Assembly (NCBI GenBank): GCA_003135135.1 | Contig: PLDK01000007.1 | Coordinates: 2,202-66,201 of the forward strand | Origin: Deltaproteobacteria bacterium | Lineage (GTDB): Bacteria > Desulfobacterota > Binatia > Binatales > Binataceae | Direction: 5' to 3' | Length of the DNA: 64,000 bases | Part shown: positions 1-64,000 of the stretch, piece after piece | Numbering within the stretch: position 1 is the first letter of the stretch | Layout of the letters: each line of letters begins with the position of its first letter | Translations under genes and position numbers: made by a program | The notes under the pieces: model-generated | Database searches by the model: none | Seen by the model: the letters and a program-made list of their open reading frames with translations, nothing else | Told to the model about the DNA's origin: nothing

Positions 1-757
1 CGGTTGGCTCGGTGCCGCCCGTTATCAGGCTTTTCACGCCGTCAAATAGTGGCGAGTTGTCTATCACGTAGAACAGCCCACCTCGTCCGTTCTGGCTGCT
101 CACACACTTCGGTCCCGACACTGTGCCCTGCTGATTCATATCACCAAGAATCAAATAATGGTCAGTCCCGGAAGTTGACACTCCCATCTTCGCATGATTG
201 AAGTTAGGGCCGCTTCCTCCTGTAAGGCCGAATTCTGTCCCTGCCCATTGCCCGGTCGCCGCGATTTCGACAGGGCCGGGGGTGCCAAGCGTAGGATCCC
301 AGCAAGCGATTTTAGTAGCGGGCGTCGTCGTGTAGATTTTCGGGCTTGCCCACCATGTGGCGGCGCGCAGCGGCACACCGCCAAAAAGGGCCGAAACCAT
401 CTGCCACGGCGGAACATGCAGGCTAGATGGTTTCGAAACCAATTCGACTCCGCTCGTTAACTTCGTCTTCGTAGGAGTTGTGCTGTCGGATCTCTTACCA
501 AGGCCTTCTACCAGCCTTTGAACATCCGCAGGACCTCCGTTATTAACGATCTGGGGATTTTTTGGATCAGTGACAACACTGGCGTTATGAAGGGCCTGAA
601 GGACATTTACGAGATCGTCCTTACCTAGCTTCAGGGCGAAAAAGTGTTGACTGACTTCGACGTTGTCGTCGTTCACACAGCCCAAGGTATTGCCGTCTGT
701 TTTACGTGGGTGATCTTTGCTACCTGCCGCAGGCCAGGACGGAGTCGTAACCTGCAT
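1..757 (-). CDS. PLD-superfamily (HKD-like motif NFNHAKMGV...LILGDMN) protein, 3'-partial; the C-terminus runs off the window start
   Basis: Continuous minus-strand reading frame from ATG at 755-757 (GTG just upstream) to position 1 with no stop. Translation ...TDPKNPQIVNNGGPADVQRLVEGL...GSGPNFNHAKMGVSTSGTDHYLILGDMNQQG... has an HxK...G(D/S)xN-like signature. Not in the ORF track because no stop falls in the window. Confidence 0.35.
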   Translation of the reverse strand, partial: MQVTTPSWPAAGSKDHPRKTDGNTLGCVNDDNVEVSQHFFALKLGKDDLVNVLQALHNASVVTDPKNPQIVNNGGPADVQRLVEGLGKRSDSTTPTKTKLTSGVELVSKPSSLHVPPWQMVSALFGGVPLRAATWWASPKIYTTTPATKIACWDPTLGTPGPVEIAATGQWAGTEFGLTGGSGPNFNHAKMGVSTSGTDHYLILGDMNQQGTVSGPKCVSSQNGRGGLFYVIDNSPLFDGVKSLITGGTEPT

Positions 758-854
758 CACAAGCCTGTGTGTGGCGAATTGCTAATTCTGGCACGGGACG
801 GTCGCGAAGCGCAGGCTTGCGAATCGGTGGGAGAGCGTTAAACTCCGGCGCGGC

Positions 855-1943
855 ATGACGTTGTGGTTCAGGCTGATTGCTCACCTGCTGGTGACCCTGG
901 CGCGGCTGGCCCGTCCCGGCGGGGTTCGTGCGGTCGCGGCCGAGTCGCTGGCGGTCAAGCACCAATTGTACATCATGAAGCGTTCGCAGCGCCGGAGTTT
1001 GAATCTAACCGCGTGGGATCGGCTGATTCTGGGATTTTGTACACTGTTGGTGTCGCCCAGACGCTTGGGCAAGATAGCCGTGGTGCTGAAGACCTCGACT
1101 CTCCTGCGTCTTCATCGAGTTTTGGTCAAGGGCAAATATCGTCTGCTCTACAGCTCCAGACCACGCCGTCGCCCAGGACCGAGAGGCCCATCACGAGAGC
1201 TGATCGACGCGGTGGTCGAGATGAAACGGCGCAACCCGTACTTCGGCTGCCGCAAGATCGCCGAGCAAATCTCGAACGCCTTCGGCATCGAGCTCAACAA
1301 GGATGTCGTCCGGCGTATTCTCATCCGATACTATCGACCGGGAGCCGACGGCGGTGGCCCCTCCTGGCTCGCGGTAATCGGACACGCCAGAGACCGTCTG
1401 TGGAGTGTCGATCTCTTCCGAACTGAATCAATTCTGCTCAAGAGCTATTGGGTCATGGTGGTGATGGACGTATACACCCGTCGGATCGTCGGCTTCGGCG
1501 TCGCGCCTGCCAATCTCGATGGCATCCGAGTCTGCCGGATGTTCAATCGCGCGACCGCGCGGCAGACTCTGCCGAGGCATCTATCCTCGGACCATGATCC
1601 GCTGTTTCGCTTTCATCGCTGGCGAGCGAACCTTCGGGTGCTCGAAGTCGATGAGATCAAGACCATTCCCGGCACCCCCCGTTCGCACGCTTTCGTCGAG
1701 CGACTGATCGGAACCATCCGGCGCGAATATCTGGATCGGATTTGGTTTTGGAACCAGACCGACCTCGAACGGAAGCTCGAGGATTACAAGGTGTTCTACA
1801 ACCAATTTCGCTGTCATACCGGGTTGACGGGGGTGACTCCGGCGCAGCGGAGTGGCGCAACCCCGTCCCCGCTCGCGCACCTTAACTCGTATCGCTGGCG
1901 ACAGCACTGCAATGGCTTGTTTCAGACCCCGGCCGCCGCGTGA
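855..1943 (+). CDS. IS transposase, DDE/rve integrase-core family (IS481/IS3-like)
   Basis: 362-aa ORF with an N-terminal HTH-like region and the integrase core (WSVDLF...VVMDVYTRRIVGF...HLSSDHDPLF...FVERLIGTIRREYLD...FYNQFRCHTGL). A diverged, frameshifted homologue lies at 28436-29480. Confidence 0.8.
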   Translation: MTLWFRLIAHLLVTLARLARPGGVRAVAAESLAVKHQLYIMKRSQRRSLNLTAWDRLILGFCTLLVSPRRLGKIAVVLKTSTLLRLHRVLVKGKYRLLYSSRPRRRPGPRGPSRELIDAVVEMKRRNPYFGCRKIAEQISNAFGIELNKDVVRRILIRYYRPGADGGGPSWLAVIGHARDRLWSVDLFRTESILLKSYWVMVVMDVYTRRIVGFGVAPANLDGIRVCRMFNRATARQTLPRHLSSDHDPLFRFHRWRANLRVLEVDEIKTIPGTPRSHAFVERLIGTIRREYLDRIWFWNQTDLERKLEDYKVFYNQFRCHTGLTGVTPAQRSGATPSPLAHLNSYRWRQHCNGLFQTPAAA

Positions 1944-2017
1944 GTCGGAATTCGCCACAGACAGGTAAAAAATCAGCTAACGTGGCATTAGCAGACTACC
2001 AGCGGGGTTAAATCACG

Positions 2018-2176
2018 ATGTTATTGATTCTCATTATCTTGCTGATTCTATTCGCCGGCGGCGGTGGTGGTTACAGAACCTATCATCACGGTCCCAGAGA
2101 TCCGGGCGGCTTGTTGATGCTGGTGCTCGTGATCATTTTGATCGTCTGGTTAGTCAACGGCGGGCTTCACGTCTGA
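2018..2176 (+). CDS. small (52-aa) two-TM membrane protein with a Gly-rich loop (DUF3309-like)
   Basis: ATG at 2018 to TGA at 2174-2176. Translation MLLILIILLILFAGGGGGYRTYHHGPRDPGGLLMLVLVIILIVWLVNGGLHV. Below the ORF-track size cutoff. Confidence 0.4.
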   Translation: MLLILIILLILFAGGGGGYRTYHHGPRDPGGLLMLVLVIILIVWLVNGGLHV

Positions 2177-2282
2177 CCATTTGATCACGTCGTAGCCGGG
2201 AATTGTGGCGCGGGCGGTTGGAGTCGAACCGGCGACAGTCCAGCTTGGGAAATCTCCCCTAGCACTGCTGCGGCCGCAAGAC

Positions 2283-2380
2283 ATGAGTGCTATCGTATCG
2301 ACCCGCTACGGGAAACTCGAAGGCGAGGAAGAAGACGGGCTGTTCGTCTTCAAGGGCGTGCCATTCGCTGGCGGTAGATG
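2283..2380 (+). pseudogene. 5' remnant of a type-B carboxylesterase gene
   Basis: Translation MSAIVSTRYGKLEGEEEDGLFVFKGVPFAGG matches the conserved N-terminus of carboxylesterase type B (..TRYGKv.G...g...FkGIPYA..), but the frame collapses after about 32 codons. Lies next to the IS. Confidence 0.4.
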
Positions 2381-2704
2381 GTCGTGCAGGTCGTCAAGGT
2401 CTTCGATTCCATGAACGCGCAGGCCGGCGCGCATGTTTCGCCGGTCGATCCGCGACCTGTGTCGGCGAACCGTTCGGTTCAGCTCAGGACTCGCCTGCTC
2501 CCGACCTTGACCCGCGACGCAGCTCATTCATCCTAAGCGCCTCCCTGAAAGGTTCGGGCGAGAGAGAAGGCGCGCGTGCGAAGTCCCGCGAGCCGATCTT
2601 TGGTTCCTTATATGACACAATTCAATTCGGTCGCGGCACATACCGATGTATGTCGACCGGCAAGAGCGTAAAGTGGACAAGAAAATCCACGCGGAGGAGA
2701 AAAA

Positions 2705-3259
2705 ATGATCAAGAAAATGCTCCCAATCGGAGCGCTTGCGATCGCGTTTGCCGGGTCTGCATGGGCACAGGATGCGGCCGCGCTTCTGAACAAAGCCAAT
2801 CAGATGAACTATGAGGAAACCGAGACGGCGAAGATTGCGCATGACAAGGCCGGCGACAATCAGGCGATGTTGACCTACGCCGACACGATCAAGGGCGATC
2901 ACGAGGCTAACGAAGAATCCGTTAGCGCGCTTTCACGCCAAAAGAGCATCAAGCTCGAAGGCACCAACACCGACAAGGTCGAGAAAAGCCCTCTGAAAGA
3001 CCTGAAGGGGGGCGCGTTCAACGAGGCCTATCTCGGAGATCAGGTAAAGGGACACAAGGAAGCTCTCAGCACGTTCAAGAGTGCGCAAGGGCAATTCAAG
3101 GGCGATCCGGATATGGAACTCTATGTCCAACAGACGATCCCCGTGCTCCAGGCGCATCTGAAGATGGCCGAGAATCTGAAGAATCACGTGTCCGAGGCGA
3201 GTCCCGAAAACCCGGCCAACAACAAGAGTACCACGGGTGGAATGGGTACCTCGCCATAA
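2705..3259 (+). CDS. secreted DUF4142-family protein
   Basis: Signal peptide MIKKMLPIGALAIAFAGSAWAQ. The ...NQMNYEETETAKIAHDKA... and HKEALSTFKSAQ repeats are typical of DUF4142. Good RBS-like GGAGGAG upstream. Confidence 0.7.
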   Translation: MIKKMLPIGALAIAFAGSAWAQDAAALLNKANQMNYEETETAKIAHDKAGDNQAMLTYADTIKGDHEANEESVSALSRQKSIKLEGTNTDKVEKSPLKDLKGGAFNEAYLGDQVKGHKEALSTFKSAQGQFKGDPDMELYVQQTIPVLQAHLKMAENLKNHVSEASPENPANNKSTTGGMGTSP

Positions 3260-3470
3260 AACTAGCAACCATTGGTAGTATCCCCGCGGGCTCCACGCTC
3301 GGGCTTCCACCTTCAGGCTTGGCAAGTGGACGAATCGGCCGCCCGATGCTTGCGCGATGCCGTGTGTCTGATATTGTCAAAGACTGCGGCGTCGGCGGTT
3401 GCCGGTACTGTCGCGCAGCAAAACGCCGGTGTAATATGGCCCCGTTTCCGAATTTTTGGAGGTTCCAGCG

Positions 3471-4361
3471 ATGCCTGCTCGCTCGATATCGACTGCAAGC
3501 CTGACCTTCGGATTAGTCTCGATACCGGTCCGTTTGTTTCCGGCTACGAGTTCAAAATCGGTCAGGTTCAACCTGCTTCACGAGAAGGACAAGAGCCGTA
3601 TCCAGGAAAAGATTTTCTGTCCGGTGGAAGAAAAGATCATCGACCGCAGCGAGTTGGTCAGGGGCTATGAGATCGAGAAGGGCCGTTACGTAACCTTCAC
3701 CGACGAGGAATTGAAAAAGCTCGAAGCGCAGGCCGATCGCGCGATCGAAATAGAAGAGTTTATCCCGGTCACCGAGGTAGATCCGGTGTACTTCGAGAAC
3801 TCATATTTGCTCGGATGCGAACCTACTTCGGCAAAGGCCTACCATCTGCTCAAGGAAGCGATGACAAAAGCGGGGCGGGTCGGACTCGCCAAGTTTACGA
3901 TGCTGGGCAAGGAACGTTTGGTGCTTATCCGGCCGCATGATGATGGCCTGATGCTTCATACGATGTACTACGAAGATGAGATTCGATCTTTCAAGGAGAT
4001 CGATCACGGGGCCGACGCTCCGGTCAAAGACTCAGAACTCTCGCTCGCGCAGCGTTTGATCGCGGACCTTACCCAGAAGAAGTTCGAGCCGGCGAAATAC
4101 AAGGACAACTATCGCGAACGGGTAATAGAGGCGGCCGAGCAGAAACTCGCGGGACACGAGGTCTCTGAGCCTACGCCGGAAGCGCGCCGTGGCAATGTGA
4201 TCGACCTGATGAGCGCTTTGAAGGCCTCGCTCAAAAAGCGCGGGGTCGCATTCAACGCCGAAGCTCAAGAGGAATCCGCGAAATCGTCCAAAGCGGAACC
4301 GTCGGAGGCTCTGGAACGCAAGGCTCAGCCGAAGCGATCGGGTTCTCGCGGCGCACGCTAG
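3471..4361 (+). CDS. ku: Ku protein (NHEJ DNA-end-binding)
   Basis: MPARSISTASLTFGLVSIPVRLFPAT... is the canonical bacterial Ku N-terminus. ATG at 3471 is preceded by GGAGG; the track's TTG at 3456 is probably not the true start. Basic C-terminal tail. Confidence 0.9.
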   Translation: MPARSISTASLTFGLVSIPVRLFPATSSKSVRFNLLHEKDKSRIQEKIFCPVEEKIIDRSELVRGYEIEKGRYVTFTDEELKKLEAQADRAIEIEEFIPVTEVDPVYFENSYLLGCEPTSAKAYHLLKEAMTKAGRVGLAKFTMLGKERLVLIRPHDDGLMLHTMYYEDEIRSFKEIDHGADAPVKDSELSLAQRLIADLTQKKFEPAKYKDNYRERVIEAAEQKLAGHEVSEPTPEARRGNVIDLMSALKASLKKRGVAFNAEAQEESAKSSKAEPSEALERKAQPKRSGSRGAR

Positions 4362-4433
4362 CGTCTGCCGGTTGATTGGCGGCGCGGTCGCGGCCAGCCC
4401 GATCTCAGATAATTCGACGCGCGGCGTCCCCCG

Positions 4434-7169
4434 ATGTCGCTGAGTAAATACCGCGAAAAACGGCACGCCGAGCGAACTCCAGAGCCGTTCGGGCATACCG
4501 TCCCGACTGGCCGCTCGGCGACCGGCGGGATCTTCGTCATCCAGAAACACGCCGCGCGGCGGCTTCACTACGATTTCCGGCTCGAGATGGAAGGCGTGCT
4601 CCGCTCGTGGGCGGTCCCCAAAGGTCCTTCGCTTAATCCGGCCGACAAGCGGCTTGCGGTCGCAGTAGAGGATCATCCGCTCGAATACGGCGACTTCGAA
4701 GGGGTTATTCCGGAAGGCAACTACGGCGCAGGTTCGGTTATCGTCTGGGATCGCGGCGTGTACGGCGTTCTGGAGGGCGAGGGGGGAGCGGCGCAGGGGA
4801 TACGCAACGGCAAAGTAGATATCAATCTCCACGGCTTCAAACTTGGCGGAGCGTTTACGCTGGTGCGGACCGGAGGGCGCCGCAATACCGCCCCAAAGGA
4901 CAAGCAAAACTGGCTGCTGATCAAGAAACGCGACGAATACGCCACGTCAGCCGACGTCCTCGAGGAGCATCCCCGTTCGGTGCTGTCGGGGTTGACGATC
5001 GACGAGATGCGCGATGCGCCGTCGGTGGGCCGGAAAGTTACCAGCCGACTCGTACAAGCGAAGCTCCCGGAACTCGCAAGTCCGGTGAAACGCGCCGATT
5101 TTCCGCTGATGCTGGCCAAGCTCGGCGGCGATCCTTTTGATAGTTCCGGCTGGCTGTTCGAACTCAAGTACGACGGCGTGCGCGCGCTTGCGATTCGTGA
5201 CGGCGCGACCGCCCATCTATACGCGCGCAGTGGAACCGAGATTACCGCGCGCTATCCGGAAGTCGTCCTCGCCTTGAATTCGCTGCCGTACGAACGATTT
5301 GTCCTCGACGGCGAAATCGTCGCGCACGGCGACGATGGCCGTCCGAGCTTTCAGTTGCTGCAACGCAGGATGCATGTGAATGACACGCGCCAGATCGCGC
5401 GTCTGAGCTTCGCGGTTCCGGTCCGCTATTTTGTTTTCGATCTTCTCGCCTTCGATCGTTTCGACACGCGAACGCTGCCACTCGAAGAGCGCAAGCATCG
5501 CGTAAGTGAACTAATCCTCGGCGAAGGTCCGGTGCGCTATTGCGACCACGTAGTCGAGCGGGGCAGAAATTTCTACGCGGCGGTCGCCGAGAAGGGGCTC
5601 GAGGGAATCGTCGGCAAATTGCGCAAGTCACCTTATCGCGGAGCGCGAAGCGGCGATTGGCTGAAGATCAAATGCCCGCAGATCCGGCGATTCGTGATTG
5701 GTGGTTACACAGCCCCTGAAGGATCGCGGACTCATTTCGGCGCGTTGCTGCTCGGTCAATACGAATCCGATGGCGCACTCCGCTACACGGACAAGGTCGG
5801 CACCGGCTTCAATCGCGATACTCTGCGCAAGATCCATGCGATGCTCGAAGAGCGCGCGCAATCGGCATCGCCATTTCGCAAGGCCGCCCTCGATGAGCCC
5901 GCGCCTGCAAGGACTGCGCGTTTCGTGCGACCGGAACTTGTCTGCGAGGTCAGGTTCACGGAGTGGACGAACAATGGAGGCGTCAGGCATCCCAGCTTTC
6001 TGCGCCTCGTCGAGGGTGCCGATCCGCGCGAATGCCGTTACGAGGGTCCCGAGCGCGATTCCGACCCGCCGGCGATAGTCGCCGAGCCTCGGGACGATCG
6101 CGGACCCACCGAGAAACATGCGGGAGATCGCGGAGTAGCTATCAGGCAGGCTGCCGAAGCCAACGTTGATGCCAACTCGAATGACATCAAGAAGGACCGC
6201 GCGAGCGGAGCTGCCACAACCGTGTCTCATCCGGATAAAATCTTCTTTCCCAGGGCGGGTTACACGAAAGGCGACCTGGTCGCGTACTATCGCGCGATTT
6301 CGAAATGGATGCTGCCCTATCTCAAGGATCGGCCCGTGATGCTCGCGCGATATCCCGATGGTATCGCGGGCAAGACGTTCTATCAGAAGGATGCGCCCGC
6401 GTTTGTACCATCGTGGATTCGTACTGAAAAGATTTGGTCCGAAGAGTCGAAGCGCGAGATCGGCTACTTCATTCTCGACACCGAGGAGGCTCTTGCGTAC
6501 GTCGCAAATCTTGCCGCAATCACGATTCACATCTGGTCGTCGCGCATCACTCACCTGGAACGTCCCGACTGGCTGCTGTTCGATATCGATCCGAAAGGCT
6601 CGACCACGCGACTGGCGGTCCAGGTGGCGCGCGAGACCGCCGCGGTTCTGCGCGAGGTGGGCCTCGAGCCATGCCTCAAGACCTCGGGCCAAATGGGGCT
6701 TCACGTGGTGGTGGGATTGGCGCCGAAATATACCTACGAGCAGGCAAGGATGTTCTCAGAACTGGTTGCGGAAATCGTGGTGCAAAGGATTCCTAAAATA
6801 GCGACCATCAATCGAAACCCGCGCTCGCGACAGGGCCGCGTCTATATCGACTACCTACAACTCGGTCACGGCAAGACTATCGCCGCGCCGTTCTCGGTGC
6901 GGCCCCTGGAGGGCGCGCCGGTTTCGGCGCCGATGAAGTGGGCGGAACTGAAACCGGCGCTCGACCCATCGGTTTATAACATCAAAACGATCCTGCCCCG
7001 GATGACGCGGCTCAAGCGCGATCCATTCCTCGACGCGCTCGAAAAACACGCCGATCTCGAAAGCGCGCTTGCCGAGCTCGAAGGTCTTCTGAACAGGAAT
7101 GAAAATCGAACCGGAGCTCGTACTACCAGCGCCAAGCACGACTTGAGCCGACAGGCTCGCGATCTCTAG
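4434..7169 (+). CDS. ligD: multidomain ATP-dependent DNA ligase D (phosphoesterase - ligase - polymerase/primase)
   Basis: N-terminal 3'-phosphoesterase domain (LSKYREKRHAERTPEP...HYDFRLE). Ligase domain with adenylation motif I ELKYDGVRAL. C-terminal LigD Pol domain (..HPDKIFFPRAGYTKGDLVAYY...DIDP...). Immediately downstream of ku. Confidence 0.9.
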   Translation: MSLSKYREKRHAERTPEPFGHTVPTGRSATGGIFVIQKHAARRLHYDFRLEMEGVLRSWAVPKGPSLNPADKRLAVAVEDHPLEYGDFEGVIPEGNYGAGSVIVWDRGVYGVLEGEGGAAQGIRNGKVDINLHGFKLGGAFTLVRTGGRRNTAPKDKQNWLLIKKRDEYATSADVLEEHPRSVLSGLTIDEMRDAPSVGRKVTSRLVQAKLPELASPVKRADFPLMLAKLGGDPFDSSGWLFELKYDGVRALAIRDGATAHLYARSGTEITARYPEVVLALNSLPYERFVLDGEIVAHGDDGRPSFQLLQRRMHVNDTRQIARLSFAVPVRYFVFDLLAFDRFDTRTLPLEERKHRVSELILGEGPVRYCDHVVERGRNFYAAVAEKGLEGIVGKLRKSPYRGARSGDWLKIKCPQIRRFVIGGYTAPEGSRTHFGALLLGQYESDGALRYTDKVGTGFNRDTLRKIHAMLEERAQSASPFRKAALDEPAPARTARFVRPELVCEVRFTEWTNNGGVRHPSFLRLVEGADPRECRYEGPERDSDPPAIVAEPRDDRGPTEKHAGDRGVAIRQAAEANVDANSNDIKKDRASGAATTVSHPDKIFFPRAGYTKGDLVAYYRAISKWMLPYLKDRPVMLARYPDGIAGKTFYQKDAPAFVPSWIRTEKIWSEESKREIGYFILDTEEALAYVANLAAITIHIWSSRITHLERPDWLLFDIDPKGSTTRLAVQVARETAAVLREVGLEPCLKTSGQMGLHVVVGLAPKYTYEQARMFSELVAEIVVQRIPKIATINRNPRSRQGRVYIDYLQLGHGKTIAAPFSVRPLEGAPVSAPMKWAELKPALDPSVYNIKTILPRMTRLKRDPFLDALEKHADLESALAELEGLLNRNENRTGARTTSAKHDLSRQARDL

Positions 7170-7417
7170 CGCCCGGCACGGAGCAGAAGCGTTGGAGCTG
7201 CAAGGTTTAGTCCAGTCCCCCTCGTCGGGGGCCTTGGGGCCACTGCTCCAGGAGGCTTTAAATTGTTTCTTGCCAACAGAGAAATTGCCGGCATGTTGCG
7301 CACGAACTGCTCGAAAGACACTTTCTCCGGTGCCGTCAGATGAGTAAATGACGCCGCATCCGCGGGCTATTTCGGGAATTTGAGCGGAAGGTCCGCAGAG
7401 ATAGGGACTTGATGGCG

Positions 7418-7648
7418 GAGAGAGGGAGATTCGAACCACGAGACTCTTCGCGCATCCGTCCGCGAAATTCTGCCGGAGTTTGGCCCGGTATTCAGCCTTA
7501 AAACAAGCAACAGAGCTGCAGAGAATCTGTTCACCTTCGGTTCGGCTAGACTTCAGACCCGACGGCGGCGTTCACGCTCTTGGTACCCTAGGGTGTGTAA
7601 TATCTGCTAGTTTCAATGGGCGCTACGAGGTTCTAATCTCCCCCTCTC
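7418..7648. repeat. MITE-like element with about 20-bp imperfect terminal inverted repeats
   Basis: Left end gagagagggagattcgaacc (7418-7437). The reverse complement of the right end ggttctaatctccccctctc (7629-7648) is gagagggggagattagaacc, 18/20 identical. Non-coding, lower GC, in the 775-bp ligD-poxB intergenic region. Confidence 0.45.
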
Positions 7649-7943
7649 AGGAGCAGAGTTACCGGCGCTAGAATTATCTCGCCCCGAACTCGCGGTCGAT
7701 CCACGCTTCAGGATGAATGCGGACCGGCTCGCCAATCTGAAGGAACTGATCGTGCTGATCCAAGGATGGCTGCAGTCGATGCCGAGCGACGAGGCTTCGA
7801 TGGGCCGCGATGAAGGAAGTCCGCGTACCACACGCACCGGTTCACCTGGTCGGGACGAATGGCTCGATCAGGGATAGAGGATGAAGACTTTAGGAATTCA
7901 ACCGTGAAATTCAGCGCGTTCATTTTCTAAGAAGGATTGGGCG

Positions 7944-9698
7944 ATGTCTAAAACAGTAGCCGAAATGCTCATCGAGCGACTCATTGACTGGGGCGTGGAT
8001 ACCATCTTCGGCTTTCCCGGCGATGGCATCAACGGCATCTTCGAGGCTCTGCGCACGAATCAGGAAAAGCTTAAGTTTATTCAGGTACGCCACGAGGAAG
8101 CCGCGGCATTTGCCGCCGTTGGCTATGCCAAATACACCGGGCGTCTCGGCGTGTGCTTGGCGACTTCTGGTCCAGGCGGTATTCATCTGCTCAACGGTCT
8201 GTATGACGCCAAGTGCGACGGCCAGCCTGTGTTGGCGATTACCGGGCACACTTTCCATGATTTGATCGGCACACACTACCAGCAGGATGTTGACCTCGAT
8301 AAGCTCTTCATGGACGTGGCAGCCTACAACCAACGCATCATGGGACCGGCGCACGTCTACAACGTCGTGGACGAAGCGATCAAGACTGCTCTCGCACGCC
8401 GCTCTGTGGCCCACATCACCATTCCCAAAGACATACAGGATTGGACCAACTCGGATGCGGAGCGCTCGCCTGCGAATATTCCCAAGCACAGCGCCGTTCT
8501 CTATGCCGCTGCCTATCCTTTGCCGCACAGAGGCTCGCTTCAACAAGCCGCGGACATCATCAATCGAGGCTCGAAGGTCGCCATCCTCGCAGGTGCCGGT
8601 TGCCTTAAAGCACGCGAAGAGATTCTGCAACTCGCAGAGCGAGTGGCCGGGCCGATCATAAAGCCTCTTCTCGGGAAGGCGGTCGTGCCGGATGACAGTC
8701 CATACACGACGGGGGGCGTCGGTCTGCTGGGCACAGCGCCATCACAGGATGCGCTGGCTGATTGCGATACTCTGATTATCGCCGGCAGCAGCTTTCCTTA
8801 TCTGGAATTTTATCCGAAGCCCGGCAAAGCAAAAACGGTGCAGATTGATCTCGATCCTGCTCGCATCGGCTTGCGTCATCCGGCAGATGTTGGTCTGGTC
8901 GGCGACTGCCGCGCTGTGCTGAGCGCACTGCTTTCGCTCGTAGACCAGAAAGAAGATCGAAGTTTTCTGGAGCAGGCACAGAAAGACATGAAGGATTGGA
9001 AGGACTTGATGAAGACGCGCGGCACGCGCACCGACATGCCGATGAAGCCGCAAGTCGTCACCTATCACCTGAACAAGCTGCTCGATAACAATGCCATCGT
9101 TTCCTCAGACAGCGGCACTATTGCTACGTGGGCAGCTCGCTACATTGAGATGCGAGACGAGATGCAGTTCTCGCTGTCCGGAACGCTGGCGACGATGGCG
9201 AACAGCTTGCCGTATAGCATCGGGGCGGCGGTGGCATATCCCGGCAGGCAGGTGGTGTGCATCGTCGGCGACGGCGGCTTCACGATGTTGATGGGGGAAG
9301 TCGCCACGCTCGTCAAATACAAACTGCCGGTGAAGGTCATCATTATCAAGAACGACGTACTCGGGATGATTAAGTGGGAACAGATGGTCTTGGAAGGCAA
9401 TCCGCAGTTCGGCGTTCAGTTGCAGCCGATTGATTTCGCGGCTTTCGCCAGAGCCTGCGGCGCGGGTGGCTTTACGATTGAAAAACCAGAGGAGGTCGAA
9501 TCCGTGCTTCGCGAAGCGTTGGCGTATGACGGGCCAGCCGTCGTGCAGGCGGCGGTTGATCCTAACGAACCGCCGCTGCCGGGCAACATTACAATGAAAC
9601 AGGCGCTGAAATTCGCGGAGGCACTCTTGCGCGGCGAGAAGGACCGTTGGGAGATCATCAAGACGGTAGTGGAAGACAAAATACGTGAGGTGATTTGA
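7944..9698 (+). CDS. thiamine-pyrophosphate enzyme, pyruvate oxidase / pyruvate dehydrogenase (quinone) PoxB-like
   Basis: 584 aa. The N-terminal TPP-pyrimidine domain aligns with E. coli PoxB (..GFPGDGINGIFEAL...RHEEAAAFAA..ATSGPGGIHLLNGLYDA..). The TPP-binding GDGGF motif is near the C-terminus. Confidence 0.8.
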   Translation: MSKTVAEMLIERLIDWGVDTIFGFPGDGINGIFEALRTNQEKLKFIQVRHEEAAAFAAVGYAKYTGRLGVCLATSGPGGIHLLNGLYDAKCDGQPVLAITGHTFHDLIGTHYQQDVDLDKLFMDVAAYNQRIMGPAHVYNVVDEAIKTALARRSVAHITIPKDIQDWTNSDAERSPANIPKHSAVLYAAAYPLPHRGSLQQAADIINRGSKVAILAGAGCLKAREEILQLAERVAGPIIKPLLGKAVVPDDSPYTTGGVGLLGTAPSQDALADCDTLIIAGSSFPYLEFYPKPGKAKTVQIDLDPARIGLRHPADVGLVGDCRAVLSALLSLVDQKEDRSFLEQAQKDMKDWKDLMKTRGTRTDMPMKPQVVTYHLNKLLDNNAIVSSDSGTIATWAARYIEMRDEMQFSLSGTLATMANSLPYSIGAAVAYPGRQVVCIVGDGGFTMLMGEVATLVKYKLPVKVIIIKNDVLGMIKWEQMVLEGNPQFGVQLQPIDFAAFARACGAGGFTIEKPEEVESVLREALAYDGPAVVQAAVDPNEPPLPGNITMKQALKFAEALLRGEKDRWEIIKTVVEDKIREVI

Positions 9699-10200
9699 AG
9701 GTGACAGGGTTACCCGGCGTCGTGCCGAGCGCCGCGATTTCGTAGCGGTGCGCGACGATCTGGAAGAACAGATTGGCCTGCTCGCGGCTCATGTCGAGAT
9801 GGAAAAGAAGTCGGCGATGGAAAGGCGCGGGATAAAATCGCCCGACCGCGCCGAAGGCCGCGCGGGGTCTTGTATCTGCGCCAAATAGCCAGGCGGTAGA
9901 AGCGGTCGGAATTAAGCGCGTCGACGATGCCGGACAGCTTTACTTGGACTCGACTTGGGCTGTTCATCACGCGAGTGCATAGGCGGATTCCGTTGCAAGC
10001 CATTTTTTTCGGTAGCTGTGCCTTCTCAAAACCTAATCCGCGCGCACGGAGACGCAAAAGATCGCCCGGACGGCTCGTTTCCCAGCTGATTATTTCGAGG
10101 TGTCAGCCCTAGCAGGGACCGGCGTGATGAATTGTGGCGCGACTTTGCACTGACCGCGAGGTCTTGAGTCGCCCGCGTCAACCCGGCGGAAGCCGCGACG

Positions 10201-11538
10201 GTGAAACACATTTATGAGCGATATCTCGACCTCGGTTCCGTCCGGCTACTGAGGGGCAATTTGGAGCGCCACAGGATCGTCTCCAAAGTCCGGGTGTCGA
10301 AAAACGGCGTGCGATCGGGAGGCCGGCAATTTTCGCGCGGCGCTCTGTACCAGATGCTGTCGAACCCGATCTACCTGGGCGAAATTCGCCACAAAAAGGA
10401 ACGCCATCCGGGGCAACACGAGCCAATAGTGAGCCGCGAGCTCTGGGAGAACGTCCAGCAGCACTTGCGCGATCAGGCCGCCAAGCATCGCGAACGCCCG
10501 ACCAAGGCGCCGCACAGCCCGCTTGCGGGTAAACTGTTCGACGAGAGTGGCGAGCCCCTATATGTGCAGGGCGCGGTAAAAGGCGCTCGCCATTATCGCT
10601 ACTACGTCTCGCGCGGATTGGTCAGAGGGTCGGTACAAGATGACCAGCGCGGGTGGCGCGTAGCTGCACCGGAGCTTGAGCGCGCAGTTCGCGCTGCGAC
10701 TCAGCGGATTCTCGGTGATCGAGCGGCGATCGCTGGAGCGATTGAAGAACTCAACATCGATGCGAGCCGGTTGCCTTTGATATTCAAGGTCGCCGAAGCC
10801 TGGATTCAAAGCCTGCGGTCCGAAGCGGAAGCTGCACCAGTACTTACCCGGCTGATCGAACGCGTTCGACTCAAGCAGGACGGCATCGACGTTTCAATCA
10901 AATTGCCGATCCCATCCGATGAAGGGCGTGACGTCGCGACTCCGAACGAACTTGCGCTAACTCGATTCGTCCCGATGCGGATGAAGCGGCGCGGCGTTGA
11001 GATGCGTCTGATCATTGATGGTGACGCCACACCAACGGCTCGCGTCGATCTACCCCTGCTCAACGCGACCGCCCGCGCGTATCGATGGTCCAATGATCTG
11101 CTGACGGGCCGGGCGCGGTCGAGCGGCGAGATCGCGAGGCGAGAACATCTTACCGGCCGTCACGTGCGGCGCGTGATGCGGCTGGCGTTTCTGGCGCCCA
11201 GGATCGTCGAGGCGATCGCCACAGGCCGCCAGCCTGCGGACCTCTGCACTCTAGCAATGACCCAAAGAATCGAGCTGCCCCCCGCTCTGGAGCGCTCAGG
11301 AGCGAGCGCTCGACATCCGATAGACTCACGCGGGCGGAGTTGCTTGCGTTTAGGGGTACTTCCCGAGTACGTGATTCCCGCAAGATGTCGGCCGGTTCGC
11401 AGATGGACATGCCAAAATCGCGAACAGAGAATTTTGAGCGATTTTTGCCGTCAGCCGCGGCCGGTGGCATTCTCCCGGTCCACCGACGCGCGTGAATCGC
11501 GCCCCACGCGCCGATTTCATCACTTCTTCAAAATGTAG
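10201..11538 (+). pseudogene. large serine recombinase lacking the N-terminal catalytic resolvase domain (truncated or degraded)
   Basis: The recombinase-domain signature KHIYERYLDLGSVRLLRGNLERHRIVSK...IYLGEIRHK... is present. The frame is closed by TGA about 30 nt upstream (about 10168), and no intact Ser-nucleophile domain could be found in any frame of 9700-10200. Confidence 0.6.
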
Positions 11539-11598
11539 GGAAACATGCCAGACTGTGTGGCGGATGACGCAGTCTGATGCGAACTGCTCTCTGCATAT

Positions 11599-11805
11599 AA
11601 TTCCCTGATCATCAGGGAAAATACAGGGAATTTTCGCGATTTCGGGCGTTTTGGACCCGATTTCCAGCCTAAAAGTCCTTGTCTTCTCTCGGATTTTCGT
11701 CGGAATTCCCTACTCAACCGAACAGGGAATTATTCTGAAGGAACAGGGAATCTTTTCGACGTAACAGGGAATCTGATCCGGAGAACAGAGAAAGCCTCTT
11801 ACCGG
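11599..11805. repeat. iteron-like array of CAGGGAA(T) motifs with a 21-bp periodic core
   Basis: ACAGGGAAT direct copies at 11624, 11722, 11743 and 11764, and a degenerate ACAGAGAAA at 11785; the last four are spaced exactly 21 bp apart. A CAGGGAA copy sits at 11613, and inverted copies aattccctg / gaattccct at 11599 and 11703. Lies in the 560-bp gap between convergent genes. Confidence 0.6.
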
Positions 11806-12098
11806 CATCAGCTTGAACGAAGACTATCCGCAGGCGATCGAAACCACGAATGAATCCCGCAACATAAAGTATTGAGAAGCCACCGCAGCAGCCGGACCAA
11901 CAACGCGATCATCGCGCGCGACAGTAGCCGAGCAGCCCAGGTTTTTCACACGGATGGAGTTTTCTGCAGGCACACCCCGCGAACCTCACCGACACCTCCT
12001 CGCTCATCGCCACGGCGATGAGCGCGATCAGGGCGCCGAAGCCGGCCGATCCACTCCCTCGGCGCGAGGACCGAAACGCGCGCGGAGATATAAAGTCT

Positions 12099-15000
12099 CT
12101 ACGTCGTCCCCGCGGCGTCCGCCGTGACGAGCTTCAGCCGTGCGCTGCCATAGAGCGTGTACATGAGACCGAGCGGGTTGTTCTTCGCCAGCAGCAGGCG
12201 TCGCATGCGCAGCATGGCATCGCCTGCTGATTGACCGCCGATCAGTTCTTGGAGAAAAGACTTCGCCGCTTCCACGGCCAGCATCTCCACGATCGTCGTT
12301 TCGGTTCCGACGACGGCCGCCGCATGTTTCGCCCGAATGAACTCCCTGATGAACTCCGACGGCGCATACGGGTCGAATCCCACAGTGCTGCATCCGTTAA
12401 TGAAGACCAGCGGCGCATGAGTCCACACGGGCTTGCCGCCAAAGTCGGCGGGGAGGAGGACGTCCTCGACCACGCCCCTAAATCCGAGTCCGAAGTCAAG
12501 AGTCGACCCAAGGTCCTTCCCGTCCTTCGCCACGGTCTTGGCCAAGGCATGACAGTATAAGTAGACGATGTCAGGATCGTTGTTCTTCATGAGCGTTCGC
12601 ACGGCGGCGCGGCCGGTGCCTGACGTGACCTTCGCGTGCTTCAGGATCCCTTGCTCCAGATCCGCGACGTGTTTCGTGCCGAAGTCGAGCTTCTCGTTGT
12701 AGCCCGCCACCACGTTGATCTGCTCGCCGGCCTTGATCTCCTCGACGAGGCCCGTCGACTTCTCGCCGAGCCCATCGACCTTCTGCGCCGGTACGTCAAT
12801 AGGAAACATGAAGCCCCAAAAGCGGCGCGGACAGATCACCGTTTCCTCCGTGTAGACTGTCTTCCCGTTTCGACACAGTTCGTCGTTGTCGGCTTTGTTG
12901 AGAAGACATCCCGCGCCGCCACATTCGACGGCCGGCATGTTACCATTGGCGTCTGGCATCGGCGCTCGGCAGACTGACGGCGGCGCGGTCGTCTTGTCCA
13001 AAAAGACCACCCGGTCATAGATCATCGACCACGGAATCACGTTTGAAAAATCGAGGTGCGCCGCATGAATGCCGTCGCCCTTCTCGATCAGGCTTCGGAT
13101 CCTGTCCTGATCGTTCGGGTCGGGAACGAGCGCGTTGTAGATCCGCCAACCAGCGTAGGCGATGTCCGCCAGAACGTCACAAAGCTCCTGCGGGTCGCCG
13201 GCGTTTTCCGTGTTCTGGTACGACAGGTAGCGATAGGCCACGCCGCGTTGCGATGCCGTCTCCAGCGTCGTTCGCGCCCATTCGACGATCTTCGAAATGT
13301 CAACCTTGCCGACGCGGAAAAGGTCGTTGCCCTTGATCGTCGTGACCTTGTCGCCGGCGCTGTCGTTGACCACGACCGTCAGGCCTCGCGGGCTTCCGTG
13401 AGCACCGTCGGCAATGTTTGCGGTGGTGCCGTATTCGAGGCGCGTGATGTAGCCGGAGGTGCCGATCTTCTTTGCATCTGACGGCGGGACGCTGAGCGCA
13501 CGCGCCATGGCCGAAGCCACACTCCGCGGCGCATCCTCTAGCGCGGCGGCGACGAAAAACGACTGCACGACATTGTCGCGGTGATAGATCGTGAAGCGGA
13601 GCCGCGCCACGCCGGGCACGGTTGTCGGTTTGAACGGGCGAACGGCGAAGGCGATGAGATCGGACGGCTCTTCGCGAGGAAGATAGAACTCCTGCACCGG
13701 ATCTCCGATGACGTCGAAATCGATTCCCGTGACGCCGATTTCCATCCACGCGCCGTCGCCGTCCCACCGCACCTTCTCTTCGAGGAAGCTCGTGGGACCG
13801 AGCGAAACGATCAACTCGTCCTTCGGCCCGATCTGCACGCAGAAGTGAACCGCCTCACCGACTCGAAGACGAGCCTTCCGCTGCGGGATCTTCTTCAGTT
13901 TGCCGTCGGATCCGGTCGCGTAGAACGCGGAGTTGACCTGCCGCGGTACGCGGCGGGGCATCACCGCCTTTGGATCGCGGACGGCGTTCACCAGCGATCG
14001 CACGTCGGCGATCTTGGCCGCCAGCGGCAGCATGCCGCCCGACTCGTGGTCTTCGTAGTGATACGCGGCCGAACTGCGGACGATGTCGTCTATCTTCGTG
14101 GAGAAGATGTTCATCGCGCCTCTCCGGTTCATCGAGCGGAAGGGCTGCGATTTCGTGACAATGTACCCAGCGAGATCATCGACCGAGAGAACTTCCCCGC
14201 TCCCGCGCAGTTGCTCGAATTCGTAGCCGAGATCGATGCCCACCAAACCGTGTTGTGGCAGCTTCGCCGCCAACGAGTGACCGAATCGCTGCGCGCGCGA
14301 TCCCCACAGGTCGTCGAATCGAACGCCCTTCGCGTCGATGACGCCCATTTCCGTCGCCGACTCGACGATGGTGGATCTGATGGCGGCGGCGTCGATCGAA
14401 GGTCTATTCGGGATCTTCTGAGGAGAGACGAAGTGCGTGACGTAAGCCTTCTTGACCGAGGAAGCAACGCGAGGTTCGGAAAGCTCGCGAGCGACCACTG
14501 AATACCGCAGCGCCTCCTCGCCGCCGGCTCCCGCAAACAGCTCGCTTCTGGCGATCGCCGCGTGAATCCAGTCGAGCGGCCGGTCATGCGAAATAGCTCC
14601 GTACAACGTGTGGCTGGCGAGCGGGTCGTTGCCAAGGAAAAGGACCGCCGGCCCTCCCCGATCGATTATGGCCTGTGCCAGCCGGCGAAGCACCGGCGGC
14701 ACCGATTGGTGTCCGTCGAGGACGATCAGCCGGGTTTGAAAACGATCGGCGAAGCGGAGGAACCAGCCTGTGGTGCCGGCCGTGCTGTCGTGAGCGTTCG
14801 TGAGGAAACTCGTGGCGGCCGGCAGATCGTGTACGTGAAGGATGTCGACCGTGGCCCAAGACTCGCGCCGGGCGAAACTCTCGACGTCGAACAGCGTCGT
14901 GCGGGCGTCGATGTAGGCGTTTCCGCGAGCAGTGCCGTGAAATGTAGCGTCGATGGCCGCCGGAACCACCGGCGTTCCGTCTACCTCGAGCACGCGGATC

Positions 15001-15353
15001 GGGAACGTGATCGGGATCTGCAAGACGCGCGGACGAACCGGCGAAGTTCGAACGACGAGGCGACCGCCTACCTCGATTGATTCCCACTCCATCGCTGCCC
15101 AGTCGCGGACTCCGACCTCGACGGTTACTCGCTCCAGCGTCGATGTCTGCGAATGAGTCACTTCACTTGCCGAAATCGACTTACGAACGGCGTCACTCAG
15201 TTCCTTTGGAATTGCGGAGGCATGATCGATGAGATTGCGCGGCGTTCGGGTCTCCCATTTCGTTCCTTCTGGAGAGGCGATGGTCAGGACGGCGTCGCTG
15301 CCGTCGGCAAACAGGCGAACCGCAAAATCACGACGTTGATATATCGTCGACAT
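12099..15353 (-). CDS. 1084-aa protein with a C-terminal CHAT (caspase-like His/Cys) protease domain and an uncharacterised about 800-aa N-terminal region
   Basis: The C-terminal motifs ...DIVYLYCHALAKT... (His about aa 935) and ...PLVFINGCSTVGFD... (Cys about aa 988) match the CHAT/caspase catalytic dyad and spacing. A Cys cluster (ECGGAGC...CRNGK...ICPRRF) precedes the domain. No P-loop found. The ATG at 15351-15353 lies 3 nt from the stop of the upstream gene. Confidence 0.7.
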   Translation of the reverse strand: MSTIYQRRDFAVRLFADGSDAVLTIASPEGTKWETRTPRNLIDHASAIPKELSDAVRKSISASEVTHSQTSTLERVTVEVGVRDWAAMEWESIEVGGRLVVRTSPVRPRVLQIPITFPIRVLEVDGTPVVPAAIDATFHGTARGNAYIDARTTLFDVESFARRESWATVDILHVHDLPAATSFLTNAHDSTAGTTGWFLRFADRFQTRLIVLDGHQSVPPVLRRLAQAIIDRGGPAVLFLGNDPLASHTLYGAISHDRPLDWIHAAIARSELFAGAGGEEALRYSVVARELSEPRVASSVKKAYVTHFVSPQKIPNRPSIDAAAIRSTIVESATEMGVIDAKGVRFDDLWGSRAQRFGHSLAAKLPQHGLVGIDLGYEFEQLRGSGEVLSVDDLAGYIVTKSQPFRSMNRRGAMNIFSTKIDDIVRSSAAYHYEDHESGGMLPLAAKIADVRSLVNAVRDPKAVMPRRVPRQVNSAFYATGSDGKLKKIPQRKARLRVGEAVHFCVQIGPKDELIVSLGPTSFLEEKVRWDGDGAWMEIGVTGIDFDVIGDPVQEFYLPREEPSDLIAFAVRPFKPTTVPGVARLRFTIYHRDNVVQSFFVAAALEDAPRSVASAMARALSVPPSDAKKIGTSGYITRLEYGTTANIADGAHGSPRGLTVVVNDSAGDKVTTIKGNDLFRVGKVDISKIVEWARTTLETASQRGVAYRYLSYQNTENAGDPQELCDVLADIAYAGWRIYNALVPDPNDQDRIRSLIEKGDGIHAAHLDFSNVIPWSMIYDRVVFLDKTTAPPSVCRAPMPDANGNMPAVECGGAGCLLNKADNDELCRNGKTVYTEETVICPRRFWGFMFPIDVPAQKVDGLGEKSTGLVEEIKAGEQINVVAGYNEKLDFGTKHVADLEQGILKHAKVTSGTGRAAVRTLMKNNDPDIVYLYCHALAKTVAKDGKDLGSTLDFGLGFRGVVEDVLLPADFGGKPVWTHAPLVFINGCSTVGFDPYAPSEFIREFIRAKHAAAVVGTETTIVEMLAVEAAKSFLQELIGGQSAGDAMLRMRRLLLAKNNPLGLMYTLYGSARLKLVTADAAGTT

Positions 15354-15356
15354 GGG

Positions 15357-17525
15357 TCACCTTCGAAGCGCGGCCACTCCGGCATGCGAGAACTGATCGA
15401 TGGCGAAACCCCAGACGAACGCGGCGAGATAGTTCGCCGGTCCTCCCCATACCAGGTTGTCGATCCAGAGCACCTGTAGTCCGACAAGACATGCCGCGAC
15501 GACGACGATGACGCTGACGATGATGTCGTATCGTCCGATCTGCCGGGCCGTCGTCTTCTCTGTTCCCGACTGATCGAGTTCCGACGCCGGCGGACCGTAG
15601 CCAAAGGAACCGATCATGTCGAACGACGGCCCCCCTGGCGCCGCACCCAGTGCGGTCGCCGCAAGCGAAGCCAGCGCAGCCGACATCGTACCCATAGTCT
15701 GACCGGGGGCGGCGATGGCCTTTTCGTAGAGCTTCGCGGCCGCGTCGAGTTTGTTCAATCCGTCGGCGATGCTTTGCGCGACCGCCTCCTTCGCCGCTTC
15801 GGCGGCATCGATGATCGGCTTTCGCTTCGCGTCATCCGTGATGCTCGCTGCGGCGGATTGCTCAATGGCGTTGCTCAATCCCATGACGTACGGAACCGCC
15901 GCGGCGAAGAGTCGCGTCGTGGCATCGTCCGGATCCTTGGTCGCGGAGACAATCGTCGCCGCCGTGGTGGTCTGCCGCTTCAAAGCGTCCCATTCGTTCG
16001 GATTCATTCCCGCGGGCGACGTCGTCGAGCCGGACACGCGTTTGATTAATTCGTCGGCGAGGATGATCGCGTAGCGAAGGCGCGCCGCCTCCACCAACCG
16101 GATAGCTTCCTCGATATTGTCGTGCGCAAGCTTCTCAGACGCGGCCTCGAGGGAGGTGGCGATTTCATGCACGCTCGCTTGTGGATACTGCGCAAGCTTG
16201 GCAGTGAGATCGTCGACCTGCTTCTTCAGCCTTTCCTTGATCTTGGTTCGGATTTTCTGTGGAAGCGCGCTGACGTCGCTGATGGCCGATTGCACCTTGG
16301 TGGCATCCGGATTTGGGTTCTTGAACGCGGCCTCGGCATCTTCCAGCGTCGGCATGAGTTCGTCGCGCACTTCGAGCGGCCGGACCTCGCGCACCTGCTT
16401 GTGCAGTTGAATCCAGGAGCCGAGCGCCGGCACGATCAGTTCGAACACATCGAGCTCGGTCGTAATCGCGCGCCGCCGCGTTTGCGCGTCATCCCAGCGC
16501 TGCTGGACGTTTTTGCGAACGACGCCGACGAGCTCCTCGGCGTCGGCGTCACCAGTGGCGCGTGCCGATTCGTCGCGCAGCATCAACAGAATGGTGGTCA
16601 TTCGCTGCTGGGCGAGCAGCCGTGGACGGAGCGTACTGCCGTAGATCAGTACCACCAGCGAAAGGCCCACGCCAACGACGATGAAGAAGATCGCGACCCA
16701 GAAGGGGTCGCGGACGTAGATCGTGAACGGCTTACTGATCGGCTGGAAACCGGCAGGCGCGAAGCGGATGGTGCCGTCGTACCTTCCGGGCGAGGCGAGA
16801 CCGTCGATCCCCAGCTCAAGCGGCGTCGGCTCACCCGGCACGACCGTGATGGGGTCCGGCACATTTTGCAGATCGAGCTTTATATTCGAGACTAGCGATC
16901 CGGATACCGAGTCGGCCTTCGGCTTGCGCGTCACGTCGTCGAGGAACGGCCGGCTCACTCTGACCTCGGCGCCGGTAGCGTAGATCGTCATTGTCAGAGG
17001 GACATGCAACGACGTGCGGTATGGACAGGAAGTTCGCTCCACCGCCGCGATGTCGCTGATGGCGATCGGCGGAGCGGCGGTCGTCCGAGCGATCTCGATC
17101 GAAAAGCGGAGGAGCGTATTCGGGGCCCGCAGCCGAGCTTTATTGTTCCTCGGAACGGTCCGCTGCGAGATCGTGACCGTTCCCGTGTAGGTGCCGGCGT
17201 TCAAGAGCCTGACCCTTAACTTCACCGTCAGCGGGACCCCAACGGCGATGTCGAACGGCCCCTTCGGATCGGATTCAGGCACGGCAGCGTCTCCCGCTGG
17301 TGAGTGGAGATCGGTGCCCTGAACCTCGACGCCCCTCAGAACACTGGTTGTCTGGTTCTCGATCGTCAGAGAAATGGCGAGATCGGGGGTGGTAACGCCA
17401 GCAAACTTTAGCTCCTTCGACGCGGGGAGCTCTAGCACAGCAACCGGCTCTTTCGTGGCCGCGTTCGCGAATAGCGCCGTCGACACGAGAAGCGTGCAGA
17501 TCAACGGCACAAGAACTCTCGACAT
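15357..17525 (-). CDS. large membrane protein: signal peptide, about 330-aa beta-rich extracytoplasmic region, one TM, about 300-aa cytoplasmic helical region, two C-terminal TMs
   Basis: Start MSRVLVPLICTLLVSTALFANA with GGAGGA 4 nt upstream (ATG at 17523-17525); the track ORF extends further upstream without support. TM segments: WVAIFFIVVGVGLSLVVLIYG, IIVSVIVVVAACLVGLQVLWI, YLAAFVWGFAI. Stop/start nearly abutting the CHAT gene. Confidence 0.6.
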   Translation of the reverse strand: MSRVLVPLICTLLVSTALFANAATKEPVAVLELPASKELKFAGVTTPDLAISLTIENQTTSVLRGVEVQGTDLHSPAGDAAVPESDPKGPFDIAVGVPLTVKLRVRLLNAGTYTGTVTISQRTVPRNNKARLRAPNTLLRFSIEIARTTAAPPIAISDIAAVERTSCPYRTSLHVPLTMTIYATGAEVRVSRPFLDDVTRKPKADSVSGSLVSNIKLDLQNVPDPITVVPGEPTPLELGIDGLASPGRYDGTIRFAPAGFQPISKPFTIYVRDPFWVAIFFIVVGVGLSLVVLIYGSTLRPRLLAQQRMTTILLMLRDESARATGDADAEELVGVVRKNVQQRWDDAQTRRRAITTELDVFELIVPALGSWIQLHKQVREVRPLEVRDELMPTLEDAEAAFKNPNPDATKVQSAISDVSALPQKIRTKIKERLKKQVDDLTAKLAQYPQASVHEIATSLEAASEKLAHDNIEEAIRLVEAARLRYAIILADELIKRVSGSTTSPAGMNPNEWDALKRQTTTAATIVSATKDPDDATTRLFAAAVPYVMGLSNAIEQSAAASITDDAKRKPIIDAAEAAKEAVAQSIADGLNKLDAAAKLYEKAIAAPGQTMGTMSAALASLAATALGAAPGGPSFDMIGSFGYGPPASELDQSGTEKTTARQIGRYDIIVSVIVVVAACLVGLQVLWIDNLVWGGPANYLAAFVWGFAIDQFSHAGVAALRR

Positions 17526-17804
17526 GAGCTCCTCCAAAATATGGACGCGGCGCTTAGCTGATGTGCGCTGTGTCTGGGAGCCGCGGCTGCAATCTAGCCC
17601 ACGCGGCCATTGGGATTCAAATCTGTGTGCGGTTGACAAAACCGGTCGCCAATTGCGTGTAAATACCAGAGTGACAGTACATGATCGGGCCGCTCTCGAA
17701 CGCGCTTGGTGCCGGCGGAGAGGCGCGCCGTCTCGTCGAGACACTCGCGATAGCTGGCATGATCTTCTCAAGACATACGACGGTCTATTGGTCTAGTCAT
17801 TGTC

Positions 17805-18128
17805 CTAGGCCGAGGCGGCAGTTGCAGCTACCTTCGCCAATGCTGCAATCACTTGGGCGATTTGTCCTATGGCAGCGGCGACTTTGGCCTCGTCTGCCTG
17901 TGCCTGCTTGACCGTCTGAGTTGCATTTTGAACGGCAGTAACGGCGTCCTTGTATTCTTGCTTCGTTTCGTCGGGTATTTTGTCGGCGAGACTACCGAGT
18001 TGTAACGATAGCTGTTGCAGTTGGCCTGCCAATTGGGCTTTTTTGGCTGGATCCTGAGTCTGCTGATAAAGCACCCATGTTTGATTGATCAACTCAGGCA
18101 CGACATTTGGATCGGACAGCTTTGACAC
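17805..18128 (-). CDS. small helical protein (107 aa) with a hydrophobic Ala-rich C-terminus
   Basis: ORF in the operon between the lipoprotein and the large membrane protein. Q/A/K-rich predicted coiled-coil sequence ending IAQVIAALAKVAATAASA. Confidence 0.4.
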   Translation of the reverse strand: MSKLSDPNVVPELINQTWVLYQQTQDPAKKAQLAGQLQQLSLQLGSLADKIPDETKQEYKDAVTAVQNATQTVKQAQADEAKVAAAIGQIAQVIAALAKVAATAASA

Positions 18129-18175
18129 GAGTTTTCCCCTATCTCATAGATTTGTGACGGCCTTCGGCATTGTTC

Positions 18176-19129
18176 CTATTTCAAGCTTTTAATGTTCGAC
18201 GTTGCCTGCTGTGCGCTTGCGTAGAAATCCTCAATGTCTTTGATCTCAAAGGTCGTATTCTGAAGCGCGTTCTCCAAGGCTGTGTTCGCTGCAATACAAG
18301 CGCTGCTGCTCTTTTCGATTTGAGGGAATGTGGTACCAGCCTCATCCAAGTTTTGTTCGCCGAGCAAGTAGGCGTTCAGACTATCGGAGCGCGCAAGCCG
18401 ATCGCGAGGATTTAACGAGATCGCTGTTTCCGAAGTGGCCGCTAGAATTCGCGCAGTAGTCTGGAAACGAAATGCGAAATTATCCTTTGGCGTTTGAGTT
18501 CCAGTAGCAAGAAAGAAATTGTCCCGCACCGTTCCACAGATAACAGGCACTGCATCTTTGGTGGCTGCTACCACGGACCGGATTGCGTGCGCTTTCATGT
18601 CGTCGAGGAACCATTCTGTTAGTTGCTGGGCAATTGCGCTAATCGCATCAGAGCTTGCATTCGCCACTGGCGATCCGGGAATTGCTTTTAGCGCGGCAGC
18701 GAGAGCGTCTGACGACTTCTTGATTTGGTCTTTGTTGTCTGCGTTCATAATTCCCGTGAGCGCGGTACCGTAAGCTTTCATCGCCTGCGGACCCGAAAGA
18801 AAGGTCACGTACCAGTCGCCTGAAAAGTCGCCTGCGAGATTCTTATATTCGCAGGGTTGTCCCTTCTCACCGCAGCTGCTGATGTAAGTCAGGATGATCG
18901 GATCGGTGTTCGGGGCGAGATACTTCTTTGGAAGATCGGGCACCCGGTAGAGCGCTACATTCATCGCGATAGTCTGATCTTTCATCTTCACGAGTTCAGT
19001 CGATGATGCGTCCCCGAACTTGGTTGCCGCATCCGCGAATTTCGAGGTTGCGTCGCGTTGAGCAGCGGTGAGCCCGCAGCCACTCACGCATAGAGCCAGC
19101 AGAAGTAACAAACAACGGCATTTTGTCAT
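18176..19129 (-). CDS. lipoprotein, unknown function
   Basis: MTKCRCLLLLLALCVSGCG gives lipobox VSGC. ATG at 19127-19129. Visibly AT-richer than the surrounding sequence. Confidence 0.55.
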   Translation of the reverse strand: MTKCRCLLLLLALCVSGCGLTAAQRDATSKFADAATKFGDASSTELVKMKDQTIAMNVALYRVPDLPKKYLAPNTDPIILTYISSCGEKGQPCEYKNLAGDFSGDWYVTFLSGPQAMKAYGTALTGIMNADNKDQIKKSSDALAAALKAIPGSPVANASSDAISAIAQQLTEWFLDDMKAHAIRSVVAATKDAVPVICGTVRDNFFLATGTQTPKDNFAFRFQTTARILAATSETAISLNPRDRLARSDSLNAYLLGEQNLDEAGTTFPQIEKSSSACIAANTALENALQNTTFEIKDIEDFYASAQQATSNIKSLK

Positions 19130-19250
19130 ACGATTTCCTATATTTATCTCGTGCGTTATGCGGTTGTCGACCCGAGGCGATTCCTCTTTGACGGAAACCT
19201 GGAGTATCAAGAACCTGTTTCAGACCCGCTATTGATTCGGGTGCGATTCA

Positions 19251-20960
19251 TCACTCGAGCGACCTCAGAAAACTCCCCACAAAAAGCTTGATCTGCCACT
19301 CGAGCATCGCTTTCACCCATAATCGTTCGAGGACGGGTAAGGTATTGACGGCCGAGTCGATGATCGTGTTGAGGCGATCCTGCACTCGCTGGATCTGCGC
19401 AGGGTTGATTTCCGGAGCAGGAGGCACAGGCTGAAGCTGCTGGTTCGGCAATATCAGGAATTGCCGCGTTTCTTTGGTTTGCACCGCCTGCCAGACCTCC
19501 AGAGCGTCTGCGACACCTTGCGCGAAATCGTGCATGCGAATGCCAACGTCGAAGAAGCCGCTGAACGCGTATAGGGGATCGCCGGCAAGCTTCATTTTTG
19601 GACTGACGAGAATAGGCTCGAATGCGACCTTGTCGGTCACATCCATCGCAAGATCGATTAGCAGACCAAATTCGATGAATAGCTGCTGTCGGTCCGGCGG
19701 CAGGCTCCGTGCCCCGCCATAAGCGACGGGAGCTTCCACTTGGAGGTCGGAAATAAAGTGCGCGCGGAAGTAGTTCATTTGCTCCTCACTCAGGCCACGC
19801 GCGGCGCCGAGCTTGTTGACCATTTCCGGCAGCCACGAAGGAGTCGTTAGATCGCCCGAAGTGACATGGATGTAATATTCCAGTTGTGCGACCAGGTCCT
19901 GACGTATCTTTACGCGGCGATTCACCTCGGGGATTCCGCGTACCCCCGACTGCTGTACTTCCTCGAGCGCTCCGCCGAGTATGCGGCCGACCATCTGAAA
20001 TGGATCGACGTTCAGCATGTTGGTGCCATCCAGGAATTGCGGATTCGCCGGCCAGTCGTCTGGGTCTTGACCCGGTTCGGGTTCGATCATGAAGTAGCGC
20101 CGTTCTGTATCGCTAAAGTCGTCAGCATCAGCTCCCCAGTCGATCTCGTGCGCGAGGTTTATCGCCTGCCCGACGGGGTCGTTGTCGTACAACCCGCCGT
20201 CCGTGAAGTAGTCTAGGTTCCAGTTCTTCTGATCGTCCATGAGGGCGAGAGCTCTCGGCGCGAATGCGAAGGGAAAAGCTCCACAGGCGATGGCGCATGC
20301 TATCATTCCGGCAAATGCGCCATTGGAATCGAGAAGAGTTCCGCTCGCGGGTTGTGAGATCGACGATACACCGTCTCCTGTGAAGGTTGCTCCAAGTACG
20401 CCCTCCGTGTTTGGCTTCACACGGATGTCAAATCGCGAAAGAGCAGCGTGCTCGTTGAAAAAGAATTCTGTGCCGGTAAAGGTGGGCACGGTCTGCAGGC
20501 CTTGGCCCAGCCGCGAATGCGTCAACGCCAGAGCGATGTGAGCGCCCCCCGAACTTAATGGGTCACGTAAAACAGAATGGCATGCGACTGTGTTGGGATA
20601 TTTGATGTAGTCACTTGCTATTTTGTCGATTGCGCCCGATACGAATAGAAAATTCGGAGAAAGCCCGGCTCCGTTCTGTGGATCCAATATGTCGAGTGAG
20701 ATCTGATCAACCCACACCGTCTTCAGCACATTCTTGTCCGGCGCCTGGCCGGCAAGTGAACTGTTGAGCAGGACCATGGCGAGCAGGGTCGCCGTCATTC
20801 CCCCCGCGCTGGCCCCGGTGAGCGCATCTATGTACCACTTCACTGAGTTATTTCGATTGTTATAGTCCAAGAGAAATAGCGTCTCAGCGATGACGCCAGC
20901 CTCGTATGCTCCCAAGGAAACACCACCTTTTATTGCGATCGCCAGCCTACGCTCCGGCAT
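19251..20960 (-). CDS. patatin-like phospholipase (Ser-Asp dyad)
   Basis: Oxyanion/Gly motif IKGGVSLGAYEAGV, nucleophile motif LTGASAGGM (GxSxG), catalytic Asp motif FTDGGLYDNDP. 569 aa with a long C-terminal extension. Confidence 0.8.
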   Translation of the reverse strand: MPERRLAIAIKGGVSLGAYEAGVIAETLFLLDYNNRNNSVKWYIDALTGASAGGMTATLLAMVLLNSSLAGQAPDKNVLKTVWVDQISLDILDPQNGAGLSPNFLFVSGAIDKIASDYIKYPNTVACHSVLRDPLSSGGAHIALALTHSRLGQGLQTVPTFTGTEFFFNEHAALSRFDIRVKPNTEGVLGATFTGDGVSSISQPASGTLLDSNGAFAGMIACAIACGAFPFAFAPRALALMDDQKNWNLDYFTDGGLYDNDPVGQAINLAHEIDWGADADDFSDTERRYFMIEPEPGQDPDDWPANPQFLDGTNMLNVDPFQMVGRILGGALEEVQQSGVRGIPEVNRRVKIRQDLVAQLEYYIHVTSGDLTTPSWLPEMVNKLGAARGLSEEQMNYFRAHFISDLQVEAPVAYGGARSLPPDRQQLFIEFGLLIDLAMDVTDKVAFEPILVSPKMKLAGDPLYAFSGFFDVGIRMHDFAQGVADALEVWQAVQTKETRQFLILPNQQLQPVPPAPEINPAQIQRVQDRLNTIIDSAVNTLPVLERLWVKAMLEWQIKLFVGSFLRSLE

Positions 20961-21002
20961 AATTGTTCCTCGGGTGTTTCAATCTGCCTTCCGTGGGTCG
21001 AC

Positions 21003-21983
21003 TCAATAGGAGAAAGGCAGTGTGTTGCTATTTAGACCGTTGACTGTGACACCGATTTGAACGCGTTTGCCCGCAACCCATGCGGGTCCAGAGAGATTCA
21101 GCGCCGGAAGATTCAGGGTAATCTCGCTGTCAGCCCACGCACCCGACGGCACCGGCGTACCGTCAAGCGTGACCGTACTCCCGCCCGTAGACGCGCCGAA
21201 TCCATTCCCGAGAATCTTGATCGCCAAGGGCTTGCCGCTGCCGGTTGAGGGAGAAAGCCCTGTCACGACAGGGACGCTGCTAAAAGTGAGTTTGTTGAAA
21301 ACGTAGGTGCCGTGGCCGATTCCCATCAATACTGCGAGCGCCTCATCGATATCAGGGAGGCTTTTCAGGCCCGGCTTTGGCCCGTAAACGTGCTCGTAGA
21401 CGCTTACCAGAAAAATTCCCAATGCAACGAATGTCCATGCCAGCATCTGGAACTTGACCAGATCGGGATCACCGCCGTCGTTCGTAATCAGATCCGAAAG
21501 GCTTTGCCCGTCGGGCGCGGTCGGTTTGGCGACCTTGCCGGAACTTACGTAACTGCTGGTGATTCCCTTTGCGGCCACTGCGGTAGCACTCGAAAAGCCC
21601 ATCGCCAGCAAGAGCCCCGGTGGAAAGGTGTCGATCGGCTCGAATGTCTGCTGTTTGACTCTGGCCACGGTGATCACGACATAAGCGAAGATCGCGACAG
21701 CGGTCCACAGCCAGAACTGAAACTTTGATGTACTAGCGCGTCCGTCCTCACCCTCGACGAGTTTCCACGGGTGATTTCCGGTAATTGCGAGATGGAGCAA
21801 CCACAGCAGGACCATTGCGATGAAGCCGCATATGAATGGCCGATCGAGGTACCATTGCAAAGTCTGATCACGCCAGCGCTCGGGCACCAGCGCAATCATC
21901 GCACCCACGGAGGCCGCGACCAGCAGCGACAGGGCTAAACCCGCTTGCGTAGGCAGGTTTTTCGGGCTCATTGTCACCACCAC
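21003..21983 (-). CDS. polytopic membrane protein with a C-terminal IPT/TIG (Ig-like) domain
   Basis: Four or five predicted TMs. The C-terminal PVVTGLSPSTGSGKPLAIKILGNGFGASTGGSTVTLDGTPV... is a typical IPT/TIG beta-sandwich. Alternative ATG start at 21971 (MSPKNL). Confidence 0.55.
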   Translation of the reverse strand: MVVTMSPKNLPTQAGLALSLLVAASVGAMIALVPERWRDQTLQWYLDRPFICGFIAMVLLWLLHLAITGNHPWKLVEGEDGRASTSKFQFWLWTAVAIFAYVVITVARVKQQTFEPIDTFPPGLLLAMGFSSATAVAAKGITSSYVSSGKVAKPTAPDGQSLSDLITNDGGDPDLVKFQMLAWTFVALGIFLVSVYEHVYGPKPGLKSLPDIDEALAVLMGIGHGTYVFNKLTFSSVPVVTGLSPSTGSGKPLAIKILGNGFGASTGGSTVTLDGTPVPSGAWADSEITLNLPALNLSGPAWVAGKRVQIGVTVNGLNSNTLPFSY

Positions 21984-22201
21984 TTTCTGGCGAGCGGCCT
22001 CCCGGTCCCATCCTCAAATTGACCGCCCCTTCCTAATACGGCGGAGTTTCTAGCATTCGGGCCGAGATAATGGAAGCAGAAAGTGTATCTCCATTAGCGA
22101 AGTGTTAACACCCGTCACTGCATCTGAGCGGCGCGATGAATCATAGGCTGAGTCGAAAACTGGTTCGACCATGCGGGCGATCAGTCACAACACACCGTCA
22201 G

Positions 22202-22483
22202 TCACAACAAAAGGCAATCTGTTGAAGAGGAACAGCCTCGGATCAGGTAGCTATTTTTGCCGTCGAAAGGCCTCAGCTGGTCCTTGCGTGCGCGTTCGGC
22301 TTCGGCAATGAGCGTGGACAGCTTCTTTCCAACGGCGCGGGCGACTCGCTCGACAACGTCGATGGTCGGCTTGCGGTCGCGGCGCTCCAGGAAAACGACG
22401 TAGGTGTGGTGGCTGCCGGCCCGGCCGGCAATGGCGTAATTAAGCCACTGAGGGCGGGAAACTAAGACACTCAATACGCACAT
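22202..22483 (-). CDS. XRE-family HTH transcriptional regulator
   Basis: ..LNYAIAGRAGSHHTYVVFLERRDRKPTIDVVERVARAVGKKLSTL.. fits the XRE helix-turn-helix pattern. Sits at the head of the minus-strand operon and is divergent from 22660. Confidence 0.55.
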   Translation of the reverse strand: MCVLSVLVSRPQWLNYAIAGRAGSHHTYVVFLERRDRKPTIDVVERVARAVGKKLSTLIAEAERARKDQLRPFDGKNSYLIRGCSSSTDCLLL

Positions 22484-22659
22484 TACTTCATGCTTCTATG
22501 CGTCATTCGGATCGTGCTCGACTTCGCAGATTTCCGAAGATTCTACGGTATCACCGGTTTGAAAACCTGGCCGATCTACGCAATAACAGCTCCATGAATG
22601 AATAGCGCCGATCGACCGCGAAGTCAGGCAGACAGCACACGTAAACACGAAGACTGAAC

Positions 22660-23040
22660 ATGAAGCCCCGCCACGCTCTCACAATGACGCATTGCCCCCA
22701 CTGCGGAGCGAGGATCGTGCCCACGCCGAGAGAACTCAAGCAGTGGCGAAAGGCTGCCGGTTTGACGCAGCGCAAGATCGCTGCGCTTCTCAAGATCACT
22801 GCTGCGCATGTCACCTATCTGGAGCGCGGGAAACGATCACCCAGCACGGCTCTGATCGCGCGCTATTGGAAATTCGCGCCCCACACTTCGGCGTTCGAGC
22901 TGACCGAACGTCAACGCCAAGTTACGCAACTGCGAAGCATGCGTCTTACCTACGCTGCCATTGGCAGACAACTCGGCATCAGTGCAGAACGGGTGAGACA
23001 GATCGAAATGCGGCTACTGCGCCGCGTCCGTTTGAGTTAA
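22660..23040 (+). CDS. two-HTH regulator: N-terminal XRE-like HTH plus C-terminal sigma-70 region-4-like HTH
   Basis: N-terminus: Cys/His pair CPHCG, then LTQRKIAALLKITAAHVTYLERGKRSP. C-terminus: LTERQRQVTQLRSMRLTYAAIGRQLGISAERVRQIEMRLLRRVR. A paralogous C-terminal module occurs at 28001-28228. Confidence 0.55.
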   Translation: MKPRHALTMTHCPHCGARIVPTPRELKQWRKAAGLTQRKIAALLKITAAHVTYLERGKRSPSTALIARYWKFAPHTSAFELTERQRQVTQLRSMRLTYAAIGRQLGISAERVRQIEMRLLRRVRLS

Positions 23041-23238
23041 GCCACCTCGCGTTTTCAAATTCAGACAGTCAAGCGCGAATTAAGACTGCCGTCGCTACCG
23101 AATACCTAATCCAGGGTGACGGGCGGGTCAGGCTGTGATAGTGGAACGCCGATGGTCGAGTTCCTGACCAAACTCCTGCTCGTCGCGCGATCCCGCCTGA
23201 TGTCACGGGCGAGACTCGAGGCCGAAAACATCGTGAGC

Positions 23239-23308
23239 CTACCAAAAACTCCGAAAGGGTTTAAAAGTCTAGAGTTTTGAATTTACCGCCATGACGTCGC
23301 GTGCATGG
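23239..23308. repeat. solo IS-end remnant (copy A), homologous to the left end of the degraded IS at 28393-28462
   Basis: The motifs ctaccaaaaMctccgaa, aaaagtctagagttttg and ccgccRtRRYgtcgcStgcatg are shared with 28393-28462. In copy B the last motif is the start of the transposase reading frame. About 80% identity over 70 bp. Confidence 0.5.
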
Positions 23309-23600
23309 GTAGTTCCAAAGGACCTGCTAGCCAGCCAGACAAGATCGGCGAATCTTTGGTGAATCGAGCCGACTGGTCGCTTTCTCAAAACCTGGTTTGC
23401 GCCGCGGCAGCCGTCTGTCGGAACCAGTTCATTACGCCCCTCAGGCTATGCGAGGCCGTCTAGATTTGCGAAGGAATTCGGGCCGGACGAAGTTTTGAGA
23501 AGCAAGCAAATTCCAAGGCTCAGGATCCTGGAGGAATGCAGATCTCTCTCCGAAAGCAATTTGCGGCCAAGCCATGGTGTTGTTCAAAGGAGGACGCCCT

Positions 23601-24755
23601 ATGCAGCGGCGAATAGTTCGGTTAACCCGGCAAGAACTATACGAGAAGATGTGGTTGCGACCCGCGATCTCTCTCGCTGAGGAATTTGGAATCAGCGGAC
23701 GCGGCCTGGGCAAGATCTGTAGTCGCTTCGGGATTCCCGTCCCTCCCCGCGGCTACTGGGCGAAACTTGCGGCAGGAAAGCATGTGACCAGGATCCCGCT
23801 TCCGACCGCGAAATCTGACCTTCCTTCAGAAATCTTGATTCAGCCTTCGCCAGAAGGCCCGGAAGCTGCCTTGCCGGAGCAGGTTCGAGCAGAGGTCACC
23901 GCCGTCCTCGAGAATCGCGATCAAATCCGAGTTCCCGAAACGCTCCGTAGCCCGCACCCAGTTGTCGAACGCTGGCTCGAGCAGAAGCGGGAGCGCCGGA
24001 AAGTCGACCAGCTATCTGGCCGGCGGAGTGAACCTCCGCTCGGCGCGACTGAACGCCGCAAGCTCAGGATTCTTAGTGCGATCTTCAGTGAGATTGAAAA
24101 GCTCGGACACGCGGTCAAGGAAACTCGCGGCGAGGTCTATTTCGAAATCGGAGCGCAGAGACTCGACTACAAAGTTTCAGAGCACTGCAAGCAGGTCCAA
24201 ATTCAATTGAGCGATGAGGAGAGGCGTCGCTCCTGGAATCCGGCCATCGCCACCAGGACCGACCTTGAGGCAACCGGGGAGCTCTGTTTCGAAATCACGA
24301 CCTATATTTCTGAGCCGATCAGGAAACGCTGGCGCGATGGCAAACGGAAGAAGCTGGAAGAGCAGCTTGGCGAACTAATTGCGGGTTTGATTAAAGCTGC
24401 CGCAATCCGGAAGGAGTGGGAGCGCGTCCGGGTTGACGAGGAGCGGCAGCGGCAGGAGTTAGAGAGACGGCGTATGGAGCAGGAACGGCTACGGCGCATC
24501 GACGCCGCAAGATGGCGACACATCTGTGAACTGGCAACGTTGTCGCGCCAGGCTAGTATTGTCCGCATCTTTCTCGATGAACTTGAGGAACGCGCGAAGA
24601 AAACGCTGGGAGAGCATGAATTGCCGGCGGAGACTCGCGATTGGTTCAGTTGGGCACGAAACCGAGCCGACGCAGCCGATCCGGTCCTCAGAGCGGCCCA
24701 TAAATTGGTCGCTGAGAATTCCTCAATAAATGAATGGACCTATCGCGATCGGTGA
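23601..24755 (+). CDS. hypothetical protein: N-terminal HTH-like region plus a long charged (E/R-rich) coiled-coil (KfrA-like architecture)
   Basis: Perfect SD aaaggagg 7 nt before the ATG at 23601. N-terminal LTRQELYEKMWLRPAISLAEEFGISGRGLGKICSRFGIPVPPRGYWAK. C-terminal ..EERQRQELERRRMEQERLRRIDAARW.. Confidence 0.55.
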   Translation: MQRRIVRLTRQELYEKMWLRPAISLAEEFGISGRGLGKICSRFGIPVPPRGYWAKLAAGKHVTRIPLPTAKSDLPSEILIQPSPEGPEAALPEQVRAEVTAVLENRDQIRVPETLRSPHPVVERWLEQKRERRKVDQLSGRRSEPPLGATERRKLRILSAIFSEIEKLGHAVKETRGEVYFEIGAQRLDYKVSEHCKQVQIQLSDEERRRSWNPAIATRTDLEATGELCFEITTYISEPIRKRWRDGKRKKLEEQLGELIAGLIKAAAIRKEWERVRVDEERQRQELERRRMEQERLRRIDAARWRHICELATLSRQASIVRIFLDELEERAKKTLGEHELPAETRDWFSWARNRADAADPVLRAAHKLVAENSSINEWTYRDR

Positions 24756-25000
24756 ACCTGGTCTGCACCCAAAACCAAGCCGAAATGAGTAGAGTCGGTC
24801 GCCTGATGATCGCCCCGCGTTACCGCGACGCCCGCAAGACTCGGTTCCAACCCTGCCCGCTACGGCTCTGGTCGGACGGGACTTTCACCCGCGTGCCCTT
24901 CGGCAGCTTTTCCCAACGCACTGTCAAATGTTGTGGATCGGCCGGGCATGATCAGGCGGCTTCCCTCGGTTGGTTGTCGCTTGAGTGAGTAATGTTTTTC

Positions 25001-25037
25001 GGTCGGTCCTGGCGGACGGAGTCCGTCAGGACCGACC
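25001..25037. other. 37-nt near-perfect palindrome/hairpin between convergent genes; possible non-canonical bidirectional terminator or protein-binding site
   Basis: ggtcggtcctggcggacggagtccgtcaggaccgacc, a stem of 11 bp or more with a palindromic centre, flanked on one side only by an aatgtttttc T-run. Lies between the stop of 23601-24755 and the stop of the PAS gene. Confidence 0.3.
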
Positions 25038-25049
25038 ACCGGGAGTTAT

Positions 25050-25799
25050 TCAACCAAGCGAGACCGAACCTGGACCTTGATCTCCACCGCCATTGAAAAT
25101 GTCTCCGACAGACGCTGTTCGCGCACTTACTTTGGTCCGTGCTGTGTTGGCACGTCCACGATTTCTCAACTTGGCGCGCTCGACGAGCATCGCCGCCTCG
25201 TCTTGGTCCGCGATTTGTTCAGAGACTGTAGCAATATATTGGGGCCCTCGCACTTGGTGCCTACCAATCCCCCAGAGGGTATCTTTCGTGAGCACGAAGC
25301 TGCGGTTACCGGTAGCTCTCCACTCGACAAGCTCGCATGAATCGATCTTGCCGTTTAACAACAGTTTGGCGATTTTGGAAAATCGCGGGATGTCCGCTGG
25401 ATGAAGAAGCTGCTCGAGTGACATACGCTGGAATTGGACCGGGCTGAATTGAAACAAATGACAGTAGGATTCACTGACTGAAACAAAGCGCAGATCGCGC
25501 TTGAGAACCGAATGGGAGAGCGAGGGAAACTCTTCGAGCTTATGAGCGGCGAAGTGCTCCAACACCGGGTCTTTCCGAAGGGTCAAGATTTGTTTTAAAA
25601 GCAGCTGTTGTTCAATCAACGCGTCCGCGACTTGCTCGAGAACAGGCAACACCTTGGGAAGGCTGTGGACCGGAGTGATGAGGTGACCGACCGCGTCATG
25701 AATCAATGCTAACATTCCGTTCGTCCCGAGCCGGTCAAGCTCCTTGGATGAAGGGAGTTTATCTGTCAGCCCTCTAATATTCCGAGTGATACTGGTCAT
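25050..25799 (-). CDS. PAS-domain protein
   Basis: PAS-like core ..FVSVSESYCHLFQFSPVQFQRMSLEQLLHPADI..FVLTKDTLWGI... The last about 15 codons (ASVGDIFNGGGDQGPG) derive from a beta-helix-paralogue 3' end (see findings). AT-rich gene. Confidence 0.55.
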   Translation of the reverse strand: MTSITRNIRGLTDKLPSSKELDRLGTNGMLALIHDAVGHLITPVHSLPKVLPVLEQVADALIEQQLLLKQILTLRKDPVLEHFAAHKLEEFPSLSHSVLKRDLRFVSVSESYCHLFQFSPVQFQRMSLEQLLHPADIPRFSKIAKLLLNGKIDSCELVEWRATGNRSFVLTKDTLWGIGRHQVRGPQYIATVSEQIADQDEAAMLVERAKLRNRGRANTARTKVSARTASVGDIFNGGGDQGPGSVSLG

Positions 25800-26287
25800 G
25801 CGAAGATCCCGCCGAGGCCTCGCAACGGCTCAGCTCGCCAACTAAGCCTAATACCAGGTACCTCTGAGCTTGGACGAAATATACTCTCCTATTTGGCGGT
25901 ATACTGCACTACGGCGTTGTTTCTAATACCGTGCCCCAGGTAACCAAAAGTCAAGATAATCGACAGAAAGTGCTCAGAACTCAACATGCTGTCTTAAACT
26001 GTAACATTCGGCTTAACACGTCTAAGCTGTCGAACGTCTCGCTCATTTGTGCTCAGGTAGGCAAGTAAAGAGTATAAATTAAAGGTCCGCTCATGCGCGG
26101 CGATAACTATTGGTCAGCACTCCCTGCCGACGCGGGGAACCAAGCACCCTCATCAAACGCTCTTATCGGAGGAAACATGTCGGCGGCGCCATTCCGTTAG
26201 CGAGCCACGATATGAATCAACGCTGCGTTAACCAATCAGAGTCGCATGGTATATATTCTGGCAAGAGCAACAGGAGGTTTTATCATC

Positions 26288-27121
26288 GTGGTTACTGATT
26301 ACAGCGACTATGAATTCCTCAAAGTCAAAGTGGCGGAGCGCGTCGCGACGATCACGATCAACCGGCCCGATTCGCTCAACGCTGTCAACAACATTCTTCA
26401 TCATGAATTGGAGCAGATCTGGATCGATGTCCGCACCGATCACGATGTCAACGCGATTATACTGACCGGTGCGGGGCGCGCTTTTTGCGCCGGCGGCGAC
26501 GTAAAGGGAATGGCGGCCGGAAACCTGGCCGGCCCCAGCGGCCAGAAAGGAAAAGGGCGAACACGCGATCCGATAGCGGCATCCGACGGGCGGCGCCTGG
26601 TTGACAATTTCCTCGACGTAGAACAACCCATCATAGGCGCCATCAATGGTGATGCGGTGGGTCTCGGAGCGACGCTCGCCCTGCTTTGCGATATCATCGT
26701 GGCATCGGAAAAGGCCCGCTTTGCCGACACCCACGTCAAAATGGGGCTTGCGGCGGGCGACGGCGGCGCGGTTATCTGGCCGTTGCTGATCGGGCCCCAT
26801 CGCGCCAAGGAATTCCTGATGCGCGGCAATTTCATCAATGGCGCCGAGGCCGGCCGTATCGGGATGGTGAATTATGCGGTCGCGCCGGAGCAGGTTATGC
26901 CCAAGGCGCGCGAGCTCGCGCAGGAGCTCGCCGACGGTCCGACCTGGGCGATTCGATGGAGCAAGCTTGCGGTGAACAGGTGGCTCAAGCAGCAGTCCAA
27001 TTTGATTATGGACGCCTCGCTCGCGTACGAGATAATGACCTTCAACACCAAGGATCATCAGGAGGCGGTTAAATCCTTCGTCGAAAAGCGCAAACCCGAT
27101 TTCGTCGGGCAGAAGCAGTAA
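26288..27121 (+). CDS. enoyl-CoA hydratase/isomerase (crotonase) family protein
   Basis: ..ERVATITINRPDSLNAVN...AIILTGAGRAFCAGGDVKGM...INGDAVGLGATLALLCDI... Preferred start is GTG at 26288, 10 nt after AGGAGG; an in-frame ATG at 26246 is also possible. Confidence 0.75.
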   Translation: MVTDYSDYEFLKVKVAERVATITINRPDSLNAVNNILHHELEQIWIDVRTDHDVNAIILTGAGRAFCAGGDVKGMAAGNLAGPSGQKGKGRTRDPIAASDGRRLVDNFLDVEQPIIGAINGDAVGLGATLALLCDIIVASEKARFADTHVKMGLAAGDGGAVIWPLLIGPHRAKEFLMRGNFINGAEAGRIGMVNYAVAPEQVMPKARELAQELADGPTWAIRWSKLAVNRWLKQQSNLIMDASLAYEIMTFNTKDHQEAVKSFVEKRKPDFVGQKQ

Positions 27122-27422
27122 GCCGCTGATACGTGAAGGCCCTTGGCCCCTCGCCGCAGCGAAATCACCTTAAATGTGACCCACTCATTGTTTCGTTGAA
27201 TAGGAATGAAAGTCCTTACATAGCCAGAGGCCATACCGCTGCTGAACTGTGTACGCTCCTTCTGGAGCCTTGTACCCAGGCCGTGTGAGCATTTTGTTGT
27301 AAGACTGCTTTACCTTGTTATCCTCAATGCAAAAGACGGCGTGGTACTTATTTTCGAGGAAGTGCTATAAATCCCACGCTGCTAACAAAGTGCGGATCCC
27401 GCTCACGAAGGCGATAGGATAG

Positions 27423-28004
27423 TTGTTGAAATCCGAGTTTGCGCGCGCTTTGACGAAGCGAAGACCTGAGAGGTGCGTTGGTCCAGGTGGGCCGTTCCCG
27501 GTTTTGATCGTTAGCTTTCTCGCTAGGAGCGATGGGCTTAAGGAAGATCGAAGCGACACTTACGCCGTGGGGCGCCTTGTTTCCGCCGGCGTACCTGTCC
27601 TCGTGGATACCGTACCGGGTCTGATGCACAACAAGGTCATGATCGTCGACGGTGCGACCGTCGTCACCGGCAGCTTCAATTACACCTGGTCGGCCGAGCA
27701 CCGGAACGCGGAAAACCTGTTGGTGATCCATGATCCAACGCTTGCCGCTGAATACACGCAAAACTGGAACATCCATGCGGCCAGGTCGCGGCCTCTGGCC
27801 ACTTCGGCGGAAGGTGCTTCCGCATCCGCGCAAGCAGCTTCGAAAGCAGCGGCCGGGCCGATCGTTGGCAACCGCCGTAGCATGATTTACGAGTGGCCCG
27901 GCTGTCCCTATTACGACAAAATCGCGCCGCACAATCGGGCCGGCTTCCCCAACGCACAGGCCGCGGAAGCGGCCGGATATCGGCCGGCAAAGAATTGCCC
28001 ATGA
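27423..28004 (+). CDS. PLD/Nuc-family HKD nuclease domain fused to a C-terminal Ada-type Zn-binding motif; N-terminus possibly truncated
   Basis: GVPVLVDTVPGLMHNKVMIVDGATVVTGSFNYTWSAEHRNAENLLVI aligns with Nuc (..HDKVIIVDNVTVETGSFNFTKAAETKNSENAVVI). The C-terminal YEWPGCPYYDKIAPHNRAGFPNAQAAEAAGYRPAKNC resembles the Ada_Zn_binding Cys motif. Only about 40 aa precede the Nuc core, and the upstream 300 bp is AT-rich non-coding. Confidence 0.5.
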   Translation: MLKSEFARALTKRRPERCVGPGGPFPVLIVSFLARSDGLKEDRSDTYAVGRLVSAGVPVLVDTVPGLMHNKVMIVDGATVVTGSFNYTWSAEHRNAENLLVIHDPTLAAEYTQNWNIHAARSRPLATSAEGASASAQAASKAAAGPIVGNRRSMIYEWPGCPYYDKIAPHNRAGFPNAQAAEAAGYRPAKNCP

Positions 28005-28228
28005 GCGCGCGGGAGCAATTGCTCAAGGAGAGATGCGCGAGGTTCGGGGCGGTGATTTCGCGCCTCGAGCTGCAAGCTCTCACTAAGCGGCAACGGCAGG
28101 TGGCCGAACTCAGGATCACTGGAATCAGTTTGCAGGCTATCGGAAAGCGGCTTGGGATCAGCGCCGAGCGGGTCCGGCAGATTGAGGCGCGGCTACGCTC
28201 GCGGGCGAAGATTGCTTTGAGTAATTGA
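28001..28228 (+). CDS. small sigma-70 region-4-like HTH protein (paralogue of the 22660 C-terminal domain)
   Basis: MSAREQLLKERCARFGAVISRLELQALTKRQRQVAELRITGISLQAIGKRLGISAERVRQIEARLRSR. Its ATG overlaps the PLD stop as ATGA (28001-28004). Confidence 0.5.
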   Translation: MSAREQLLKERCARFGAVISRLELQALTKRQRQVAELRITGISLQAIGKRLGISAERVRQIEARLRSRAKIALSN

Positions 28229-28435
28229 CGCCAGCTGCACTTGGCGTTCTCATTCGTCATGTGCATCATCGGCTAAGCTCTGTTGCAACGCGAATCACGA
28301 CATTGCAGAAGAAGCAAATCGCTCAACATAGAGGGAACGGGTTCTTTTCCAAGAGGGACTTTAACCGGCTGCTGAAACTTGCTCGCCTGTGGCTACCAAA
28401 ACCTCCGAACGCGCCGAAAAGTCTAGAGTTTTGGG

Positions 28436-29480
28436 ATGGGCCGCCGTAGTGTCGCCTGCATGCATAAGCTCGATCGCGTCATCTCGGTTGTTGCCTGCCG
28501 ATTCTGCAGTCGGGCGGTTCTGGAACTAGAGAACCTAGCCCTCCGTCACCAGCTGCACGTTCTTCGTCGCCAGCGACCGCGTCGGCCCCGCGTGTTTACG
28601 AGCGACCGCTTGCTCTGGGTCTGGCTCTACCGATTGTGGCCGCGCTGTCTGGAGGTGATGGTGTTGGTCAAGCCGGCCACCGTCATCCAATGGCACCGCC
28701 AGGGCCTTCCGCCTATTTTGGCGTTGGCGCTCGAGGTCCGGACGACCATCGGTAGATCGAGAAGTTCGTAGATTGATTCGGCAGATGGGCAGCGCCAACC
28801 CGCTCTGGGGAGCACCCCGGATCCACGGCGAGCTTCTCAAGCTCGGCATCGAGATCAGCTAAGCTACGGTCGCCAAGTACATGGTGCGAAAGCGTGGCGC
28901 GCCCTCCCCGACCTGGCGGAGCTTTCTTCGCAATCACGCCCACCGTATCGCCGCAATCGATATGTTCGTCGTGGCGTCTGTATCGTTTCGGCTGCTCTAC
29001 GTGATGGTCATCCTTGGCCACGATCGCAGGAAGATCATGCGCACAGCTGTCACCGAGTATCCGACCGCAGCCTTGCTCTCGCGCCAGATAACGCAAGTGT
29101 TCCCGTGAGACACTGCTCCGAGCTATCTGCTGCGCGATCGCAACGCGTCGTATGGTTCGGACTTCCGCAGCCGGGTCGAAGCGCTGGGCATCACGGAAGT
29201 CATCACGGCGCCACGCTCACCTTGGCAGAATGCTTACGTCGAGCGCGTGAGCGGTTCGATCCGTTGCGAGTGTCTGGATCACATTGTGATCTTCAACGAG
29301 CGCCATCTGCGCCGCGTCCTGTCCTCGTACATTGACTATTACCAACGCACCCGCACGCATCTGTCGCTCGACAAGAATTGCCCCGACTCACACCCGATTA
29401 TGCCACGCAAGATCGGAAGAGTCGTCGCCATCCCGAAAGTCCGGGGTCTGCTTCATCGCTACGACCGTCTCGCCGCCTGA
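28436..29480 (+). pseudogene. frameshifted rve-family IS transposase (diverged homologue of 855-1943)
   Basis: Four frame segments from the track (28436-28771, 28881-29108, 29105-29335, 29247-29480) together rebuild a homologue of the intact transposase (ENLALRHQLHVLRRQ; PRKIMRTAVTEYPTA; ERVSGSIRCECLDHIVIFNERHLRRVLSSYIDYYQRTRTHLSL). At least three frameshifts. Confidence 0.75.
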
Positions 29481-30313
29481 TTCGTCCCTGATTCCTGCTT
29501 ACCAATGGTTGCGCCGCGGCCGGTACGCGGTCGTCTGAGGATCTCTGGATCGGAGACTTTTCGATCTCGACCAGAGGCCGACCGTTTTGACGCTCTGATC
29601 GCTGCCCGATTCGCTTAAGCGCCTCAATTCCATAGCACTTCTCGCAGCCGCTCAAATTCCGGTTCAAATGGAGTTTTTAGTAGGAACAGCCCATCTATTA
29701 TGCCAATAACCCCATTAAGCCTTTCTAAGCTCGGCGAAAGCCATGTCTCGAAGAGAGATTTAGTGTCCCGCGATCGTTCAACGGGAGTGTAACAATATGT
29801 TACACCGCCCCTCTGTGAAGTCTGACGTGATGACTATGGCGTCTTCTTCCGGCAAGTGACCATTCCTGGTCAGACTTAGCCCTCAAACAGTCTAATGTTG
29901 GTTCCAACGATCCTGTTCCTCAATTGTCACCTTTCCTTGCTCGTGTCGGCCGTAACGAACTGCCCCGTGTGCCGAATCTGACCCGATGACCGGTATAACG
30001 TTATAAATTGCCTGAGTCTGCGAGCTCACAAGGTCTTTAACGTGGGATACGTTCTCGTGTGGAGCACGGCCTTAAGCTTAGGGATCCACCAAGTCTTTAA
30101 CTGTGTGCATCGACATCCACACCGATCGCTGTTCTTCAAAGAACGCTCATCTAGGTCCTCGCACCAGTCTCGCTCGTGCTTCTGGAGATGGCATACCTGA
30201 TGCTCTAGTCATTCTTTAACGGTCTGGGCTCTTCGAGTTGGCAGCCCGCAATTAAGACACTCGTCAGCCACAATGGTCATGCGGAGATCAACTCAGAGGG
30301 CAAGCAAATCTCT

Positions 30314-31684
30314 ATGGTTCAGAATTGCGAACAACTATCGAGCAAACATTTTATGACTTCGCTAAGCAAGAGGACCTTCGCAGACACAGTACCTTCGGAC
30401 TGGACGGCTCGAAGTCGGTCCTGGCGCTTATTGCTAATGACAGATGAACACCTGACTAGCGAATATACGTTGCCGCAGCTCGAGGAGGATGCACACTCTA
30501 GTCTCTCCTCTCATAAGAGTTGCACCTCTGCTAAAACCTCCAGTCACGGCGGGGCGGGCGTAGTTAGCGTTTGTCTAATCCTAGTGTTGACAGTGTCCTT
30601 AGGTGTGGGAAGGTGCGCGGCCAGCGAATCAAATCTGTTGAACCTCGTCACGGACTTTGGAGCGGATCCGAGCGGCACCAACGACAGTACTAAACAGCTC
30701 CAGGCCTTGTTTGATCAAATTCCAAACGGATGGCAAGGATATATTCCTGTAGGCACTTACAGAGTGTCGAGTGGTCTAACTATTAGCGGCAAAACAGCAA
30801 TAAGAATTGTAGGCGCGGCGGGCGGATCCTTCGGTTCTCCGGTTCTATCGTGGACGGGGGCTGCCGGAGGAACAGTGATCACGCTGGAGGGGACGAGTTA
30901 CTCTTCGTTAGAACACTTGTTCATCTTGGAATCCAACAGTGTCGGTATATGTATAGATACGGATACCAGCCCGTCTTCACACGATCGCTTCGAAGACATT
31001 CAATGTCGCGCTCCGTCGATCGCGGCCTTCCGGTTTGGCGGAATTAGCGGGCAAGACGGCGGCCATCACGTGCTTATCAACGACAACGTTCTGTGCGATG
31101 ACGAAGGCGGTGATGGCTTTCAGTTTCTCGACGCAGCCACGGTCTTCAACCGAATTGTTGCTGGCTCCGCCGATAATTGTAATCGGGCGCTCGAAATTGA
31201 GGCCGGCAGCGTAAGCGCGATCGGCCTGGACTTTGAATACCCCACGACGACCAACATTCACGTCACAAATGCGAATGCACCAATCGCTTTATACAGCGGT
31301 CAGACCGAATCAATGGTTAGCCTTGTGACTATTGATGGGCCTGCCAACGCACCGTTGCCGATATTAGTTAAAAATTGGCGATTGGCGATTCTGTCGGCTC
31401 CGGGTTTTGCAGTTCAGAATCAATCGCTCGGGCCATTGATCCTGGAAAACAATCTGTTCGAGTGCGATGGTTGTAACCCAGCTTCGCTAATCGGAACTGG
31501 AACTGCCTTCGCGTCGGGGTCCACTCTTCTGAGCCTCGGGAATGAGTACACGCTCGATCCGCTCTCAAGCCTGAACACTCCTTTCGGGCCGGGGCCCGAA
31601 CGCGTCATCTCTGTCGGCGACGTAGGCGTAAACGACCAGATTCCCGTGCAGCTCCCAACGATCATCGAAGGGCCCCAACTTTAA
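30314..31684 (+). CDS. secreted right-handed beta-helix protein (pectate-lyase-3 / tailspike-like), paralogue 1
   Basis: The PF12708-like N-terminal motif DFGADPSGTNDSTKQLQALFDQIP..YIPVGTYRVS is shared with the next two ORFs. The true start is probably internal (no Met before the hydrophobic signal-like segment VVSVCLILVLTVSLG), possibly GTG/TTG. Confidence 0.6.
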   Translation: MVQNCEQLSSKHFMTSLSKRTFADTVPSDWTARSRSWRLLLMTDEHLTSEYTLPQLEEDAHSSLSSHKSCTSAKTSSHGGAGVVSVCLILVLTVSLGVGRCAASESNLLNLVTDFGADPSGTNDSTKQLQALFDQIPNGWQGYIPVGTYRVSSGLTISGKTAIRIVGAAGGSFGSPVLSWTGAAGGTVITLEGTSYSSLEHLFILESNSVGICIDTDTSPSSHDRFEDIQCRAPSIAAFRFGGISGQDGGHHVLINDNVLCDDEGGDGFQFLDAATVFNRIVAGSADNCNRALEIEAGSVSAIGLDFEYPTTTNIHVTNANAPIALYSGQTESMVSLVTIDGPANAPLPILVKNWRLAILSAPGFAVQNQSLGPLILENNLFECDGCNPASLIGTGTAFASGSTLLSLGNEYTLDPLSSLNTPFGPGPERVISVGDVGVNDQIPVQLPTIIEGPQL

Positions 31685-31690
31685 ACGCCG

Positions 31691-33532
31691 ATGATAAGCT
31701 GGCGCAAAATGAACGTCGCGCTTTCTGTTCTATTTTGGGTTTCGCTTACGACGGCGCAGGCCGTAGCGGCAAACGCCGGAGCCGGGGTGTCAGGGAAGAA
31801 ACCGGACCGGGATAGTACCATCGAGCCGTCTTCCGAGATTTCTCCGACCCCAGTTCCGGGAATGTATGGAGATGAGACATACGGTCAGATTAACCTCGTC
31901 GCCGACCTGGGGGCGGACCCCACCGGCACAACGGACAGCACTGCAGCCGTACAAGGGTTTGTCTCGGCAATCAATAACGGATTTGGAGGCGTGATACCCC
32001 CGGGAACTTACTCCATCGCGAGTACTATCAACATACAAGGACGCAATTCGATCCGTTTTGCCGGTCTAGGTGGCGGAGTCATGGGGGCTACAATTTTTCG
32101 CTGGGATGGCACTTCGGGAGGCACTGTCTTTGCACTAAGTGGAGTGGCAGATTCGTACTTTCAGCACTTCGCCGTACAAGGGGGCTCCGGGAGCGTCGGT
32201 GTTTGCTTCGCTGCAACCAATGCAAGCTCTGATCGATTTGTCGACGTAGGATGCGAAGGATCTAGCGTTGCCGCGTTCCAGTTCAGTAATACGGGTGGAA
32301 CATACGGCTTCGACCGAATTGAACATTTCGACATCCACTGCTCTGGAGGAGACGGCATTCAGATTCTGAGCAGTTCGAGCGTAGGGCACGATTTCGTAGA
32401 TGGTACCATCGCCAATTGTGCCACTGGCGTGAACGCGACCAGCGGCGCCTTTTTATCCGAAAACCTCTCCTTCTCGAATAATACAACAGACGTGCACCTA
32501 GGCTCCCAGAATGGCTCAACGGGACTCTACACGCCGCAAAGCCTAGGCGCTGGTCAATTTCTTGCGGTCGATGCCACAGACGCTTTGCCTATTAAGATCG
32601 AGGGAGGCCAAATTTCGGCAGGTGCCAATCAAACCGTCATTAACGATGCCGGTTCCGGACCTTTGGTTCTATCGAATGACTGGTTTATTTCAACTTCTTC
32701 GCCTTCCAACTTACGGATCCTCGTGGGGCAATCGGCCGCTAGCGGTTCGGCGGTCTCAATTGGCTGCCTCTATCCAGGAAGTTTCCCACTAGCAGGGCAA
32801 GCGAGCATCAGTTCATTGGGTGACGTCAGTACTTCGCTCGGCCTGTTGCCGGTGGAATTAGGGGCCACAATAGTTCAAACGCCGACTGCCACTCCCAGGG
32901 TGACGATTATCGCCACGCCTTCAGCGACGGCTACTCCGACTGCAACGGCAACGGCTTCGGCAACTGCAACGTCAACAGCTATAGCAACCGCTACGGCGAC
33001 AGACACGCCGACAGCGACGGCCACGGCAACCCCAACGGCGACGCCCACGCCGACCGCGACTTCAACGGCGACTGCGACCTCGACCGCAACTACAACTCAG
33101 GCGGCAACTGCAACGGCAACCCCTAGAGCCACATCGACAACTACCGATACCTCTACGCCATCGGCGACGGCTACTCCAACGCCGACGCCGAGTCCGACGC
33201 CGACAATGACTCCGCAGGCTCTCACACTCCGGCCGACATCAATAACTTTCGGCGACACGGCCGTTAAAGCAAAGAGCGTCCGCGTGACGCTCATCGCGAC
33301 GAACACCGGCAGCGTTAAAATATGGTTAAAAAGGGCCCAAATTACAGGCGAGTTCCACCATTCAGGCAGTACTTGCGAAGGCGTTTTGCGTGCACATGAA
33401 CGGTGTACTTATCGGCTTCGTTTCTCACCGACCGCGGAGGGTCTTGGTCTCGGTAAGTTCTGGGTTGATAGCAGCGGCTCTGGTGGGTCCCAAACTGTTC
33501 CGCTGTCCGGAATTGGTCTACCGCAAAAGTGA
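31691..33532 (+). CDS. secreted beta-helix protein, paralogue 2, with a Thr/Ala/Pro-rich linker and a C-terminal Cys-containing beta-sandwich domain (choice-of-anchor-D-like)
   Basis: Signal peptide MISWRKMNVALSVLFWVSLTTAQA. Motif DLGADPTGTTDSTAAVQGFV. Low-complexity (TATP)n region about 32890-33230. C-terminus ..TNTGSVKIWLKRAQITGEFHHSGSTCEGVLRAHERCTYRLRFSPTAEG.. Confidence 0.65.
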   Translation: MISWRKMNVALSVLFWVSLTTAQAVAANAGAGVSGKKPDRDSTIEPSSEISPTPVPGMYGDETYGQINLVADLGADPTGTTDSTAAVQGFVSAINNGFGGVIPPGTYSIASTINIQGRNSIRFAGLGGGVMGATIFRWDGTSGGTVFALSGVADSYFQHFAVQGGSGSVGVCFAATNASSDRFVDVGCEGSSVAAFQFSNTGGTYGFDRIEHFDIHCSGGDGIQILSSSSVGHDFVDGTIANCATGVNATSGAFLSENLSFSNNTTDVHLGSQNGSTGLYTPQSLGAGQFLAVDATDALPIKIEGGQISAGANQTVINDAGSGPLVLSNDWFISTSSPSNLRILVGQSAASGSAVSIGCLYPGSFPLAGQASISSLGDVSTSLGLLPVELGATIVQTPTATPRVTIIATPSATATPTATATASATATSTAIATATATDTPTATATATPTATPTPTATSTATATSTATTTQAATATATPRATSTTTDTSTPSATATPTPTPSPTPTMTPQALTLRPTSITFGDTAVKAKSVRVTLIATNTGSVKIWLKRAQITGEFHHSGSTCEGVLRAHERCTYRLRFSPTAEGLGLGKFWVDSSGSGGSQTVPLSGIGLPQK

Positions 33533-33594
33533 ACATAACCAGCGCTAATTTAGATACAGTAGAGAGTAGCAGACCCTAGCCCCAGCAAAATATA

Positions 33595-34800
33595 GTGCTA
33601 AACAAGCGGAGGCAACTCTTGCTAACTTCAACTCGCAACCTTGCACATATTGGAACCACGCTATTGCGTATGCTAGTCGCCGTCACGACCTTGGTCATGC
33701 TCACGACTTCGGAAACAGCTTTGGCCGCTCAGACCCCAGGTGTCTATGACCTCATCAAGGACTTCGGTGCCGATCCAACTGGAGCCACCGACAGCACCGC
33801 AGCTGTACAATCTTTCTTCAACACTGTTGGCAGCGGGCAAGTGGGACTGATTCCTCAGGGGACTTATTCCATCACCTCGACGATCAACGTGTACCTCAAG
33901 TCTGGATTCAGAGTGAACGGTCTGGCGCCCGCTACGAGCGGACAGACAATATTTCGCTGGGACGGCCCGAGCGGCGGGGTCGTCTTTGCGCTTAACCAGG
34001 TTCAAATGTCCTACTTCAAGGATTTTTCCATAACAAGTGGTGCAGGCGCAATCGGAGTATGCATGGACACCGACAACATACCTCCACTAGTCCAGATATC
34101 TACCGATAACCGCTATGACGACATTTCGTGTAACGGTTCGACAATCGCGGGGTTCAGGTTTAGTCACCAATCTACCCAGAACAATGAGCTGCACGTTCTC
34201 ACGGATGTCTCTGTCCAATGCAGCGGTGGAAGGGGCCTCTCTATAGAAAACTGTGAATCCAAGTTCAATCTTGTCAGGAACGGCTCTTTTAGCAATTGTG
34301 ATGAGGGTATAGGCGTTGAAGGGGCTGGCAGTTTTCACGCATGGAATCCTAGATTTACGAATAACACAATAGATCTTCATGTGGGATCCCCTTGCGATAC
34401 AATCGCCCTGTACCACGCCGTCAGCGTAGGCTCTGGGCAGCTTGTGCTTACGGACGGTGCAACTGGGGCTCCGTGGCCGATCCTGGTAGAAAACGGCGAT
34501 TTCGATGTTAGCAGTATTCCAGCCGGAATAAATGGGATTCAGGATCTAACACCCGGCCCGCTGGTGTTGAAAAACAACAACTTCCATAGCAGCAACGTAA
34601 CAGCCGCCTCGAACTTCGTTGTCCTGGAGTCTACGTTTAGTCCAGGGGGAGGCTTGTCGTCTATGGGAAACATTTATCCCGCCGGCTCGCCCTTTCAAGT
34701 AAATGGTCAGCTTGTATCTGTCGGAGATATCTTCAATGGCGGCGGCGCTCAAGCGCCAGCCCCTATAGTCACCGGTACGATTCTTACCGTGCGACCTTAG
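33595..34800 (+). CDS. secreted beta-helix protein, paralogue 3
   Basis: Signal-like segment LRMLVAVTTLVMLTTSETALA. Motif DFGADPTGATDSTAAVQSFF..LIPQGTYSITSTINV. Ends ..VSVGDIFNGGGAQAP... Confidence 0.65.
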   Translation: MLNKRRQLLLTSTRNLAHIGTTLLRMLVAVTTLVMLTTSETALAAQTPGVYDLIKDFGADPTGATDSTAAVQSFFNTVGSGQVGLIPQGTYSITSTINVYLKSGFRVNGLAPATSGQTIFRWDGPSGGVVFALNQVQMSYFKDFSITSGAGAIGVCMDTDNIPPLVQISTDNRYDDISCNGSTIAGFRFSHQSTQNNELHVLTDVSVQCSGGRGLSIENCESKFNLVRNGSFSNCDEGIGVEGAGSFHAWNPRFTNNTIDLHVGSPCDTIALYHAVSVGSGQLVLTDGATGAPWPILVENGDFDVSSIPAGINGIQDLTPGPLVLKNNNFHSSNVTAASNFVVLESTFSPGGGLSSMGNIYPAGSPFQVNGQLVSVGDIFNGGGAQAPAPIVTGTILTVRP

Positions 34801-35013
34801 CCCGTGATTTGCTAGGCTTATTTCAGACGCAGAGAGAAGTCTGGGCAATAGGATACAGAGGAGCGAGCAGTATGGGGTAGTGGGCGGCTTTCAAACTCTG
34901 ATCCCTTGGCCGGCTTCAGAACGTCACCGATGGCTTGTCCTACCACGCTCACCGCGACCGGGGCGAAATATACCGCCCATGCTCGAGCGTGACCGCAGAC
35001 GCTTGGGAATCAC

Positions 35014-35600
35014 CTAAGTTTGAGGCAGGCGTCTTTCTGTTTGCGCTTCAATAAGCGACGGTTCGCCGGTCGGCGGATTTTCAAGCGGCAATACTAGAAG
35101 AGTCGCACGCGATCCTATCCGTTCACGCAATCGCGCAATGTCCATCTCGAACGAGCCAGCGGGCCAGCAATAGAGCAGGTCGCGTGGATCATCGCTGCGC
35201 GGGAGGCCGCTGGCGGCGTCAAAACCATAAATGGTAATGCCGACTCCAATGAGTCGTTCCCCTTCATCCGCATGGTCGTAAGGCACAGGAGGCCATGCCC
35301 CCCCGCCACGCCCATCTCAACGACCGTCATAGCGCAAGGCCCCAGCGCATGCGCCTGAACGGCCGCATGATAAACGCACCGTCCGTACCACGGTCGTTCA
35401 ATTGCCTCAACTTCGAGTCGCTGCAAGTAGCTGCCCAGTCGCAAGCGCTTGATATGCGCCGGGAAAGCTGCGCCCGGTATGCCTCTGGGTAAGTGAGCGC
35501 GCGGAACAAGCGACTCATCGACAATGCCCTCCTTGATGCCAGGCAACCGGTATCGTGCCGCCCCGATCGCCAATGCCGCGAACGGCACGTCAATCACTTG
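35014..35600 (-). pseudogene. TylF/MycF-like (Methyltransf_24) O-methyltransferase, apparently frameshifted
   Basis: Two overlapping minus-strand frames (track ORFs 35115-35843 and 35014-35286) carry successive TylF-like motifs (..AMTVVEMGVAGGHG.. then ..IYGFDAASGLP...LLVLPLE..). Their junction lies near 35250-35290. The 5' part of the longer track ORF overlaps the GT4 gene end and is not coding. Confidence 0.35.
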
Positions 35601-35619
35601 CGACTGTCCGCGCCAGCCG

Positions 35620-36846
35620 CTAATTCTCCATCGCGACGCTGGCCAGCACCGAGCCGAACCTGCCGGTAACTTTGATCCGATCGAACCGCAGCTCTGCCAG
35701 ACGGCGCGCCCGCACACCCATCTGCTTGAGGCGTTCCGGCGCATCGACCGCCTCGCGGATCGCGCCGATGAGACCATCGACGTCGCCCGGCCGTACGACA
35801 AAACCGACCGCGTCTTCGCGCGCGATTTGCGCAACCTCCGCACTCGCCTCCATCATTGCGATGAATGGCCGGCCTGCCGCCAGGATTCCGTATACCTTGC
35901 TCGGCACCAGGCATCCCGCCGCACCCGGCGCCAGCGGAATGAGATGGAGATCGGCGGCAGTCAGCGACTCGGCCAGATTCTCCAGCGGCTGATAGGGCAG
36001 GAAAATCACGTTGGGCAATCCCATCGAGCGCGCCCGTTCCTCGAGCCACTTTTTGCGCGCGCCTTCGCCGATCATTGCGAACAGAATGCGCTCGTCATCG
36101 CGCAGCCGGTCGGCGGCCTCGAGCACGGCCTCGAGTTGCTGCGAAAGTCCGATGTTGCCCGAATACATCACGACAAACTTTTCCCCGAAGTTGCGGCGCA
36201 GTGGATTGCTCTCGAGCGGACGGATGCGTTCGCAATCCACCCAATCCGGAACCACCACCACCTTGTCCGCCGGGACGCCCTTGTTGACGATTCGAGCCGC
36301 CATATCATGGCCGAGCGTCACGATCAGGTCGGCGCGCCGGTAGGCGTAGTCGTTGGCGCGCCGCAGCAACCCGAGCAGCAACGGGTTGCGCACTCCGCCG
36401 GTAGCTTCCGCGATATCTGGATAAAGATCCCGCACGTTGTAAATCAGCCTGCATCCCCAGCGCCGTTTCAGGACCGCCGCCAGCGCGCCGAGCAGCGGAG
36501 GATCGGTCTCGGCGACTATTACATCGGGGCGCGGCAGCCGCAATGCCACTACTGCCGCCAATAGGTAGTAGGTACCCAGATTGACTAATCGGCCGAGCAG
36601 GTTCGACTTTGACAATCCCGTCCCCCAGGTGCGAACGATCGAAACCTTGCCGCGTTGTTCGTGCGACCATAAACGAAAGCCCGCAGAACCCCTCTCACGC
36701 GACGGACCCGCCACGATTGTAACCTCGTGGTCGCGCGAAAGATCGTCGCAAAGTTCGGTCAGGAATTGACCGGTAGCTTCGCGGTCAGGCCAGAACGAAC
36801 GGTTTAAGAATAATACTCGCGTTTGACTAACCGGAATTGAACGCAT
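35620..36846 (-). CDS. GT4-family glycosyltransferase (WbuB-like)
   Basis: GT4 C-terminal Rossmann motifs (..VVMYSGNIGLSQQLEAVLEAA...IGEGARK...VIFLPYQP...ADLHLIP...PSKVYGILAAGRPFIA..). ATG at 36844-36846 (MRSIPVSQ). Confidence 0.8.
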   Translation of the reverse strand: MRSIPVSQTRVLFLNRSFWPDREATGQFLTELCDDLSRDHEVTIVAGPSRERGSAGFRLWSHEQRGKVSIVRTWGTGLSKSNLLGRLVNLGTYYLLAAVVALRLPRPDVIVAETDPPLLGALAAVLKRRWGCRLIYNVRDLYPDIAEATGGVRNPLLLGLLRRANDYAYRRADLIVTLGHDMAARIVNKGVPADKVVVVPDWVDCERIRPLESNPLRRNFGEKFVVMYSGNIGLSQQLEAVLEAADRLRDDERILFAMIGEGARKKWLEERARSMGLPNVIFLPYQPLENLAESLTAADLHLIPLAPGAAGCLVPSKVYGILAAGRPFIAMMEASAEVAQIAREDAVGFVVRPGDVDGLIGAIREAVDAPERLKQMGVRARRLAELRFDRIKVTGRFGSVLASVAMEN

Positions 36847-36916
36847 CCAGAAATCGCGCGCCGACTCTGATGGCGCCGGCGGAAAAGCATTTTGCTTTTC
36901 CGCGCCTGCCATAGGA

Positions 36917-37957
36917 TTACGATGCGGAGCCGCGGCGCGCCGCGCTCGATGGATTCTCCAGTGGGCCGAGTGATCCGGCCGCGACCCGATGATCGGCCGC
37001 GCGCACCTGCTGGTCGATCCAGAGATAGGTGCGTCTGAAACCTTCTTCCAGGCTTATCTCGGGCTCCCAATGGAGAACTTGGCGCAGCCGGGTGTTGTCG
37101 GAATTGCGGCCGCGCACGCCTTGCGGGCCTGGCACGTGCTTCTTGGTTATGCTGATCCCCGCCGCCACAGCGACAATATCGGCGAGTTGGTTAATAGTCA
37201 CGAGTCGATCCTGGCCAAGGTTGAGCGGCTCCCGATAATCCGAGCGCATCAACCGGTAGATGCCTTCCAGGCAATCATCGATGTAACAGAACGAGCGCGT
37301 CTGCTCGCCGTCGCCCCAGATCTCGATCTCGGATTGCCCGTTAAGCTTGGCGAGCGACACCTTACGACACAACGCGGCGGGCGCCTTCTCGCGACCGCCA
37401 TCCCAGGTGCCCAGCGGGCCAAAGATGTTATGGAAGCGCACGATGCGCGTCTCGAGCCCGTAATCTTCCCGGTAGTGAGTGCATAGGTGCTCGGTTATGA
37501 GCTTCTCCCAACCATAGGCGTCCTGCGGCTGCGCCGGGTAGGCGTCTTCTTCTTTGAGCGGTGTGACGTTCGGGTCGGTCTGCCTATACTCCGGGTAAAC
37601 GCAGGCGGACGAAGTGTACAGGTAGCGCTTCGCGCCATTCTCGCGCGCCGCGTCAATCGTGTGAATGTTAATCAACGAATTGTTGCGGAGAATCTCGGCG
37701 TGATGCGCCGAGATGAAACCCATTCCTCCCATGTCGGCGGCGAGTGCGTATACCTCGTCGATTCCATCGGTCGCCTTCAGGCAGTTTTCCCACCGGCGCA
37801 GGTCTAACAGCGCGAAGTCGTCGGCCGCGCTCGGCTCATATTCGGGGCGTTTCAGATCCGCGCCGCGCACCCAGTCGCCCTTTCTCTTGAGATAACTCAC
37901 CAGATGGTGACCGATGAAACCACCGGCGCCAGTGACCAGGACTCTCTTCATGAACAA
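36917..37957 (-). CDS. GDP-mannose 3,5-epimerase (GME-type SDR)
   Basis: Near-full-length similarity to plant GME: VTGAGGFIGHHL...LADMGGMGFI...YTSSACVYPE...QDAYGWEKL...RFHNIFGP.GTWDGGREKAPAALCRK...IWGDGEQTRSF..IDDC.EG...REPLNLG...PGPQGVRGRNSDN. A one-nt discrepancy between my indexing and the track at the 5' end is unresolved. Confidence 0.85.
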   Translation of the reverse strand: MFMKRVLVTGAGGFIGHHLVSYLKRKGDWVRGADLKRPEYEPSAADDFALLDLRRWENCLKATDGIDEVYALAADMGGMGFISAHHAEILRNNSLINIHTIDAARENGAKRYLYTSSACVYPEYRQTDPNVTPLKEEDAYPAQPQDAYGWEKLITEHLCTHYREDYGLETRIVRFHNIFGPLGTWDGGREKAPAALCRKVSLAKLNGQSEIEIWGDGEQTRSFCYIDDCLEGIYRLMRSDYREPLNLGQDRLVTINQLADIVAVAAGISITKKHVPGPQGVRGRNSDNTRLRQVLHWEPEISLEEGFRRTYLWIDQQVRAADHRVAAGSLGPLENPSSAARRGSAS

Positions 37958-38045
37958 CTCCTATGCTGGGTGTGCAAGACTAACCCAGCTTCGTGACTTG
38001 AAGTTATAGTTATGATGATACGCATCTTTCGGCCCGCGACGATAG

Positions 38046-39797
38046 CTAATTCCCGCCGCCACGGCGGATGGTGAACTGTCCCATTACCAGCAGGTCCATT
38101 TTCGTTCTGAGAAAACAATCGAGCGCCTCTTCAGGGCGGCAAACCACCGGTTCGTTTTCGTTAAAGGAGGTGTTGAGCAGCACCGGTACTCCCGTCTGAC
38201 GGCCGAACTCGCGGATCAGCTTGTGGTATAGCGGGTTCTGCCGCGCATTCACTGTCTGTAGCCTTCCCGTTCCATCAACGTGCGTCGTGGCCGGAATTAC
38301 CGCGCGCTTCTCGGGCCGCACCGGGTATGCCATCAGCATGAACGGTGACGGATACGACTGCGTGAAGTAGTCAGCGGCGGCTTCCTCCAGAATCGAAGGC
38401 GCAAAGGGCCGGAACATTTCGCGGCGCTTGATTTTCGAATTCAGGATGTCGCGCATCCCGGCCCGGCGCGGGTCGGCCACGATACTGCGATTGCCCAGCG
38501 CCCGCGGACCCCACTCCATCCGCCCCTGGAACCATCCCACCACCTGCCCATCCGCGATCGTCGCCGCAGTCACGCGGCAGAGTTCGTCTTCATCTTCGAT
38601 CTTGCTAATCACGCAGCCCTGACTGGCTATTTCAGATTCGCGCGAACTGAGTAATGCCGCGATCTCGTCGGCGCGGAATTCGGGACCCCAATTGGCGTGC
38701 TCCATCACAAACTCGCGCGGCCGCGATGCGCTCGAATGCCATTGATCGAAAGCCGCGCCTATCGCCAGCCCCGCGTCGCCCGCCGCCGACTGTATATAGA
38801 TGTCCTCGAAGCCCGTCTGCTCCAGGATCTTGCCGTTGACGACGCAGTTGTAGGCGACCCCGCCCGCAAGGCAGAGCTTTTTCAGTCCGGTCGCGCGCTG
38901 CAGGTTGCGCAGCCGATCGAGTATCACTTCCTCGAGCCGCCGCTGCATCGACGCCGCGATCGCGATATGGCGTTTGTTCACCGGCTCGGCCGGGTCGCGC
39001 ACCGGGCCCAGCCGGGTCACCAGGAAGTCCGAGTACAGCCTGCCTATTGTGGGCTCGCCTGCGCGCCACGTCATCTCCCCGCCCGACCTCTGATGGGTGA
39101 AGTATTCCGGCGCGAGCATGAAATCCATGCGCCCGCCGTCCGGCGCGATCACGATCTTGCGGAACTCCTCGAGCATCTCCGGCTCCCCGTACGACGCCAG
39201 CCCCATCACCTTGTATTCGTCGCCGTATTTCGGAAACCCCAGGTACTGCGTCAGCGCGGTGTAGAAGATTCCGAGCGAATGCGGAAATGTCACCGCGCCC
39301 ATCGGCGAAATCGTACCGCCGCGCCCCACACCCCACATCGCGCTGGCGAAGTCGCCCAACCCGTCGATCGAAAACAGCGCCGCCTGGTCGAATGGCGAGA
39401 CCAGAAACGAACTCGCGAGATGCGCGCGATGATGCTCGACGCGGCGCACCGGGATCGAACTCTCGCCGACCCCCAGCGCGCGCGCCGCTTCCGCGCCGAT
39501 CGACGCAAAGCGCGATTGCGCGCTCAACCTGTCGCGCGCGGCCGACGGCATCTTAAGCGCGTACCACGCCTTGCGCATGATTCGCGCCCACGGATCCCGC
39601 GCGACGGCCAAGATGTCGATGTCGCGCGGCGACGCGCCTGCCGCAGACACCACGTACTTCAAGGCCTCGACCGGAAAGCCTGCCGCGTGCTTGATGCGGT
39701 TGAAGCGCTCCTCTTCCGCGGCTGCCACCAGCCTGCCGTCCACGATAGCGGCAGCGCTCGCGTCGCCGTGATATGCGTTGATTCCTACAATTAACAT
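38046..39797 (-). CDS. NodU/CmcH-family carbamoyltransferase
   Basis: MLIVGINAYHGDASAAAIVDG...VEHHRAHLASSF...LCLAGGVAYNCVVNGKI...TSFNENEPVV. ATG at 39795-39797; the 5' 325 codons of the track ORF are a high-GC artefact. Confidence 0.85.
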   Translation of the reverse strand: MLIVGINAYHGDASAAAIVDGRLVAAAEEERFNRIKHAAGFPVEALKYVVSAAGASPRDIDILAVARDPWARIMRKAWYALKMPSAARDRLSAQSRFASIGAEAARALGVGESSIPVRRVEHHRAHLASSFLVSPFDQAALFSIDGLGDFASAMWGVGRGGTISPMGAVTFPHSLGIFYTALTQYLGFPKYGDEYKVMGLASYGEPEMLEEFRKIVIAPDGGRMDFMLAPEYFTHQRSGGEMTWRAGEPTIGRLYSDFLVTRLGPVRDPAEPVNKRHIAIAASMQRRLEEVILDRLRNLQRATGLKKLCLAGGVAYNCVVNGKILEQTGFEDIYIQSAAGDAGLAIGAAFDQWHSSASRPREFVMEHANWGPEFRADEIAALLSSRESEIASQGCVISKIEDEDELCRVTAATIADGQVVGWFQGRMEWGPRALGNRSIVADPRRAGMRDILNSKIKRREMFRPFAPSILEEAAADYFTQSYPSPFMLMAYPVRPEKRAVIPATTHVDGTGRLQTVNARQNPLYHKLIREFGRQTGVPVLLNTSFNENEPVVCRPEEALDCFLRTKMDLLVMGQFTIRRGGGN

Positions 39798-41314
39798 TGA
39801 TGACCGCGAACTGAACCTTTCATTATATCGGCAAATTCCTGCGCGCACGTCGCCGTGCGCAAACCGATGAAATAAGCCGCCGCGTGTGCGTGCGCATCGC
39901 GCGGCCACGCGATCCATAGGTCGCGATTCCATGCCCACGACCGCGCACGGACCAGTTCGGTCCTCCTGCCGCGCGTCCAATCCGGCGGCGGCTGCGCGCC
40001 GGGCGCGCCCATCCAGACCAGGTATGAATCGGCGGAGGCCGCGACATTCGGATCGTCGGGAGCCACTTGGCGCAGCCGGACGTTTCGGTACACGGGCGCG
40101 AGTTCCTTGAGCACCTCGCCGGCGCCCTCGATTTGTCCTCCGGCCGGAACCGCGCGCGCGATCGCCGTCTGCACCGCCGCGTTGGCGCGCAGGAAGTCCT
40201 CGTGGAGCGCGGCTATCACCCCGAAGCACGCCACGAAGGCGGCGAGCGCCGCGCTCCGGCTCGCGGTGGTCCAGGCGAATCCCCGTTGCCCGAGCCGCTG
40301 ATCGAGCCAGCGCGCCGCCGGTATGCACGCGATTACCGATGCCGGCAGGATAAAGCGTTGCCCGGGTATCGCGCCCGCGAGCATCGCCGCCGCCGGCGCG
40401 AGTCCGCTGGTAAGGCCGTCGCGATAACCGTAGAGCGACGCTGCTATCACTACGGCAGCCACCGCGGCGGGGGGTTGCCAACCTCGCGACCACCGCGGCG
40501 AAAGCGCCGCAAGTCCTGCCACCGGGAAAATCACGATCGATGCGACGTAGAACGGGAAGAATGACGCGAAGTGCTCGCCGGTAAACCAGAAGGCCTCGCC
40601 GTTGATCGCATAGCCTCCCCGCAGCGCTGACGCCGTGGTGGCATAGTTGTACGCCCCGAGCGCAATGATCGCCGGCGCGGCGCCCGCCGCGAGCGCCACC
40701 GCGTCGGACCAGCGCCCGGCGCGCGGCCGCGACAGCCACCACGCTCCCGCCGACGCGATCGCAAATACCGCCATCCACTCATGCAGCAGGACCGCGGCGC
40801 CAAGCGCGAGTGCTCCCCAGACGCGGCGCGGGCGTTCGCGCCACAGCAGAGCCACCCCGACTGCGCCCATCGCCGCGCTCGGAACGGCGGCCATCAGCGT
40901 CGCCGAGTAGTAGAGCATCCCGGGCAGGATGAAATACAGGATGCACCAGTCGGTCGCGAGTCCCGCCTCCCGCAGCATCGCGCGCACCGCAAACGCGCCC
41001 ACGATGAAAAACGCCGCACTCACCAGGAACCCGAGCCGCCAGTCGCTCGCAACCGCCGGCGCCAGTAGCATCGCGTGAAACGGCGAGTACTTGACGATGC
41101 GGTGGCCGCCGGCCGCGAGCTCCATCGACGGGTTCCAGGTGAGCAGTCCGGCACGGTCGGGATAAACCGTGCCGTGCGCGATGCTGTAGGCGAGCGAGAG
41201 GATCTCGCACTCGTCGGCAATTGCGAACGAGGCCGGATACTCGAGCATAAAGATCGCGCAGAACGCAGCCACCAGTGCAATGAATAACCACTCGCGGCGC
41301 GCCAACGTTGTCAT
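39791..41314 (-). CDS. polytopic membrane protein, putative GT-C-fold glycosyltransferase (ArnT/PMT-like)
   Basis: About 11 predicted TMs plus a C-terminal soluble domain. Acidic first-loop motif IADECEIL. Start MTTLARREWLF at 41314 overlaps the upstream stop as ATGA. Confidence 0.5.
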   Translation of the reverse strand: MTTLARREWLFIALVAAFCAIFMLEYPASFAIADECEILSLAYSIAHGTVYPDRAGLLTWNPSMELAAGGHRIVKYSPFHAMLLAPAVASDWRLGFLVSAAFFIVGAFAVRAMLREAGLATDWCILYFILPGMLYYSATLMAAVPSAAMGAVGVALLWRERPRRVWGALALGAAVLLHEWMAVFAIASAGAWWLSRPRAGRWSDAVALAAGAAPAIIALGAYNYATTASALRGGYAINGEAFWFTGEHFASFFPFYVASIVIFPVAGLAALSPRWSRGWQPPAAVAAVVIAASLYGYRDGLTSGLAPAAAMLAGAIPGQRFILPASVIACIPAARWLDQRLGQRGFAWTTASRSAALAAFVACFGVIAALHEDFLRANAAVQTAIARAVPAGGQIEGAGEVLKELAPVYRNVRLRQVAPDDPNVAASADSYLVWMGAPGAQPPPDWTRGRRTELVRARSWAWNRDLWIAWPRDAHAHAAAYFIGLRTATCAQEFADIMKGSVRGHQC

Positions 41315-42567
41315 CGTCCCGGTGGCGGCGTCCCATCCGCCCAACCACGCGCAGAGCTGCATCGGCTTGCCGCTGATGCACGGCGGCGAGCATCCCGATC
41401 GCCGCGCTGCGCCAGCAGGTCCTTGTAGAGCGCCAGCATTTCCAGCGCGCATTTGTCCCACGAAAAGCTTGCCGCCATCCACCGCCGTCCGCGCTCGCCC
41501 ATCTCGGCGACGGGCATCGAGCTTATTGTGCTGATTGCGCCCGCCAGGCTCGCGGGATCGTTGCCGACCCACAGCCCGCAGCCGGTCCGCTCGACTTCTT
41601 TCCACGGAGTACCGGTGCTCGCAATCACGGCGGCGCCGTGCGCAAGCGCTTCGGCTACCACTATCCCGAAATTCTCAGTGAACGACGGCGCCACGACGAC
41701 GTCGGTCCGCTCGAACATCCGCTGTTTTTCCTCGCCGCGCAGGTCGCCAAGCAGCGCGACCTCGTTGGACAGATCGAGGTGATCGATCTCGCGGCGAAGT
41801 TTCGCCTCGTAGTCGCTCGAGCCCGAACCCGCGATCGCGAGCGAAAAAACCGGCCCGCTCCGCTCTTTGAGCATGCGGCAGGCGGCGAGCAGATTCTCGA
41901 TTCCCTTCTTGGGATCGAGGCGGCCGACAAATCCGAGCCGCAGCTCAGCGCCGCGTGGCTCGCGATGAAGTGATTGCGGAATCTCGACTCCGTTAGGAAT
42001 TAGTTCGATGGTGGCGCGCGGAAAGCGTGCGCGAGTTTCTTCGACCTCGCTCTCCGAGGTCAGGTGAAGCACCAACCCGCGCGGCGCAACCAGCTTGCAC
42101 ACCTTCTCCCACAGCGACTTGAACCGCACTCGCCGCGACCCGCTCCAGCGCTGCAGCGCGCCATGCGGAGTCCACACCACGGCCCGTTCCAGCATCCGCG
42201 CCACGAGCAAGGTTGGAATGGTCGGAAACGAGTACGCCGCGTGCAGATGAACCACGTCGGCCCAGCGCACGTGTTCGGCGAGCGCGCCGAGAAGTTCGAG
42301 CGATACCGATTGACGCGCGACTCGCCCGCAGTAGCGAACTTCGAATCCTTGGCCGAGCGCGTACGGCGCCTTCTCCGCCGAGTCCAGTTTCCTTCCCGAA
42401 CCGTTCGCGTCCGTAGTCAGCACCCGAACCGCCGCTCCCGCGCGCGCCAGATGCCGGGCAAACTGATACGCCGACTCGACCAGCCCGCCATAAACCCACG
42501 CCGGTGCGAAGAACGGACTTACGTACAGGACGCGCACAGCGCCGGCGTCTTCGTCTGAAGAAATCAC
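41311..42567 (-). CDS. GT4-family glycosyltransferase
   Basis: ..VRVLYVSPFFAP..GG.E...LA...LGFVGRLDPKKGIENLL...VVAPSFTENFGIVVAEALAHGAAVIAS... GTG start at 42565-42567. Confidence 0.8.
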   Translation of the reverse strand: MISSDEDAGAVRVLYVSPFFAPAWVYGGLVESAYQFARHLARAGAAVRVLTTDANGSGRKLDSAEKAPYALGQGFEVRYCGRVARQSVSLELLGALAEHVRWADVVHLHAAYSFPTIPTLLVARMLERAVVWTPHGALQRWSGSRRVRFKSLWEKVCKLVAPRGLVLHLTSESEVEETRARFPRATIELIPNGVEIPQSLHREPRGAELRLGFVGRLDPKKGIENLLAACRMLKERSGPVFSLAIAGSGSSDYEAKLRREIDHLDLSNEVALLGDLRGEEKQRMFERTDVVVAPSFTENFGIVVAEALAHGAAVIASTGTPWKEVERTGCGLWVGNDPASLAGAISTISSMPVAEMGERGRRWMAASFSWDKCALEMLALYKDLLAQRGDRDARRRASAASRCSSARGWADGTPPPGR

Positions 42568-42608
42568 TCTTACGATCCTGGGCGACTATTCCCCGCCCGG
42601 CTCCCCTC

Positions 42609-43229
42609 TTATGAGGAATACTCAGTTGGCTTGAGTGCCTTCACCATTATTGATTTCCACAAAAAGGGGATCCGTCCGACACCTCGCCATTCAACCGCCT
42701 CAAGCCCTGCCGCTACCAGAGCGGCATTCAGCGTCCGCTTAGACCAGAACTTGATGTGGTTGCCCTCATCTAGGGGCTGGTGGTGCCAATCCCACAAACC
42801 CAGCGCGGAGATCGCAACGTTCTTCAGCCAGCCGTGATAGGGCGTACTCAGGATTACGATGCCGCCAGGGTGCAATGCGCCCGCCATGTTCTTCAAGAAG
42901 GTCACGGGCCGATATAGATGCTCGATGACCTCGATTGAGACCAGGGCGTCGAAGGCGTGATTTGCGCCGCTAAATTCTTCGACCGAACCGGCGATAATGT
43001 CCCAGCTACAATCCGAGGAAGCGAGCAGCGCGCGTGCCTTTTCCAGTGATGGACCCGGTAGGTCGATGCCGGTAACACGGTAGCCCAGCTTAGCCAACCG
43101 ATAGCTAAGTTGTCCCCCGCCGCAGCCGGCATCGAGAACCCGGGCGGGCGCAGGTGGCAGCCACTTCTCCACCACCGGCCAAATGATCGTGTGATGGCTG
43201 AGCTGGGTCAGCTGTATATTTTTGTCCAT
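42609..43229 (-). CDS. class I SAM-dependent methyltransferase
   Basis: VLDAGCGGGQLSYRLAKLGYRVTGIDL...FDALVSIEVIEHL...LHPGGIVILSTP. ATG start MDKNIQ at about 43229. An alternative in-frame GTG at about 43293 lies inside a 41-bp copy of the neighbouring GT4 gene start. Confidence 0.7.
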   Translation of the reverse strand: MDKNIQLTQLSHHTIIWPVVEKWLPPAPARVLDAGCGGGQLSYRLAKLGYRVTGIDLPGPSLEKARALLASSDCSWDIIAGSVEEFSGANHAFDALVSIEVIEHLYRPVTFLKNMAGALHPGGIVILSTPYHGWLKNVAISALGLWDWHHQPLDEGNHIKFWSKRTLNAALVAAGLEAVEWRGVGRIPFLWKSIMVKALKPTEYSS

Positions 43230-43440
43230 CGGGGCGACCTCAGCGGCGCGGCGGACGCGGATAGTGCCGGCGTCTTTGTCTGAAGAAATCACTCTTACGA
43301 TCCTGGCTTGATGCCGAGTAGCGCGACATGCGATGCGGTCCGATACAGATTCATGCCCGATCCCGTAGTGTTCAATAGATGAACGGGCGCGCACGCACCA
43401 TCCGAAGACGCGAATCAGCGGGTCAGTCATGGGGGCGCCT

Positions 43441-44646
43441 CTATTCAGCATGCGAGGCGGGCGCGAGATGACCCGTCGATGGAGGTTCGACAGCGGGTTT
43501 GCGATAGAGCGTTGCCTCCGGCCACGTGGCGATCACGGTCCAATCTGTCGGAGGCTCTTCGATGGGCCAGGTCATCACTGTAATTGCGTCGAAACTCTGC
43601 AGATTGACCCGCATCAACAGCGCGCCCGCCGGAACATCGGCAAGACGATGCACAGGCCGAGTGGGCACGCGCGCCTGGATATCGAGAAGGTGCTCAGAAT
43701 TCGATACGATTTCGGCTCGCGGCAGGCTCACCGAAGCAATCTCCCGCCCGAGCCTTGCGTAACGTGGATCGTTTGCTCCCAGGGAATTGGTGGTCAAGGA
43801 GTTGGCCAATGCGAGCAGCATGGTCGCGCACGCGTAGGCCAACCAGTAGCGCTGCGCACCCGGTATTGGCCTCACAGCCAGCAGCATCACCAGCAGGCCA
43901 TAGGCCATTATTCGCGGATCTGTGTCGAAGTGGCTGACGATCAGCAAAAGCCAGGTCAGACCGAATATCGTTCCACCGAGATACAAATATCGTCTGCCGC
44001 CGCGGGCTCGCCGCAGCGTGCTCAGGCATATGAGGGCGATTATCAGGACCAGGCAGAAAGGAACATAGGCCTCCCACCGCCGGATCGAACCATACCAGTT
44101 CGCCAAAAACGCCCGAAAGAAGAAAAAACCGAACTCGCCGAATCCGCTGATGAGCCTGTGAGGAAGGCTGGCATTGATCACCGGCACCAGCATTGCGCCG
44201 ATAGTCAGGTAATTGAAAACAAATATCCCGGCAATGGCGGATGCCCAAATCACAACGATGATTGCATATCGCGCAAATGATAATGGGCGGCGCTCAGTCG
44301 AGAGAAGGCGATCGGACGCAATCATCGCCGGCACAAAAACAACCGAGACCAGCTTCAGCGGCGTGAGAAGGGCCCACAGGCACCCTCCGACAGTCCTAAG
44401 CCTAGCGCTGTTATCGGCTACGCATCGCGCGCCGAGCAAAAAGATCGCGTAATTCAGGATGTCGGGTTTTGCAAACTTGGCCAGGTCTCGAAAGAAGCCC
44501 ACCCCAAGCACCAGAGCAAGGCCCGCCGACGCCAGACTTGACCAGCCGGCATTCTCGGCAAGCAGATAAACCAGGCCGGCGGCGAGCGCGAGCGAGAAAT
44601 AGTTGATCGCGAATGCGGCCCGCAGCGGCGACCCAAAGCGTGACAA
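43441..44646 (-). CDS. polytopic membrane protein (possible GT-C / O-antigen-ligase-like protein); the N-terminus may continue in another frame up to 44885
   Basis: 9-10 predicted TMs plus a C-terminal soluble region. The upstream small ORF 44691-44885 encodes a TM and a DSDAYNY motif in a different frame, suggesting a frameshift or sequencing error. Confidence 0.4.
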   Translation of the reverse strand: MSRFGSPLRAAFAINYFSLALAAGLVYLLAENAGWSSLASAGLALVLGVGFFRDLAKFAKPDILNYAIFLLGARCVADNSARLRTVGGCLWALLTPLKLVSVVFVPAMIASDRLLSTERRPLSFARYAIIVVIWASAIAGIFVFNYLTIGAMLVPVINASLPHRLISGFGEFGFFFFRAFLANWYGSIRRWEAYVPFCLVLIIALICLSTLRRARGGRRYLYLGGTIFGLTWLLLIVSHFDTDPRIMAYGLLVMLLAVRPIPGAQRYWLAYACATMLLALANSLTTNSLGANDPRYARLGREIASVSLPRAEIVSNSEHLLDIQARVPTRPVHRLADVPAGALLMRVNLQSFDAITVMTWPIEEPPTDWTVIATWPEATLYRKPAVEPPSTGHLAPASHAE

Positions 44647-44951
44647 GAACAGCGAGTAGGCTGGTGGCTCGATATTCAGTGTCTCGCCATTCAGGTTCTT
44701 GTATCCGTGGCCAGCCTGAAAGAATATGCACCCTGGATGTAGTTGTAAGCGTCACTATCCGTCACCGAGATTCGCGGATGCATCAGCAGCGCAGCAACTA
44801 GCACGATCGCCGATAGAATCAGGCTCCGGGCTGCCAATATGGGAATCGAGCGCGTCGCGCCCGCGGTTGCATCATTCTGGGGCATCAGCAGTTCAGACCA
44901 GGGCGGAGATTCTGTCCGGCACGGTAATATTCGCGTTGAATTGTTGCTGGA

Positions 44952-46487
44952 TCAGGCATGACGGACTCCTTTTTCTGAGCTAAGACCGCCTAGCGTCATC
45001 GCGTCAACCTCTGCGGCTCGCATCAGCAAGCCAATCAGCGCGATGAAGATGATGCTCCATGGGATCCCGCCAAAAACCATCGAGGTGGCGGAGCCGATAT
45101 CAAGCAATTTCGACAAAACGTAAACGCCGCCAACCATGGCGCCGAGCCCCATTCCGGGATGAACGTACATCTCGATCAGCAGCCGGTAGATCAACCCGAA
45201 TAAGAACATCCCCGCGATCACTCCGATTAGTCCGAAATTCGCATATAACTCGACTAGCTGCGGCAAATTGATCGAAGTGCCGGTGTTCCCGGCGGAGATC
45301 ATGGCGTAACGATGGCCAAACGTCTGTCCGCTCATCTCTTCCGGTTTGTCGGGCCAGACCGCGCGCGGTATCGGTTTGAACAGGATCGGATAGTAAGTCT
45401 CGCCCCCCCAAAAAGGCACCATTGCGGGCGTGTCCGCGATTACTTCGCCGAACGTTGTGAATTGCGCCAGGCGCAGGCTTCCGAATTCGATCAGAGTTTG
45501 CGGATCCACTTCCCCGCCGATCGTGATGCGGTAAAGAATATCTCCGTACAGGCGGCCTTTCTCGATCTCGCCCGCGTCCGATTGTCTTCCGCTCCACGTC
45601 GCCGCTCGATATGGCACCTCCGCCGGTCGAATGATGAACACCGCCGCAATAGTGCCCAGCAGCAGCGTCTTCCATGGGATCGATCGGCGCACGGAAGCGA
45701 AAATGATTGCGACGGCGACGCCGACCATCAGAGGGCCCCCGGACGAGCCGCCGCCCAGGCCGATTGCGATTCTGACCGGAAGCAGAAACCCCCAGACGAA
45801 TGCCGATGTGATCCGATCCAGTCTTCCCGCCAACTGAAGCGCGACCAGTGTGCAGATTCCAACCATCGATAAGTCAGCCGCGAATACGCCGATCTGGGCC
45901 AGGCTCCCGGGCAGCCCATGCGAGGAGGACAAGAACAATCCCCCGACTCCCAGCATCAGCGCGACCATCCGCACTACTCGCTCGTCGCGCCATTGCAAGT
46001 TGAATCGCGGTAGTATCGGTGCGAATAGCCATCTCGCCGGTCCATAGTATCCGGCGAACATGCAGTAGAGAGCGAGTAGTGAGTATCCAAGCGCCAGCGT
46101 GATGAAATGCGGGGCAATAGGCGGCTTGAACAGTCCAATGACATAGTGCCTCAACAGGAAAACCGGCAGCGCGTATGAATAGATGAACATCAGCGTCAGG
46201 AACGGCATGAACGGGATCGTTCGATCCGCCCCCGACATCCATAGCCAGACCGGAAGCGCGAGCGATGCCAGTATCGCGGACGCGAATACTCGCTCGAGGA
46301 TCGTCGGCGCACCGGGCGCGTAGAGGTTCAGAGCGATCAACGCGATTGCGACCGCCGCGAGCAGCTTCAGCGCCTTGCCCGGACTGGCGGACCCCGGCCT
46401 CAGCGTGGTGATTCGCGCATACCACTCGCCATGCGGCGGATGCAGCGCCGCGGACTCGAACCGTTCAGCCATTGGATTCGATCTCAT
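44952..46487 (-). CDS. Wzy-like oligosaccharide repeat-unit polymerase (multi-TM with large periplasmic loop)
   Basis: More than 10 TMs, a central hydrophilic loop and a C-terminal TM cluster. Starts MRSNPMAERFES inside a roughly 90-bp repeat shared with the start of 46567-48006. Confidence 0.45.
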   Translation of the reverse strand: MRSNPMAERFESAALHPPHGEWYARITTLRPGSASPGKALKLLAAVAIALIALNLYAPGAPTILERVFASAILASLALPVWLWMSGADRTIPFMPFLTLMFIYSYALPVFLLRHYVIGLFKPPIAPHFITLALGYSLLALYCMFAGYYGPARWLFAPILPRFNLQWRDERVVRMVALMLGVGGLFLSSSHGLPGSLAQIGVFAADLSMVGICTLVALQLAGRLDRITSAFVWGFLLPVRIAIGLGGGSSGGPLMVGVAVAIIFASVRRSIPWKTLLLGTIAAVFIIRPAEVPYRAATWSGRQSDAGEIEKGRLYGDILYRITIGGEVDPQTLIEFGSLRLAQFTTFGEVIADTPAMVPFWGGETYYPILFKPIPRAVWPDKPEEMSGQTFGHRYAMISAGNTGTSINLPQLVELYANFGLIGVIAGMFLFGLIYRLLIEMYVHPGMGLGAMVGGVYVLSKLLDIGSATSMVFGGIPWSIIFIALIGLLMRAAEVDAMTLGGLSSEKGVRHA

Positions 46488-46566
46488 TGGTTTGCGCGGC
46501 GCCGACCGCCGCCGGCCTCTGCGATGCTTTCACCGATCGTGCCCCAATGCGGTTAACGGCAGATTA

Positions 46567-48006
46567 TCATGAACCGGGACCGCGCCATGCTTGGGGCGCG
46601 GAGATTAGGCCCGAAAGAAACTGCGGATACGACCAGTCGAAAGCCCGTTCCGGATGATGGTCGATATCGGCGACGACATTCCATCGATTCGTCTGAGGGA
46701 AGGCGCCTCGTGCGTTGATCGCGATGCTGCAGGCCGCCAGTGCAAGTGCAATGCACGCTTCCACGCGGCCGAGCTTTCGCACCGCCAACGGCGGCGCTGC
46801 CGCGAGGCCGAGGATCGCGAGCAAGGCGAACCACGGCACCGTATCGGTCAACACTCGGGGTCCGTACGAGTAACCGCCCCACCATTCGGGATAGCCCGCG
46901 GTTGCAAGTGTAAGCAGCGCGGCGACCAGTATCGCGGCTCCCGCCAAACGGCGCTCAGGGAGCCACCTCCAGTTCCGCGTCACTCGATACAAAACAAACC
47001 CGAGTGTGGGCACAAAGACGAACAAGCCGCGCGACGGGCTGACAAGCAGCCCTGCCAGGTGGACCGGGAGGTCGTGAAACGTGAGCCGTGAGCCCGCGTA
47101 ATAACCTGGAATCCAGGTACCGAAAGCAAGCAGCGAGTACGCGAAGAACGCGATTGCCCACGCAGCGCCGGTGGCGGCGTACGCGATAAAACTGCGGCGA
47201 TGAAACCAGAATAGGTAGACACTGAGCACCGCAATCGGAATCGACGCGGTCGGTCGGCAAAAGTACATCCAGGATAGGATCGTCGCAAGCGTTACGGCCC
47301 GCGGCGGCCGCTCGGAAACCTCGGAGCGCAAGAGCTCAAGTATCGCAATCTGGGCAAGCAGTATAAGCCACGTGCTTGACCACATCGCGCGCGATGCCGA
47401 ACTCCAAACCTGCGTGCCGAACACGCAGACGATGGCGATGATCGCGCTCTCGCCCGCGGGCAGCAGCACACGCGCCGTCCAATATGTTATCACCGTGAGC
47501 AACGCCATAAGGAAAGTCGCAAGGGCCTTCTGGATTATAAATTCTCCGCGGCCGTTATAGTGCCCTTCCGCATTTGCTGTGTGCACACCGAGCAGATTCG
47601 CAACCGCGACGAAGGGTAGCGACAGGAACGAGGTGCCGTGCGGGTATAGATAAATGACGTGCCCATTGACGATACCGAGCTGGTAAATCCCACTGACTTG
47701 GGGACTTATCGGCGGTATGGCTCGCTCAAGATGCGGGACCTCGCCGGGAAGCTTGTATCTATCGAGGAATACGCTGCGACGGTGCAAGATGCTTTCGCTG
47801 AGCAGCATCGAAAAAGCTGAGTCGCCGACATCCAAGTTGCGAGACAACCCGAACACGGCGAACGCCAGCAGGAACAGAGACGACGCAATCGCAAGTTCGC
47901 GTGTCTTTCTGGATGTAGCGCGCATCATCGTTTGACCCGAGTGGCGGGCCCTCTCAGAGGCGTGAGGCGTCGATTCGAACCCTTCAGTCATTCGATTCGA
48001 TCTCAC
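46567..48006 (-). CDS. polytopic membrane protein, putative GT-C-type glycosyl/mannosyl-transferase
   Basis: About 12 TMs. Start MRSNRMTEGFES. Unrelated in sequence to 44952-46487 apart from the first dozen codons. Confidence 0.4.
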   Translation of the reverse strand: MRSNRMTEGFESTPHASERARHSGQTMMRATSRKTRELAIASSLFLLAFAVFGLSRNLDVGDSAFSMLLSESILHRRSVFLDRYKLPGEVPHLERAIPPISPQVSGIYQLGIVNGHVIYLYPHGTSFLSLPFVAVANLLGVHTANAEGHYNGRGEFIIQKALATFLMALLTVITYWTARVLLPAGESAIIAIVCVFGTQVWSSASRAMWSSTWLILLAQIAILELLRSEVSERPPRAVTLATILSWMYFCRPTASIPIAVLSVYLFWFHRRSFIAYAATGAAWAIAFFAYSLLAFGTWIPGYYAGSRLTFHDLPVHLAGLLVSPSRGLFVFVPTLGFVLYRVTRNWRWLPERRLAGAAILVAALLTLATAGYPEWWGGYSYGPRVLTDTVPWFALLAILGLAAAPPLAVRKLGRVEACIALALAACSIAINARGAFPQTNRWNVVADIDHHPERAFDWSYPQFLSGLISAPQAWRGPGS

Positions 48007-49081
48007 TGGTTTGCGCGGCGCCAGGCGCCGCCGGCCTCTGCAATCCTTTCAGCGATCGCGCAGCCTGGATAATTTCGGCCAGCCGATCGCCGTAGGTGTG
48101 CCGCCCCTGCGTGATTTTGCTATGCCCTGCGGCTGCAATCCTGACTCTGTCCTCGTCCCGCCCAAGATAGCTGCGGACCTTGGCGACGAGTTCATCGGGC
48201 GAGTTGAAAAATGCCGCTTCGTTGTCTTCAGAGAATAGCTCGTCGTGGGTGGCGGATCTCTCGGTGAGCATGAAGCCGCCGCATGCGGGAATTTCAAAGG
48301 TGCGCATTACGTGATCGTCGCGATTCGCGCGCCTCACCAGATTGACCGAAATTTTCGCGCCGCCGACGGCCAGCCGGAAATCGCGCCCGGTTGCGTTTCC
48401 GCGCCAATATGGGCGCAGCTTCGGATAGCGATTCCAGTAGCCGCCGTATAGATGCAGGCGAAGCTCCGGGATCGCGCGGACGAGCCTCTCGAAGTATGGA
48501 GCGCGGTCATCGTCGCCGCCGCCGATAAACGTCACGTCGGATTCAAAGCGCCTGCGCTCGTCATCGTTCGCGGGCGTCTCCGGGAAATGGACCTGCGGCT
48601 TGTAACCGAAGCGGACGTAAGCGGCGTTGGCGCATCCCGCGCGCCGCACGTCGTCCATTATCGCGCGCTTGGTGCATACGTAGAGATCATAGAGCGCGAT
48701 CGATTCAACCAGGTCGCGGGTGCTGCTCGCCGGGTTGAAAGGATCATCGGTGGCCCAGTTGACCATCGATGCTCCCGTCGCCGCGCGAACCGCGGCAAGT
48801 GTGGCGGGAGCGAAATAGGCGCCCTTGCCGATCAGCACGAGATCGGGGTGCACGCGCTGCGCCTCGGCGACGAGCGCGGCGTTGAGCGCGCGATAACCGG
48901 CCGGGTGCCCGACAATGCGCCGCACGATTCGCCCCGCGATCGAGCGTTGCGCGCGGCGATACCTGGCTTCATCGAAAAACGTGAACTCGCCTTCGCCGCG
49001 CTCCGCCATCGCCTCGAGCGCTTCAAGGAAGTGCGCGCTCGCAGGCAGAAAGTCGCTTGTCTCAACGTAAAGGATTCGCAC
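47984..49081 (-). CDS. CgeB-like / DUF3880 glycosyltransferase
   Basis: MRILYVETSDFLPASAHFLEALEAM...LIGKGAYFAPATLAAV...CGGFMLTERS... is typical of CgeB-family GTs. Confidence 0.55.
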   Translation of the reverse strand: MRILYVETSDFLPASAHFLEALEAMAERGEGEFTFFDEARYRRAQRSIAGRIVRRIVGHPAGYRALNAALVAEAQRVHPDLVLIGKGAYFAPATLAAVRAATGASMVNWATDDPFNPASSTRDLVESIALYDLYVCTKRAIMDDVRRAGCANAAYVRFGYKPQVHFPETPANDDERRRFESDVTFIGGGDDDRAPYFERLVRAIPELRLHLYGGYWNRYPKLRPYWRGNATGRDFRLAVGGAKISVNLVRRANRDDHVMRTFEIPACGGFMLTERSATHDELFSEDNEAAFFNSPDELVAKVRSYLGRDEDRVRIAAAGHSKITQGRHTYGDRLAEIIQAARSLKGLQRPAAPGAAQTSEIESND

Positions 49082-49127
49082 GCAGTCTCCGGGCTCTCAA
49101 TCAGAGCGGATCAATGGAATCTTCAAT

Positions 49128-50072
49128 TCACCAGTACGAGCCGTTTTCATGAAGGCGGTAATTTCGCGGCCGCTCATCTTCGGATGGACGCGTCCACGCG
49201 TCGTTCACGAACGCGCCGATTTGCGCATTCGATACCCATCGCCCGCCCATAATCCCGAATAGCAACTGCGTCGCTCCGCCCATATGAATCCCGAAGGCGC
49301 CCAACGACTTCGCATGGATTGCCAGTGGTATCGACCATGCCCCCGCACCTATAATCGCGACGTCGAACGGACGCGCGCCAAGCTGCTCCTTCAGCGCTTC
49401 CAGGCCGGTGAACCAGTCGGGAAATTCCGGCTTGTCGATAATTCCCGCAGGCTGCGGGCAGCGCACGATGCGGAGATCAAACGCGGGCAGCACCTCGGGC
49501 TTGGCCGCCCAAATCTTTTCCCGGCGCTGATATTGAGCCCGGATCGAATCCTCGAACGGGCTTACGACGACGACCCGCTTACCTGCCAACTGCGCGCTCC
49601 ATGGCCGTTCATGGTAATACGGTTCAAGCGCGGAAAGCTCGCACAGCGTTGCGCCGGGAGCATAGCGCCGGCGCGCGGCCGCCTCGCCGAAGTTGAACCA
49701 TACGGCAAGCAGGTCGAGACCTCCGAGCGTTTCCAGGTACTCGCGGCAAAAGCGCGACAGCGTCGGCGGATCGGGCGGATAGATGCCCGCGGTGACGTGC
49801 GCCCACCATGCATAGTGCCCGAAATTGTGACAGATGCCGCCCTTGTCCCGCCGGCGCAGGTAAACTCGTGACACCTTGATCTCGGTCGCGCCAATTTTGC
49901 CCGCCGCGCCGCCGTGATGGATCATCGCTGACAATCGGTCATTGCCCTGCTCAGCACTGAGTATAGTCTCGCCCAGAAATTTCATGCGCTCGAGCAGAAA
50001 CCGATGCCGCGCGACCGGCCGAACCAGCGCTTTGGCGCGCGCGATCATTTGTTCACGCATCATGCGGTCCAC
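49128..50072 (-). CDS. hypothetical protein of the polysaccharide locus (possible transferase)
   Basis: 314-aa ORF with good coding appearance (..KRVVVVSPFEDSIRAQYQRREKIW..VAIIGAGAWSIPLAIHAKSLGAFGIHMGGATQLL..). No motif recognised with confidence. Confidence 0.4.
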   Translation of the reverse strand: MDRMMREQMIARAKALVRPVARHRFLLERMKFLGETILSAEQGNDRLSAMIHHGGAAGKIGATEIKVSRVYLRRRDKGGICHNFGHYAWWAHVTAGIYPPDPPTLSRFCREYLETLGGLDLLAVWFNFGEAAARRRYAPGATLCELSALEPYYHERPWSAQLAGKRVVVVSPFEDSIRAQYQRREKIWAAKPEVLPAFDLRIVRCPQPAGIIDKPEFPDWFTGLEALKEQLGARPFDVAIIGAGAWSIPLAIHAKSLGAFGIHMGGATQLLFGIMGGRWVSNAQIGAFVNDAWTRPSEDERPRNYRLHENGSYW

Positions 50073-50091
50073 CAGTTACCATTTTACTATT

Positions 50092-51249
50092 TCACCGCCC
50101 CGCGGCTGCGCATGCGGCGAGCGCGGCCTGATACATCGCCGCCATCTGCTCGCCGTAACTGTTCCATCCGCCCAGCGCGCGCACCCGGGCAAGAGCGGCG
50201 GCGCCCATCGCGTCGCGCACCTCCGGATGCTCACGCAGAAAGACGATTTTGTCGGCGATCGCGGCCCCGTCGCGAATCGGAACGATGAACCCTTCGACAC
50301 CGTCGGTGAACAGATCCTCGGCGCCGGTGTTGGTCGTCGCGATCACCGGAACGCCGCATGCCATCGCCTGCGCCATGACCAACCCGAAGCCGTCCTCGAT
50401 TGACGGGAGGACCAGCACAGAGGCCTGCGAATAATGCGCGGCGAGCTCAGTGCGGGGGAGCACGCCCAGCTGGCGGAGCGGCACATCGCACTTGGCGACT
50501 ACGCGCGCCGCGTCCTTATCGACGTCTCCAATCAGCACCAGGTCGAGCGCCCCAATCGCAGCGCGCTTTACCGCCTCGAGCAGGTAAGCGATTCCCTTGC
50601 GAATCGAAATCGAACCGACAAACAGCACGCGGAAGACGGCGTCGCGCTTGGGCATCGGATGGAACATCGAGAGATCGACGCCGTAGGGATTAAGCCGCAG
50701 CTTGTCGCGCGGCACGCCCTTCTCGACGAACGATCGGAGCGAGAAGCTGGACGGCACGGTGATCAGGTCGCAGAATTCGTACTCGGCAAGCTCGCGCTCG
50801 ATGATGCGCGCGTCGGTCCCGCGATATGGGATGCCGCAGTGCTCGTATTCCTCGCGCAAAATCTCATTTTGGAACGTGATATGCGATGAGCCCCGATCGC
50901 ATACCGTAAGCGCTCGGTACTTTGAGCGCGCTGCTCGATGGCTCTGCAAGCCGAAGCTGGATAGGCAATGGAACACGTCGCACGGCGCGAGCCTCTTCGC
51001 CATCCAGCGATCGAACGTCTCGATCATCGGAAAATTCAGGCGCTCGCGCAGTCCCGGCAATCCAAAACGTCCCGCGAGCTCGGCGGCTCCCATGATCCAG
51101 GGGAAAGTACTTACCTTCGCGGCGGGCAATCCATCCACCTTGAAGCGCGGATAGGCGGTGTAGAGGCGGGTCAGATGGCCGAGGCGTTCCATCTGGCGCG
51201 CCAGATCAAAGGCGTGAAACCGGCCGACGCTGGCTACACAGATCTTCAT
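50092..51249 (-). CDS. GT4-family glycosyltransferase
   Basis: MKICVASVGRFHAFDLARQM...VLFVGSISIRKGIAYLLEAV...LVLPSIEDGFGLVMAQAMACGVPVIAT... Its ATG overlaps the upstream stop as ATGA (51246-51249). Confidence 0.8.
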   Translation of the reverse strand: MKICVASVGRFHAFDLARQMERLGHLTRLYTAYPRFKVDGLPAAKVSTFPWIMGAAELAGRFGLPGLRERLNFPMIETFDRWMAKRLAPCDVFHCLSSFGLQSHRAARSKYRALTVCDRGSSHITFQNEILREEYEHCGIPYRGTDARIIERELAEYEFCDLITVPSSFSLRSFVEKGVPRDKLRLNPYGVDLSMFHPMPKRDAVFRVLFVGSISIRKGIAYLLEAVKRAAIGALDLVLIGDVDKDAARVVAKCDVPLRQLGVLPRTELAAHYSQASVLVLPSIEDGFGLVMAQAMACGVPVIATTNTGAEDLFTDGVEGFIVPIRDGAAIADKIVFLREHPEVRDAMGAAALARVRALGGWNSYGEQMAAMYQAALAACAAAGR

Positions 51250-52478
51250 GATGCCGGCGTTGCCTGCGGCTGCGTAAGATCGCATGCCGGAACTTGGCTG
51301 GGTTTCGCCACACCGCTCAATTCGAAAATGCGATCGAGCACCGGGGCAAAGACACGCTCGTAGTTATATTGTTCCTCGAATGCGCGCCGCGCCGCGCGGC
51401 TCATCGTGGCGTATCGCTCGCGGTCCGCGAAGATCGACGTGATCGCGCGCGCGATCGATCCCGGATCTTCGATGTCGGCATACGTCACCCACTCCGCATC
51501 GCCCAGGAAGTCGCGGTAGCTCTCGCGATCCGGCACTACCACCGGCAATCCCATCGCCGCGTATTCGAACAGCTTGTTGCTCGCCGATCCCAGGTATTCC
51601 AGATTCTTCGTCGCTGGCTTGTGGAGCGCGAGTCCCACCGACGCGCGGGAAGCCCGCGCGCGCAACTCATCAAGCGGCAACCATCCGTCCAGCCGGACTC
51701 GCTGCGTGACGCCAAGCTCGCGTGCGAGCGCGTTGAACCTCGCCTCGAATTCAGCAAGATAGCCGCCGATCACCCGCATCCGAATGCTGCCGTCCGTCAT
51801 CGCTAGCGCGCGCAGTCCCTCCAGATGGCCGTTGGCGGCGCTCGCGTAACCGACGTAAACCAATTCCCGCGCGCGATATCTCATCGCGATCGTCTCGTTC
51901 CAATCTGCCGGCCCGGGAAAGTAACTCCGATCGGGACAATTCGGCACGATTATCGGCGCGCGCGAGTCTCCCGCAGCCGTTAGCCAGTGGCGGGCACGAT
52001 ACTTTTCCGGAAACACTGCTGCATCTGCCGACTTGGTGCCGGTTAACGCCGCCTTTACGACCCACGTTTGCATCGAGGTCCACGAGAGACTCGCCGTCTC
52101 CGGCAACTCGTGGAGGTGAAATATCAGCGGCGTCGCTCTCGCGCCCATCCGCCCGACAATGCTTGCGACCAACGCGTACGGGTCGTACGAATAGACAATC
52201 GCCGGCTGCATCTGCTTGACCAGCGCGCGGGTCCGAGCGATGAATTTCGCATATTCGATCAGCTTTGCACCCGCGCCCGCCGCCTCTTTTTCGCGCGGCG
52301 ATGCGTACGCACCGAATCGCTCGATAGTCACATCGGCGGCCCATTCTTCAATCGGCTCGGCCATGTTCCGGCAAAGAATGTGTATAGTGAAATAGCTACT
52401 TAGTATCCGAACTGCATACACTGTCGGCGGATAATAATCCGGATTCGCGTATATCGTGATAAGCAATCGGGGTTTCAT
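51246..52478 (-). CDS. GT4-like glycosyltransferase
   Basis: MKPRLLITIYANPDYYPPTVYAVRIL...LVYVGYASAANGHLEGL...GLALHKPATKNLEYLGSASNKLFEYAAMGLPVVV... Confidence 0.7.
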   Translation of the reverse strand: MKPRLLITIYANPDYYPPTVYAVRILSSYFTIHILCRNMAEPIEEWAADVTIERFGAYASPREKEAAGAGAKLIEYAKFIARTRALVKQMQPAIVYSYDPYALVASIVGRMGARATPLIFHLHELPETASLSWTSMQTWVVKAALTGTKSADAAVFPEKYRARHWLTAAGDSRAPIIVPNCPDRSYFPGPADWNETIAMRYRARELVYVGYASAANGHLEGLRALAMTDGSIRMRVIGGYLAEFEARFNALARELGVTQRVRLDGWLPLDELRARASRASVGLALHKPATKNLEYLGSASNKLFEYAAMGLPVVVPDRESYRDFLGDAEWVTYADIEDPGSIARAITSIFADRERYATMSRAARRAFEEQYNYERVFAPVLDRIFELSGVAKPSQVPACDLTQPQATPAS

Positions 52479-53296
52479 TTCCGAAGCGCGATCACGTGCC
52501 CGTATTCGCTGATGCTCGAAACCGCGGCGCCCCCCATATCCTCGACTTTGAAGCCCAATTCATCCAGCAGGCCGAGAAAGCTCGCGCTGGTCGTGCCCGC
52601 CTCCGCCCACGCGAAAGGATGCACTTCCACCAGGATCGCCCGGGGACGCCGATGTTGTTCAGTCAGGATCGTTCGCGCACCCTGGATAACCTGTTGCTCG
52701 AAGCCCTCGACGTCGATTTTGATGACATCGATTCGCCCGCTGGCAAGCGCCCCGTCGAGCGTGACAAGCGGCACCGTAATCACGCCGTCGCCCGAATCCG
52801 AACGCGTCTCGATTCGCGATTCCATTCCCCGCGCCGCGGCAAAGCAGACTTGTCCGCTGCTCTGGCCGACCGCGGCTCTGATCACGGTTATTCTGTCTTG
52901 CCAGCCGTTAACTCTAACGTTGGCTTCCAGAGCCGATACACTCTGAGGATCGGGTTCGAACGCCGTGACATGGCCCCTCTCCCCGACTCGTCCCGCGAAC
53001 GCCAGCGCGTAGAGTCCAAAACTTGCGCCGACTTCCACCACCTGGTCGCCCGTCCTGACTTCGCGCATCACGCGGCCCCAGACCGCCGGTTCATACTCTT
53101 GCGCAACGAACCCACGCGACTGCGGGCTCAGGCGGATTCTGTCAGTGCCATTGATCACCCGTTCCAGGCCGTGACCCCGCGCAATTGTCGCCAGCATGCG
53201 ATCGTACGCAGGCCGGATCCGGTTCCACAACCAATCGGCATGTTCCAACCCCGGTGCGTGACGGATTGCAGCGCTGGCTCGTTCCAGGATGTTCAT
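52475..53296 (-). CDS. FkbM-family methyltransferase
   Basis: ..VVEVGASFGLYALAFAGRVGERGHVTAFEPDPQS....IDVIKIDVEGFEQQVIQGA... Start MNILERA at 53296 overlaps the GT-C stop as ATGA. Confidence 0.8.
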   Translation of the reverse strand: MNILERASAAIRHAPGLEHADWLWNRIRPAYDRMLATIARGHGLERVINGTDRIRLSPQSRGFVAQEYEPAVWGRVMREVRTGDQVVEVGASFGLYALAFAGRVGERGHVTAFEPDPQSVSALEANVRVNGWQDRITVIRAAVGQSSGQVCFAAARGMESRIETRSDSGDGVITVPLVTLDGALASGRIDVIKIDVEGFEQQVIQGARTILTEQHRRPRAILVEVHPFAWAEAGTTSASFLGLLDELGFKVEDMGGAAVSSISEYGHVIALRK

Positions 53297-54942
53297 GATT
53301 TCCGATTCATTGCGGGCGTTCGTCCAAAAGCGGTGAACCTGACAGGCTGCGGCACAGCTGCGGAGGAAGCATCGGGCGTGTCGTAGAGCCACACCGTTAC
53401 TCCGTTGAAAATGACTGGAGGATGGGTCCGGTATTCGTGCGCCAGCGCGGCAGCCAACTGCACGAATTCCGGTTTGTTCGGGTCGCGCGGATCGAGATCA
53501 ATACCGCCCGGTTTCATGAGCCAGATGCGACGGTAACTCTTCGGGAGTGAATCGACCTTCCCCAGCACACCGCTGGTATAGGACGGAAACCGATTCGTCA
53601 CGATTCGAATCCCATCCACGATATCGCGGTTCTTGCCCAGTATAACGGGGGAAGCATCAGTTTTTGGTTCTCGTGCGGCATAATATTGGAACACGTAGCG
53701 GCACTCCGGGGTGAAGAAAATCGCAGCGTCGCCGGGTTGGCCGTGCCTCATCACGTATTGAGCCGTGCTGCGCCAGTCATCCCGTGAGCGTGAATTGTAT
53801 GAGTCGCGCAGTTCCCACGCAGTCATGGCGACAAGTGCGGCGACAACGATGAGCGCTGCCTTCCGCGGGCGAACAGTCAAAAGGCCTTGCGCGGCGAGTA
53901 CTACGAAAGGCGGAAAGCAAAGCAGGAGATACCGCCCTATCAGCATCGGCACGAAAAACCCGCCCGCGATCGTTGCCATGATCGGAACCAGAAATCCGGC
54001 TGACGCAAATGCGCAACTCTCCCATCCGGACCGATCGTTTCCCTTCTGAAATGACCCGAGAAAGGCCCAGACGAGAAGAAGGACATACGTCAGGCGTAAA
54101 ATCACGCCGGCATTGCCGTGAAGCCCACCGGAGACTGTCACGAAAACATCGGCGATCTCCGCCCATGAAAGCGGAGCAATCCAGCCCGCCTGTCCGGAGT
54201 TCAGCGTCACCATGAAAACCGGAATTAGCGCCAAAGCGACTGCGGCAGCCGCAGTCGCCAGAGCGAGCCTCTTGACGGATGAGAAATCGGGACGCCGAAT
54301 CGCGATGCAGACCCATTGCGCGGGGATAATGCCCAATCCAATAAAATGGCAATAACCCGTGAGCACCATCAGCACGGACCATATGCTCAGATTTCGCGGC
54401 CGGGAATTGTGAAGAGCCGCCAGAAACGCGAGCCAGCACAGGGCGCTCAGAAGTACATAGAGCGAATAGCCGCGCACCTCCTGGGAATACCAGATTTGCA
54501 CCGGGCTGACGGCGGTCATCGCGGCCGCGATCAATCCTGCCCGGCGGCTGAACAGCCGCTCACCGAGATAATAGATCGCCACGATAGCCACGAGGCCAAA
54601 CACTACCGACAACGAGCGCAGCGCCACCTCGCCGGTCCCAAAACAGAGGGTCCAGGGTTTCAAGAGCACGAAGTAAAACGCAGTCCAGGGCTCGTAAAGT
54701 ATCGACAACCAAAATGGGCGCCACGGCTGCATCACGATAGCGGCGCTGAAGCCCTCATCACCCCAGAGGCTGTAGTCGGTGATTTTTAGGATTCGCAGCG
54801 CCGCGCCGGCCAGAACGATGAGCGCAAGCGCAGTCGCCGGTTTCGAAAACCATCGAATCAGCTCGGCACGCGGCTTGCGGCTCTGGGTATTGGCGCGTCC
54901 GGGAAGACCCGGCGTCTGAGACGCGGCGACGGCGTTGGTCAT
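53293..54942 (-). CDS. GT-C-fold membrane glycosyltransferase (GT39/GT83, ArnT/PMT-like)
   Basis: ..ILKITDYSLWGDEGFSAAIV... DE-loop motif, more than 10 TMs, C-terminal periplasmic domain. Confidence 0.75.
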   Translation of the reverse strand: MTNAVAASQTPGLPGRANTQSRKPRAELIRWFSKPATALALIVLAGAALRILKITDYSLWGDEGFSAAIVMQPWRPFWLSILYEPWTAFYFVLLKPWTLCFGTGEVALRSLSVVFGLVAIVAIYYLGERLFSRRAGLIAAAMTAVSPVQIWYSQEVRGYSLYVLLSALCWLAFLAALHNSRPRNLSIWSVLMVLTGYCHFIGLGIIPAQWVCIAIRRPDFSSVKRLALATAAAAVALALIPVFMVTLNSGQAGWIAPLSWAEIADVFVTVSGGLHGNAGVILRLTYVLLLVWAFLGSFQKGNDRSGWESCAFASAGFLVPIMATIAGGFFVPMLIGRYLLLCFPPFVVLAAQGLLTVRPRKAALIVVAALVAMTAWELRDSYNSRSRDDWRSTAQYVMRHGQPGDAAIFFTPECRYVFQYYAAREPKTDASPVILGKNRDIVDGIRIVTNRFPSYTSGVLGKVDSLPKSYRRIWLMKPGGIDLDPRDPNKPEFVQLAAALAHEYRTHPPVIFNGVTVWLYDTPDASSAAVPQPVRFTAFGRTPAMNRKS

Positions 54943-54994
54943 GAGTTAACCGGGTAGAAGACGGGCTCGTTCCAGGATGTTCATGATTTCCGAT

Positions 54995-56026
54995 TCATTG
55001 CGGGCGTTCCTCCAAAACTGGAGGACCTGTCAGGCTGCGGCGCAGCCCCGGTGGAAACATCGGGGACAGCATTCGCGCAACTTTGGCGGGAAGCAGGGCC
55101 CACCCGAGCCGGCAATAGGTCTTCAACATCAGCGGACTATAGCGAATCGATGCGCGGTAGCATCGCCGCGCGAACCAGCGATTGCCGTCGTGCATCGCCA
55201 TCAACCCGACTCCGACCAGCTCGTGTGCGATCGTATTGACCGCCGATTCGGCAAGTGTGCGGCCGCGAGCGCCGAAGTGCTCGCGCACCAGTCGTGCAAA
55301 GACAGTGCTTCCCTCGAATCGGCGCGCGAACTCGCGGAATGCTTGCGCCGAATCGACCTCCAAACGCCGGCTGCGCAGCCGGTTGGCGTACTGTGCGGCG
55401 AATTCCCTGAACGGGCGCCGGACCAGCGTCTCGGGTACGTACCGAATTTCGCCGCGCTCGCGCACCAGCAGCATAATGAAGGTGTCCTCGAAGCCGTAAT
55501 GTCCCGCCTCGAATTCCTCCGAGTACCCGCCGATCGCCAGCAGCGTATCCCGCCGTATGACGGTCGCGCTGGGCAGGTACACCCACAGCCGATCGAGCAT
55601 CTCGTCGAGCGCCGGCGAATGCTGGAATTCGGGTGGAACACAGCACCAAAGTTTCCTGCCTGCGCCGTCCAGCACGATCACGTTCGAATACACCGCCACA
55701 CACGCCGGATTTTTATCGAGCACCGGCACGGTCTTCGACAGCTTGTCCTCCATCCACGTATCGTCGCCGTCCAGCGGCGCGATGTATTCGCCCGACGCCG
55801 CTCTGATACCGGCGTTGCGCGCCACCGACACGCCCGAGTTCTTTTGATCGATCACGCGGATCCGATCGCCGAATTTTGCCAGTATCCCGCGGGTGCCGTC
55901 GGTCGAGCCATCGTTGACGACGATCACCTCGAACTTGGCATCGAACCGCTGTGCCAGCGCGCTTTCCACCGTGGCCGCAATCGTGCCTTCGTCGTTATAG
56001 GTGGGAATCACGACCGACACTTTCAT
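54995..56026 (-). CDS. GT2-family glycosyltransferase (copy A)
   Basis: MKVSVVIPTYNDEGTIAATVESALAQ...VIVVNDGSTDGT...LDGDD... About 85% aa identity to copy B. ATG at 56024-56026. Confidence 0.85.
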   Translation of the reverse strand: MKVSVVIPTYNDEGTIAATVESALAQRFDAKFEVIVVNDGSTDGTRGILAKFGDRIRVIDQKNSGVSVARNAGIRAASGEYIAPLDGDDTWMEDKLSKTVPVLDKNPACVAVYSNVIVLDGAGRKLWCCVPPEFQHSPALDEMLDRLWVYLPSATVIRRDTLLAIGGYSEEFEAGHYGFEDTFIMLLVRERGEIRYVPETLVRRPFREFAAQYANRLRSRRLEVDSAQAFREFARRFEGSTVFARLVREHFGARGRTLAESAVNTIAHELVGVGLMAMHDGNRWFARRCYRASIRYSPLMLKTYCRLGWALLPAKVARMLSPMFPPGLRRSLTGPPVLEERPQ

Positions 56027-56164
56027 TGCGGGCGTTCCTCGAAAACCGGCGGGCCTGACAGGCTGCGCCGCAACCCCTGCGGAAGCATCGGCGACAGCAT
56101 TCCCGCAACTTTGGCGGGCAGCATCGCCCACCCCAGCCGGAAATAGGTCTTCAGCATCCGCGGA

Positions 56165-57127
56165 TTATAGCGAATCGACGCGTGGTAGCATCGCCGCGCG
56201 GCGCATGATCACCCTCAGCTCGACCCCGGCTCCGCGCTTCTCAGCGTGATCGAAGCGCAGGCGGTTGACTCGATTCGCGAGCGCGATGTGGGGCTGCAGT
56301 AGGAGGCGCGCGAGTCGAGGTATCCTGTACGTTCGATATGGATATTCCATAGCCGGATAACCCTCCGACCAGCTTCGTTCGATTACGATGCCGTGGGGTG
56401 AGCCCAGTCTCCGCAGGCTCTCGACCGACAGATAACATACGTGCTCAAGGCACCGGTTCAAATACGACCAGCGGCGGCGCGTGAGCATAAGTGCGCTCGC
56501 ATTGGGAGTGAATATGACCATTACGCCCCCAGGTTTGAGGCATCTCGCGGCCTCGGCAAAAAACGCCGCAACATCTTTAATGTGCTCAAGGACGTCAATC
56601 ATCACGACGATGTCGAATTCGCTAGGAGCGAAATTTGCGGTGCGGAGCGTATCGTGGCGGAGATCCAAACCAAAGTGTTCGCGTCCATATTTCAGTGCGA
56701 CCTGGTTCACATCCAGTCCGACCAACCGGGACGGACCAAGTTGCTTCAGGCTGAAGAGCAATGCTCCATCGGAGCATCCGATCTCTAGAATTGATTTTCC
56801 CCGCAGATCAAGGCTCGCCAATGCTGAATGTCCCAGCAGCGTGCCATTGATCAGGGCTCGCTCTCTTTCTCCGTGATAATCCCACTCCGGGGTGTAGCCA
56901 ATACGCCGGCGGTTCCATGAATCACCGGAGTAGTATTCCGCAGTGTAACATTCACCGATTGCCTCATCGGTAGGTACCGGATCGAGGAACAATAGAGCGC
57001 ACTGCGGACACCGCTTGACCCCTAAACCGTCGATACGAACCGCCGATTTACGGTGCGGTGCGGGCGCGGAACACGCGGGACAGGATGGCTGAGGAATGAG
57101 GTCGGTCGCTGACCAAACGCTAATCAA
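56165..57127 (-). CDS. class I SAM-dependent methyltransferase with an N-terminal Cys4 ribbon
   Basis: CPACSAP...CPQC, then ILEIGCSDGALLFSLKQLG...FDIVVMIDVLEHI...LKPGGVMVIFTP. TTG start at 57125-57127. Its last about 20 codons are read in an alternate frame of a GT2 3'-end remnant. Confidence 0.7.
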   Translation of the reverse strand: MISVWSATDLIPQPSCPACSAPAPHRKSAVRIDGLGVKRCPQCALLFLDPVPTDEAIGECYTAEYYSGDSWNRRRIGYTPEWDYHGERERALINGTLLGHSALASLDLRGKSILEIGCSDGALLFSLKQLGPSRLVGLDVNQVALKYGREHFGLDLRHDTLRTANFAPSEFDIVVMIDVLEHIKDVAAFFAEAARCLKPGGVMVIFTPNASALMLTRRRWSYLNRCLEHVCYLSVESLRRLGSPHGIVIERSWSEGYPAMEYPYRTYRIPRLARLLLQPHIALANRVNRLRFDHAEKRGAGVELRVIMRRAAMLPRVDSL

Positions 57128-57181
57128 GCAATCCCTCCGTCTGCAACGCTGGCTCGTGCCAGGAAGTTCATGATTCCCGAT

Positions 57182-58213
57182 TCATTGCGGGCGTTCCTCG
57201 AAAACCGGCGGCCCTGACAGGCTACGCCGCAACCCATGCGGAAGCATCGGCGACAGCATTCCCGCAACTTTGGCGGGCAGCATCGCCCACCCCAGCCGGA
57301 AATAGGTCTTCAGCATCCGCGGATTATAGCGAATCGACGCGCGGTAGCATCGCCGCGCAAGCCGGCGATCGCCCTGGTGCATCGCCATCAACCCGACTCC
57401 GATCAGCTCGCGTGCGACGCTATCGATCGCCAATGCCGCAATTTTGCGGCCGCGAGCGCCGAAGTGCTCGCGCGTCAATCGCGCAAAGACAATGTTTGCC
57501 TCGTAGCGGCGTTCGAACTCGCGAAATGCTTGCGCTGAATCGATCTCGAAGCGCCGGCTGCGCATCCGGTTGGCGAGGTGTTCGCGAAATTCCCGGTAAC
57601 GGTACCGGACCAGCGTCTCGGGCACGTAGAGAATTTCGCCGCGCTCCCGCACCAGCAGCATAATGAAAACGTCCTCGTAAGCATAATGTTCCGGCTTGAA
57701 TTTCTCCGAGAAGCCGCCGATCGCCAGGATCGTCTCGCGCCGGATGACGCACGCGCTGGGCAGGTACGCCCACAGCCGATCGAGCATCTCGTCGAGCGTC
57801 GGTGAATGCCGGAATTCCGGCGTGACCGGGTACGAAACGACCCTGCCCGCATCGTCCACCCCGATCACGTTCGAAGCCACCGCCACGCACGCCGGATTTT
57901 CATCGAGCACCGGCACCGTCTTCGCCAGCTTGTCCTCGGTCCACGTGTCGTCGCCGTCCAGCAGTGCGATATATTCGCCCGACGCCGCTCTGATGCCGGC
58001 GTTGCGCGCCGCCGACACGCCCGAGTTCTTTTGATCGATCACCCGGATCCGATCGCCGAATTTTGCCAGTATCCCGCGTGTGCCGTCGGTCGAGCCGTCG
58101 TTGACGACGATCACCTCGAACCCGGCCTCGAACCGCTGCGCCAGTGCGCTCTCCACCGTGGCCGCAATCGTGCCTTCGTCGTTATAGGTGGGAATCACGA
58201 CCGACACTTTCAT
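57182..58213 (-). CDS. GT2-family glycosyltransferase (copy B, tandem paralogue of copy A)
   Basis: MKVSVVIPTYNDEGTIAATVESALAQRFEAGFEVIVVNDGSTDGT... Start ATGA-overlaps the stop of 58210-59634. Confidence 0.85.
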   Translation of the reverse strand: MKVSVVIPTYNDEGTIAATVESALAQRFEAGFEVIVVNDGSTDGTRGILAKFGDRIRVIDQKNSGVSAARNAGIRAASGEYIALLDGDDTWTEDKLAKTVPVLDENPACVAVASNVIGVDDAGRVVSYPVTPEFRHSPTLDEMLDRLWAYLPSACVIRRETILAIGGFSEKFKPEHYAYEDVFIMLLVRERGEILYVPETLVRYRYREFREHLANRMRSRRFEIDSAQAFREFERRYEANIVFARLTREHFGARGRKIAALAIDSVARELIGVGLMAMHQGDRRLARRCYRASIRYNPRMLKTYFRLGWAMLPAKVAGMLSPMLPHGLRRSLSGPPVFEERPQ

Positions 58214-59556
58214 TGCGGGCGATTCTCCAGGCTGACCAACGGCGCAACCGCGGGCGCGAGCTTGCGGTACACGGTTAACATCTCGTCGGCGACTTGCTCC
58301 ATCGTTCGACTCTTCGGCATCCCAAGTCGAAGCCGGGGCAGCAGCCCAGGTTCTGCGAGCAATCGATTGAACGCCGTGACCCAGGCCTTGATTGACGCAG
58401 GCTCGACCAGCAACCCGTTTTTCTCGTTCTCCACAAGTTCCGCGATTCCACCCAGATTGGAACCAATGACCGGAATACCCGCGGCGAATGCCTCCAGCAC
58501 TACCAGCGGACCGGTCTCCAACCATTGCGAGGGGACGGCGAGACAGTCGTATCCGCGAAGTTCGGATATCGCATTCACGTTGGCAAATGGCGGGAGCAGC
58601 CGGATGCGCTGATCGCCTGCGTCCACCACTTTTCGCTTGATGGACTGCGCTTCGCTGTCATTTGCGATGCCGAATATATCAAGCTTGAGTCGGGGGCTGC
58701 TGATTCGCCGCATCGCCTCGAGCAGAATATCGATGCCCTTCTCGCGCGCCAGCCTCCCCAGGAAGGCAATGCGGATATCCTCACCAGCCCTTCGCGGTTC
58801 GCCTGGATAGTTCAGTTGCGCCGAGTTGCGCAGTGCATGATGCGAGATTGTCAGCTTCGACTTGTCCACGCCGTTTCGCAGCATCAAATCGTAAACCCAG
58901 TTGCACACCGCGACTATTGCGTCAGCTTCCTCGAACAGACCCTTTACCGCGTCTTTGCGCAGTTGTATAAGCTCCGACGCGCGCACCGCCGTCATCAGTC
59001 TTCCTTCCAGCCCGAGCTTGCCGACACGTTCACCTATGGCGACAGGCAGACTGGCTACTGCAATACTGAGTGCGCGGCTAAGTCCTTTGCCGTGAAGCAT
59101 GCAAGCGGCGCATGGCGCTGACTCCAGGTCGCCATCGCATTGCTCGATGCCCCAGCGCAACAGAGTTCCGCGGACGCAACTGACAGTGGGCGTATGATAG
59201 GTGAACACGACCGGGATACCCGCGGCTTTGGCGGTGCGCAATACCCTCAGTGACACCCCGGCGGTCCAGGAATGCAGGTGCACTACATCGGGTGCGCAAG
59301 ACTCAAGGACCTTTGCAAACGACTGTGCCGCAACCGGATCCCCAAGGCCATATAGATTGGCCAAGCTCGGAGTACCGGTCGCGAATCGATGCACCGTCAG
59401 GTCATTGTATCGATATGAACGCTGATCAGCCGCCGGAACCGCGATTTCCGCCTCAACCTCCAGCTTACGCAGGCACATAGCCAGCGATTCGACGTATATC
59501 TCGGTGCCACCAACTGGATCAGGGTAGAAGCAGAACGGAAGGTGCAAAGTTTTCAT
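58210..59556 (-). CDS. GT4-family glycosyltransferase
   Basis: MKTLHLPFCFYPDPVGGTEIYVESLAMCL...IAFLGRLAREKGIDILLEAM...VPSQWLETGPLVVLEAFAAGIPVIGS... Ends ...ENRPQ*, sharing the 3'-end motif of the GT2 genes. Confidence 0.8.
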   Translation of the reverse strand: MKTLHLPFCFYPDPVGGTEIYVESLAMCLRKLEVEAEIAVPAADQRSYRYNDLTVHRFATGTPSLANLYGLGDPVAAQSFAKVLESCAPDVVHLHSWTAGVSLRVLRTAKAAGIPVVFTYHTPTVSCVRGTLLRWGIEQCDGDLESAPCAACMLHGKGLSRALSIAVASLPVAIGERVGKLGLEGRLMTAVRASELIQLRKDAVKGLFEEADAIVAVCNWVYDLMLRNGVDKSKLTISHHALRNSAQLNYPGEPRRAGEDIRIAFLGRLAREKGIDILLEAMRRISSPRLKLDIFGIANDSEAQSIKRKVVDAGDQRIRLLPPFANVNAISELRGYDCLAVPSQWLETGPLVVLEAFAAGIPVIGSNLGGIAELVENEKNGLLVEPASIKAWVTAFNRLLAEPGLLPRLRLGMPKSRTMEQVADEMLTVYRKLAPAVAPLVSLENRPQ

Positions 59557-59758
59557 TGCGCTCACGATGACACAAAGAGCAGCCGCATTTCGTCTCTTCC
59601 CACTACCCCCTTCTAGCAGGCCGTCCGGCCGCATCTTTGTTTTAACATTGGGTGCATGGCTTACCCCTGGCCGTTGGCACGGCTGGCTCTTCCATGGTGT
59701 AGTCGCGAAAAGATGCGCTGCGCAGATTTTCGCGTCTTTTTAACACCGGGTGCAGGGG

Positions 59759-60961
59759 TCAGCCCTGCCCGACAATCGAATCGAGCGCGGACAGCAAGCC
59801 GTCTCGGTCCGCGTTGAAACCAAGATGCGCAACTTTTTCGAGAGCGCGCGCGCCCATCGCGGCGCGATCCTCGGGGTTGTCGATCATCCGATGCAGCCGA
59901 TTTGCGAGCGCCGCGACGTCGCGCGCCGGATATACGAATCCATTGACGCCGTCCTCGACCAAATCCGGCCCCGCGCCGACGCGATCGCTCACGACGACCG
60001 GCGTGCCCGCGTTCATTACTTCGTTGATCACCAGCCCCCACGGCTCGTGCTCGGAGGGCAGCACGAATACGTCGGATAGATCGTACAAGGCGGGAAGTTC
60101 GGATTGGTTTCTGAAGCCGATGAAGCGGATTGAGTCCCACTTCAGAGAGCGCGCGCGGCGTTCGAGCTTGGCCCGCTCCTCGCCGTCGCCGGCGAAGACC
60201 AGGCAGGCCGCGGGCTCGGCGGTTCCGTCGGGCGACATGCGCGCGTAGGCCTCGAGCAGGTCGCCGGCGCGCTTGTGCGGCTGCATCTTCGAAGCGAACA
60301 GAATCACCGCGCGCCCCGGATGCAATCCAAGCTCGGCGCGCAGCCGTTCGCGGCGCGGCCGCGCTTGATCCGCGGCGCCGCGAAAAAATTCGTTGTCCAC
60401 CGCGTAAGGCATCGGAAAAATTCGGCCGGCTTCGACGCCGTAATGAAGATAGTATTCGCGATTGAGGCGCCCGATCGCGAGCCAAGCGTCAATCGTCCGC
60501 AGCAGCGCCGGCATCGCGATGCGCTTGAGGCGCAGCTTCAGCGCGTCATCGGTCTCGCTGAGCAGATTGGACTCGCCGCGCAGCATTACCGGGATGCCCA
60601 AAGACTTCGCCGCCGCGATTCCCGCCAGGCATCCGCGATGCGCGTAGCCGTGGACCCACAACGCGTCGAATCGCCCGCGTCGAAGCCGCGTGCGCATCCC
60701 GAACGTCCAGGGGCGCCAGAAGGATAGTCCGCTTCCTGAACCCAGGTGCGGCAGAAAATCATGGCGGTAGCCGTCGAGCAGCGGCACATCCCATTTCACG
60801 CTCACGCCAAAGCCCGAATCGCGATAGGCGCGGATCGATAGATCGCTCAGGAAAAAAACCGTCAGATCGATACCCGGACGTGCCGCCAGATAGCGGAACA
60901 GCGGCGCCTGGTACTGGATCGGATGACTGACCAGGCACGCAACGCGGTACGGCGCGTTCAT
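59759..60961 (-). CDS. GT4-family glycosyltransferase
   Basis: MNAPYRVACLVSHPIQYQAPLFRYLAA...ILFASKMQPHKRAGDLLEAY...FVLPSEHEPWGLVINEVMNAGTPVVVS... Confidence 0.8.
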   Translation of the reverse strand: MNAPYRVACLVSHPIQYQAPLFRYLAARPGIDLTVFFLSDLSIRAYRDSGFGVSVKWDVPLLDGYRHDFLPHLGSGSGLSFWRPWTFGMRTRLRRGRFDALWVHGYAHRGCLAGIAAAKSLGIPVMLRGESNLLSETDDALKLRLKRIAMPALLRTIDAWLAIGRLNREYYLHYGVEAGRIFPMPYAVDNEFFRGAADQARPRRERLRAELGLHPGRAVILFASKMQPHKRAGDLLEAYARMSPDGTAEPAACLVFAGDGEERAKLERRARSLKWDSIRFIGFRNQSELPALYDLSDVFVLPSEHEPWGLVINEVMNAGTPVVVSDRVGAGPDLVEDGVNGFVYPARDVAALANRLHRMIDNPEDRAAMGARALEKVAHLGFNADRDGLLSALDSIVGQG

Positions 60962-60987
60962 CGCGGGTTGGCGCCGGCCGCGCGGCA

Positions 60988-62080
60988 TCAGACGAGCAGC
61001 GCCCCGAAGTTCTGCCGGAAGCGATCGAAGCTGAAGTTGCTCGCGACCAGCGCGCGTCCCGCGGCGCCCATCCGCGCCCGCAGATCAGAGTCGCCCAGCA
61101 AAAGCTTCAAGCGGCCGGCCAGCGCGTGGGCGTCGCCGTGGTCAACCAGGAAACCCGCCGTTGCGTCCGCAAAGACCTCGGGCGTTCCACCATGATTGCC
61201 GCCGACAACCGGGATTCCGAGCGCCATCGCTTCCAGGAACACGATGCCGAAGCCCTCCGTCCGGCTGGGCATCACGAAAATTTCGCACGCCGCGTAGAAT
61301 GCGCGCAGCGCGGCGCCGTCCACCGAGCCGGCGAATGTTACGTGCTGATCCACTCCGCAGCGGTGTGCGAGCTGCTCGAGACGGGGACGATCATCGCCGT
61401 CGCCGACTACCACGTAGCGAACGCCGGGAAACGCCGCCAGGACCTCGGGGAGCGCCTCGATCACCGTGTCGATGCCCTTATATTCGCCGCGCTCGGGGCT
61501 CATCAGGCGCGCCACGGTCAGCATGATGGGCGGCTCGCCCGGATGCGGCCGCGATGGCGCGGCGCCTTTCGGAGAGGCGAATTCCGGGTCGAGGGCGCAT
61601 GCGACGATCGCGATCTTTTCCCGCCCGATACCCTGCAGCTCCGCCAGCTTGGCCGCGTTGAACTCGGCGATCGCCGTGACCCGATCCGCGCATCTAAGCC
61701 CAAAGGCGCGCACGCGCGGCAGCGGCTCCCAGACCTCCGTGCCGTAGGTGCTGACGATGTAGCGCGCCGCCGGATTGAGCGCGCGTATCACTAGTCCCAG
61801 CGGCGCCAGATTCGGATGATTGAAATAAGCGAGCCGAACCCCGCGTGCGCACGCCACCACGGCGCGAGTCATCGCGAGCTTGTTGCGCGCAAATCCGGTG
61901 ATGGGAAAGCTGGCGCCGGCGGCCTCGATTTCATGCTGGCCCACGGAGTCGTTCAGGCCCAGGAACCGATAATCCTCGGCGCGGCTGCGCGCCAACGTCG
62001 CGATAACCGCGGCGGCGTGGCGTCCATAACGCTGGATACCGCCGTGCTCGGTGAGACCTGTGAAAACGCCTAGAATCATC
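60988..62080 (-). CDS. GT4-family glycosyltransferase
   Basis: MILGVFTGLTEHGGIQRYGRH...LTVARLMSPERGEYKGIDTVIEAL...FVMPSRTEGFGIVFLEAMALGIPVVG... Confidence 0.8.
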
Positions 62081-62200
62081 GAATGCGTGCCGAGTGTATA
62101 GATGGCGGCATTGCGAGTTGGATGCGTCCGCCCGAAGTTGTCAACTAAAGTAGGAGGAAATCCCGTGGGTTGCGAACCGATCGTGAGCAGCGACGCGGCG

Positions 62201-63256
62201 TCAAACCTTGGGGCGAAGATTGCGGACAAAGCGGGGATGCAACGTCTCGCTATCGTCGGGGTGAGGCGACGGGTCGTCAAGCGTCGATGCGGGCTCGTCG
62301 GTCACTTGATTCAGGCCCTCGAGCTGCGCTTTGGCGCGGCGAATGAAATCCGACCCGAGAATCCATGTGCAGATGAGCGCGAAGGTGATCGAGGCGGCCA
62401 GCGTCGCCTTCTGGCGCGCTTTGGGTGCGAAATAATTGTCAGGCACGACCGGAGGTTCGACGACCTTGAACGCGAAGTCGGATTGCACCTGCGCGAGTTT
62501 CTCGCGCTGAATCTGCCGCGCCATCAGCTCGTAGAGTTGAGTCTGCAAAAGCGCGTCGGAAGTTTTGCGGACCTCATCCTGCAAGGAAGCGGCCGCGCTG
62601 GCGCCGGCTTGCACTTCCTCGTTGCGCAGCTTGTCGCGCAGGCTGTCGAGGTAAAATCCGAGCACGCGTTGAGCTTCTTCAGGCGACGGATCCACGAAAT
62701 ACACGCTGAGGTTGCCGCTCTTGAAGTCGTATTCGGTGCTGAATCGACCCGCGATCATTGTATGAATCGCCCACTTCGTCACGGGCGGCGCATTCTTGCT
62801 TCGGACGCCGATGATGGTGTGCTCGAGATGATACTTATTGACCAGGTCGGTCGTGAACGCATAGCTGTTCATGATCGCCGTATAGCGCTCGGCCAGCATA
62901 GTCGTGTCGGAGGCACCGCCGCCGAGCAGCGAGGCGATTCCCCCTCCCAATCCACCAACCATGTCACCGGCGGTTCCTGTCCCCATTGAGAGACCCTCTT
63001 CGGGCTGCACCGGAGTGACGATGGCCTGCGCGCGATACCACTTCACGGTCATGTATTTTATGTACAACCCGTAGCCGAGGCCGATGCCGATTGTCAGGGT
63101 TACAATCAGGATCCATCGCGCATACAGCAGGCCGCCGTAATGGAGAAGCTCCAGCATTGCATATTGCGCCTCGGTGAGATCACGGGGCACGCCGGCAGCG
63201 GAAGCGGTTGCGCCCGCGGACGAAGTCGAATGCCCGTTGATTCCCGAAGGATCCAT
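62201..63256 (-). CDS. Wzz-like chain-length determinant / polysaccharide co-polymerase (PCP)
   Basis: N-terminal TM (WILIVTLTIGIGLGYGLY), periplasmic coiled-coil region and C-terminal TM (ATLAASITFALICTWILG), the usual PCP topology. Its 3' end overlaps 60988-62280 by about 80 nt. Confidence 0.6.
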   Translation of the reverse strand: MDPSGINGHSTSSAGATASAAGVPRDLTEAQYAMLELLHYGGLLYARWILIVTLTIGIGLGYGLYIKYMTVKWYRAQAIVTPVQPEEGLSMGTGTAGDMVGGLGGGIASLLGGGASDTTMLAERYTAIMNSYAFTTDLVNKYHLEHTIIGVRSKNAPPVTKWAIHTMIAGRFSTEYDFKSGNLSVYFVDPSPEEAQRVLGFYLDSLRDKLRNEEVQAGASAAASLQDEVRKTSDALLQTQLYELMARQIQREKLAQVQSDFAFKVVEPPVVPDNYFAPKARQKATLAASITFALICTWILGSDFIRRAKAQLEGLNQVTDEPASTLDDPSPHPDDSETLHPRFVRNLRPKV

Positions 63257-63283
63257 AAATTTGCCGGAGACGGACGTTTCTGT

Positions 63284-64000
63284 TTAGCGCCAGACCAGGC
63301 CGCCCCAGGAGGGCGTGAACGCGAAACTGAGCTGGAGAAGGGCGCGCAGAGAGCTCTCGGTGGAATAGTTGATATCGCTCACGTATTCGATTCCCGCCCG
63401 CGCCTTCATCTCGCCGAGCGAATTCGCCAGCGGGCTGATTTCCAGTGGCAGGTGGAGCAAGTCAAAAGCGACGCCGTAACCAGTCTCGGTATTACGTCCA
63501 AACGGATAGAGGACCACCGCCGAGACGTCGGCCGCACGACGAGTATAGAAAGCGTCCACGCCGATGCGCGACTGGAAATTGAGCCATCGATCGATCTCGA
63601 AATCGACCTGCCACGCGCCCGGCCCGAGCGAACTGCCCATCAGGGCGTTCTCGTAAGACCAGTACAGCGAGTCGTTGTGGACCGAATACTCTTTGTCGGT
63701 CAGTGTGTATTCGAATCGCGCCGTGGTGCGCCCGTCGAGCGTGACCTGTGGAACATAGATTCCCGCAACGTACGACGGTCCCTTGAACGGGAGCTTGAAG
63801 TCGATGCTCTTGCCGAACGGCAGGAAAAAGTCTTCGGCCAGTTCCTCGCCATAAATCTGCGTATTGCGCAGCTGCGGGATGCGCACCTTGGCGAACACAC
63901 CGAAGCGCGTGTTGGTATTGGCAACCGCTGAATTTCCCGTCGAAAGACCGGTCAGGTCGCCGAGGAATCCCAGCGGACTGTAATTGTCGTTGCCGCTGCC
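63284..64000 (-). CDS. outer-membrane beta-barrel protein, 5'-partial; the N-terminus lies beyond the window end
   Basis: Alternating amphipathic beta-strands and a C-terminal ...SFAFTPSWGGLVWR*-type terminal strand. The open frame continues past 64000. Confidence 0.5.
   Translation of the reverse strand, partial: GSGNDNYSPLGFLGDLTGLSTGNSAVANTNTRFGVFAKVRIPQLRNTQIYGEELAEDFFLPFGKSIDFKLPFKGPSYVAGIYVPQVTLDGRTTARFEYTLTDKEYSVHNDSLYWSYENALMGSSLGPGAWQVDFEIDRWLNFQSRIGVDAFYTRRAADVSAVVLYPFGRNTETGYGVAFDLLHLPLEISPLANSLGEMKARAGIEYVSDINYSTESSLRALLQLSFAFTPSWGGLVWR

Follow-up and report, generated by a model that had tools for sequence, protein, structure and literature searches.

The window, that is the whole 64-kb stretch of DNA analysed here, harbors an array of short repeats lying between the remnant of a recombinase gene on the + strand and a convergent gene on the - strand. 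An attachment site and a second, smaller cluster of repeats precede the array, and the following features were recognized from left to right (L242 and L244 being two related loci).

10177-11320, + strand: pseudogene of a large serine recombinase (LSR), covering residues 182-562 of 562-aa homologues.
11321-11557, + strand: spacer leading from the LSR to the att core, with the P arm at its end; it hardly varies among five relatives, be they in attP or attR form.
11549-11576, no strand assigned: imperfect palindrome CAGACTGTGT-GGCGGATG-ACGCAGTCTG, which holds the crossover core TGGCGG at 11558-11563.
11564-11598, + strand: P' half of attP (ATGACGCAGTCTGATGCGAACTGCTCTC...), common to the window, L242, L244 and all family members.
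11599-11631, no strand assigned: proximal repeat cluster, with an inverted copy at 11600-11608 and direct copies at 11612-11620 and 11623-11631.
11632-11703, no strand assigned: spacer between the repeat clusters, conserved in length and not in sequence.
11704-11805, + strand: distal cluster, i.e., the 21-bp array, with an inverted AATTCCCT at 11704-11711 followed by direct units at 11722, 11743, 11764 and 11785, the last being degenerate.

Direct reading of the sequence places ACAGGGAAT at 11722, 11743 and 11764, in exact 21-bp steps, and a degenerate fourth unit, ACAGAGAAA, at 11785, in agreement with the original prediction of four tandem 21-bp units; Tandem Repeats Finder similarly reported a period of 21 with 3.5 copies. 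Further direct copies are found in the proximal cluster (TCAGGGAAA at 11612 and ACAGGGAAT at 11623), inverted copies occur as TCAGGGAAT at 11608..11600 and AGGGAATT at 11711..11704, and motif-like copies are present to the left of the array (GTAGGGAAA at 11534 and ACAGAGAAT at 11424). The exact 9-mer ACAGGGAAT was counted four times in the 64 kb, all within 11623-11772, against an expectation of 0.28 +/- 0.49 derived from 100 shuffles of the window, none of which (0/100) gave four. The heptamer CAGGGAA was counted nine times, six of which are within the 170 bp from 11601 to 11771. The description of the flanks as convergent genes, with a recombinase devoid of its catalytic domain on the left, was correct. 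The relatives, which have other sequences on either side, keep no common ORF in the repeat region. To the right, about 290 bp separate the array from an unrelated gene block of opposite strand, whose first gene (12099-15353, - strand) has no Pfam match; the coding DNA of this 1084-aa neighbour recurs without any change in four contigs from metagenomes or MAGs, one of them PMAR01000022.1 (GCA_003152635.1).

The recombinase gene is truncated at its 5' side and frameshifted at its 3' side. A tblastn search with the full-length LSR P0002 showed 90% identity over 10177-11283 and placed the last 15 residues in a different frame (11276-11320), with a frameshift near 11280. Since the homology starts abruptly at 10177, which corresponds to residue 182, the Resolvase catalytic domain is gone, and the ORF overruns to 11538 because the last 15 residues are out of frame. 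Pfam accordingly gives only the Recombinase domain (PF07508) in the + strand ORF 10201-11538, whereas the closest full-length homologues (83-90% identity, 559-562 aa), assigned to Candidatus Binatus or Binataceae where named, present both Resolvase and Recombinase domains. These names make a host among the Binatota probable. The C-terminal segment of the LSR has, by eye, the look of a helix-turn-helix, with no Pfam match. No DUF2924, DUF3489, terminase or methyltransferase sequence, all typical of the intact relatives described below, was detectable in the 64-kb window. Judged from its sequence, the remnant is a 1.6-kb fossil (10177-11805) made of a dead LSR gene, an unrecombined attP and the repeats, and the decayed integrative element initially suspected beside the recombinase is thus borne out by the cut to residues 182-562, the frameshift and the absence of the other element genes. 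The array is well preserved, yet it is probably without a partner protein in the window, since the fossil keeps no other gene of the element. As a relic, it dates and delimits the dead element beside an unrelated gene block.

The palindrome lies 229 bp beyond the end of the LSR pseudogene and its two arms, CAGACTGTGT and ACGCAGTCTG, are kept in the family at the positions equivalent to 11549-11576. Its core, TGGCGG, is the reverse complement of the tRNA-Ser 3' end CCGCCA. In a junction alignment (A3), the window was compared with the contexts of relatives whose LSR is 83-90% identical to that of the window. Positions 11317-11564, i.e., the spacer, the left arm and TGGCGGA, are common to all five aligned sequences, which then diverge: L239, L240/L241 and L243 run into a tRNA-Ser gene that is complete and lies on the other strand, and represent attR, whereas the window, L242 and L244 continue with ATGRCGCAGTC...CTCTC, i.e., with the P' of an unrecombined attP. 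In a second branch, the LSR, a segment X and TGGTGG are followed by the reverse complement of a complete tRNA-Met or tRNA-Lys (L190, L194, L200, L154), and in solo genome copies the conservation starts at GGTGG, as expected for attL. This comparison of attP and attR junctions in relatives indicates that the window holds the P-core-P' of an element inserting at the CCA end of tRNAs. The palindrome is the core of the LSR attachment site, and this is the best-supported step of the analysis. The tRNA-like look of the core follows from the insertion target being a tRNA 3' end; a tRNA or tmRNA gene at the module was considered and rejected, since ARAGORN and Rfam found none. The array begins beyond the ~65-bp P-core-P' common to all attP forms and is therefore outside the recombinase recognition site.

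The site resembles the attP of known LSRs (phiC31, Bxb1, A118 and PLE Int) by its adjacent LSR gene, by the imperfect palindrome around a short core, by attP, attR and attL forms that are recognizable by comparison within the family, and by integration beside or into a conserved host gene. It differs from them by its target, the CCA end of tRNAs, by the DUF2924 gene that always precedes the recombinase gene, and by a phased repeat region of 200 bp that is always found on P', whereas known LSR sites extend over ~50 bp without flanking repeats. The characterised large serine recombinases have ~50-bp sites, rely on directionality factors that bind the protein and are not known to use arm sites.

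The repeats belong to a module (11548-11798 of the window) that is found at >60 loci in Alphaproteobacteria, in Binatota-like MAGs and in small IMG/VR contigs. This family was collected by searching for the pattern in a single genome of each species and then in IMG/VR, and its members were found in Sphingomonas, Devosia, Filomicrobium, Brevundimonas, Reyranella, Shimia, Pseudolabrys, and other Alphaproteobacteria. The initial search of genomes mostly retrieved (GGGAACA)n heptamers of cyanobacteria, which are unrelated to the array and were discarded. Members share an inverted AATTCCCTAC that is followed, after about 10 nt, by three or four GAACAGGGAAT with a period of 21-22 bp, so that the layout of the distal cluster of the window recurs in relatives. 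Conservation also covers the ~170 bp that precede the array on its left. In order, the module comprises the palindrome GACTGCGT-GGTGGCGG-ACGCAGTC, TCGAACCNGTCTC, the proximal trio, a spacer of ~70 nt, and the distal inverted copy with the tandem array. An nhmmer profile built from 16 members matched the window at 11548-11798 (E = 9e-51), with one copy per locus.

The geometry of the module is almost invariant. In about 30 non-redundant family members, motif copies counted from the GCAGTC of P' are located at +33 (inverted), +44, +56, +137 (inverted), +154, +175, +196 and sometimes +217, and the second proximal copy is separated from the first distal copy by 97-99 bp family-wide. The spacer itself drifts, with a majority-base fraction of 0.52 vs 0.66-0.79 elsewhere in the module. 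On the other side of the palindrome, an extra motif-like copy is found about 41 bp out in the family and 33 bp out in the window. At about 14 of the 22 genome loci the module stands alone (solo), the genes on its right being ordinary ones, and its right-hand limit was not conserved. A multi-site transposon end of the Tn7, Mu or Tn5053 kind was rejected, given a single module per locus and sites in both orientations; a second inverted end was found neither in the window nor in relatives.

Intact relatives measure ~6.5-7 kb and combine the repeats with six genes encoding a ParB-methyltransferase (ParB-MTase), a DUF5681 protein (TerS-like), a large terminase subunit (TerL), a DUF3489 protein, a DUF2924 protein and the LSR. 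This gene set was obtained by clustering the ORFs of IMG/VR contigs of 4-7.6 kb, and names were taken from Pfam and PHROGs. The ParB-MTase is a fusion of a ParB-N domain with an N6/N4 DNA methyltransferase, and TerL corresponds to Terminase_6C and phrog_38. The DUF5681 protein (138 aa) is encoded directly upstream of the TerL gene, which its own gene overlaps, and it is called TerS-like from this size and position only. No solved relatives of DUF2924, DUF3489 or DUF5681 were found in the PDB, and an AF2 model of DUF5681 (pLDDT 67) gave only unspecific helical matches when compared with the PDB and BFVD. The LSR gene is always preceded by that of DUF2924 and usually by that of DUF3489 as well, and a scan with the DUF2924 protein retrieved 80 further loci with the same cassette. 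Capsid, portal and tail genes were absent from the ~6.5-7-kb units. The array is, with high confidence, the repeat part of a non-coding module of ~250 bp that adjoins the P' of attP in small LSR elements inserting at tRNA CCA ends and carrying this six-gene set.

The module is located near the ends of small contigs in IMG/VR, and two arrangements were seen in the family. It either stands between the LSR and methyltransferase genes (L182, L188, L195-L197, L199, L216, and also L135 and L090) or at the extreme left of the contig, with the LSR gene at the right end (L160, L163, L166, L169, L205, L231, L128). Whatever the orientation of the neighbouring genes, the module keeps its core outermost. 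No direct terminal repeats were found when small viral contigs were searched for signs of circular genomes; one contig (L133) has a perfect inverted terminal repeat of 83 nt that may be an assembly artefact. In more distant elements, whose DUF2924 is 43-60% identical, there is no recognisable array upstream of the ParB-MTase gene, and an extra ORF is found instead. Conversely, the module is present without TerS in L140/L163 and L215.

The relation between the parts of the module and the proteins was assessed by covariation, i.e., by the Spearman correlation (r) of pairwise similarities in 16-25 related loci, with 300 label permutations. The results are listed by module part, protein, r, and how many of the permutations gave an r at least as high.

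Core plus P', LSR: 0.49, 0/300.
Core plus P', DUF2924: 0.68, 0/300.
Core plus P', DUF3489: 0.40, 0/300.
Proximal sites, DUF5681 (TerS-like): 0.35, 1/300.
Spacer, DUF5681 (TerS-like): 0.50, 0/300.
Distal array, DUF5681 (TerS-like): 0.49, 0/300.
Repeat region (three parts), TerL: about 0.3, 5-6/300.
Repeat region (three parts), LSR, DUF2924 and DUF3489: about 0 (-0.05 to 0.19), 6-174/300.
Repeat region (three parts), ParB-MTase: 0.10-0.18, 19-59/300.

The attachment site varies with the recombination proteins and the repeats with the terminase proteins, and the ParB-MTase tracks the repeats weakly even though its gene is located between them and the DUF5681 gene. These correlations are moderate, and common descent of the loci, rather than recognition, could be their cause. 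Exchanges between elements point in the same direction. Between L166 and L133, the recombinase block is 82-90% identical, as against only 35-51% for TerS, TerL and ParB-MTase, and the module subtype differs. The LSRs of L242 and L244 are 83-85% identical to that of the window and these loci share the same P arm, core and P', but P' is followed by an inverted GTCAACC and six or seven GGTTGAC, which replace the CAGGGAA copies. The same LSR family, core and P' are associated with GGTTGAC repeats in L282, and in L242 and L282 this motif is accompanied by a small protein that is not homologous and by a TerL of another family. GGTTGAC arrays also precede the ParB-MTase, TerS, TerL and portal genes of the phage contig L348, with yet another TerS family, so motif and TerS type are not related one-to-one. 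A wide scan for GGTTGAC was mostly unspecific, its informative matches being L282, of the element type, and a few phage contigs. Taken together, the motif swap and the covariation indicate a bipartite region, in which an LSR attP of ~65 bp travels with the recombination genes and the repeats travel with the packaging genes.

Considering these associations, we favour, with somewhat less than even confidence, a reading of the repeat clusters as a pac-like recognition site for the packaging machinery of the element itself. In live elements, three proximal and four to five distal copies, phased every two helical turns on both sides of a spacer that brings the clusters ~98 bp apart, would allow several small terminase subunits to bind one face of the DNA. 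The bound TerS-like subunits would then position TerL, and the DNA of the element would be packaged into capsids provided by a helper phage, while the neighbouring methyltransferase may modify the sites or help to read them. Presence of the elements on IMG/VR contigs is the only hint of such a packaging by helper phages.

The proposal draws on the covariation with the terminase proteins, on the motif swap that accompanies a change of terminase type, and on analogy with the layout of the pac site of phage P1. The latter has clusters of hexamers on either side of a centre of ~90 bp and is controlled by adenine methylation, the methylase being encoded by the phage, and cosB of phage lambda contains inverted and direct terminase-binding repeats (R-sites). 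As generally known for P1 pac and lambda cosB, and as seen in the module, two clusters of short repeats in mixed direct and inverted orientation surround a centre of ~90-100 bp. Like P1 pac, moreover, the module of most intact relatives is found beside terminase genes, with a DNA methyltransferase gene nearby (in P1, Dmt of the phage and Dam sites within the pac hexamers). The motif is nevertheless different (CAGGGAAT here, TGATCA/G in P1), and neither in P1 nor in lambda is the site known to be joined, at a constant distance, to the attP of a recombinase; the start of packaging is moreover putative here. The fixed distance between repeats and core, as well as the copy on the P arm, count against a pac site and would rather suit a recombination complex. 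The alternatives hence keep real weight, considering that the TerS label is unproven, that the correlations are moderate, that some modules lack TerS, that solo copies exist, and that GGTTGAC recurs in L348.

One of these alternatives is that the repeats are accessory recombination sites, on which DUF2924, DUF3489, the C-terminal segment of the LSR or a host protein builds a complex of fixed geometry that sets the direction of integration and excision. The repeats abut the P' half-site, their distances from the core are constant in about 30 members despite the drift of the spacer, a motif-like copy lies on the other side of the core, and the core is always outermost in the module. Such a design would recall the res sites of Tn3, gamma-delta and Sin, in which the crossover site is flanked on one side by extra protein-binding sites in fixed geometry (binding being putative in our case). 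In res, however, a single recombinase binds all subsites, whereas the half-sites of the palindrome (GACTGCGT) are unlike the repeat motif, the motif is exchangeable while LSR, P arm, core and P' are unchanged, and the repeat region does not covary with LSR, DUF2924 or DUF3489. We thus consider accessory sites of this sort unlikely. The LSR itself as reader of the repeats was dropped, since the motif was swapped under a near-identical LSR and does not covary with it. Sites of the lambda arm type were also discarded, because the elements encode a serine recombinase with Resolvase and Recombinase domains only and no tyrosine integrase with an arm-binding domain. The arm-type recombinase array envisaged in the original prediction consequently stands as regards its position, the array abutting the attP of the recombinase, but probably not as regards the reader of the sites.

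The repeats could otherwise be an operator of the packaging operon or a loading site of the ParB-like methyltransferase, the phased sites being bound by a regulator of the element or of its helper, or by the ParB-N protein. In most intact elements the module is located 140-1000 bp upstream of the ParB-MTase, TerS and TerL genes and in the same orientation; a conserved promoter-like site (TGGACA-17-GAGAAT, 11404-11432) in the spacer between LSR and att points across the joint, and in L348, a true phage contig, the repeat arrays are directly upstream of the ParB-MTase-TerS-TerL-portal genes. On the contrary, in L131, L143, L145 and L157 the module follows the ParB-MTase, TerS and TerL genes or has the reverse orientation, and extra genes intervene before the ParB-MTase gene in L166, L188, L205, L216 and L231. 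Likewise, the product of the nearest gene, the ParB-MTase, shows only weak covariation (0.10-0.18), and its subtypes do not follow the motif: those associated with GGTTGAC arrays are 27% identical among themselves vs 28-34% to the CAGGGAA type. Regulation or methyltransferase loading as the role of the repeats is in our opinion improbable.

The iterons of a replication origin, where an initiator binds the 21-bp repeats and opens the DNA to replicate the excised element, were among the suggestions of the original prediction, and this reading was not borne out. The array does share with the origins of pSC101, R6K and RK2 three to four direct repeats with a period of 21-22 bp, together with inverted copies; the family is conserved over many hosts, and the local GC content dips to 43-48% (minimum of 43% in 60-bp windows) vs about 60% around. 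However, a Rep or initiator gene, sought near the module in relatives, and a primase gene were absent from dozens of intact ~6.5-7-kb elements, the six genes of which are all otherwise assigned. Near the array, neither a DnaA box (<=1 mismatch) nor a truly AT-rich unwinding stretch was found, and the module is instead associated with an att site and with terminase genes. Its covariation with the terminase proteins would not be expected of an origin. No plasmid or phage record matched the region or the module of a relative, and a search for TerL in plasmids retrieved only distant terminases of phage-plasmids. An origin being very improbable, the array should not be annotated as such.

It is scarcely credible that the region encodes an RNA, such as a sponge of the CsrB/RsmZ type with repeated A(C/N)AGGGA or another small RNA: ACAGGGAAU resembles the CsrA binding consensus and the + strand folds somewhat better than shuffles (z = -2.6), but this score is due to the inverted motif copies, the positions of the copies are fixed on the DNA and both orientations are represented, a DNA recombination site goes with the module, no promoter or terminator frames the array, and no Rfam family was found even at a permissive threshold.

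Returning to the pac-like reading, a broader and more tentative version of it holds that the array is the pac signal of an undescribed and widespread group of phage satellites of soil Alphaproteobacteria and Binatota, which would be devoid of capsid genes, carry terminase genes, insert by their LSR at tRNA CCA ends and have their pac site welded to the P' arm. As pac would be fused to P' and would thereby form an extremity of the element once integrated, crossing over at the core could reshuffle the recombination and packaging halves between elements. Several phage satellites that redirect packaging (SaPI/PICI with their own TerS, P4, PLE and the marine VEIMEs; PMC9618062) are similarly small and integrative and carry terminase-type genes without capsid or tail genes, and PLE and some VEIMEs have serine recombinases as well. 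The marine VEIMEs are mostly tyrosine-integrase elements with another gene content (PMC9618062). Unlike these satellites, the present family carries a TerS-like protein, TerL and a ParB-methyltransferase together, and has no genes for replication, regulation or capsid remodelling.

Neither the gene set nor the module was described in any paper retrieved by full-text searches, which covered the combination of domains as well as accounts of satellite-type elements. The attachment of phased repeats to P' and the choice of tRNA CCA ends as target both seem to be novel, and the family, widespread, small and tRNA-targeting, is apparently undescribed. Beyond the fossil of the window, the wider value of the array is that it leads to a compact family of tRNA-targeting LSR elements with their own terminase genes, present in dozens of metagenomic contigs and many genomes. 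If the repeats are a packaging signal, these elements would offer a simple system of satellites pairing a private pac with a private terminase, and would show functional halves swapped by recombination at a shared att core. The attP/attB pairs at the ends of tRNA-Ser, tRNA-Met and tRNA-Lys could also interest those who collect serine integrases for genome engineering.

The element remnant (10177-11805), consisting of a pseudogene of a large serine recombinase (LSR), an att core with its P' arm and the 21-bp CAGGGAA-type repeats, has the following features within it or around it in the window:

11404-11432, + strand: promoter-like site TGGACA-17-GAGAAT, in the spacer that separates the recombinase gene from the att core
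3456-7169: Ku (PF02735) and LigD (LigD_N, ligase, Prim-Pol) gene pair, left of the remnant
7412-7465, - strand: tRNA-Ser-like 3' half (TGGCGGAGAGAGGGAGATTCGAACC... on the + strand), between LigD and a TPP enzyme gene
12099-17771, - strand: two large genes, of 1084 aa and about 722-804 aa, without Pfam match
19251-20960: patatin-like gene, a neighbour of the two large genes
21003-21983: TIG-domain gene, also their neighbour

Several relatives carry two cassettes in tandem, each made of a DUF2924 gene and an LSR gene (loci L154/L177, L185, L186, L201, L202, L208, L209 and L240). The distance between them is 2.4-2.66 kb, except in L240, where it is 8.4 kb, and the two pairs share just 41-46% identity. 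In L154 a tRNA 3' half separates the two cassettes, which points to serial insertion at the same target. In the window, the tRNA-Ser-like 3' half at 7412-7465 may be a relic att site left by another island with the same kind of target; ARAGORN detected no complete tRNA in the whole 64 kb. The neighbouring Ku and LigD genes belong to non-homologous end joining.

Solo modules, reduced to the core half, P' and the repeats, were found in chromosomes at L012, L014, L028, L045, L054, L074, L077, L085, L091, L110, L118 and L134. No element genes were found around these modules within the locus stretches examined, and ordinary genes follow on their right, such as those for alcohol dehydrogenase, M23 peptidase, glutaryl-CoA dehydrogenase or a TauD-type protein. 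The module of L014 is in two pieces (1874-1937 and 3072-3244), broken between profile positions of about 64 and 63. The inserted DNA, about 1.1 kb long, contains a 366-aa ORF and is probably an insertion sequence. Unusual ends were observed in L133, a viral contig of 7.1 kb with a perfect 83-nt inverted repeat at 1-83 and 7018-7100, one copy adjoining the att core and the other a tRNA-like 3' half; the repeat may be a genuine palindromic junction or else an artefact of assembly.

The promoter-like site lies in a stretch that is near-invariant across five relatives and is directed across the att core. In a circularised element, transcription from it would enter the repeat region and then the packaging genes, and could possibly couple excision to expression. 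Arrays of GGTTGAC or AGTTGAC also occur in the phage contigs L348 (5880-5940) and L265 (4325-4445), immediately upstream of ParB-methyltransferase genes, followed in L348 by TerS (phrog_57), TerL (phrog_15) and portal genes. Phages may thus more generally carry repeat arrays at the start of their ParB-methyltransferase/terminase modules. The long (GGGAACA)n heptamer tandem repeats of cyanobacteria, Acidobacteriota and Gemmatimonadota (L009, L030, L095 and many more loci of the genome pattern scan) were rejected as relatives, being chance matches to the search pattern unrelated to the 21-bp array.

About 290 bp past the array, at 12099, starts a gene block that reaches about 25000 and is unrelated to the element remnant. 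It comprises the two large genes, the patatin-like and TIG-domain genes and an HTH_3 regulator that also adjoins the large genes. Putative His/Cys motifs noticed by eye in the 1084-aa protein are reminiscent of caspase-like (CHAT) proteases.

Follow-up and report, generated by a model that had tools for sequence, protein, structure and literature searches.

A conserved membrane protein–CHAT protease gene pair adjoins an unrelated lipase gene cluster and is a candidate bacterial conflict or defence module

Results

Gene layout of the locus

The window, a stretch of 64,000 nucleotides of contig PLDK01000007.1 from a bacterium of the Binataceae, contains seven open reading frames on the minus strand, all of which we found as the first-pass annotation had described them. 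They form two separate things, a conserved gene pair and an unrelated lipase gene cluster that it adjoins. The first gene of the pair (15357..17525) encodes a 722-aa inner-membrane protein, here called MEM, and the second (12099..15353) encodes a 1084-aa cytoplasmic CHAT/separase-like cysteine protease. Only 3 nt (TGA-CCC-ATG) lie between the stop codon of MEM and the start codon of the protease, with an AGG-rich stretch immediately upstream, and the two genes are translationally coupled. The 279-nt gap between the pair and the upstream genes (17526..17804, minus strand) ends in a strong Shine-Dalgarno sequence of MEM itself and probably holds the promoter of the pair. With further gaps of 230 nt (between the HTH and TIG genes described below) and 121 nt, the seven genes are not as uniformly packed as had been supposed. 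The proposed low-GC island fits the four upstream genes (GC 0.52-0.57) but not the pair, whose GC of 0.62 exceeds the window mean of 0.59; GC3 is 0.53-0.67 in the upstream neighbours versus 0.76-0.77 in the pair.

The pair is flanked by a truncated large serine recombinase on the plus strand (10201..11538), which is devoid of the N-terminal catalytic domain, the Pfam Recombinase match beginning at residue 2. Between it and the 3' end of the protease gene lies a 21-nt tandem repeat (11720..11792, about 3.5 copies by Tandem Repeats Finder), so that both elements noticed at first reading are present. The same recombinase arrangement was found in contigs L006 and L103-L105, and a homologue of the recombinase lies 7.6 kb from the pair in L013.

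Domain structure of the protease and the membrane protein

The N-terminal 800 aa or so of the protease had matched nothing recognised at first reading, but domains are discernible: a small beta domain, a pseudo-CHAT domain, a variable helical domain and a beta-sandwich precede the separase-like active CHAT domain. The separase-like region (12120..13526, minus strand, aa 610-1078) carries His935 (YCHA, 12549-12551) and Cys988 (NGCST, 12390-12392), 53 residues apart as previously reported, and both codons were checked against the DNA. The two residues are invariant in alignment A4 of 43 relatives with 27-46% identity, and in the structure model each closes a beta-strand (E929-937 and E982-988), as in caspase-fold proteases. 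The fold matches were separase, Csx29, DdvA, gingipain and metacaspases. The Pfam CHAT match of the window protease itself is sub-threshold (E = 0.02), and its CHAT membership is established at family and fold level only; Pfam CHAT was matched by 38 of the 43 relatives. We consider it very likely that the protein is an active cysteine protease. A Cys-rich insertion (12831..12971, minus strand, aa 795-841) has no regular secondary structure in the model and contains C795, C811, C816 and C841, all invariant in the 43 sequences of A4; its sequence was checked, and it is probably a structural metal site.

The candidate pseudo-CHAT domain (14484..15143, minus strand, aa 71-290) keeps the 'LHVH' motif, while the catalytic Cys position is substituted ('TRLIVLDGHQS'). 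This assignment rests on one profile-to-sequence alignment, and neither hhalign against the C-terminal domain nor a stand-alone HMM of the domain reproduced it. As noted earlier for the P-loop, no Walker A motif was found in the protease, nor was any sensor domain recognisable (STAND NTPase, SAVED, TPR). The protein has no signal peptide or TM segment, which points to a cytoplasmic location.

The architecture proposed for MEM also held. Its signal peptide is followed by two periplasmic Ig-like beta-sandwiches (aa 37-272), TM1 (aa 275-297), a cytoplasmic helical domain of about 300 aa (aa 300-604), a disordered linker (aa 605-664, nt 15534-15713) and a C-terminal TM hairpin (aa 665-722, nt 15360-15533), giving three TM helices overall. 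Conservation is highest in TM1 and the hairpin, where invariant Gly, Ser and Trp residues occur. We saw neither a conserved motif in the linker that could serve as a putative cleavage site nor a conspicuously hypervariable region as might be expected in a pathogen sensor. The results showed that no Pfam family matched MEM, that a PDB sequence search gave no match for either partner, and that no PADLOC model matched, even across 43 protease and 17 MEM family members. That a module built on a caspase-like protease is present and undescribed is supported.

Conservation and spread of the pair

Among the non-redundant related loci that have upstream sequence, all 41 have MEM as the gene immediately preceding the protease, the two genes being separated by 3-10 nt or overlapping. 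These loci cover at least four phyla, and the pairwise distances of the two proteins are strongly correlated (r = 0.93; Mantel 0/2000), indicating co-divergence. MEM and the protease are almost certainly a conserved two-gene functional unit. Relatives that share only the C-terminal CHAT part of the protease have no MEM beside them, and MEM is therefore tied to the N-terminal half.

The pair is patchily distributed among Acidobacteriota, Pseudomonadota, Bacteroidota, Actinomycetota and a MAG titled 'delta proteobacterium', and no other neighbour recurs across the 41 loci. Its contexts vary: one locus has GmrSD and a transposase, another a second CHAT gene with DUF900 and a ThiF/JAB/YukD cluster, and others a type IIG restriction-modification enzyme, a ZorD/DpdE-like helicase or PDC-S01. 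Some of these contexts are mobile or defence-like; many other loci are surrounded by ordinary metabolic or regulatory genes, and by raw count defence-model matches are few among 150 flanking proteins. Searches of phages, viral contigs and plasmids found no full-length relatives, and no cas genes occur in the annotated neighbourhoods examined. The two-gene module may well be self-contained and horizontally mobile.

The neighbouring lipase cluster

The TIG, patatin, lipoprotein, small-protein and HTH genes accompany the pair only in contig L006, which is 99% identical; all five lie on the minus strand. Nearest to the pair and outside the conserved unit is the gene of a 107-aa Ala/Gln-rich helical protein (17805..18128, GC3 0.53), whose only profile match, a MakE-like one, is far below threshold (21.8 bits versus 360). 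It is followed by a 317-aa lipoprotein (18176..19129, GC3 0.57), for which the lipobox LCVSGC was confirmed and no Pfam, PDB or PADLOC match was found. The patatin-like phospholipase (19251..20960, 569 aa) scores 50.5 bits versus the Pfam threshold of 27.7, and its Ser51 (GASAG)/Asp254 (DGG) dyad and Gly-rich oxyanion loop are intact. It shares the patatin fold and Ser-Asp dyad with CBASS CapV, but it has a long C-terminal extension (about 300 aa) and no adjacent cyclase gene, and assignment to the CapV type was rejected (NCBIfam CBASS_lipase, 12.8 bits versus a 200-bit cut-off).

The 322-aa multi-pass TIG membrane protein (21003..21971) has four hydrophobic segments and, as reported, a C-terminal IPT/TIG domain above the Pfam threshold (3e-9). 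Homologues of its TM region were found in L016 (E = 1e-15), in L070 and on two plasmids, the latter within mobile/defence-rich regions. The supposed XRE repressor at the head of the cluster (22202..22483, 93 aa) was overstated: it has a weak partial XRE-type HTH (HTH_3, 19.7 bits versus a 23-bit cut-off, profile positions 15-53), and its C-protein/CapH-like PADLOC matches are weak (about 6e-5). The clear regulator at this boundary is the divergent 107-aa protein on the plus strand (22717..23040), which combines an XRE HTH (HTH_31, 3.4e-11; HTH_3, 2e-10) with sigma-70 region 4 (Sigma70_r4, 1.6e-11); its translation was checked, and its counterpart is annotated as a gene in L006.

Discussion

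Comparison with known systems

Like separase, the window protease has its His-Cys dyad at the ends of consecutive strands and is a large multi-domain protein with an inactive protease-like domain as well as an active one; in the 5FBY/5FC2 work the separase protease region is said to consist of a pseudo-protease domain (PPD) and an active protease domain (APD). Sequence identity is only 8-11%. Unlike in separase, the pseudo-CHAT domain lies about 400 residues upstream, at the N-terminus, and there is no helical-repeat superhelix or securin-type partner; the window protease is bacterial, is paired with a membrane protein and has the extra Cys4 insertion. It also differs from the CRISPR CHAT proteases (Csx29, the TPR-CHAT of Craspase, and SAVED-CHAT), since TPR and SAVED domains are absent, the annotated pair neighbourhoods examined contain no cas genes, and the partner is a membrane protein instead of a ribonucleoprotein or a cyclic nucleotide. 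DdvA is a transmembrane anti-sigma factor with a periplasmic TPR-CHAT (PMC11506125), so its CHAT domain shares a polypeptide with a TM helix, whereas the window protease is separate and cytoplasmic; DdvA has an ECF sigma factor as its output, and the neighbourhood of the pair contains no conserved sigma factor.

In protease-effector defence modules, the partners are gasdermin, Pepco/Trypco, EACC1, an MBL hydrolase or an alpha/beta hydrolase (PMC12642450). The window protease likewise adjoins a possibly membrane-active partner, and in both cases a lethal effector would be licensed by proteolysis. However, MEM, an integral membrane protein of 720 aa whose gene lies upstream, has no similarity to those effectors, and the protease has no fused STAND or other known sensor and no PADLOC match. 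Kiwa consists of the membrane sensor KwaA and the cytoplasmic effector KwaB and responds to phage-caused membrane changes (PMC11785009). The two-gene layout, with a membrane-embedded sensor and a cytoplasmic effector, is an analogy of design only, as no homology was detected and the effector here would be a cysteine protease. As in type IV Thoeris (10.1101/2024.10.24.620036), the pair has a caspase-fold protease that upon activation could be a promiscuous cell-arresting effector, but type IV Thoeris needs a TIR protein and N7-cADPR, and no TIR gene lies beside the window pair.

Possible mechanism and alternative explanations

The results above show the gene pair and its conservation, how MEM and the protease co-diverge, the fold, the conserved catalytic residues and the topology. 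For the activity, interaction, trigger, substrate and biological role of the pair we infer the following scheme, from sensor through protease to membrane or proteome damage, which in its specifics is tentative. MEM would hold or regulate the protease at the membrane and would sense perturbation of the envelope or periplasm, for example by phage attack. By way of TM1 and the helical domain the signal would reach the regulatory N-terminal half of the protease, and this half would license the C-terminal active site. The licensed protease could cleave MEM, for example in linker 605-664, and free a membrane-damaging form, or it could cleave cellular proteins; either route would lead to cell arrest or death.

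A non-defence device, in which a membrane receptor and a dedicated processing protease serve envelope stress signalling, development or surface remodelling, is a somewhat unlikely alternative. Regulated proteolysis pathways offer parallels, and HetF is a CHAT protein with a non-defence role (PMC8406250). Several loci lie amid two-component systems, ECF sigma factors, kinases, transporters and metabolic genes; lipoproteins, a secretin-N-like protein or Big_1 proteins are encoded co-directionally upstream in some lineages; and the missing PADLOC match and phage or plasmid copies fit as well. However, the pair is rare and patchy over distant phyla without a conserved neighbourhood, no transcription or sigma factor is conserved beside it as an output, certain loci are clearly mobile or defence settings, and the window has an atypical composition and an adjoining recombinase remnant.

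We regard it as unlikely that MEM is the effector and not the sensor, turned into a pore by protease cleavage in the manner of gasdermin, Pepco or EACC1 while the N-terminal domains of the protease sense a cytoplasmic cue. The conservation of the TM hairpin and TM1, with their invariant residues, and the disordered cytoplasmic linker ahead of the hairpin are consistent with this reading, and an adjacent protease and pore-former are a common defence design (PMC12642450). Known latent pore-formers are small, whereas MEM has 720 aa, is already membrane-integrated and carries large periplasmic Ig-like domains; moreover, its linker has no conserved cleavage motif, and the protease has no recognisable sensor.

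It is improbable that all seven genes form one XRE-regulated system in which the patatin, the lipoprotein and the membrane proteins are working partners of the protease, which could for instance activate the lipase as a zymogen. The genes are co-directional, patatins lie near the pair here, in L002 and in L019/L048, and a PF04185 phospholipase does so in L016 and L025. L016, a distant locus whose protease is 32% identical to that of the window, has in one direction a TIG-TM-like membrane protein and further on a C13 peptidase, the phospholipase, a 519-aa protein, MEM and CHAT, and hydrolases that proteases activate from zymogens have been documented in defence (PMC12642450). Against this, the five extra genes occur beside the pair only in the 99%-identical contig, the 41 loci have only the pair in common, and in at least 24 of 44 related loci no gene running in the same direction lies in the 350 nt upstream of MEM. 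The GC3 difference and the 279-nt gap ahead of MEM, with its own Shine-Dalgarno sequence, point the same way; the patatins near the pair are neither of one family nor on one strand, and the upstream cassettes depend on lineage (secretin-N-like plus 222 aa; 521 plus 197 aa; Big_1). About 5 of 45 independent loci have a phospholipase gene, either patatin or PF04185 phospholipase C-type, in the vicinity of the pair; in view of this and of the L016 pattern, a facultative link between phospholipase genes and the pair may exist.

It is highly improbable that the pair belongs to a secretion or adhesion apparatus spanning the envelope, in which the protease would be the maturation enzyme. In L008, L101 and L022 the pair is preceded in the same direction by a protein of about 1290 aa (weak Secretin_N) and one of 222 aa, and other loci have Ig-like/Big_1 proteins and lipoproteins upstream, but such neighbours are lineage-specific and missing from most loci, neither a secretion ATPase nor another core component of secretion recurs, and the protease is cytoplasmic.

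The earlier interpretation is thus partly supported, with the conserved unit reduced from seven genes to two. The explanation we favour overall, a mobile MEM-protease module beside a cluster of TIG, patatin, lipoprotein, small-protein and XRE-type regulator genes of another origin, may well be correct. Regulated caspase-like proteases are established defence effectors (PMC12642450; 10.1101/2024.10.24.620036), and a conflict or defence role of the pair is a reasonable prospect. The pair is a previously uncharacterised module, most likely a mobile membrane-coupled protease module with a plausibly abortive-infection-like function. As a new module of bacterial conflict or defence it is a good candidate, though an unproven one.

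MEM and a CHAT protease form a conserved two-gene unit

The first-pass annotation had read seven minus-strand ORFs as a single conflict or defence operon (12099-22483). All seven were present in the window and most details of that reading were correct, but its boundaries were wrong, the real feature being a two-gene MEM-CHAT module composed of a 1084-aa CHAT/separase-like protease (12099-15353, minus strand) and the 722-aa membrane protein MEM (15357-17525, minus strand), which starts at an ATG preceded by GGAGGAG. The MEM gene stops 3 nt from the ATG of the protease gene, as had been annotated. Searches recovered full-length homologues of the protease at 35-99% identity, and in every fetched context the gene directly upstream encoded a protein of ~710-880 aa without Pfam domains, which tblastn and profile searches showed to be homologous to MEM.

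Loci were pooled from a one-genome-per-species scan, a metagenome scan and exact look-ups. The genome scan gave 10 loci (Acidobacteriota, Pseudorhodoferax, a Chitinophaga MAG, Amycolatopsis and a MAG titled 'delta proteobacterium'), and the metagenome scan gave 223 confirmed relatives, with 79 loci retained. We counted the 41 loci that were non-redundant at 90% identity and held a full-length protease gene together with upstream sequence, and found MEM immediately upstream of the protease in 41/41, with an overlap or a gap of a few nucleotides; the question raised at first pass, whether the pair is conserved, is thus answered in the affirmative. Clustering of all remaining flanking ORFs revealed no third recurrent neighbour. 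Pairwise distances of MEM and the protease were strongly correlated (r = 0.93; 0/2000 permutations in a Mantel test). These results show that MEM and the protease are a translationally coupled, co-diverging pair. More distant relatives in which only the C-terminal CHAT part is shared have different N-termini and lack MEM, which ties MEM specifically to the protease's N-terminal half.

A profile search of 1.84 billion representatives returned 1119 matches at E<=1e-30, suggesting that the protease family is sizeable; among the 150 matches listed, all scored below 1e-99 and most were ~1000 aa long. The MEM-CHAT family comprises hundreds of 50%-identity clusters from at least four phyla, and its proteases are annotated in the source records uninformatively, as 'hypothetical' or 'CHAT domain-containing'. 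Since word-indexed searches with MEM, as a single sequence or as a profile, yielded only 7-8 close relatives, MEM homologues were drawn from the loci fetched via the protease. An apparent MEM-protease fusion in one related locus (L053, 7268-12751, an 1827-aa ORF; also protein P0144, 1824 aa) probably reflects a frameshift or an assembly artefact; in L053 the TM hairpin is encoded in another frame than the ORF, and it was not counted as fusion evidence.

The protease has an intact dyad and a probable pseudo-CHAT domain

The His-Cys pair noticed at first pass corresponds to H935 and C988, 53 residues apart. Both residues were invariant in an alignment of 43 relatives at 27-46% identity, so a loss of the dyad among homologues was not observed, and in the structural model they lie at the ends of consecutive β-strands (929-937 and 982-988). 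The protease itself matched Pfam CHAT (PF12770) below threshold (14.8 bits against a cut-off of 24 bits; E = 0.02), and the same family matched 38/43 relatives at E<=0.1 (best 2.8e-17), with Peptidase_C25 also matching 14. The AlphaFold model, built from 26 sequences, was confident (pLDDT 86, pTM 0.84), and its predicted fold is of the caspase-hemoglobinase type, resembling solved CHAT or separase structures. PDB sequence searches with two alignment profiles (A1 and A2) gave no match. No signal peptide or TM segment was found, placing the protease in the cytoplasm. Taken together, the protein is a cytoplasmic separase-like protease with intact catalytic residues and putative activity.

In the model, a small N-terminal β domain is followed by an α/β domain (~aa 71-290), a variable helical domain (aa 291-460) that is often shorter in relatives, a β-sandwich (aa 470-605) and the C-terminal region (aa 610-1078). 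Within an irregular insertion of the last, C795, C811, C816 and C841 were invariant across the same 43 relatives and may form a structural metal site. The non-catalytic N-terminal half is large, and its presence tracks that of MEM. The first-pass annotation had called it unrecognisable and devoid of a P-loop; indeed no Walker A motif and no Pfam family were found, but the α/β domain is CHAT-like. The family profile aligned over ~240 residues (i-E 1.4e-8) to the CHAT domain of a neighbouring protein in related locus L033, which is unrelated to the protease and matches the CHAT part of SAVED-CHAT. In this alignment, 'LHVH' of the N-terminal domain occupies the position of the canonical His motif, and the canonical Cys motif 'LVFVNACRS' is replaced by 'TRLIVLDGHQS', so that the domain looks like a CHAT domain without its nucleophile. 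Comparison with the protease's own C-terminal domain by hhalign, a test for internal duplication, was not significant, and a stand-alone HMM of the N-terminal domain did not recover the L033 protein. On the full-profile alignment and the predicted fold, the α/β domain is probably, rather than certainly, a pseudo-CHAT domain.

MEM carries outward-facing Ig-like domains

The AlphaFold model of MEM was of moderate confidence (pLDDT 68), and secondary structure and hydropathy were concordant with it. From the N-terminus, MEM is composed of a cleavable signal peptide, two β-sandwich domains, TM1, an Arg-rich stretch (RPRL), a helical bundle of ~300 residues, a disordered linker of ~60 residues and a TM hairpin ending in LRR. 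The positive-inside rule places the Ig-like domains in the periplasm and the helical domain in the cytoplasm. These results show MEM to be a membrane protein whose Ig-like domains face outward and which has a large domain in the cytoplasm. Neither MEM nor its 16 homologues matched any Pfam family or relevant PADLOC model, and no hypervariable region was found.

One main rival explanation is that MEM is not a sensor but an effector cleaved by the protease. Conservation in MEM is highest in the TM segments, which have a mean pairwise identity of 0.38-0.40 against 0.20-0.23 elsewhere and contain invariant or near-invariant Gly, Ser and Trp residues; the linker shows no conserved cleavage motif.

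The upstream genes are a neighbouring cluster of different origin

Upstream of the pair, all on the minus strand, lie genes for a 107-aa small protein (17805-18128), a lipoprotein (18176-19129; lipobox LCVSGC), a 569-aa Pfam patatin (19251-20960), a membrane protein with a C-terminal TIG domain (21003-21971) and a 93-aa ORF (22202-22483). Among the proteins of all seven ORFs, only the patatin (PF01734, 50.5 bits against a cut-off of 27.7 bits) and the TIG domain (37.2 bits) exceeded Pfam thresholds, and PADLOC and NCBIfam added nothing significant. The five extra genes are found with the pair only in L006, a metagenome contig of 99% identity, which argues against the seven-gene unit proposed at first pass. 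The lower-GC island assigned to the whole block likewise fails for the pair: MEM and the protease have a GC of 0.62 and a GC3 of 0.76-0.77, and the four upstream genes have a GC3 of 0.53-0.67. MEM is preceded by a 279-nt gap and has its own strong Shine-Dalgarno sequence, and in at least 24/44 related loci the 350 nt upstream of MEM contain no co-directional gene. Promoter and terminator consensus scans stayed at chance level.

Where upstream co-directional genes are present, they vary by lineage. In one lineage (related loci L008, 3230-7780; L101, 3295-7783; L022, 3064-7779) the pair is preceded by co-directional genes for a ~1290-aa protein with a weak Secretin_N match and a conserved, cytoplasmic 222-aa protein; L099 and L024 have 521-aa and 197-aa proteins, and L007 a Big_1/invasin lipoprotein. 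The 564-aa and 112-aa upstream genes of L007 were compared with the window's patatin and small genes, and no correspondence was found. PDB sequence searches with the lipoprotein and patatin proteins found nothing, and plasmids yielded no megablast match to the whole block. We conclude that the upstream genes are a neighbouring cluster of different origin from the pair.

The patatin dyad is intact as first described (Ser51 in G49-A-S51-A-G, Asp254 in D254-G-G), with an oxyanion loop G12-G-V-S-L-G. The XRE regulator placed at the head of the operon is a weak assignment: the helix-turn-helix of the 93-aa ORF is partial and below threshold (19.7 bits against 23 bits for HTH_3; profile positions 15-53 only), with weak C-protein/CapH-like PADLOC matches, and the gene that clearly qualifies as an XRE-family regulator, with a fused sigma-70 region 4, lies divergently at 22717-23040 on the plus strand. 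These two small divergent HTH genes, 233 nt apart (22202-23040), are arranged like a mobile-element switch. The 107-aa helical protein (17805-18128) showed a weak likeness to part of MakE, an α-pore-forming toxin subunit (E = 8e-5, far below the family threshold).

Genomic context of the pair

The module is scattered over distant phyla in unrelated neighbourhoods. One related locus has GmrSD and a transposase fragment nearby. In L099 (9025-17711) the pair is accompanied by a second, 1208-aa CHAT protein, a DUF900 hydrolase and a ThiF/Prok-JAB/YukD ubiquitin-like cluster, surroundings resembling a defence island. A scan of 150 proteins flanking the pair at 36 loci gave strong PADLOC matches to a type IIG restriction-modification enzyme, a ZorD/DpdE-like helicase, PDC-S01 and MzaB. 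In the window, the truncated serine recombinase and the short tandem array reported at the block edge were both found beside the pair. The expected defence or mobile neighbours were therefore seen at some loci but not at others, the remaining neighbourhoods being ordinary metabolic or regulatory regions; a second main rival explanation is that the pair is a signalling device outside defence. Searches of plasmids and phages by tblastn with both proteins, together with a viral-contig scan, gave no full-length relative. The window sequence also occurs in MAG assemblies GCA_003152635.1 and GCA_003153535.1. The overall distribution and context fit a horizontally transferred accessory module.

Several other features were observed. 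The window carries an rve-type IS integrase (855-1943), a non-homologous end-joining gene pair of Ku and LigD (ligase, primase-polymerase, phosphoesterase; 3456-7169) and three tandem genes with pectate-lyase-like (RHGA/epimerase) domains in a low-GC stretch (30314-34800; GC 0.52-0.56, GC3 ~0.55). Glycosyltransferase and epimerase genes of higher GC come next, and the whole may be an acquired cluster for surface polysaccharide. Proteins of 1212-1222 aa in two further loci (L092:7190-10828 and L093:1365-5033) have a CHAT domain related to the protease family and an N-terminus (AKEVIYGSDSR...ILRGVN) that, judged by eye only, is chaperonin-like.

Phospholipase genes near the pair

A third main rival explanation is that the pair acts together with envelope proteins or lipases encoded nearby. 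Phospholipase genes were found near the pair in ~5/45 loci: the window's patatin, patatins unrelated to it in L002 and L019/L048, and a PF04185 phospholipase C-type enzyme in L016 and L025. In L016, whose protease is 32% identical to that of the window, the genes of a co-directional array encode, in order, a protein homologous to the TIG protein's TM region (E = 1e-15), a C13 caspase-fold peptidase, the phospholipase, a 519-aa protein, MEM and the protease. By a rough estimate ~5/45 is above chance, for a post hoc count over heterogeneous genes. A facultative functional link between the pair and phospholipases is possible but unproven.

In L070, the same phospholipase, 519-aa protein and TM protein adjoin a distant 488-aa CHAT protein. 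The set of multi-pass TM protein, PF04185 phospholipase, 519-aa protein and caspase-fold peptidase thus recurs (L016:428-7322 and L070:9140-16645) and may be a module in its own right. Single homologues of the TIG-protein TM region were also seen on plasmids of Streptomyces aurantiacus (L107, 7593-9176) and Gloeothece PCC 7822 (L108, 7602-8684), with neighbours including IS elements, a methylase and helicases, a toxin-antitoxin pair and a type III-B CRISPR module.

Comparison with known systems

PADLOC applied to 43 protease and 17 MEM relatives gave nothing relevant. In the known protease-effector modules (gasdermin, Pepco, EACC1, MBL, α/β hydrolase) the partner belongs to a known family, and MEM matches none of these; their protease has a recognised sensor (STAND NTPase, retron, Argonaute and others), either as a fusion or as a co-encoded protein, whereas the MEM-CHAT protease has no Walker A motif, no sensor Pfam domain in 43 relatives and no recurrent third gene. 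Craspase/SAVED-CHAT of type III CRISPR has an N-terminal TPR or SAVED and cas neighbours; here no TPR or SAVED match was found, nor cas genes in ten Pfam-annotated neighbourhoods. DdvA-type proteins unite a TM helix, a periplasmic TPR-CHAT and a cytoplasmic zinc anti-sigma domain on a single polypeptide and have an ECF sigma factor as partner, unlike the present protease, which lacks a TM segment and signal peptide and has no sigma factor conserved nearby. In comparison with the CapV-type patatin effectors of CBASS, the neighbouring patatin scored 12.8 bits against the NCBIfam equivalog cut-off of 200 bits, and none of the seven ORFs resembled a nucleotide cyclase (CD-NTase).

Because the tests on partner, sensor domains and neighbours were all negative, the pair lies outside these families. 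Literature searches found no description of the pair. With no PADLOC model, no Pfam family for MEM or the protease N-terminal half and no PDB sequence match, the module appears to be undescribed; the first-pass claim that the gene combination matches no known system thus holds for the two-gene MEM-CHAT module. The pair is of a known kind, that of regulated caspase-family proteases in prokaryotic conflict systems; its partner protein and domain architecture are new, and its function is putative.

Discussion

MEM may tether and control the protease. A change in the envelope would be relayed to the regulatory half of the protease, which would license the active site, and proteolysis of MEM itself or of cellular proteins would then arrest the cell. 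This scheme follows the logic of caspase-like defence systems (PMC12642450; 10.1101/2024.10.24.620036) and resembles in design Kiwa, a pair of membrane sensor and effector (PMC11785009).

We tentatively consider, without much confidence, that MEM-CHAT is a widespread envelope-sensing immune module, in which an Ig-like receptor detects surface attack by phage or another agent and unleashes a pseudo-/active-CHAT protease, so that the cell is killed or arrested. Killing through the cutting of MEM into a membrane-damaging form, or through degradation of cellular proteins, is a similarly doubtful part of this reading, and that neighbouring phospholipases are additionally armed in some lineages is conceivable but rather unlikely.

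Proteases of the caspase family are increasingly recognised as common executioners in bacterial immunity. Known examples are switched on by cytoplasmic sensors, namely CRISPR complexes, cyclic nucleotides, TIR products and STAND NTPases. If the envelope-sensing reading is true, a conserved separase-like protease paired with a membrane protein bearing outward Ig-like domains would represent a different input route, linking envelope events to regulated proteolysis, and would bring into the catalogue a protein family without annotation (MEM) and a CHAT architecture with pseudo and active domains in tandem. With two genes and clear catalytic residues, the module is directly testable. Even if its role is not in defence, the work defines a sizeable family pair that at present has no functional annotation.

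Follow-up and report, generated by a model that had tools for sequence, protein, structure and literature searches.

The polysaccharide locus described here raises the question of what a GDP-mannose 3,5-epimerase (GM35E, or GME) does in a bacterium and which sugar it would supply. An initial annotation of the 64-kb stretch of DNA that we analyzed (here called the window) had assigned one short-chain dehydrogenase/reductase (SDR) gene to GME, had called it plant type, and had predicted L-galactose or L-gulose in the polymer made by the surrounding genes. Our analysis leads to the view that this gene very probably encodes a GM35E within an approximately 28-kb Wzy-dependent operon, with a predicted role in supplying GDP-L-galactose for an L-hexose of the polysaccharide.

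Results

Start codon and product of the GME gene

The gene had been reported as a 346-aa open reading frame (ORF), and the ORF listing of the window agreed: the ORF fills exactly positions 36917 to 37957 on the minus strand. The TTG start of the listed ORF, at 37957, sits directly behind an AGGAG Shine-Dalgarno sequence (37962 to 37958), while an ATG at 37951 lies 6 nt 3' of the AGGAG and gives a product of 344 aa. The start region on the minus strand reads cccagcatAGGAGttgttcATGaagaga, and the N terminus of the 344-aa product is MKRVLVTGAGGFIG. An identical 344-aa product has been called on contig PLZK01000029.1 of GCA_003153535.1 and, in JGI metagenomes, on several contigs of 80 to 100 kb, whose gene order is the same as that of the window. 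Because of the spacing from the AGGAG and these identical public gene calls, we dropped the TTG start; the real start is almost certainly the ATG at 37951.

The protein is an orthologue of GME

Pfam placed the protein in the Epimerase family (PF01370, NAD-dependent epimerase/dehydratase family; 1.2e-45). When the PDB was searched with phmmer, the top five matches were all GDP-mannose 3,5-epimerases, namely, the Arabidopsis chains 2c59, 2c54, 2c5a, and 2c5e together with 8sg0 (E values of 4e-117 to 3e-116, 392 to 395 bits, query residues 5 to 320). The best of these, 2c59 (E value of 4.2e-117, 394.6 bits), aligned over chain residues 31 to 344, and the query was 53.5% identical to Arabidopsis GME across 312 aligned residues. 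Thus, the whole-length GME alignment that had been claimed is real, with the last ~25 residues (321 to 346) forming a C-terminal tail beyond the aligned GME core. The next PDB families were GDP-fucose synthase at 98 bits and then UDP-xylose synthase at 96 bits. Full-length similarity to GME is therefore well above that to other NDP-sugar SDRs, and there was no better match to a GDP-fucose synthase or a 4,6-dehydratase.

The top NCBIfam model for the protein, however, was GDP-L-fucose synthase (Fcl/WcaG, NF047922; E value of 5e-37). This model ranks first because the NCBIfam library contains no GME model, and its score of 127.9 bits against an equivalog cutoff of 500 bits places the protein outside that family. 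Our assignment to GME is based on the PDB chains and on JGI names; JGI names the protein family GME, and NCBI records label it "NAD-dependent epimerase/dehydratase family protein." We weighed a reading in which there is no more than a resemblance to GME and the protein is a GDP-L-fucose synthase (GMER/Fcl/WcaG) or a different epimerase/reductase of 4-keto-6-deoxy sugars. Besides the NCBIfam ranking, this would fit the adjoining glycosyltransferase, which is WcaI-like, since WcaI takes GDP-fucose. The Escherichia coli GDP-L-fucose synthase (WcaG/Fcl, GMER; PDB 1BSV) also belongs to the SDR superfamily, acts on a GDP-sugar, and catalyzes 3,5-epimerization. However, the PDB scores (394 bits for GME, 98 bits for fucose synthase) argue against this assignment, as does the acid/base pair, which is the Cys/Lys of GME and not the Cys/His of GMER (PMC8787198). 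GMER also needs a prior GDP-mannose 4,6-dehydratase (PMC8787198), and the window holds no such gene (gmd) to provide the substrate. We therefore rejected the fucose synthase reading, which these scores, the catalytic pair, and the absence of gmd from the window make extremely unlikely.

The catalytic residue set is complete. Taking the K178R mutant chain 2c54 of the PDB alignment as the reference for residue numbers, we found the Rossmann NAD-binding motif at G10-A-G-G13-F-I-G16 (GxxGxxG), the SDR triad at S117/Y148/K152 (Arabidopsis S143/Y174/K178), and the acid/base pair for epimerization at C119/K191 (C145/K217), together with R284 (R306). None of the six mechanistic residues (S117, C119, Y148, K152, K191, and R284) varied across the 80 related loci, and wherever the alignment covers them (78 to 79 of the 80), the three motif glycines were kept as well. 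The QTRSF and GVRGRNSDN segments are identical to those of the Arabidopsis enzyme, and GGREKAPAA holds the catalytic K191. The roles that we assign to these residues are those described for Arabidopsis GM35E and for a bacterial enzyme, MfGM35E (PMC6678494; reviewed in PMC8787198). At the level of sequence, the protein has all the features that define membership in GM35E (EC 5.1.3.18).

It could be asked whether a GME-family enzyme with this residue set acts on another nucleotide sugar or performs a single epimerization, for example, giving GDP-D-altrose. GM35E reactions have been seen to give GDP-D-altrose on the side, and substrate promiscuity of homologues is under discussion (PMC8787198). 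The identity to Arabidopsis GME, the two identical segments, and the position of K191 speak against such a change, and the query is as far from the plant enzyme as the characterized bacterial GM35E is. We regard a different substrate or a single epimerization as highly improbable and keep GDP-D-mannose 3,5-epimerization as the predicted reaction.

GME is widespread among prokaryotes

At least 8,000 relatives were present in the protein database at an E value of ≤1e-20, a cutoff that is SDR-wide, with GME-level relatedness shown for the best 120 of them, all of which were ≥77% identical to the query. Many close homologues are named GDP-D-mannose 3',5'-epimerase by JGI, and the 90%-identity cluster of the protein has 120 members, several of them named Candidatus Binatus sp. 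With each species represented by one genome, at least 595 species genomes contained a relative. The best 80 of these were 63 to 86% identical to the query and included Binatia, Chloroflexota, Acidobacteriota, Gemmatimonadota, Planctomycetota, Actinomycetota, Rhodothermales, Gammaproteobacteria, Cyanobacteria, Saccharibacteria, and two methanogen metagenome-assembled genomes (MAGs). Among the matches listed, the closest reference-genome loci came from Binatia-type MAGs (loci L001, L002, and L039). We therefore attribute the window to an uncultured bacterium similar to Candidatus Binatus.

Arabidopsis GME is 48 to 58% identical to the best 80 relatives (median, 52.5%), and the 50.5% reported for MfGM35E, whose activity is biochemically verified, falls within this span. 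The label "plant-type" is thus misleading, and the protein is better placed in a broad orthologue group that takes in prokaryotes as well as plants. The further statement that L-galactose and L-gulose residues are uncommon in bacteria holds for the reported sugar chemistry but not for gene content. GMEs of Methanoregula (L036), Methanomicrobiales (L061), and Saccharibacteria (L019 and L077) are 65 to 77% identical to bacterial ones. That methanogenic archaea and CPR bacteria with reduced genomes carry such genes suggests transfer between domains and between phyla.

The GME gene lies near the end of a Wzy-type polysaccharide locus

The polysaccharide setting described in the initial annotation was borne out by GT4 and GT2 glycosyltransferase genes, a Wzy-like polymerase gene, and Wzz- and Wzi-like genes (Table 1). 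The stretch from ~63.9 kb down to 35.6 kb, with nearly all of its genes on the minus strand, is a Wzy-type locus of ~28 kb, in which GME is the second-to-last gene and a GT4 gene is the only one to follow. The order from ~63.9 kb is Wzi-like, weak Wzz-like, three to four GT4s, GT2, SAM methyltransferase, and a second GT2, followed by a PMT_2/GT-C-like gene, an FkbM methyltransferase, three GT1/GT4-type genes, the Wzy-like polymerase, and a methyltransferase, and, at the 3' end, by GT4, a 507-aa membrane protein, an O-carbamoyltransferase, GME, and the last GT4. A plus-strand ORF of 389 aa (54977 to 56146) is a shadow of the minus-strand GT2 gene at 54995 to 56131 (PF00535, 1.4e-35) and was discarded. 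Neither manB nor manC was found within the 64-kb window, and tRNA and Rfam scans of it were empty.

Table 1. Features of the GME gene and the surrounding polysaccharide locus
Feature	Position(s) in window	Strand	Basis or remark
GT4 glycosyltransferase, WcaI-like	35620..36912	-	NF007640, 207 bits
GDP-mannose 3,5-epimerase (GM35E/GME) orthologue, 344 aa	36917..37951	-	Similarity, residues, start analysis
AGGAG Shine-Dalgarno sequence, 6 nt upstream of ATG 37951	37958..37962	-	Read from sequence
O-carbamoyltransferase, NodU/CmcH/TobZ family, 583 aa	38046..39797	-	Pfam and PDB matches
Polytopic membrane protein, 507 aa, no Pfam/NCBIfam match	39791..41314	-	Between GT4 and carbamoyltransferase
GT4 glycosyltransferase, HpsP/XrtY-associated-like; first gene of cassette	41311..42567	-	
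Remainder of Wzy-type locus	42609..63898	-	Family matches
SAM methyltransferases	42609-43430, 56165-57127	-	
Wzy-like polymerase	44952-46472	-	
GT4/GT1 genes	47984-49081, 50092-51285, 51246-52478, 58210-59634, 59759-60988, 60988-62280	-	
FkbM methyltransferase	52475-53392	-	
PMT_2/GT-C-like gene	53293-54942	-	
GT2 genes	54995-56131, 57182-58525	-	
Weak Wzz-like gene	62201-63256	-	
Wzi-like gene	63284-63898	-	

Bacterial GME genes typically reside in polysaccharide loci. Among 117 immediate GME neighbors in 66 other loci, the commonest families were Wzz/GNVR/BY-kinase (10 to 13) and Bac_transf initiating transferases (11), with GT2 (7), WecG (6), GT4 (5), and methyltransferases (5) further represented. 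Across 75 other genomes, the genes next to GME were mostly of the Wzz/BY-kinase, initiating transferase, GT2, WecG, and GT4 kinds.

Several other features of the window were observed. Convergent with the exopolysaccharide (EPS) operon, the plus strand (30314 to 34800) encodes three beta-helix proteins in a row that match Pect-lyase_RHGA_epim weakly, and one of them also bears a choice-of-anchor D domain. They may be polysaccharide lyases or epimerases working on the product of the locus. In the JGI population variants L081 and L083, the middle beta-helix gene is fragmented into small ORFs. Two very large adjacent ORFs of 1,084 and 804 aa (12099 to 17771, minus strand) had no Pfam match at 1e-5 and adjoin genes for a patatin-like phospholipase (19251 to 20960) and a TIG-domain protein (21003 to 21983). 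The plus-strand region from 855 to 11538 resembles a mobile or repair region and encodes an rve-family integrase (855 to 1943), a nonhomologous end-joining (NHEJ) pair of Ku (3456 to 4361) and multidomain LigD (4434 to 7169), a TPP enzyme (7944 to 9698), and a serine-recombinase-domain protein (10201 to 11538).

A WcaI-like glycosyltransferase and an O-carbamoyltransferase flank GME

The glycosyltransferase gene after GME begins 4 nt past the GME stop codon, and this short gap between stop and start suggests that the two genes are translationally coupled. The GT4 protein matched the WcaI family (NF007640) over its full length (residues 32 to 426 against model positions 2 to 407 of 411), and WcaI was its best glycosyltransferase family by ~75 bits over any other. 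The score of 206.9 bits is below the 276-bit subfamily cutoff, and the protein is WcaI-like rather than a certified WcaI member. L-Fucose is 6-deoxy-L-galactose, and together with the WcaI likeness this makes the GT4 the obvious candidate user of GDP-L-galactose; we infer that it is an L-galactosyl or L-gulosyl transferase. WcaI itself is one of the two colanic acid transferases that use GDP-L-fucose (PMC12075129). The initial prediction of L-galactose or L-gulose gains some support from this downstream, coupled gene, and a residue of one or the other sugar in the polymer of the locus can reasonably be expected.

Upstream of GME, 94 nt lie between the end of the carbamoyltransferase gene and the GME start. 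The carbamoyltransferase carries both Carbam_trans_N (PF02543, 2.8e-55) and Carbam_trans_C (PF16861, 7.9e-73) and is similar over residues 3 to 578 to 7xb6, GdmN, NovN, and TobZ (E values of 1e-96 to 1e-75), which places it among the NodU/CmcH/TobZ O-carbamoyltransferases. The 583-aa product given by the gene callers matches the solved carbamoyltransferases end to end. A longer mechanical ORF of 910 aa (38046 to 40778) was rejected; the ~327 residues at its beginning are rich in Arg and Gly and come from reading through the high-GC upstream gene in another frame. We likewise rejected the idea that the GC-rich 1.5-kb "gap" upstream of the carbamoyltransferase gene is an insertion or artifact, as it holds the gene for the 507-aa polytopic membrane protein. 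That gene is missing from the otherwise syntenic locus L002, where the GT4 and carbamoyltransferase genes abut.

We surveyed the cassette by tblastn of the locus proteins of the window against 80 GME loci. The order GT4, carbamoyltransferase, GME, and WcaI-like GT4 was kept in three Binatia loci (L001, L002, and L039) and, in more divergent form, in one Chloroflexia locus (L031; carbamoyltransferase, 52%; GME, ~76%; GT4s, 26 to 33%), and carbamoyltransferase and GME were adjacent in all four. A WcaI-like glycosyltransferase gene was directly downstream of GME in L002, L039, L031, and the Anaerolineaceae locus L030, more weakly in L017, and within 2 to 8 kb of GME in L003 and L058. In L001, the WcaI-like gene 3' of GME (11033 to 12368) is split into ORFs at 11033 to 11641 and ~11667 to 12368, which reflects a frameshift, a pseudogene, or an assembly error.

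We also considered GDP-L-gulose as the physiological product. The enzyme would then have the GME fold and mechanism but epimerize at C5 only, as proposed for BlmG, and the cassette would build a bleomycin-like unit of L-gulose and O-carbamoyl-mannose. GM35Es do release GDP-L-gulose besides GDP-L-galactose (PMC6678494, PMC8787198), and the bleomycin sugar consists of L-gulose and 3-O-carbamoyl-D-mannose made via BlmG, BlmD, and BlmE/F (PMC7017467, PMC8787198). The full-length TobZ/GdmN/NovN-type enzyme directly upstream of GME, the flanking GT4s, and the gene order kept in Binatia and one Chloroflexia genome are consistent with such a unit. However, a carbamoyltransferase was present at only 4 to 5 of the 80 GME loci, and every characterized GM35E makes mainly L-galactose. 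The downstream glycosyltransferase resembles an L-fucosyl (6-deoxy-L-galactosyl) transferase, which fits L-galactose better than L-gulose, and the likeness to BlmG and BlmD is one of enzyme classes and adjacency. GDP-L-gulose as the physiological product is thus improbable, and GDP-L-galactose is the product that we prefer.

Discussion

By analogy with its counterparts from Arabidopsis and Methylacidiphilum, we propose that the GME of this locus would be a self-sufficient, NAD-dependent enzyme. C4 of GDP-D-mannose would be oxidized by bound NAD+ together with the Ser117/Tyr148/Lys152 triad, the Cys119/Lys191 acid/base pair would invert C5 and C3, and Arg284 would tune the cysteine. Rereduction of the 4-keto intermediate would then yield GDP-L-galactose, and the side products known from characterized GM35Es, GDP-L-gulose and a trace of GDP-D-altrose, are predicted here too. 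Because the window lacks manB, manC, and gmd, GDP-mannose presumably comes from housekeeping genes outside it. The coupled WcaI-like GT4 most likely adds the L-hexose to the lipid-linked repeat unit, which the O-carbamoyltransferase and the methyltransferases of the locus probably decorate before Wzy would polymerize it.

Three known systems help to place the locus. The query and Arabidopsis GME (2C59/2C54/2C5A/2C5E) share the extended-SDR fold family, their identity extends over query residues 5 to 320, and with the same catalytic set the same 4-oxidase/3,5-epimerase/4-reductase chemistry can be expected of the query. The two differ in the NAD motif, which is GxxGxxG in the query and GxxGxxA in the plant enzyme (alignment; PMC6678494). 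They also differ at the ends: the N-terminal extension of ~27 aa in the plant enzyme is missing from the query, whose short C-terminal tail is its own. The predicted role of the query is polysaccharide synthesis, whereas that of the plant enzyme is ascorbate or cell-wall synthesis.

MfGM35E of Methylacidiphilum fumariolicum was the first bacterial GM35E to be characterized and was proposed to serve lipopolysaccharide (LPS)/polysaccharide synthesis (Gevaert et al. 2019, PMC6678494). Like the query, it is a bacterial stand-alone GM35E with the same conserved motifs, and its distance from Arabidopsis GME is similar (50.5% identity reported, slightly below the 53.5% of the query). Its host belongs to the Verrucomicrobiota, whereas that of the query is a Binatia-like MAG, and the legend of Figure S3 in the same paper indicates no large EPS operon in its gene neighborhood (PMC6678494).

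The third system is the bleomycin BlmC-G cassette of Streptomyces verticillus, which makes a disaccharide of L-gulose and carbamoyl-mannose (PMC7017467, PMC8787198). BlmG is its GDP-mannose epimerase and BlmD its O-carbamoyltransferase, and glycosyltransferases complete the set; in the window, enzymes of these classes are encoded next to one another. However, BlmC-G decorates an NRPS-PKS aglycone, whereas the cassette of the window lies in a Wzy-type polysaccharide locus and is without a GDP-mannose pyrophosphorylase. A literature search on GDP-L-gulose together with carbamoyltransferase found nothing, and one on GDP-L-galactose together with O-antigen found nothing beyond the 2019 bacterial GM35E paper and a cyanophage paper.

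The GME gene itself is a sound but routine annotation, as bacterial GM35E is already an established enzyme class. The cassette of carbamoyltransferase, GME, and WcaI-like glycosyltransferase is mildly novel as a parallel to the bleomycin sugar module. We suggest only tentatively, and with doubt, that it might be a dedicated module adding a carbamoylated L-hexose, or a bleomycin-like L-gulose/carbamoyl-mannose disaccharide, to a surface polysaccharide. If so, abundant uncultured hosts of soil and peat would make a polymer chemistry so far undescribed in bacteria, and the cassette would be a ready source of L-sugar glycosyltransferases.

Because the NCBI HMM library has no GME model and the genes are named only by their general epimerase/dehydratase family, the L-galactose/L-gulose capacity of environmental bacteria is systematically underreported. 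To our knowledge, almost no polymers with L-galactose or L-gulose have been assigned. Thus, there is a gap between genes and chemistry, with GME in at least 595 species genomes, mostly next to genes for polysaccharide assembly, and one characterized bacterial enzyme. The pairing of GME with a WcaI-like glycosyltransferase points to candidate L-galactosyl and L-gulosyl transferases, and such L-sugar transferases are wanted for L-glycoside production (PMC8787198).

Follow-up and report, generated by a model that had tools for sequence, protein, structure and literature searches.

Gene capture and duplicated flanks as a likely origin of recurrent junctions around a tandem GT2 array in a Candidatus Binatus surface-sugar operon

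The window analyzed here, 64,000 nucleotides of contig PLDK01000007.1, contains a surface-sugar (exopolysaccharide) operon of the uncultured peat bacterium Candidatus Binatus, and several gene boundaries in this operon carry the same short sequence. Why does one junction sequence recur between unrelated genes, and does it mark sites at which glycosyltransferase cassettes are exchanged, as a preliminary description proposed?

All genes of the locus are on the minus strand. From the highest coordinates downward, they are the glycosyltransferase GT4a (58210..59556; Pfam Glycos_transf_1/Glyco_trans_4_4, tail translation ..LENRPQ-stop); GT2-B (57182..58213; 343 aa, PF00535 at 1e-36, C-terminus ..GPPVFEERPQ-stop), the first member of a GT2 array; a class-I SAM methyltransferase, MT (56165..57127; Methyltransf_23); GT2-A (54995..56026; 343 aa, assigned by Pfam); a PMT_2/GT-C-type membrane glycosyltransferase of 549 aa, GT-C (53293..54942; PF13231); and an intact FkbM-family methyltransferase (PF05050; gene at 52475-53296), which spans 52475..53310 together with its relay mini-ORF MNRKS-stop. 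Two junctions, J' (57124..57185) and J'' (54946..54998), each consist of a relay mini-ORF and an orphan FkbM start. In addition, there are two remnants of GT2 genes: R (56023..56199), which self-BLAST identified as a ~178-nt duplicate of the GT2-B tail, and R2 (53307..53376), the last 70 nt of a GT2 tail, reading ..SLSGSPLLDERPQ-stop in the GT2 frame. Wzi (PF14052) and SLT are upstream of the glycosyltransferase block in locus L001. Pfam gave weak matches to Wzz at 62201-63256 and to Wzy at 44952-46487, and no clear Wzx was identified at this Wzx/Wzy-type candidate locus.

The recurrent module is real, as a shuffle test and self-BLAST confirmed. Its 19-nt core TTCATTGCGGGCGTTCCTC (plus strand) has five copies, at 53306, 54994, 56022, 57181 and 58209, with 0-2 mismatches and a chance expectation of 0 (none in 100 shuffles). 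The long form, a 49-mer, has three copies (54964-55012 exact, 53276-53324 with one mismatch and 57151-57199 with three), and so does the FkbM start ATGAACATCCTGGAACGAGCC (53276-53296, 54964-54984 and 57151-57171). Self-BLAST aligned 54964-56037 with 57151-58225 (87% over 1081 nt), 53276-53376 with 54964-55064 (89% over 101 nt), and 56022-56199 with the tail at 57181-57358 (97.8% over 178 nt); the last pair has four differences and a longest exact run of 105 nt.

The module is the GT2 3' end (~20-180 nt), encoding the end of a conserved C-terminal domain (..LSGPPxxEERPQ-stop), and also holds the next gene's Shine-Dalgarno-like GGAGGA or GAGGAA, 8-9 nt upstream, and an ATGA stop/start overlap. 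The long form continues into a 5-codon relay mini-ORF, with an ATGA overlap at both ends, and then into FkbM codons 1 to 7-10. In J', the relay mini-ORF MNRES-stop (57168-57185) leads to the orphan FkbM start MNFLARASVADGGIA-stop (57124-57171), whose TGA overlaps the TTG start of MT as TTGA, with GGAGGG 5 nt upstream of that TTG. In J'', MNRKS-stop (54981-54998) leads to the orphan MNILERARLLPG-stop (54946-54984), also present in loci L008 and L009, and the GT-C ATG begins 3 nt past the orphan's TAA. The FkbM-side relay mini-ORF, again MNRKS-stop, is at 53293-53310. Overlaps of the ATGA/TTGA type are found at GT4a/GT2-B (the GT4a stop over the GT2-B start), R/GT2-A, GT-C/FkbM, FkbM/GT4d and orphan/MT, and GGAGGA, GAGGAA or GGAGGG sits 5-9 nt upstream of starts. 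The translations agree with the preliminary description on the orphan FkbM starts, on the ..AMNRKS-stop end of GT-C and on its ATGA overlap with FkbM. Of the four genes that it counted as ending in RPQ-stop, GT4a, GT2-B and GT2-A do so; the fourth is a 44-aa remnant ORF.

Our comparison set comprised 16 Binatus-type loci (L008-L023 for abutting GT2 copies), with closest-relative alignments to L008 and L009. The junction ..EERPQ-stop/ATGA/MKVSVVIPTYN and the J module are kept across the 16 loci, and the FkbM junction genus-wide. In all listed J junctions, the relay mini-ORF has five sense codons, though codon identity varies, its start codon (ATG, GTG or TTG) lies over the GT2 stop, and its TGA lies over the FkbM start. 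This arrangement suggests that translation may be coupled along the ORF chain, including use of the mini-ORF. Genus-wide, we found no excess synonymous conservation at gene ends or junctions, and therefore the junction is not marked as a specialized recombination site. The junctions show no more RNA structure than shuffled sequence does (z from -0.5 to +2.1), and there is no excess of promoters or terminators across 51-64 kb; both are compatible with a single coupled operon. The relevant repeat is the GT2 3' tail, 71-283 nt long, rather than a dedicated 50-bp site, and the conservation of the module is better explained by protein constraint combined with a role in translation initiation (Shine-Dalgarno plus ATGA).

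The array itself consists of head-to-tail paralogues in one orientation, in the window GT2-B, remnant R and GT2-A. GT2-A and GT2-B share 87% DNA identity and 79.3% protein identity (272/343), the latter lower than the earlier estimate of about 85%. Their duplication is old, since L008 and L009 have a separate orthologue of each copy (L008_1 and L009_1, as well as L010_1 and L011_1, for GT2-B; L008_2 and L009_2 for GT2-A). There are also lineage-specific duplications, L010_3/4 and L019_3/5. In the first 300 nt of GT2, paralogue identity (93-95%) equals orthologue identity and does not separate orthologues from paralogues, a similarity that might reflect gene conversion or concerted evolution among copies but that constraint could explain; L009_1 and L009_2 are 96% identical in nt 150-300, and elsewhere the tree groups copies by position. 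As the copies have diverged (60-87% nt), recombination between them should be infrequent.

Two genes that are not GT2 interrupt the array. The inserted MT fragment proper is 56199-57132, as homology of MT to its relatives stops exactly at both coordinates. MT is without its native N-terminal ~17 codons and the final 4-5; the 12 codons with which it now ends are the GT2 remnant read in another frame, with the stop at 56165, inside the remnant, as previously reported. The existence of that remnant is likewise confirmed, with its boundaries corrected from 56041-56210 to 56023-56199. The 3' join at 56199 has at most 1-2 nt of shared bases, and the 5' side is preceded by the orphan FkbM start, whose own origin would be a further illegitimate join. 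Only two MT relatives were found, 73% identical in amino acids and in a different context (after a Wzx-like gene); the GC content of the insert deviates weakly (56.8% against 59.2% for the window), and no donor was identified. Remnant R contains a 44-aa in-frame ORF (56023-56157), which begins 7 nt past the MT stop and ends as ATGA on GT2-A, and R supplies the Shine-Dalgarno sequence (GAGGAA) for GT2-A. Similarly, the last ~27 codons of GT-C are read from R2 in another frame, and R2, J and the FkbM start together form a 101-nt direct repeat of 54964-55064.

The best explanation of these observations, with a probability of about 0.65, combines an old tandem GT2 array, insertion of two other genes with duplicated flanks, and repeat-mediated loss or duplication. 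The module would then recur because two non-GT2 genes were captured in an old head-to-tail GT2 array with target duplication: capture of MT would have left copies of the 178-nt GT2-B tail on both sides, and capture of GT-C copies of the 101-nt tail, J and FkbM start. Such duplication would keep the upstream GT2 intact and leave the downstream gene its ribosome-binding site, so that the series of stop/start-coupled ORFs would continue without a break. For capture, at least one illegitimate join would be needed, as the coding sequences of MT and GT-C are cut short at their ends and run into the tail out of frame; homologous recombination alone, to which the cassettes had been attributed, would not suffice for the initial captures. 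We infer a mechanism resembling homology-facilitated illegitimate recombination (HFIR), as in the "3'-end displacement" of Rhs/T6SS loci. It would require incoming DNA that already carried tail, J and orphan, which moves the first illegitimate join to an unseen ancestor. Once tails flank a cassette, ordinary homologous recombination from one tail to another could delete or duplicate it, which would account for the differences between species.

These differences are considerable. The 16 loci have 2-5 head-to-tail GT2 copies and conserved flanks on either side, and MT, GT-C, FkbM and GT4a are variably present. GT-C is found in L008 and L009 and is absent from L010, L011 and L036; in L036, which is 94-97% identical to L008, the J''-GT-C segment is missing exactly between ~109-nt repeats. 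Segment 12061-16615 of L008 has no counterpart in the window, the overlap at the boundary being 71 nt, and the corresponding segment of L009 is missing likewise, with a 283-nt overlap. In L008, another displaced GT2-tail fragment, R3, follows FkbM2. All mapped indels are bounded by direct repeats of GT2 tail or junction (overlaps of 178, 71, 283 and ~109 nt). These alignments fit a capture that duplicated its target and a later loss through the repeats, with the direction of each gain or loss tentatively assigned by parsimony over only 3-5 species. In part, they support the earlier cassette-shuffling view: between species, the locus is a cassette-like hypervariable region, with indels bounded by GT2 tails. 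The GT2 duplication, on which that view also drew, is old, and the relevant repeat is not a dedicated 50-bp site.

Could the modules instead be passive scars, by-products of a few random illegitimate indels in an operon where protein and translation constraints conserve the gene ends, with the repeats having no causal part in later rearrangements? The lack of excess synonymous conservation at the junctions, the invariance of the locus within the species, and the age of the events (GT-C capture is common to three species) would all agree with this. Still, four independent indel differences (window/L008 twice, window/L009 and L036/L008) have breakpoints in tail/J repeats of 71-283 nt, which is not expected from random breakpoints, and L011, L013 and L019 carry further orphan FkbM starts at independent sites. 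We therefore consider passive scarring possible but unlikely.

Gene decay, in which orphans and remnants would be leftovers of complete FkbM and GT2 genes deleted around MT and GT-C with no target duplication, is improbable. Deletions that spare only an FkbM start are indeed found: L011 has lost FkbM apart from the orphan VNILERAG.., and L013 is similar. However, R and the GT2-B tail share 97.8% identity, against ~87% for true paralogues. Segment 10856-11033 of L008 aligns to both tail copies of the window, and the three tails (R, that of GT2-B and the one copy in L008_1) are related in a star-like way, about two changes being private to each, hence R and the GT2-B tail descend from a single tail. 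Moreover, MT is missing from L008 and L009, where GT2_1 directly abuts GT2_2 with nothing between them, and decay would need four precise deletions against two insertions.

Within the species, the arrangement is fixed. Six independent contigs, drawn from different samples and sources, match at 100% identity over 12 kb, gene order is unchanged in a 99.2% identical strain, and at least 24 contigs share the same neighbors and arrangement. No polymorphism was found in the contigs examined; the presence/absence variation of cassettes among strains that the preliminary description envisaged is thus not seen, and there is no sign of the ongoing shuffling within the species that it proposed. Programmed or high-frequency switching, with recombination between repeats excising MT or GT-C in some cells to give phase-variable glycan modification, is very improbable. 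Direct repeats of 178 nt (97.8%) and 101 nt do flank single accessory genes, and excision would restore intact, coupled junctions, but both cassettes are present in all contigs read (consensus assemblies cannot show minority variants), and there is neither a recombinase nor inverted repeats.

The same contigs settle the suspicion of an assembly artefact. Repeats of 100-1000 nt can confuse assemblers, and a repeat-induced misjoin or expansion in a short-read MAG would be conceivable; yet the six contigs are independent, the strain keeps the order, the repeats have diverged (87%, 89%, and 97.8% with four differences), and arrays of this kind recur on long contigs of sister species (336 kb and 1.57 Mb). 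The repeats are not an artefact, an explanation that hardly merits credence. Integron-like or mobile-element cassettes driven by a site-specific recombinase would suit promoterless, co-oriented genes with a recurrent junction sequence, but can practically be dismissed, as no gene from 38 to 63 kb has an integrase or transposase domain, the junctions have no attC-like inverted repeat, hairpin or structure, and the repeats vary in length and consist of ordinary coding sequence.

A more far-reaching and rather doubtful extension of the capture reading is that the tail of the GT2 C-terminal domain, with its Shine-Dalgarno sequence and ATGA, acts as a portable adaptor, so that a tail-flanked promoterless gene becomes a cassette mobile by RecA-type recombination. 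Such a cassette could be inserted after any GT2, excised or duplicated, and would automatically be joined to the coupling chain; Binatota would then have an integrase-free, homology-driven cassette system for glycan diversification.

No new enzymatic or genetic system is revealed, and the locus is a clear yet fairly ordinary case of diversification of a sugar-synthesis locus. For an uncultured soil/peat phylum, Binatota, it offers a multi-species, well-resolved view of diversification in a surface-polysaccharide operon, whose accessory modification genes, a GT-C enzyme and two methyltransferases, carry array-derived flanks and are gained or lost exactly at them. Annotators should not call genes at its orphan starts, remnant ORFs or frame-shifted gene ends; the locus is also useful for studies of glycan-locus evolution. 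The remnants may persist because they are the ribosome-binding sites of downstream genes.

Integron cassettes are defined by a neighboring tyrosine-recombinase integrase and by attI/attC sites whose inverted repeats are imperfect; the Binatus locus has no integrase domain among its ORFs from 38 to 63 kb and no inverted repeat or hairpin at its junctions. Similar to tandem arrays under unequal crossing-over or gene conversion, it has head-to-tail paralogues, 2-5 copies among relatives and breakpoints within homologous segments; unlike plain tandem arrays, it is interrupted by unrelated genes bearing array-derived flanks. The ATGA overlap and a Shine-Dalgarno sequence inside the upstream GT2 tail are also seen in translationally coupled junctions, whereas a conserved 5-codon relay mini-ORF, overlapping at both ends and bridging GT2 and FkbM, sets this locus apart.

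O-antigen and capsule clusters, for example the S/M modules of Yersinia pseudotuberculosis and Salmonella group D2, also show intra-locus recombination and gene remnants, and abutting start/stop codons in their "mature" modules have been interpreted as translational coupling (Kenyon, Cunneen & Reeves 2017, PMC5399914). In these clusters, as in the Binatus locus, conserved flanks enclose a hypervariable center of glycosyltransferase and modification genes, remnants mark past replacements, and homologous recombination takes place in sequence shared inside the cluster. In O-antigen clusters, this sequence is shared pathway genes or IS elements, while here it is the 3' tail of a tandem GT2 paralogue. 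Also unlike these clusters, the Binatus inserts carry duplicated targets, and the locus belongs to an uncultured Binatota soil bacterium.

Rhs, CDI and T6SS effector loci carry C-terminal or 3'-end displacement arrays, for which an HFIR origin has been proposed (Kirchberger et al. 2017, PMC5361080). As may be the case here, conserved upstream sequence anchors the incoming segment, whose other end is joined illegitimately; a conserved fragment of the resident gene ends up downstream as an orphan (here R and R2, and R3 in L008), and the homology that is kept would later permit ordinary homologous recombination. Unlike these loci, the Binatus locus has no toxin/immunity pairs, its horizontal acquisition is only putative, and what is displaced are short, non-functional GT2 tails, which also serve as ribosome-binding sites. 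The "displacement scar" logic of Rhs/T6SS loci is in this way extended to glycan operons.

A genome scan identified the host as Candidatus Binatus (Binatota; "Deltaproteobacteria" in older records). All genes between 46 and 64 kb of the window are on the minus strand. In the direction of transcription, Pfam searches identified the glycosyltransferase gene GT4a (58210-59556), the GT2 glycosyltransferase gene GT2-B (57182-58213), a class-I SAM methyltransferase gene, MT (56165-57127), a second GT2 gene, GT2-A (54995-56026), a PMT_2-type membrane glycosyltransferase gene, GT-C (53293-54942), and FkbM (52475-53296), all on the minus strand. The full order is GT4a-GT2B-(J'-MT-R)-GT2A-(J''-GTC-R2)-J-FkbM, where R and R2 are remnants of the GT2 3' end (the tail), and J', J'' and J are junctions composed of a GT2 stop, a five-codon mini-ORF and an FkbM start. 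More GT4 genes and a Wzz-like gene flank this block, and Wzi lies upstream in locus L001. The block is real and well supported: it is part of an exopolysaccharide operon of Binatus and consists of GT2 genes in an old tandem array. By sequence comparison, two accessory genes were probably captured into this array, each flanked by duplicated tail copies that also serve as putative translation-coupling signals.

The repeats of the preliminary description, a core, a 49-mer and the FkbM starts, were all recovered by mismatch counts and self-BLAST. The core TTCATTGCGGGCGTTCCTC (plus strand) occurs five times (53306, 54994, 56022, 57181 and 58209) with 0-2 mismatches, the chance expectation being 0. 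The 49-mer is exact at 54964-55012 and has one mismatch at 53276-53324 and three at 57151-57199; the FkbM start, ATGAACATCCTGGAACGAGCC, has three copies. Self-BLAST of the window yielded three repeat classes: GT2-A against GT2-B including the following junction (54964-56037 and 57151-58225, 87% over 1081 nt), R, which follows MT, against the GT2-B tail (56022-56199 and 57181-57358, 97.8% over 178 nt), and the GT-C 3' end with the FkbM start against the GT2-A tail with its orphan FkbM start (53276-53376 and 54964-55064, 89% over 101 nt). Reading frames and small ORFs also agreed with our re-reading of the sequence, while the protein identity of GT2-A and GT2-B, previously put at ~85%, was measured at 79.3% (272/343). 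The 5' 300 nt of GT2-B (57914-58213) and GT2-A (55727-56026) are 93-95% identical, equal to sister-species orthologues, and the remainder is 78-89% identical. In L009, the first two GT2 copies have private variants in common (first 300 nt compared). This 5'-confined similarity of paralogues is compatible with some gene conversion.

The suspicion that the arrangement is an assembly artefact did not hold. In the public collection, GT2-A and GT2-B each occur on contigs from 38 blocks, with identical neighbour genes in 24/24 contigs read. Across 12 kb the window is matched at 100% identity by six loci, drawn from different JGI samples and the NCBI MAG GCA_003153535.1, and a seventh, from a 99.2% strain, has the same gene order. 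R and the GT2-B tail have four differences, the longest exact run being 105 nt, and this divergence makes the repeats assemblable. Sister-species contigs of 336 kb and 1.57 Mb carry like arrays. The contigs of the window's own species gave no sign of cassette presence/absence polymorphism: gene order was constant among all those compared.

In 16 related loci, constant flanks (Wzz and GT4b; GT4d, GT4e and a Glyco_trans_1_2 gene) enclose 2-5 GT2 genes abutting via ATGA, with GT4a, FkbM, GT-C and assorted methyltransferases variably present. One of them, L008 (95% nucleotide identity), reads GT4a-GT2_1-GT2_2-GT2div-rSAM::tail-GT2_4-J-FkbM2-R3-J''-GTC-R2-J-FkbM, where rSAM::tail encodes a radical-SAM protein fused to a GT2-tail domain and R3 is a further tail remnant; L009 is the same minus GT2_4-J-FkbM2-R3. 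L010 has four GT2 copies after GT4a, followed by FkbM with an ATGA overlap, and in L011 two GT2 copies are followed by an orphan FkbM start and GT4d. In a neighbour-joining tree, GT2 copies cluster mostly by position; L008, L009, L010 and L011 have GT2-B orthologues, and the first two also have GT2-A orthologues, which places the A/B duplication before these species. Lineage-specific duplications are seen in L010 (copies 3 and 4) and L019 (copies 3 and 5). Fused or frame-shifted GT4a/GT2/FkbM/GT4d genes in sister-species loci (L009, 8657-11032; L015, 11055-11872; L021, 11032-12053; L023, 11041-13525), including contigs up to 592 kb, may reflect indel errors, whether from sequencing or from assembly, or true pseudogenes.

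The sole sizeable non-coding gap in the operon is the GT4b-GT4a spacer (59557-59758). A ~35-nt direct repeat with the core TTAACAYYGGGTGCAKGG occurs twice in it (59642-59659 and 59740-59757; 0.02 expected); the spacer RNA has a somewhat more stable fold than shuffled sequence (z -1.9) and no match in Rfam. In relatives, this position is occupied by extra genes, a methyltransferase in L008 and a sulfatase plus DUF4410 in L011. Downstream of the glycosyltransferase block, in the same orientation, are genes for a 910-aa carbamoyltransferase (Carbam_trans_N/C, 38046-40778), a second class-I methyltransferase (42609-43451) and a weak Wzy-like protein (44952-46487), so that the glycan locus spans at least 25 kb. 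Its predicted product is probably a methylated or carbamoylated polysaccharide.

In all loci, GT2 proteins end with LSGPPxxEERPQ and the following GT2 opens with MKVSVVIPTYN on an ATGA overlap, with GGAGGA/GAGGAA inside the tail, 8-9 nt ahead of the next ATG. The long form J is TGA-ATCGGAAATC-ATGAACATCCTGGAACGAGCC. Its mini-ORF (MNRKS or MNRES, then a stop) starts over the GT2 stop and has its TGA over the FkbM ATG (53293-53310, 54981-54998 and 57168-57185). In every J seen, ~15 junctions in ~9 species (three in the window, three in L008, two in L009, and those of L014, L015, L018, L021, L037 and L038), the mini-ORF has varying codons but a constant length, and always opens with a start-type codon (ATG, GTG or TTG). 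This suggests, short of proof, a candidate termination-reinitiation relay.

Junction RNA is no more structured than shuffled sequence (z -0.5 to +2.1) and Rfam gave no matches in 50-64 kb, with no sign of a riboregulator or attC-like element. Nor do cassettes appear to import promoters or terminators, whose counts are no higher than in shuffles. Given these results, the module is best read as a gene end plus a translation-initiation region. We abandoned the hypothesis of a dedicated 50-bp recombination site: in 33 codon-aligned GT2 copies, third-position identity was 0.64 in the first 10 codons, 0.53-0.61 in the last codons and 0.59 overall, with no excess of synonymous conservation at the junction and no hotspot signature.

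The tail is itself a genuine domain shared by GT2 and radical-SAM enzymes, as the rSAM::tail protein has an in-frame C-terminal domain of ~110-125 aa (56% identical to GT2-B residues 221-343) that is conserved in an unrelated locus. This fusion (L008, 13189-14406; L009, 13189-14382; L020, 11035-12159) shows 66% full-length identity between L008/L009 and the unrelated L020, and its reading as a fourth insert with remnant was rejected on this ground. No PDB sequence match covers the domain.

MT and GT-C would have been captured with target duplication, leaving copies of the GT2 tail on both sides. A search of 5.8 billion proteins yielded only two MT relatives (73% aa identity), both on short contigs (2-3 kb) and one of them behind a Wzx-like gene; a donor locus in which a tail or J precedes MT was not found. 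The DNA alignment of the two relatives is restricted to window positions 57132..56199. The native protein has ~17 extra N-terminal residues and ends 4-5 codons past the join, whereas in the window 12 codons of R, in a different frame, form the end of MT. On the 5' side, the TGA of the orphan FkbM ORF overlaps the MT TTG (TTGA), and GGAGGG lies 5 nt ahead of that TTG; on the 3' side, an in-frame remnant ORF of 44 aa begins at an ATG 7 nt past the MT TAA and ends ATGA on GT2-A. In L008 and L009, GT2_1 abuts GT2_2, and a single L008 tail (10856-11033) aligns to both the GT2-B tail and R. These three tails have ~2 private changes each, so R and the GT2-B tail are copies of one ancestral tail, apparently duplicated around the split of the window and L008 species.

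GT-C is flanked by a 101-nt duplication (the last 70 nt of the tail, J and 20 nt of FkbM), and its last ~27 codons come from the remnant in another frame. The orphan start and remnant are also present in L008 and L009, hence this capture is older than the three species. J-FkbM2-R3 of L008 is a third case.

Several differences between genomes are bounded by repeats. The window is without L008 positions 12061-16615, with a 71-nt overlap (GT2_2 tail/R3); relative to L009, GT2div-rSAM is missing, with a 283-nt overlap. Scanning metagenomes with a 24-nt J pattern gave six stretches, too few for a population survey. One of them, L036 (94-97% to L008), lacks J''-GT-C exactly between ~109-nt repeats and has a GT2-B-like tail ahead of GT2_4. 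L019 has an orphan FkbM start between its third and fourth GT2 genes, which is what duplicating a two-gene unit in tandem would produce, and L011 and L013 retain orphan starts with FkbM gone. These differences support the view that cassettes were lost and duplicated by homologous recombination between GT2 tails. For the window GT2-A tail, a chimeric origin was considered, but the alignment is too uninformative to place a crossover.

L019 (DATNLS010000109.1, 2967-9035) is syntenic and of the Binatus type; its five GT2 genes lie in tandem, and the array looks like a recent duplication of the two-gene unit. Its orphan start (MNLLERAGVA) is fused straight to the next GT2 ATG at CGCAAT microhomology. 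The MAG label "Candidatus Acidiferrales" may reflect a binning error or transfer.

Cassette shuffling, as proposed earlier, is thus partly supported between species, where differences are repeat-bounded, but is supported neither as an ongoing process, as this species shows no polymorphism and the events are old, nor as a site-specific one, with no conservation excess and no recombinase or mobile element in 38-63 kb.

We found no relevant published literature on Binatota glycosyltransferases or on glycosyltransferase tandem duplication in bacteria. The first captures would need illegitimate joins, and the closest described mechanism is the homology-facilitated illegitimate recombination proposed for 3'-end displacement in Rhs/T6SS (PMC5361080). 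O-antigen clusters already provide examples of remnants, of internal recombination and of tight coupling in their "mature" modules (PMC5399914).
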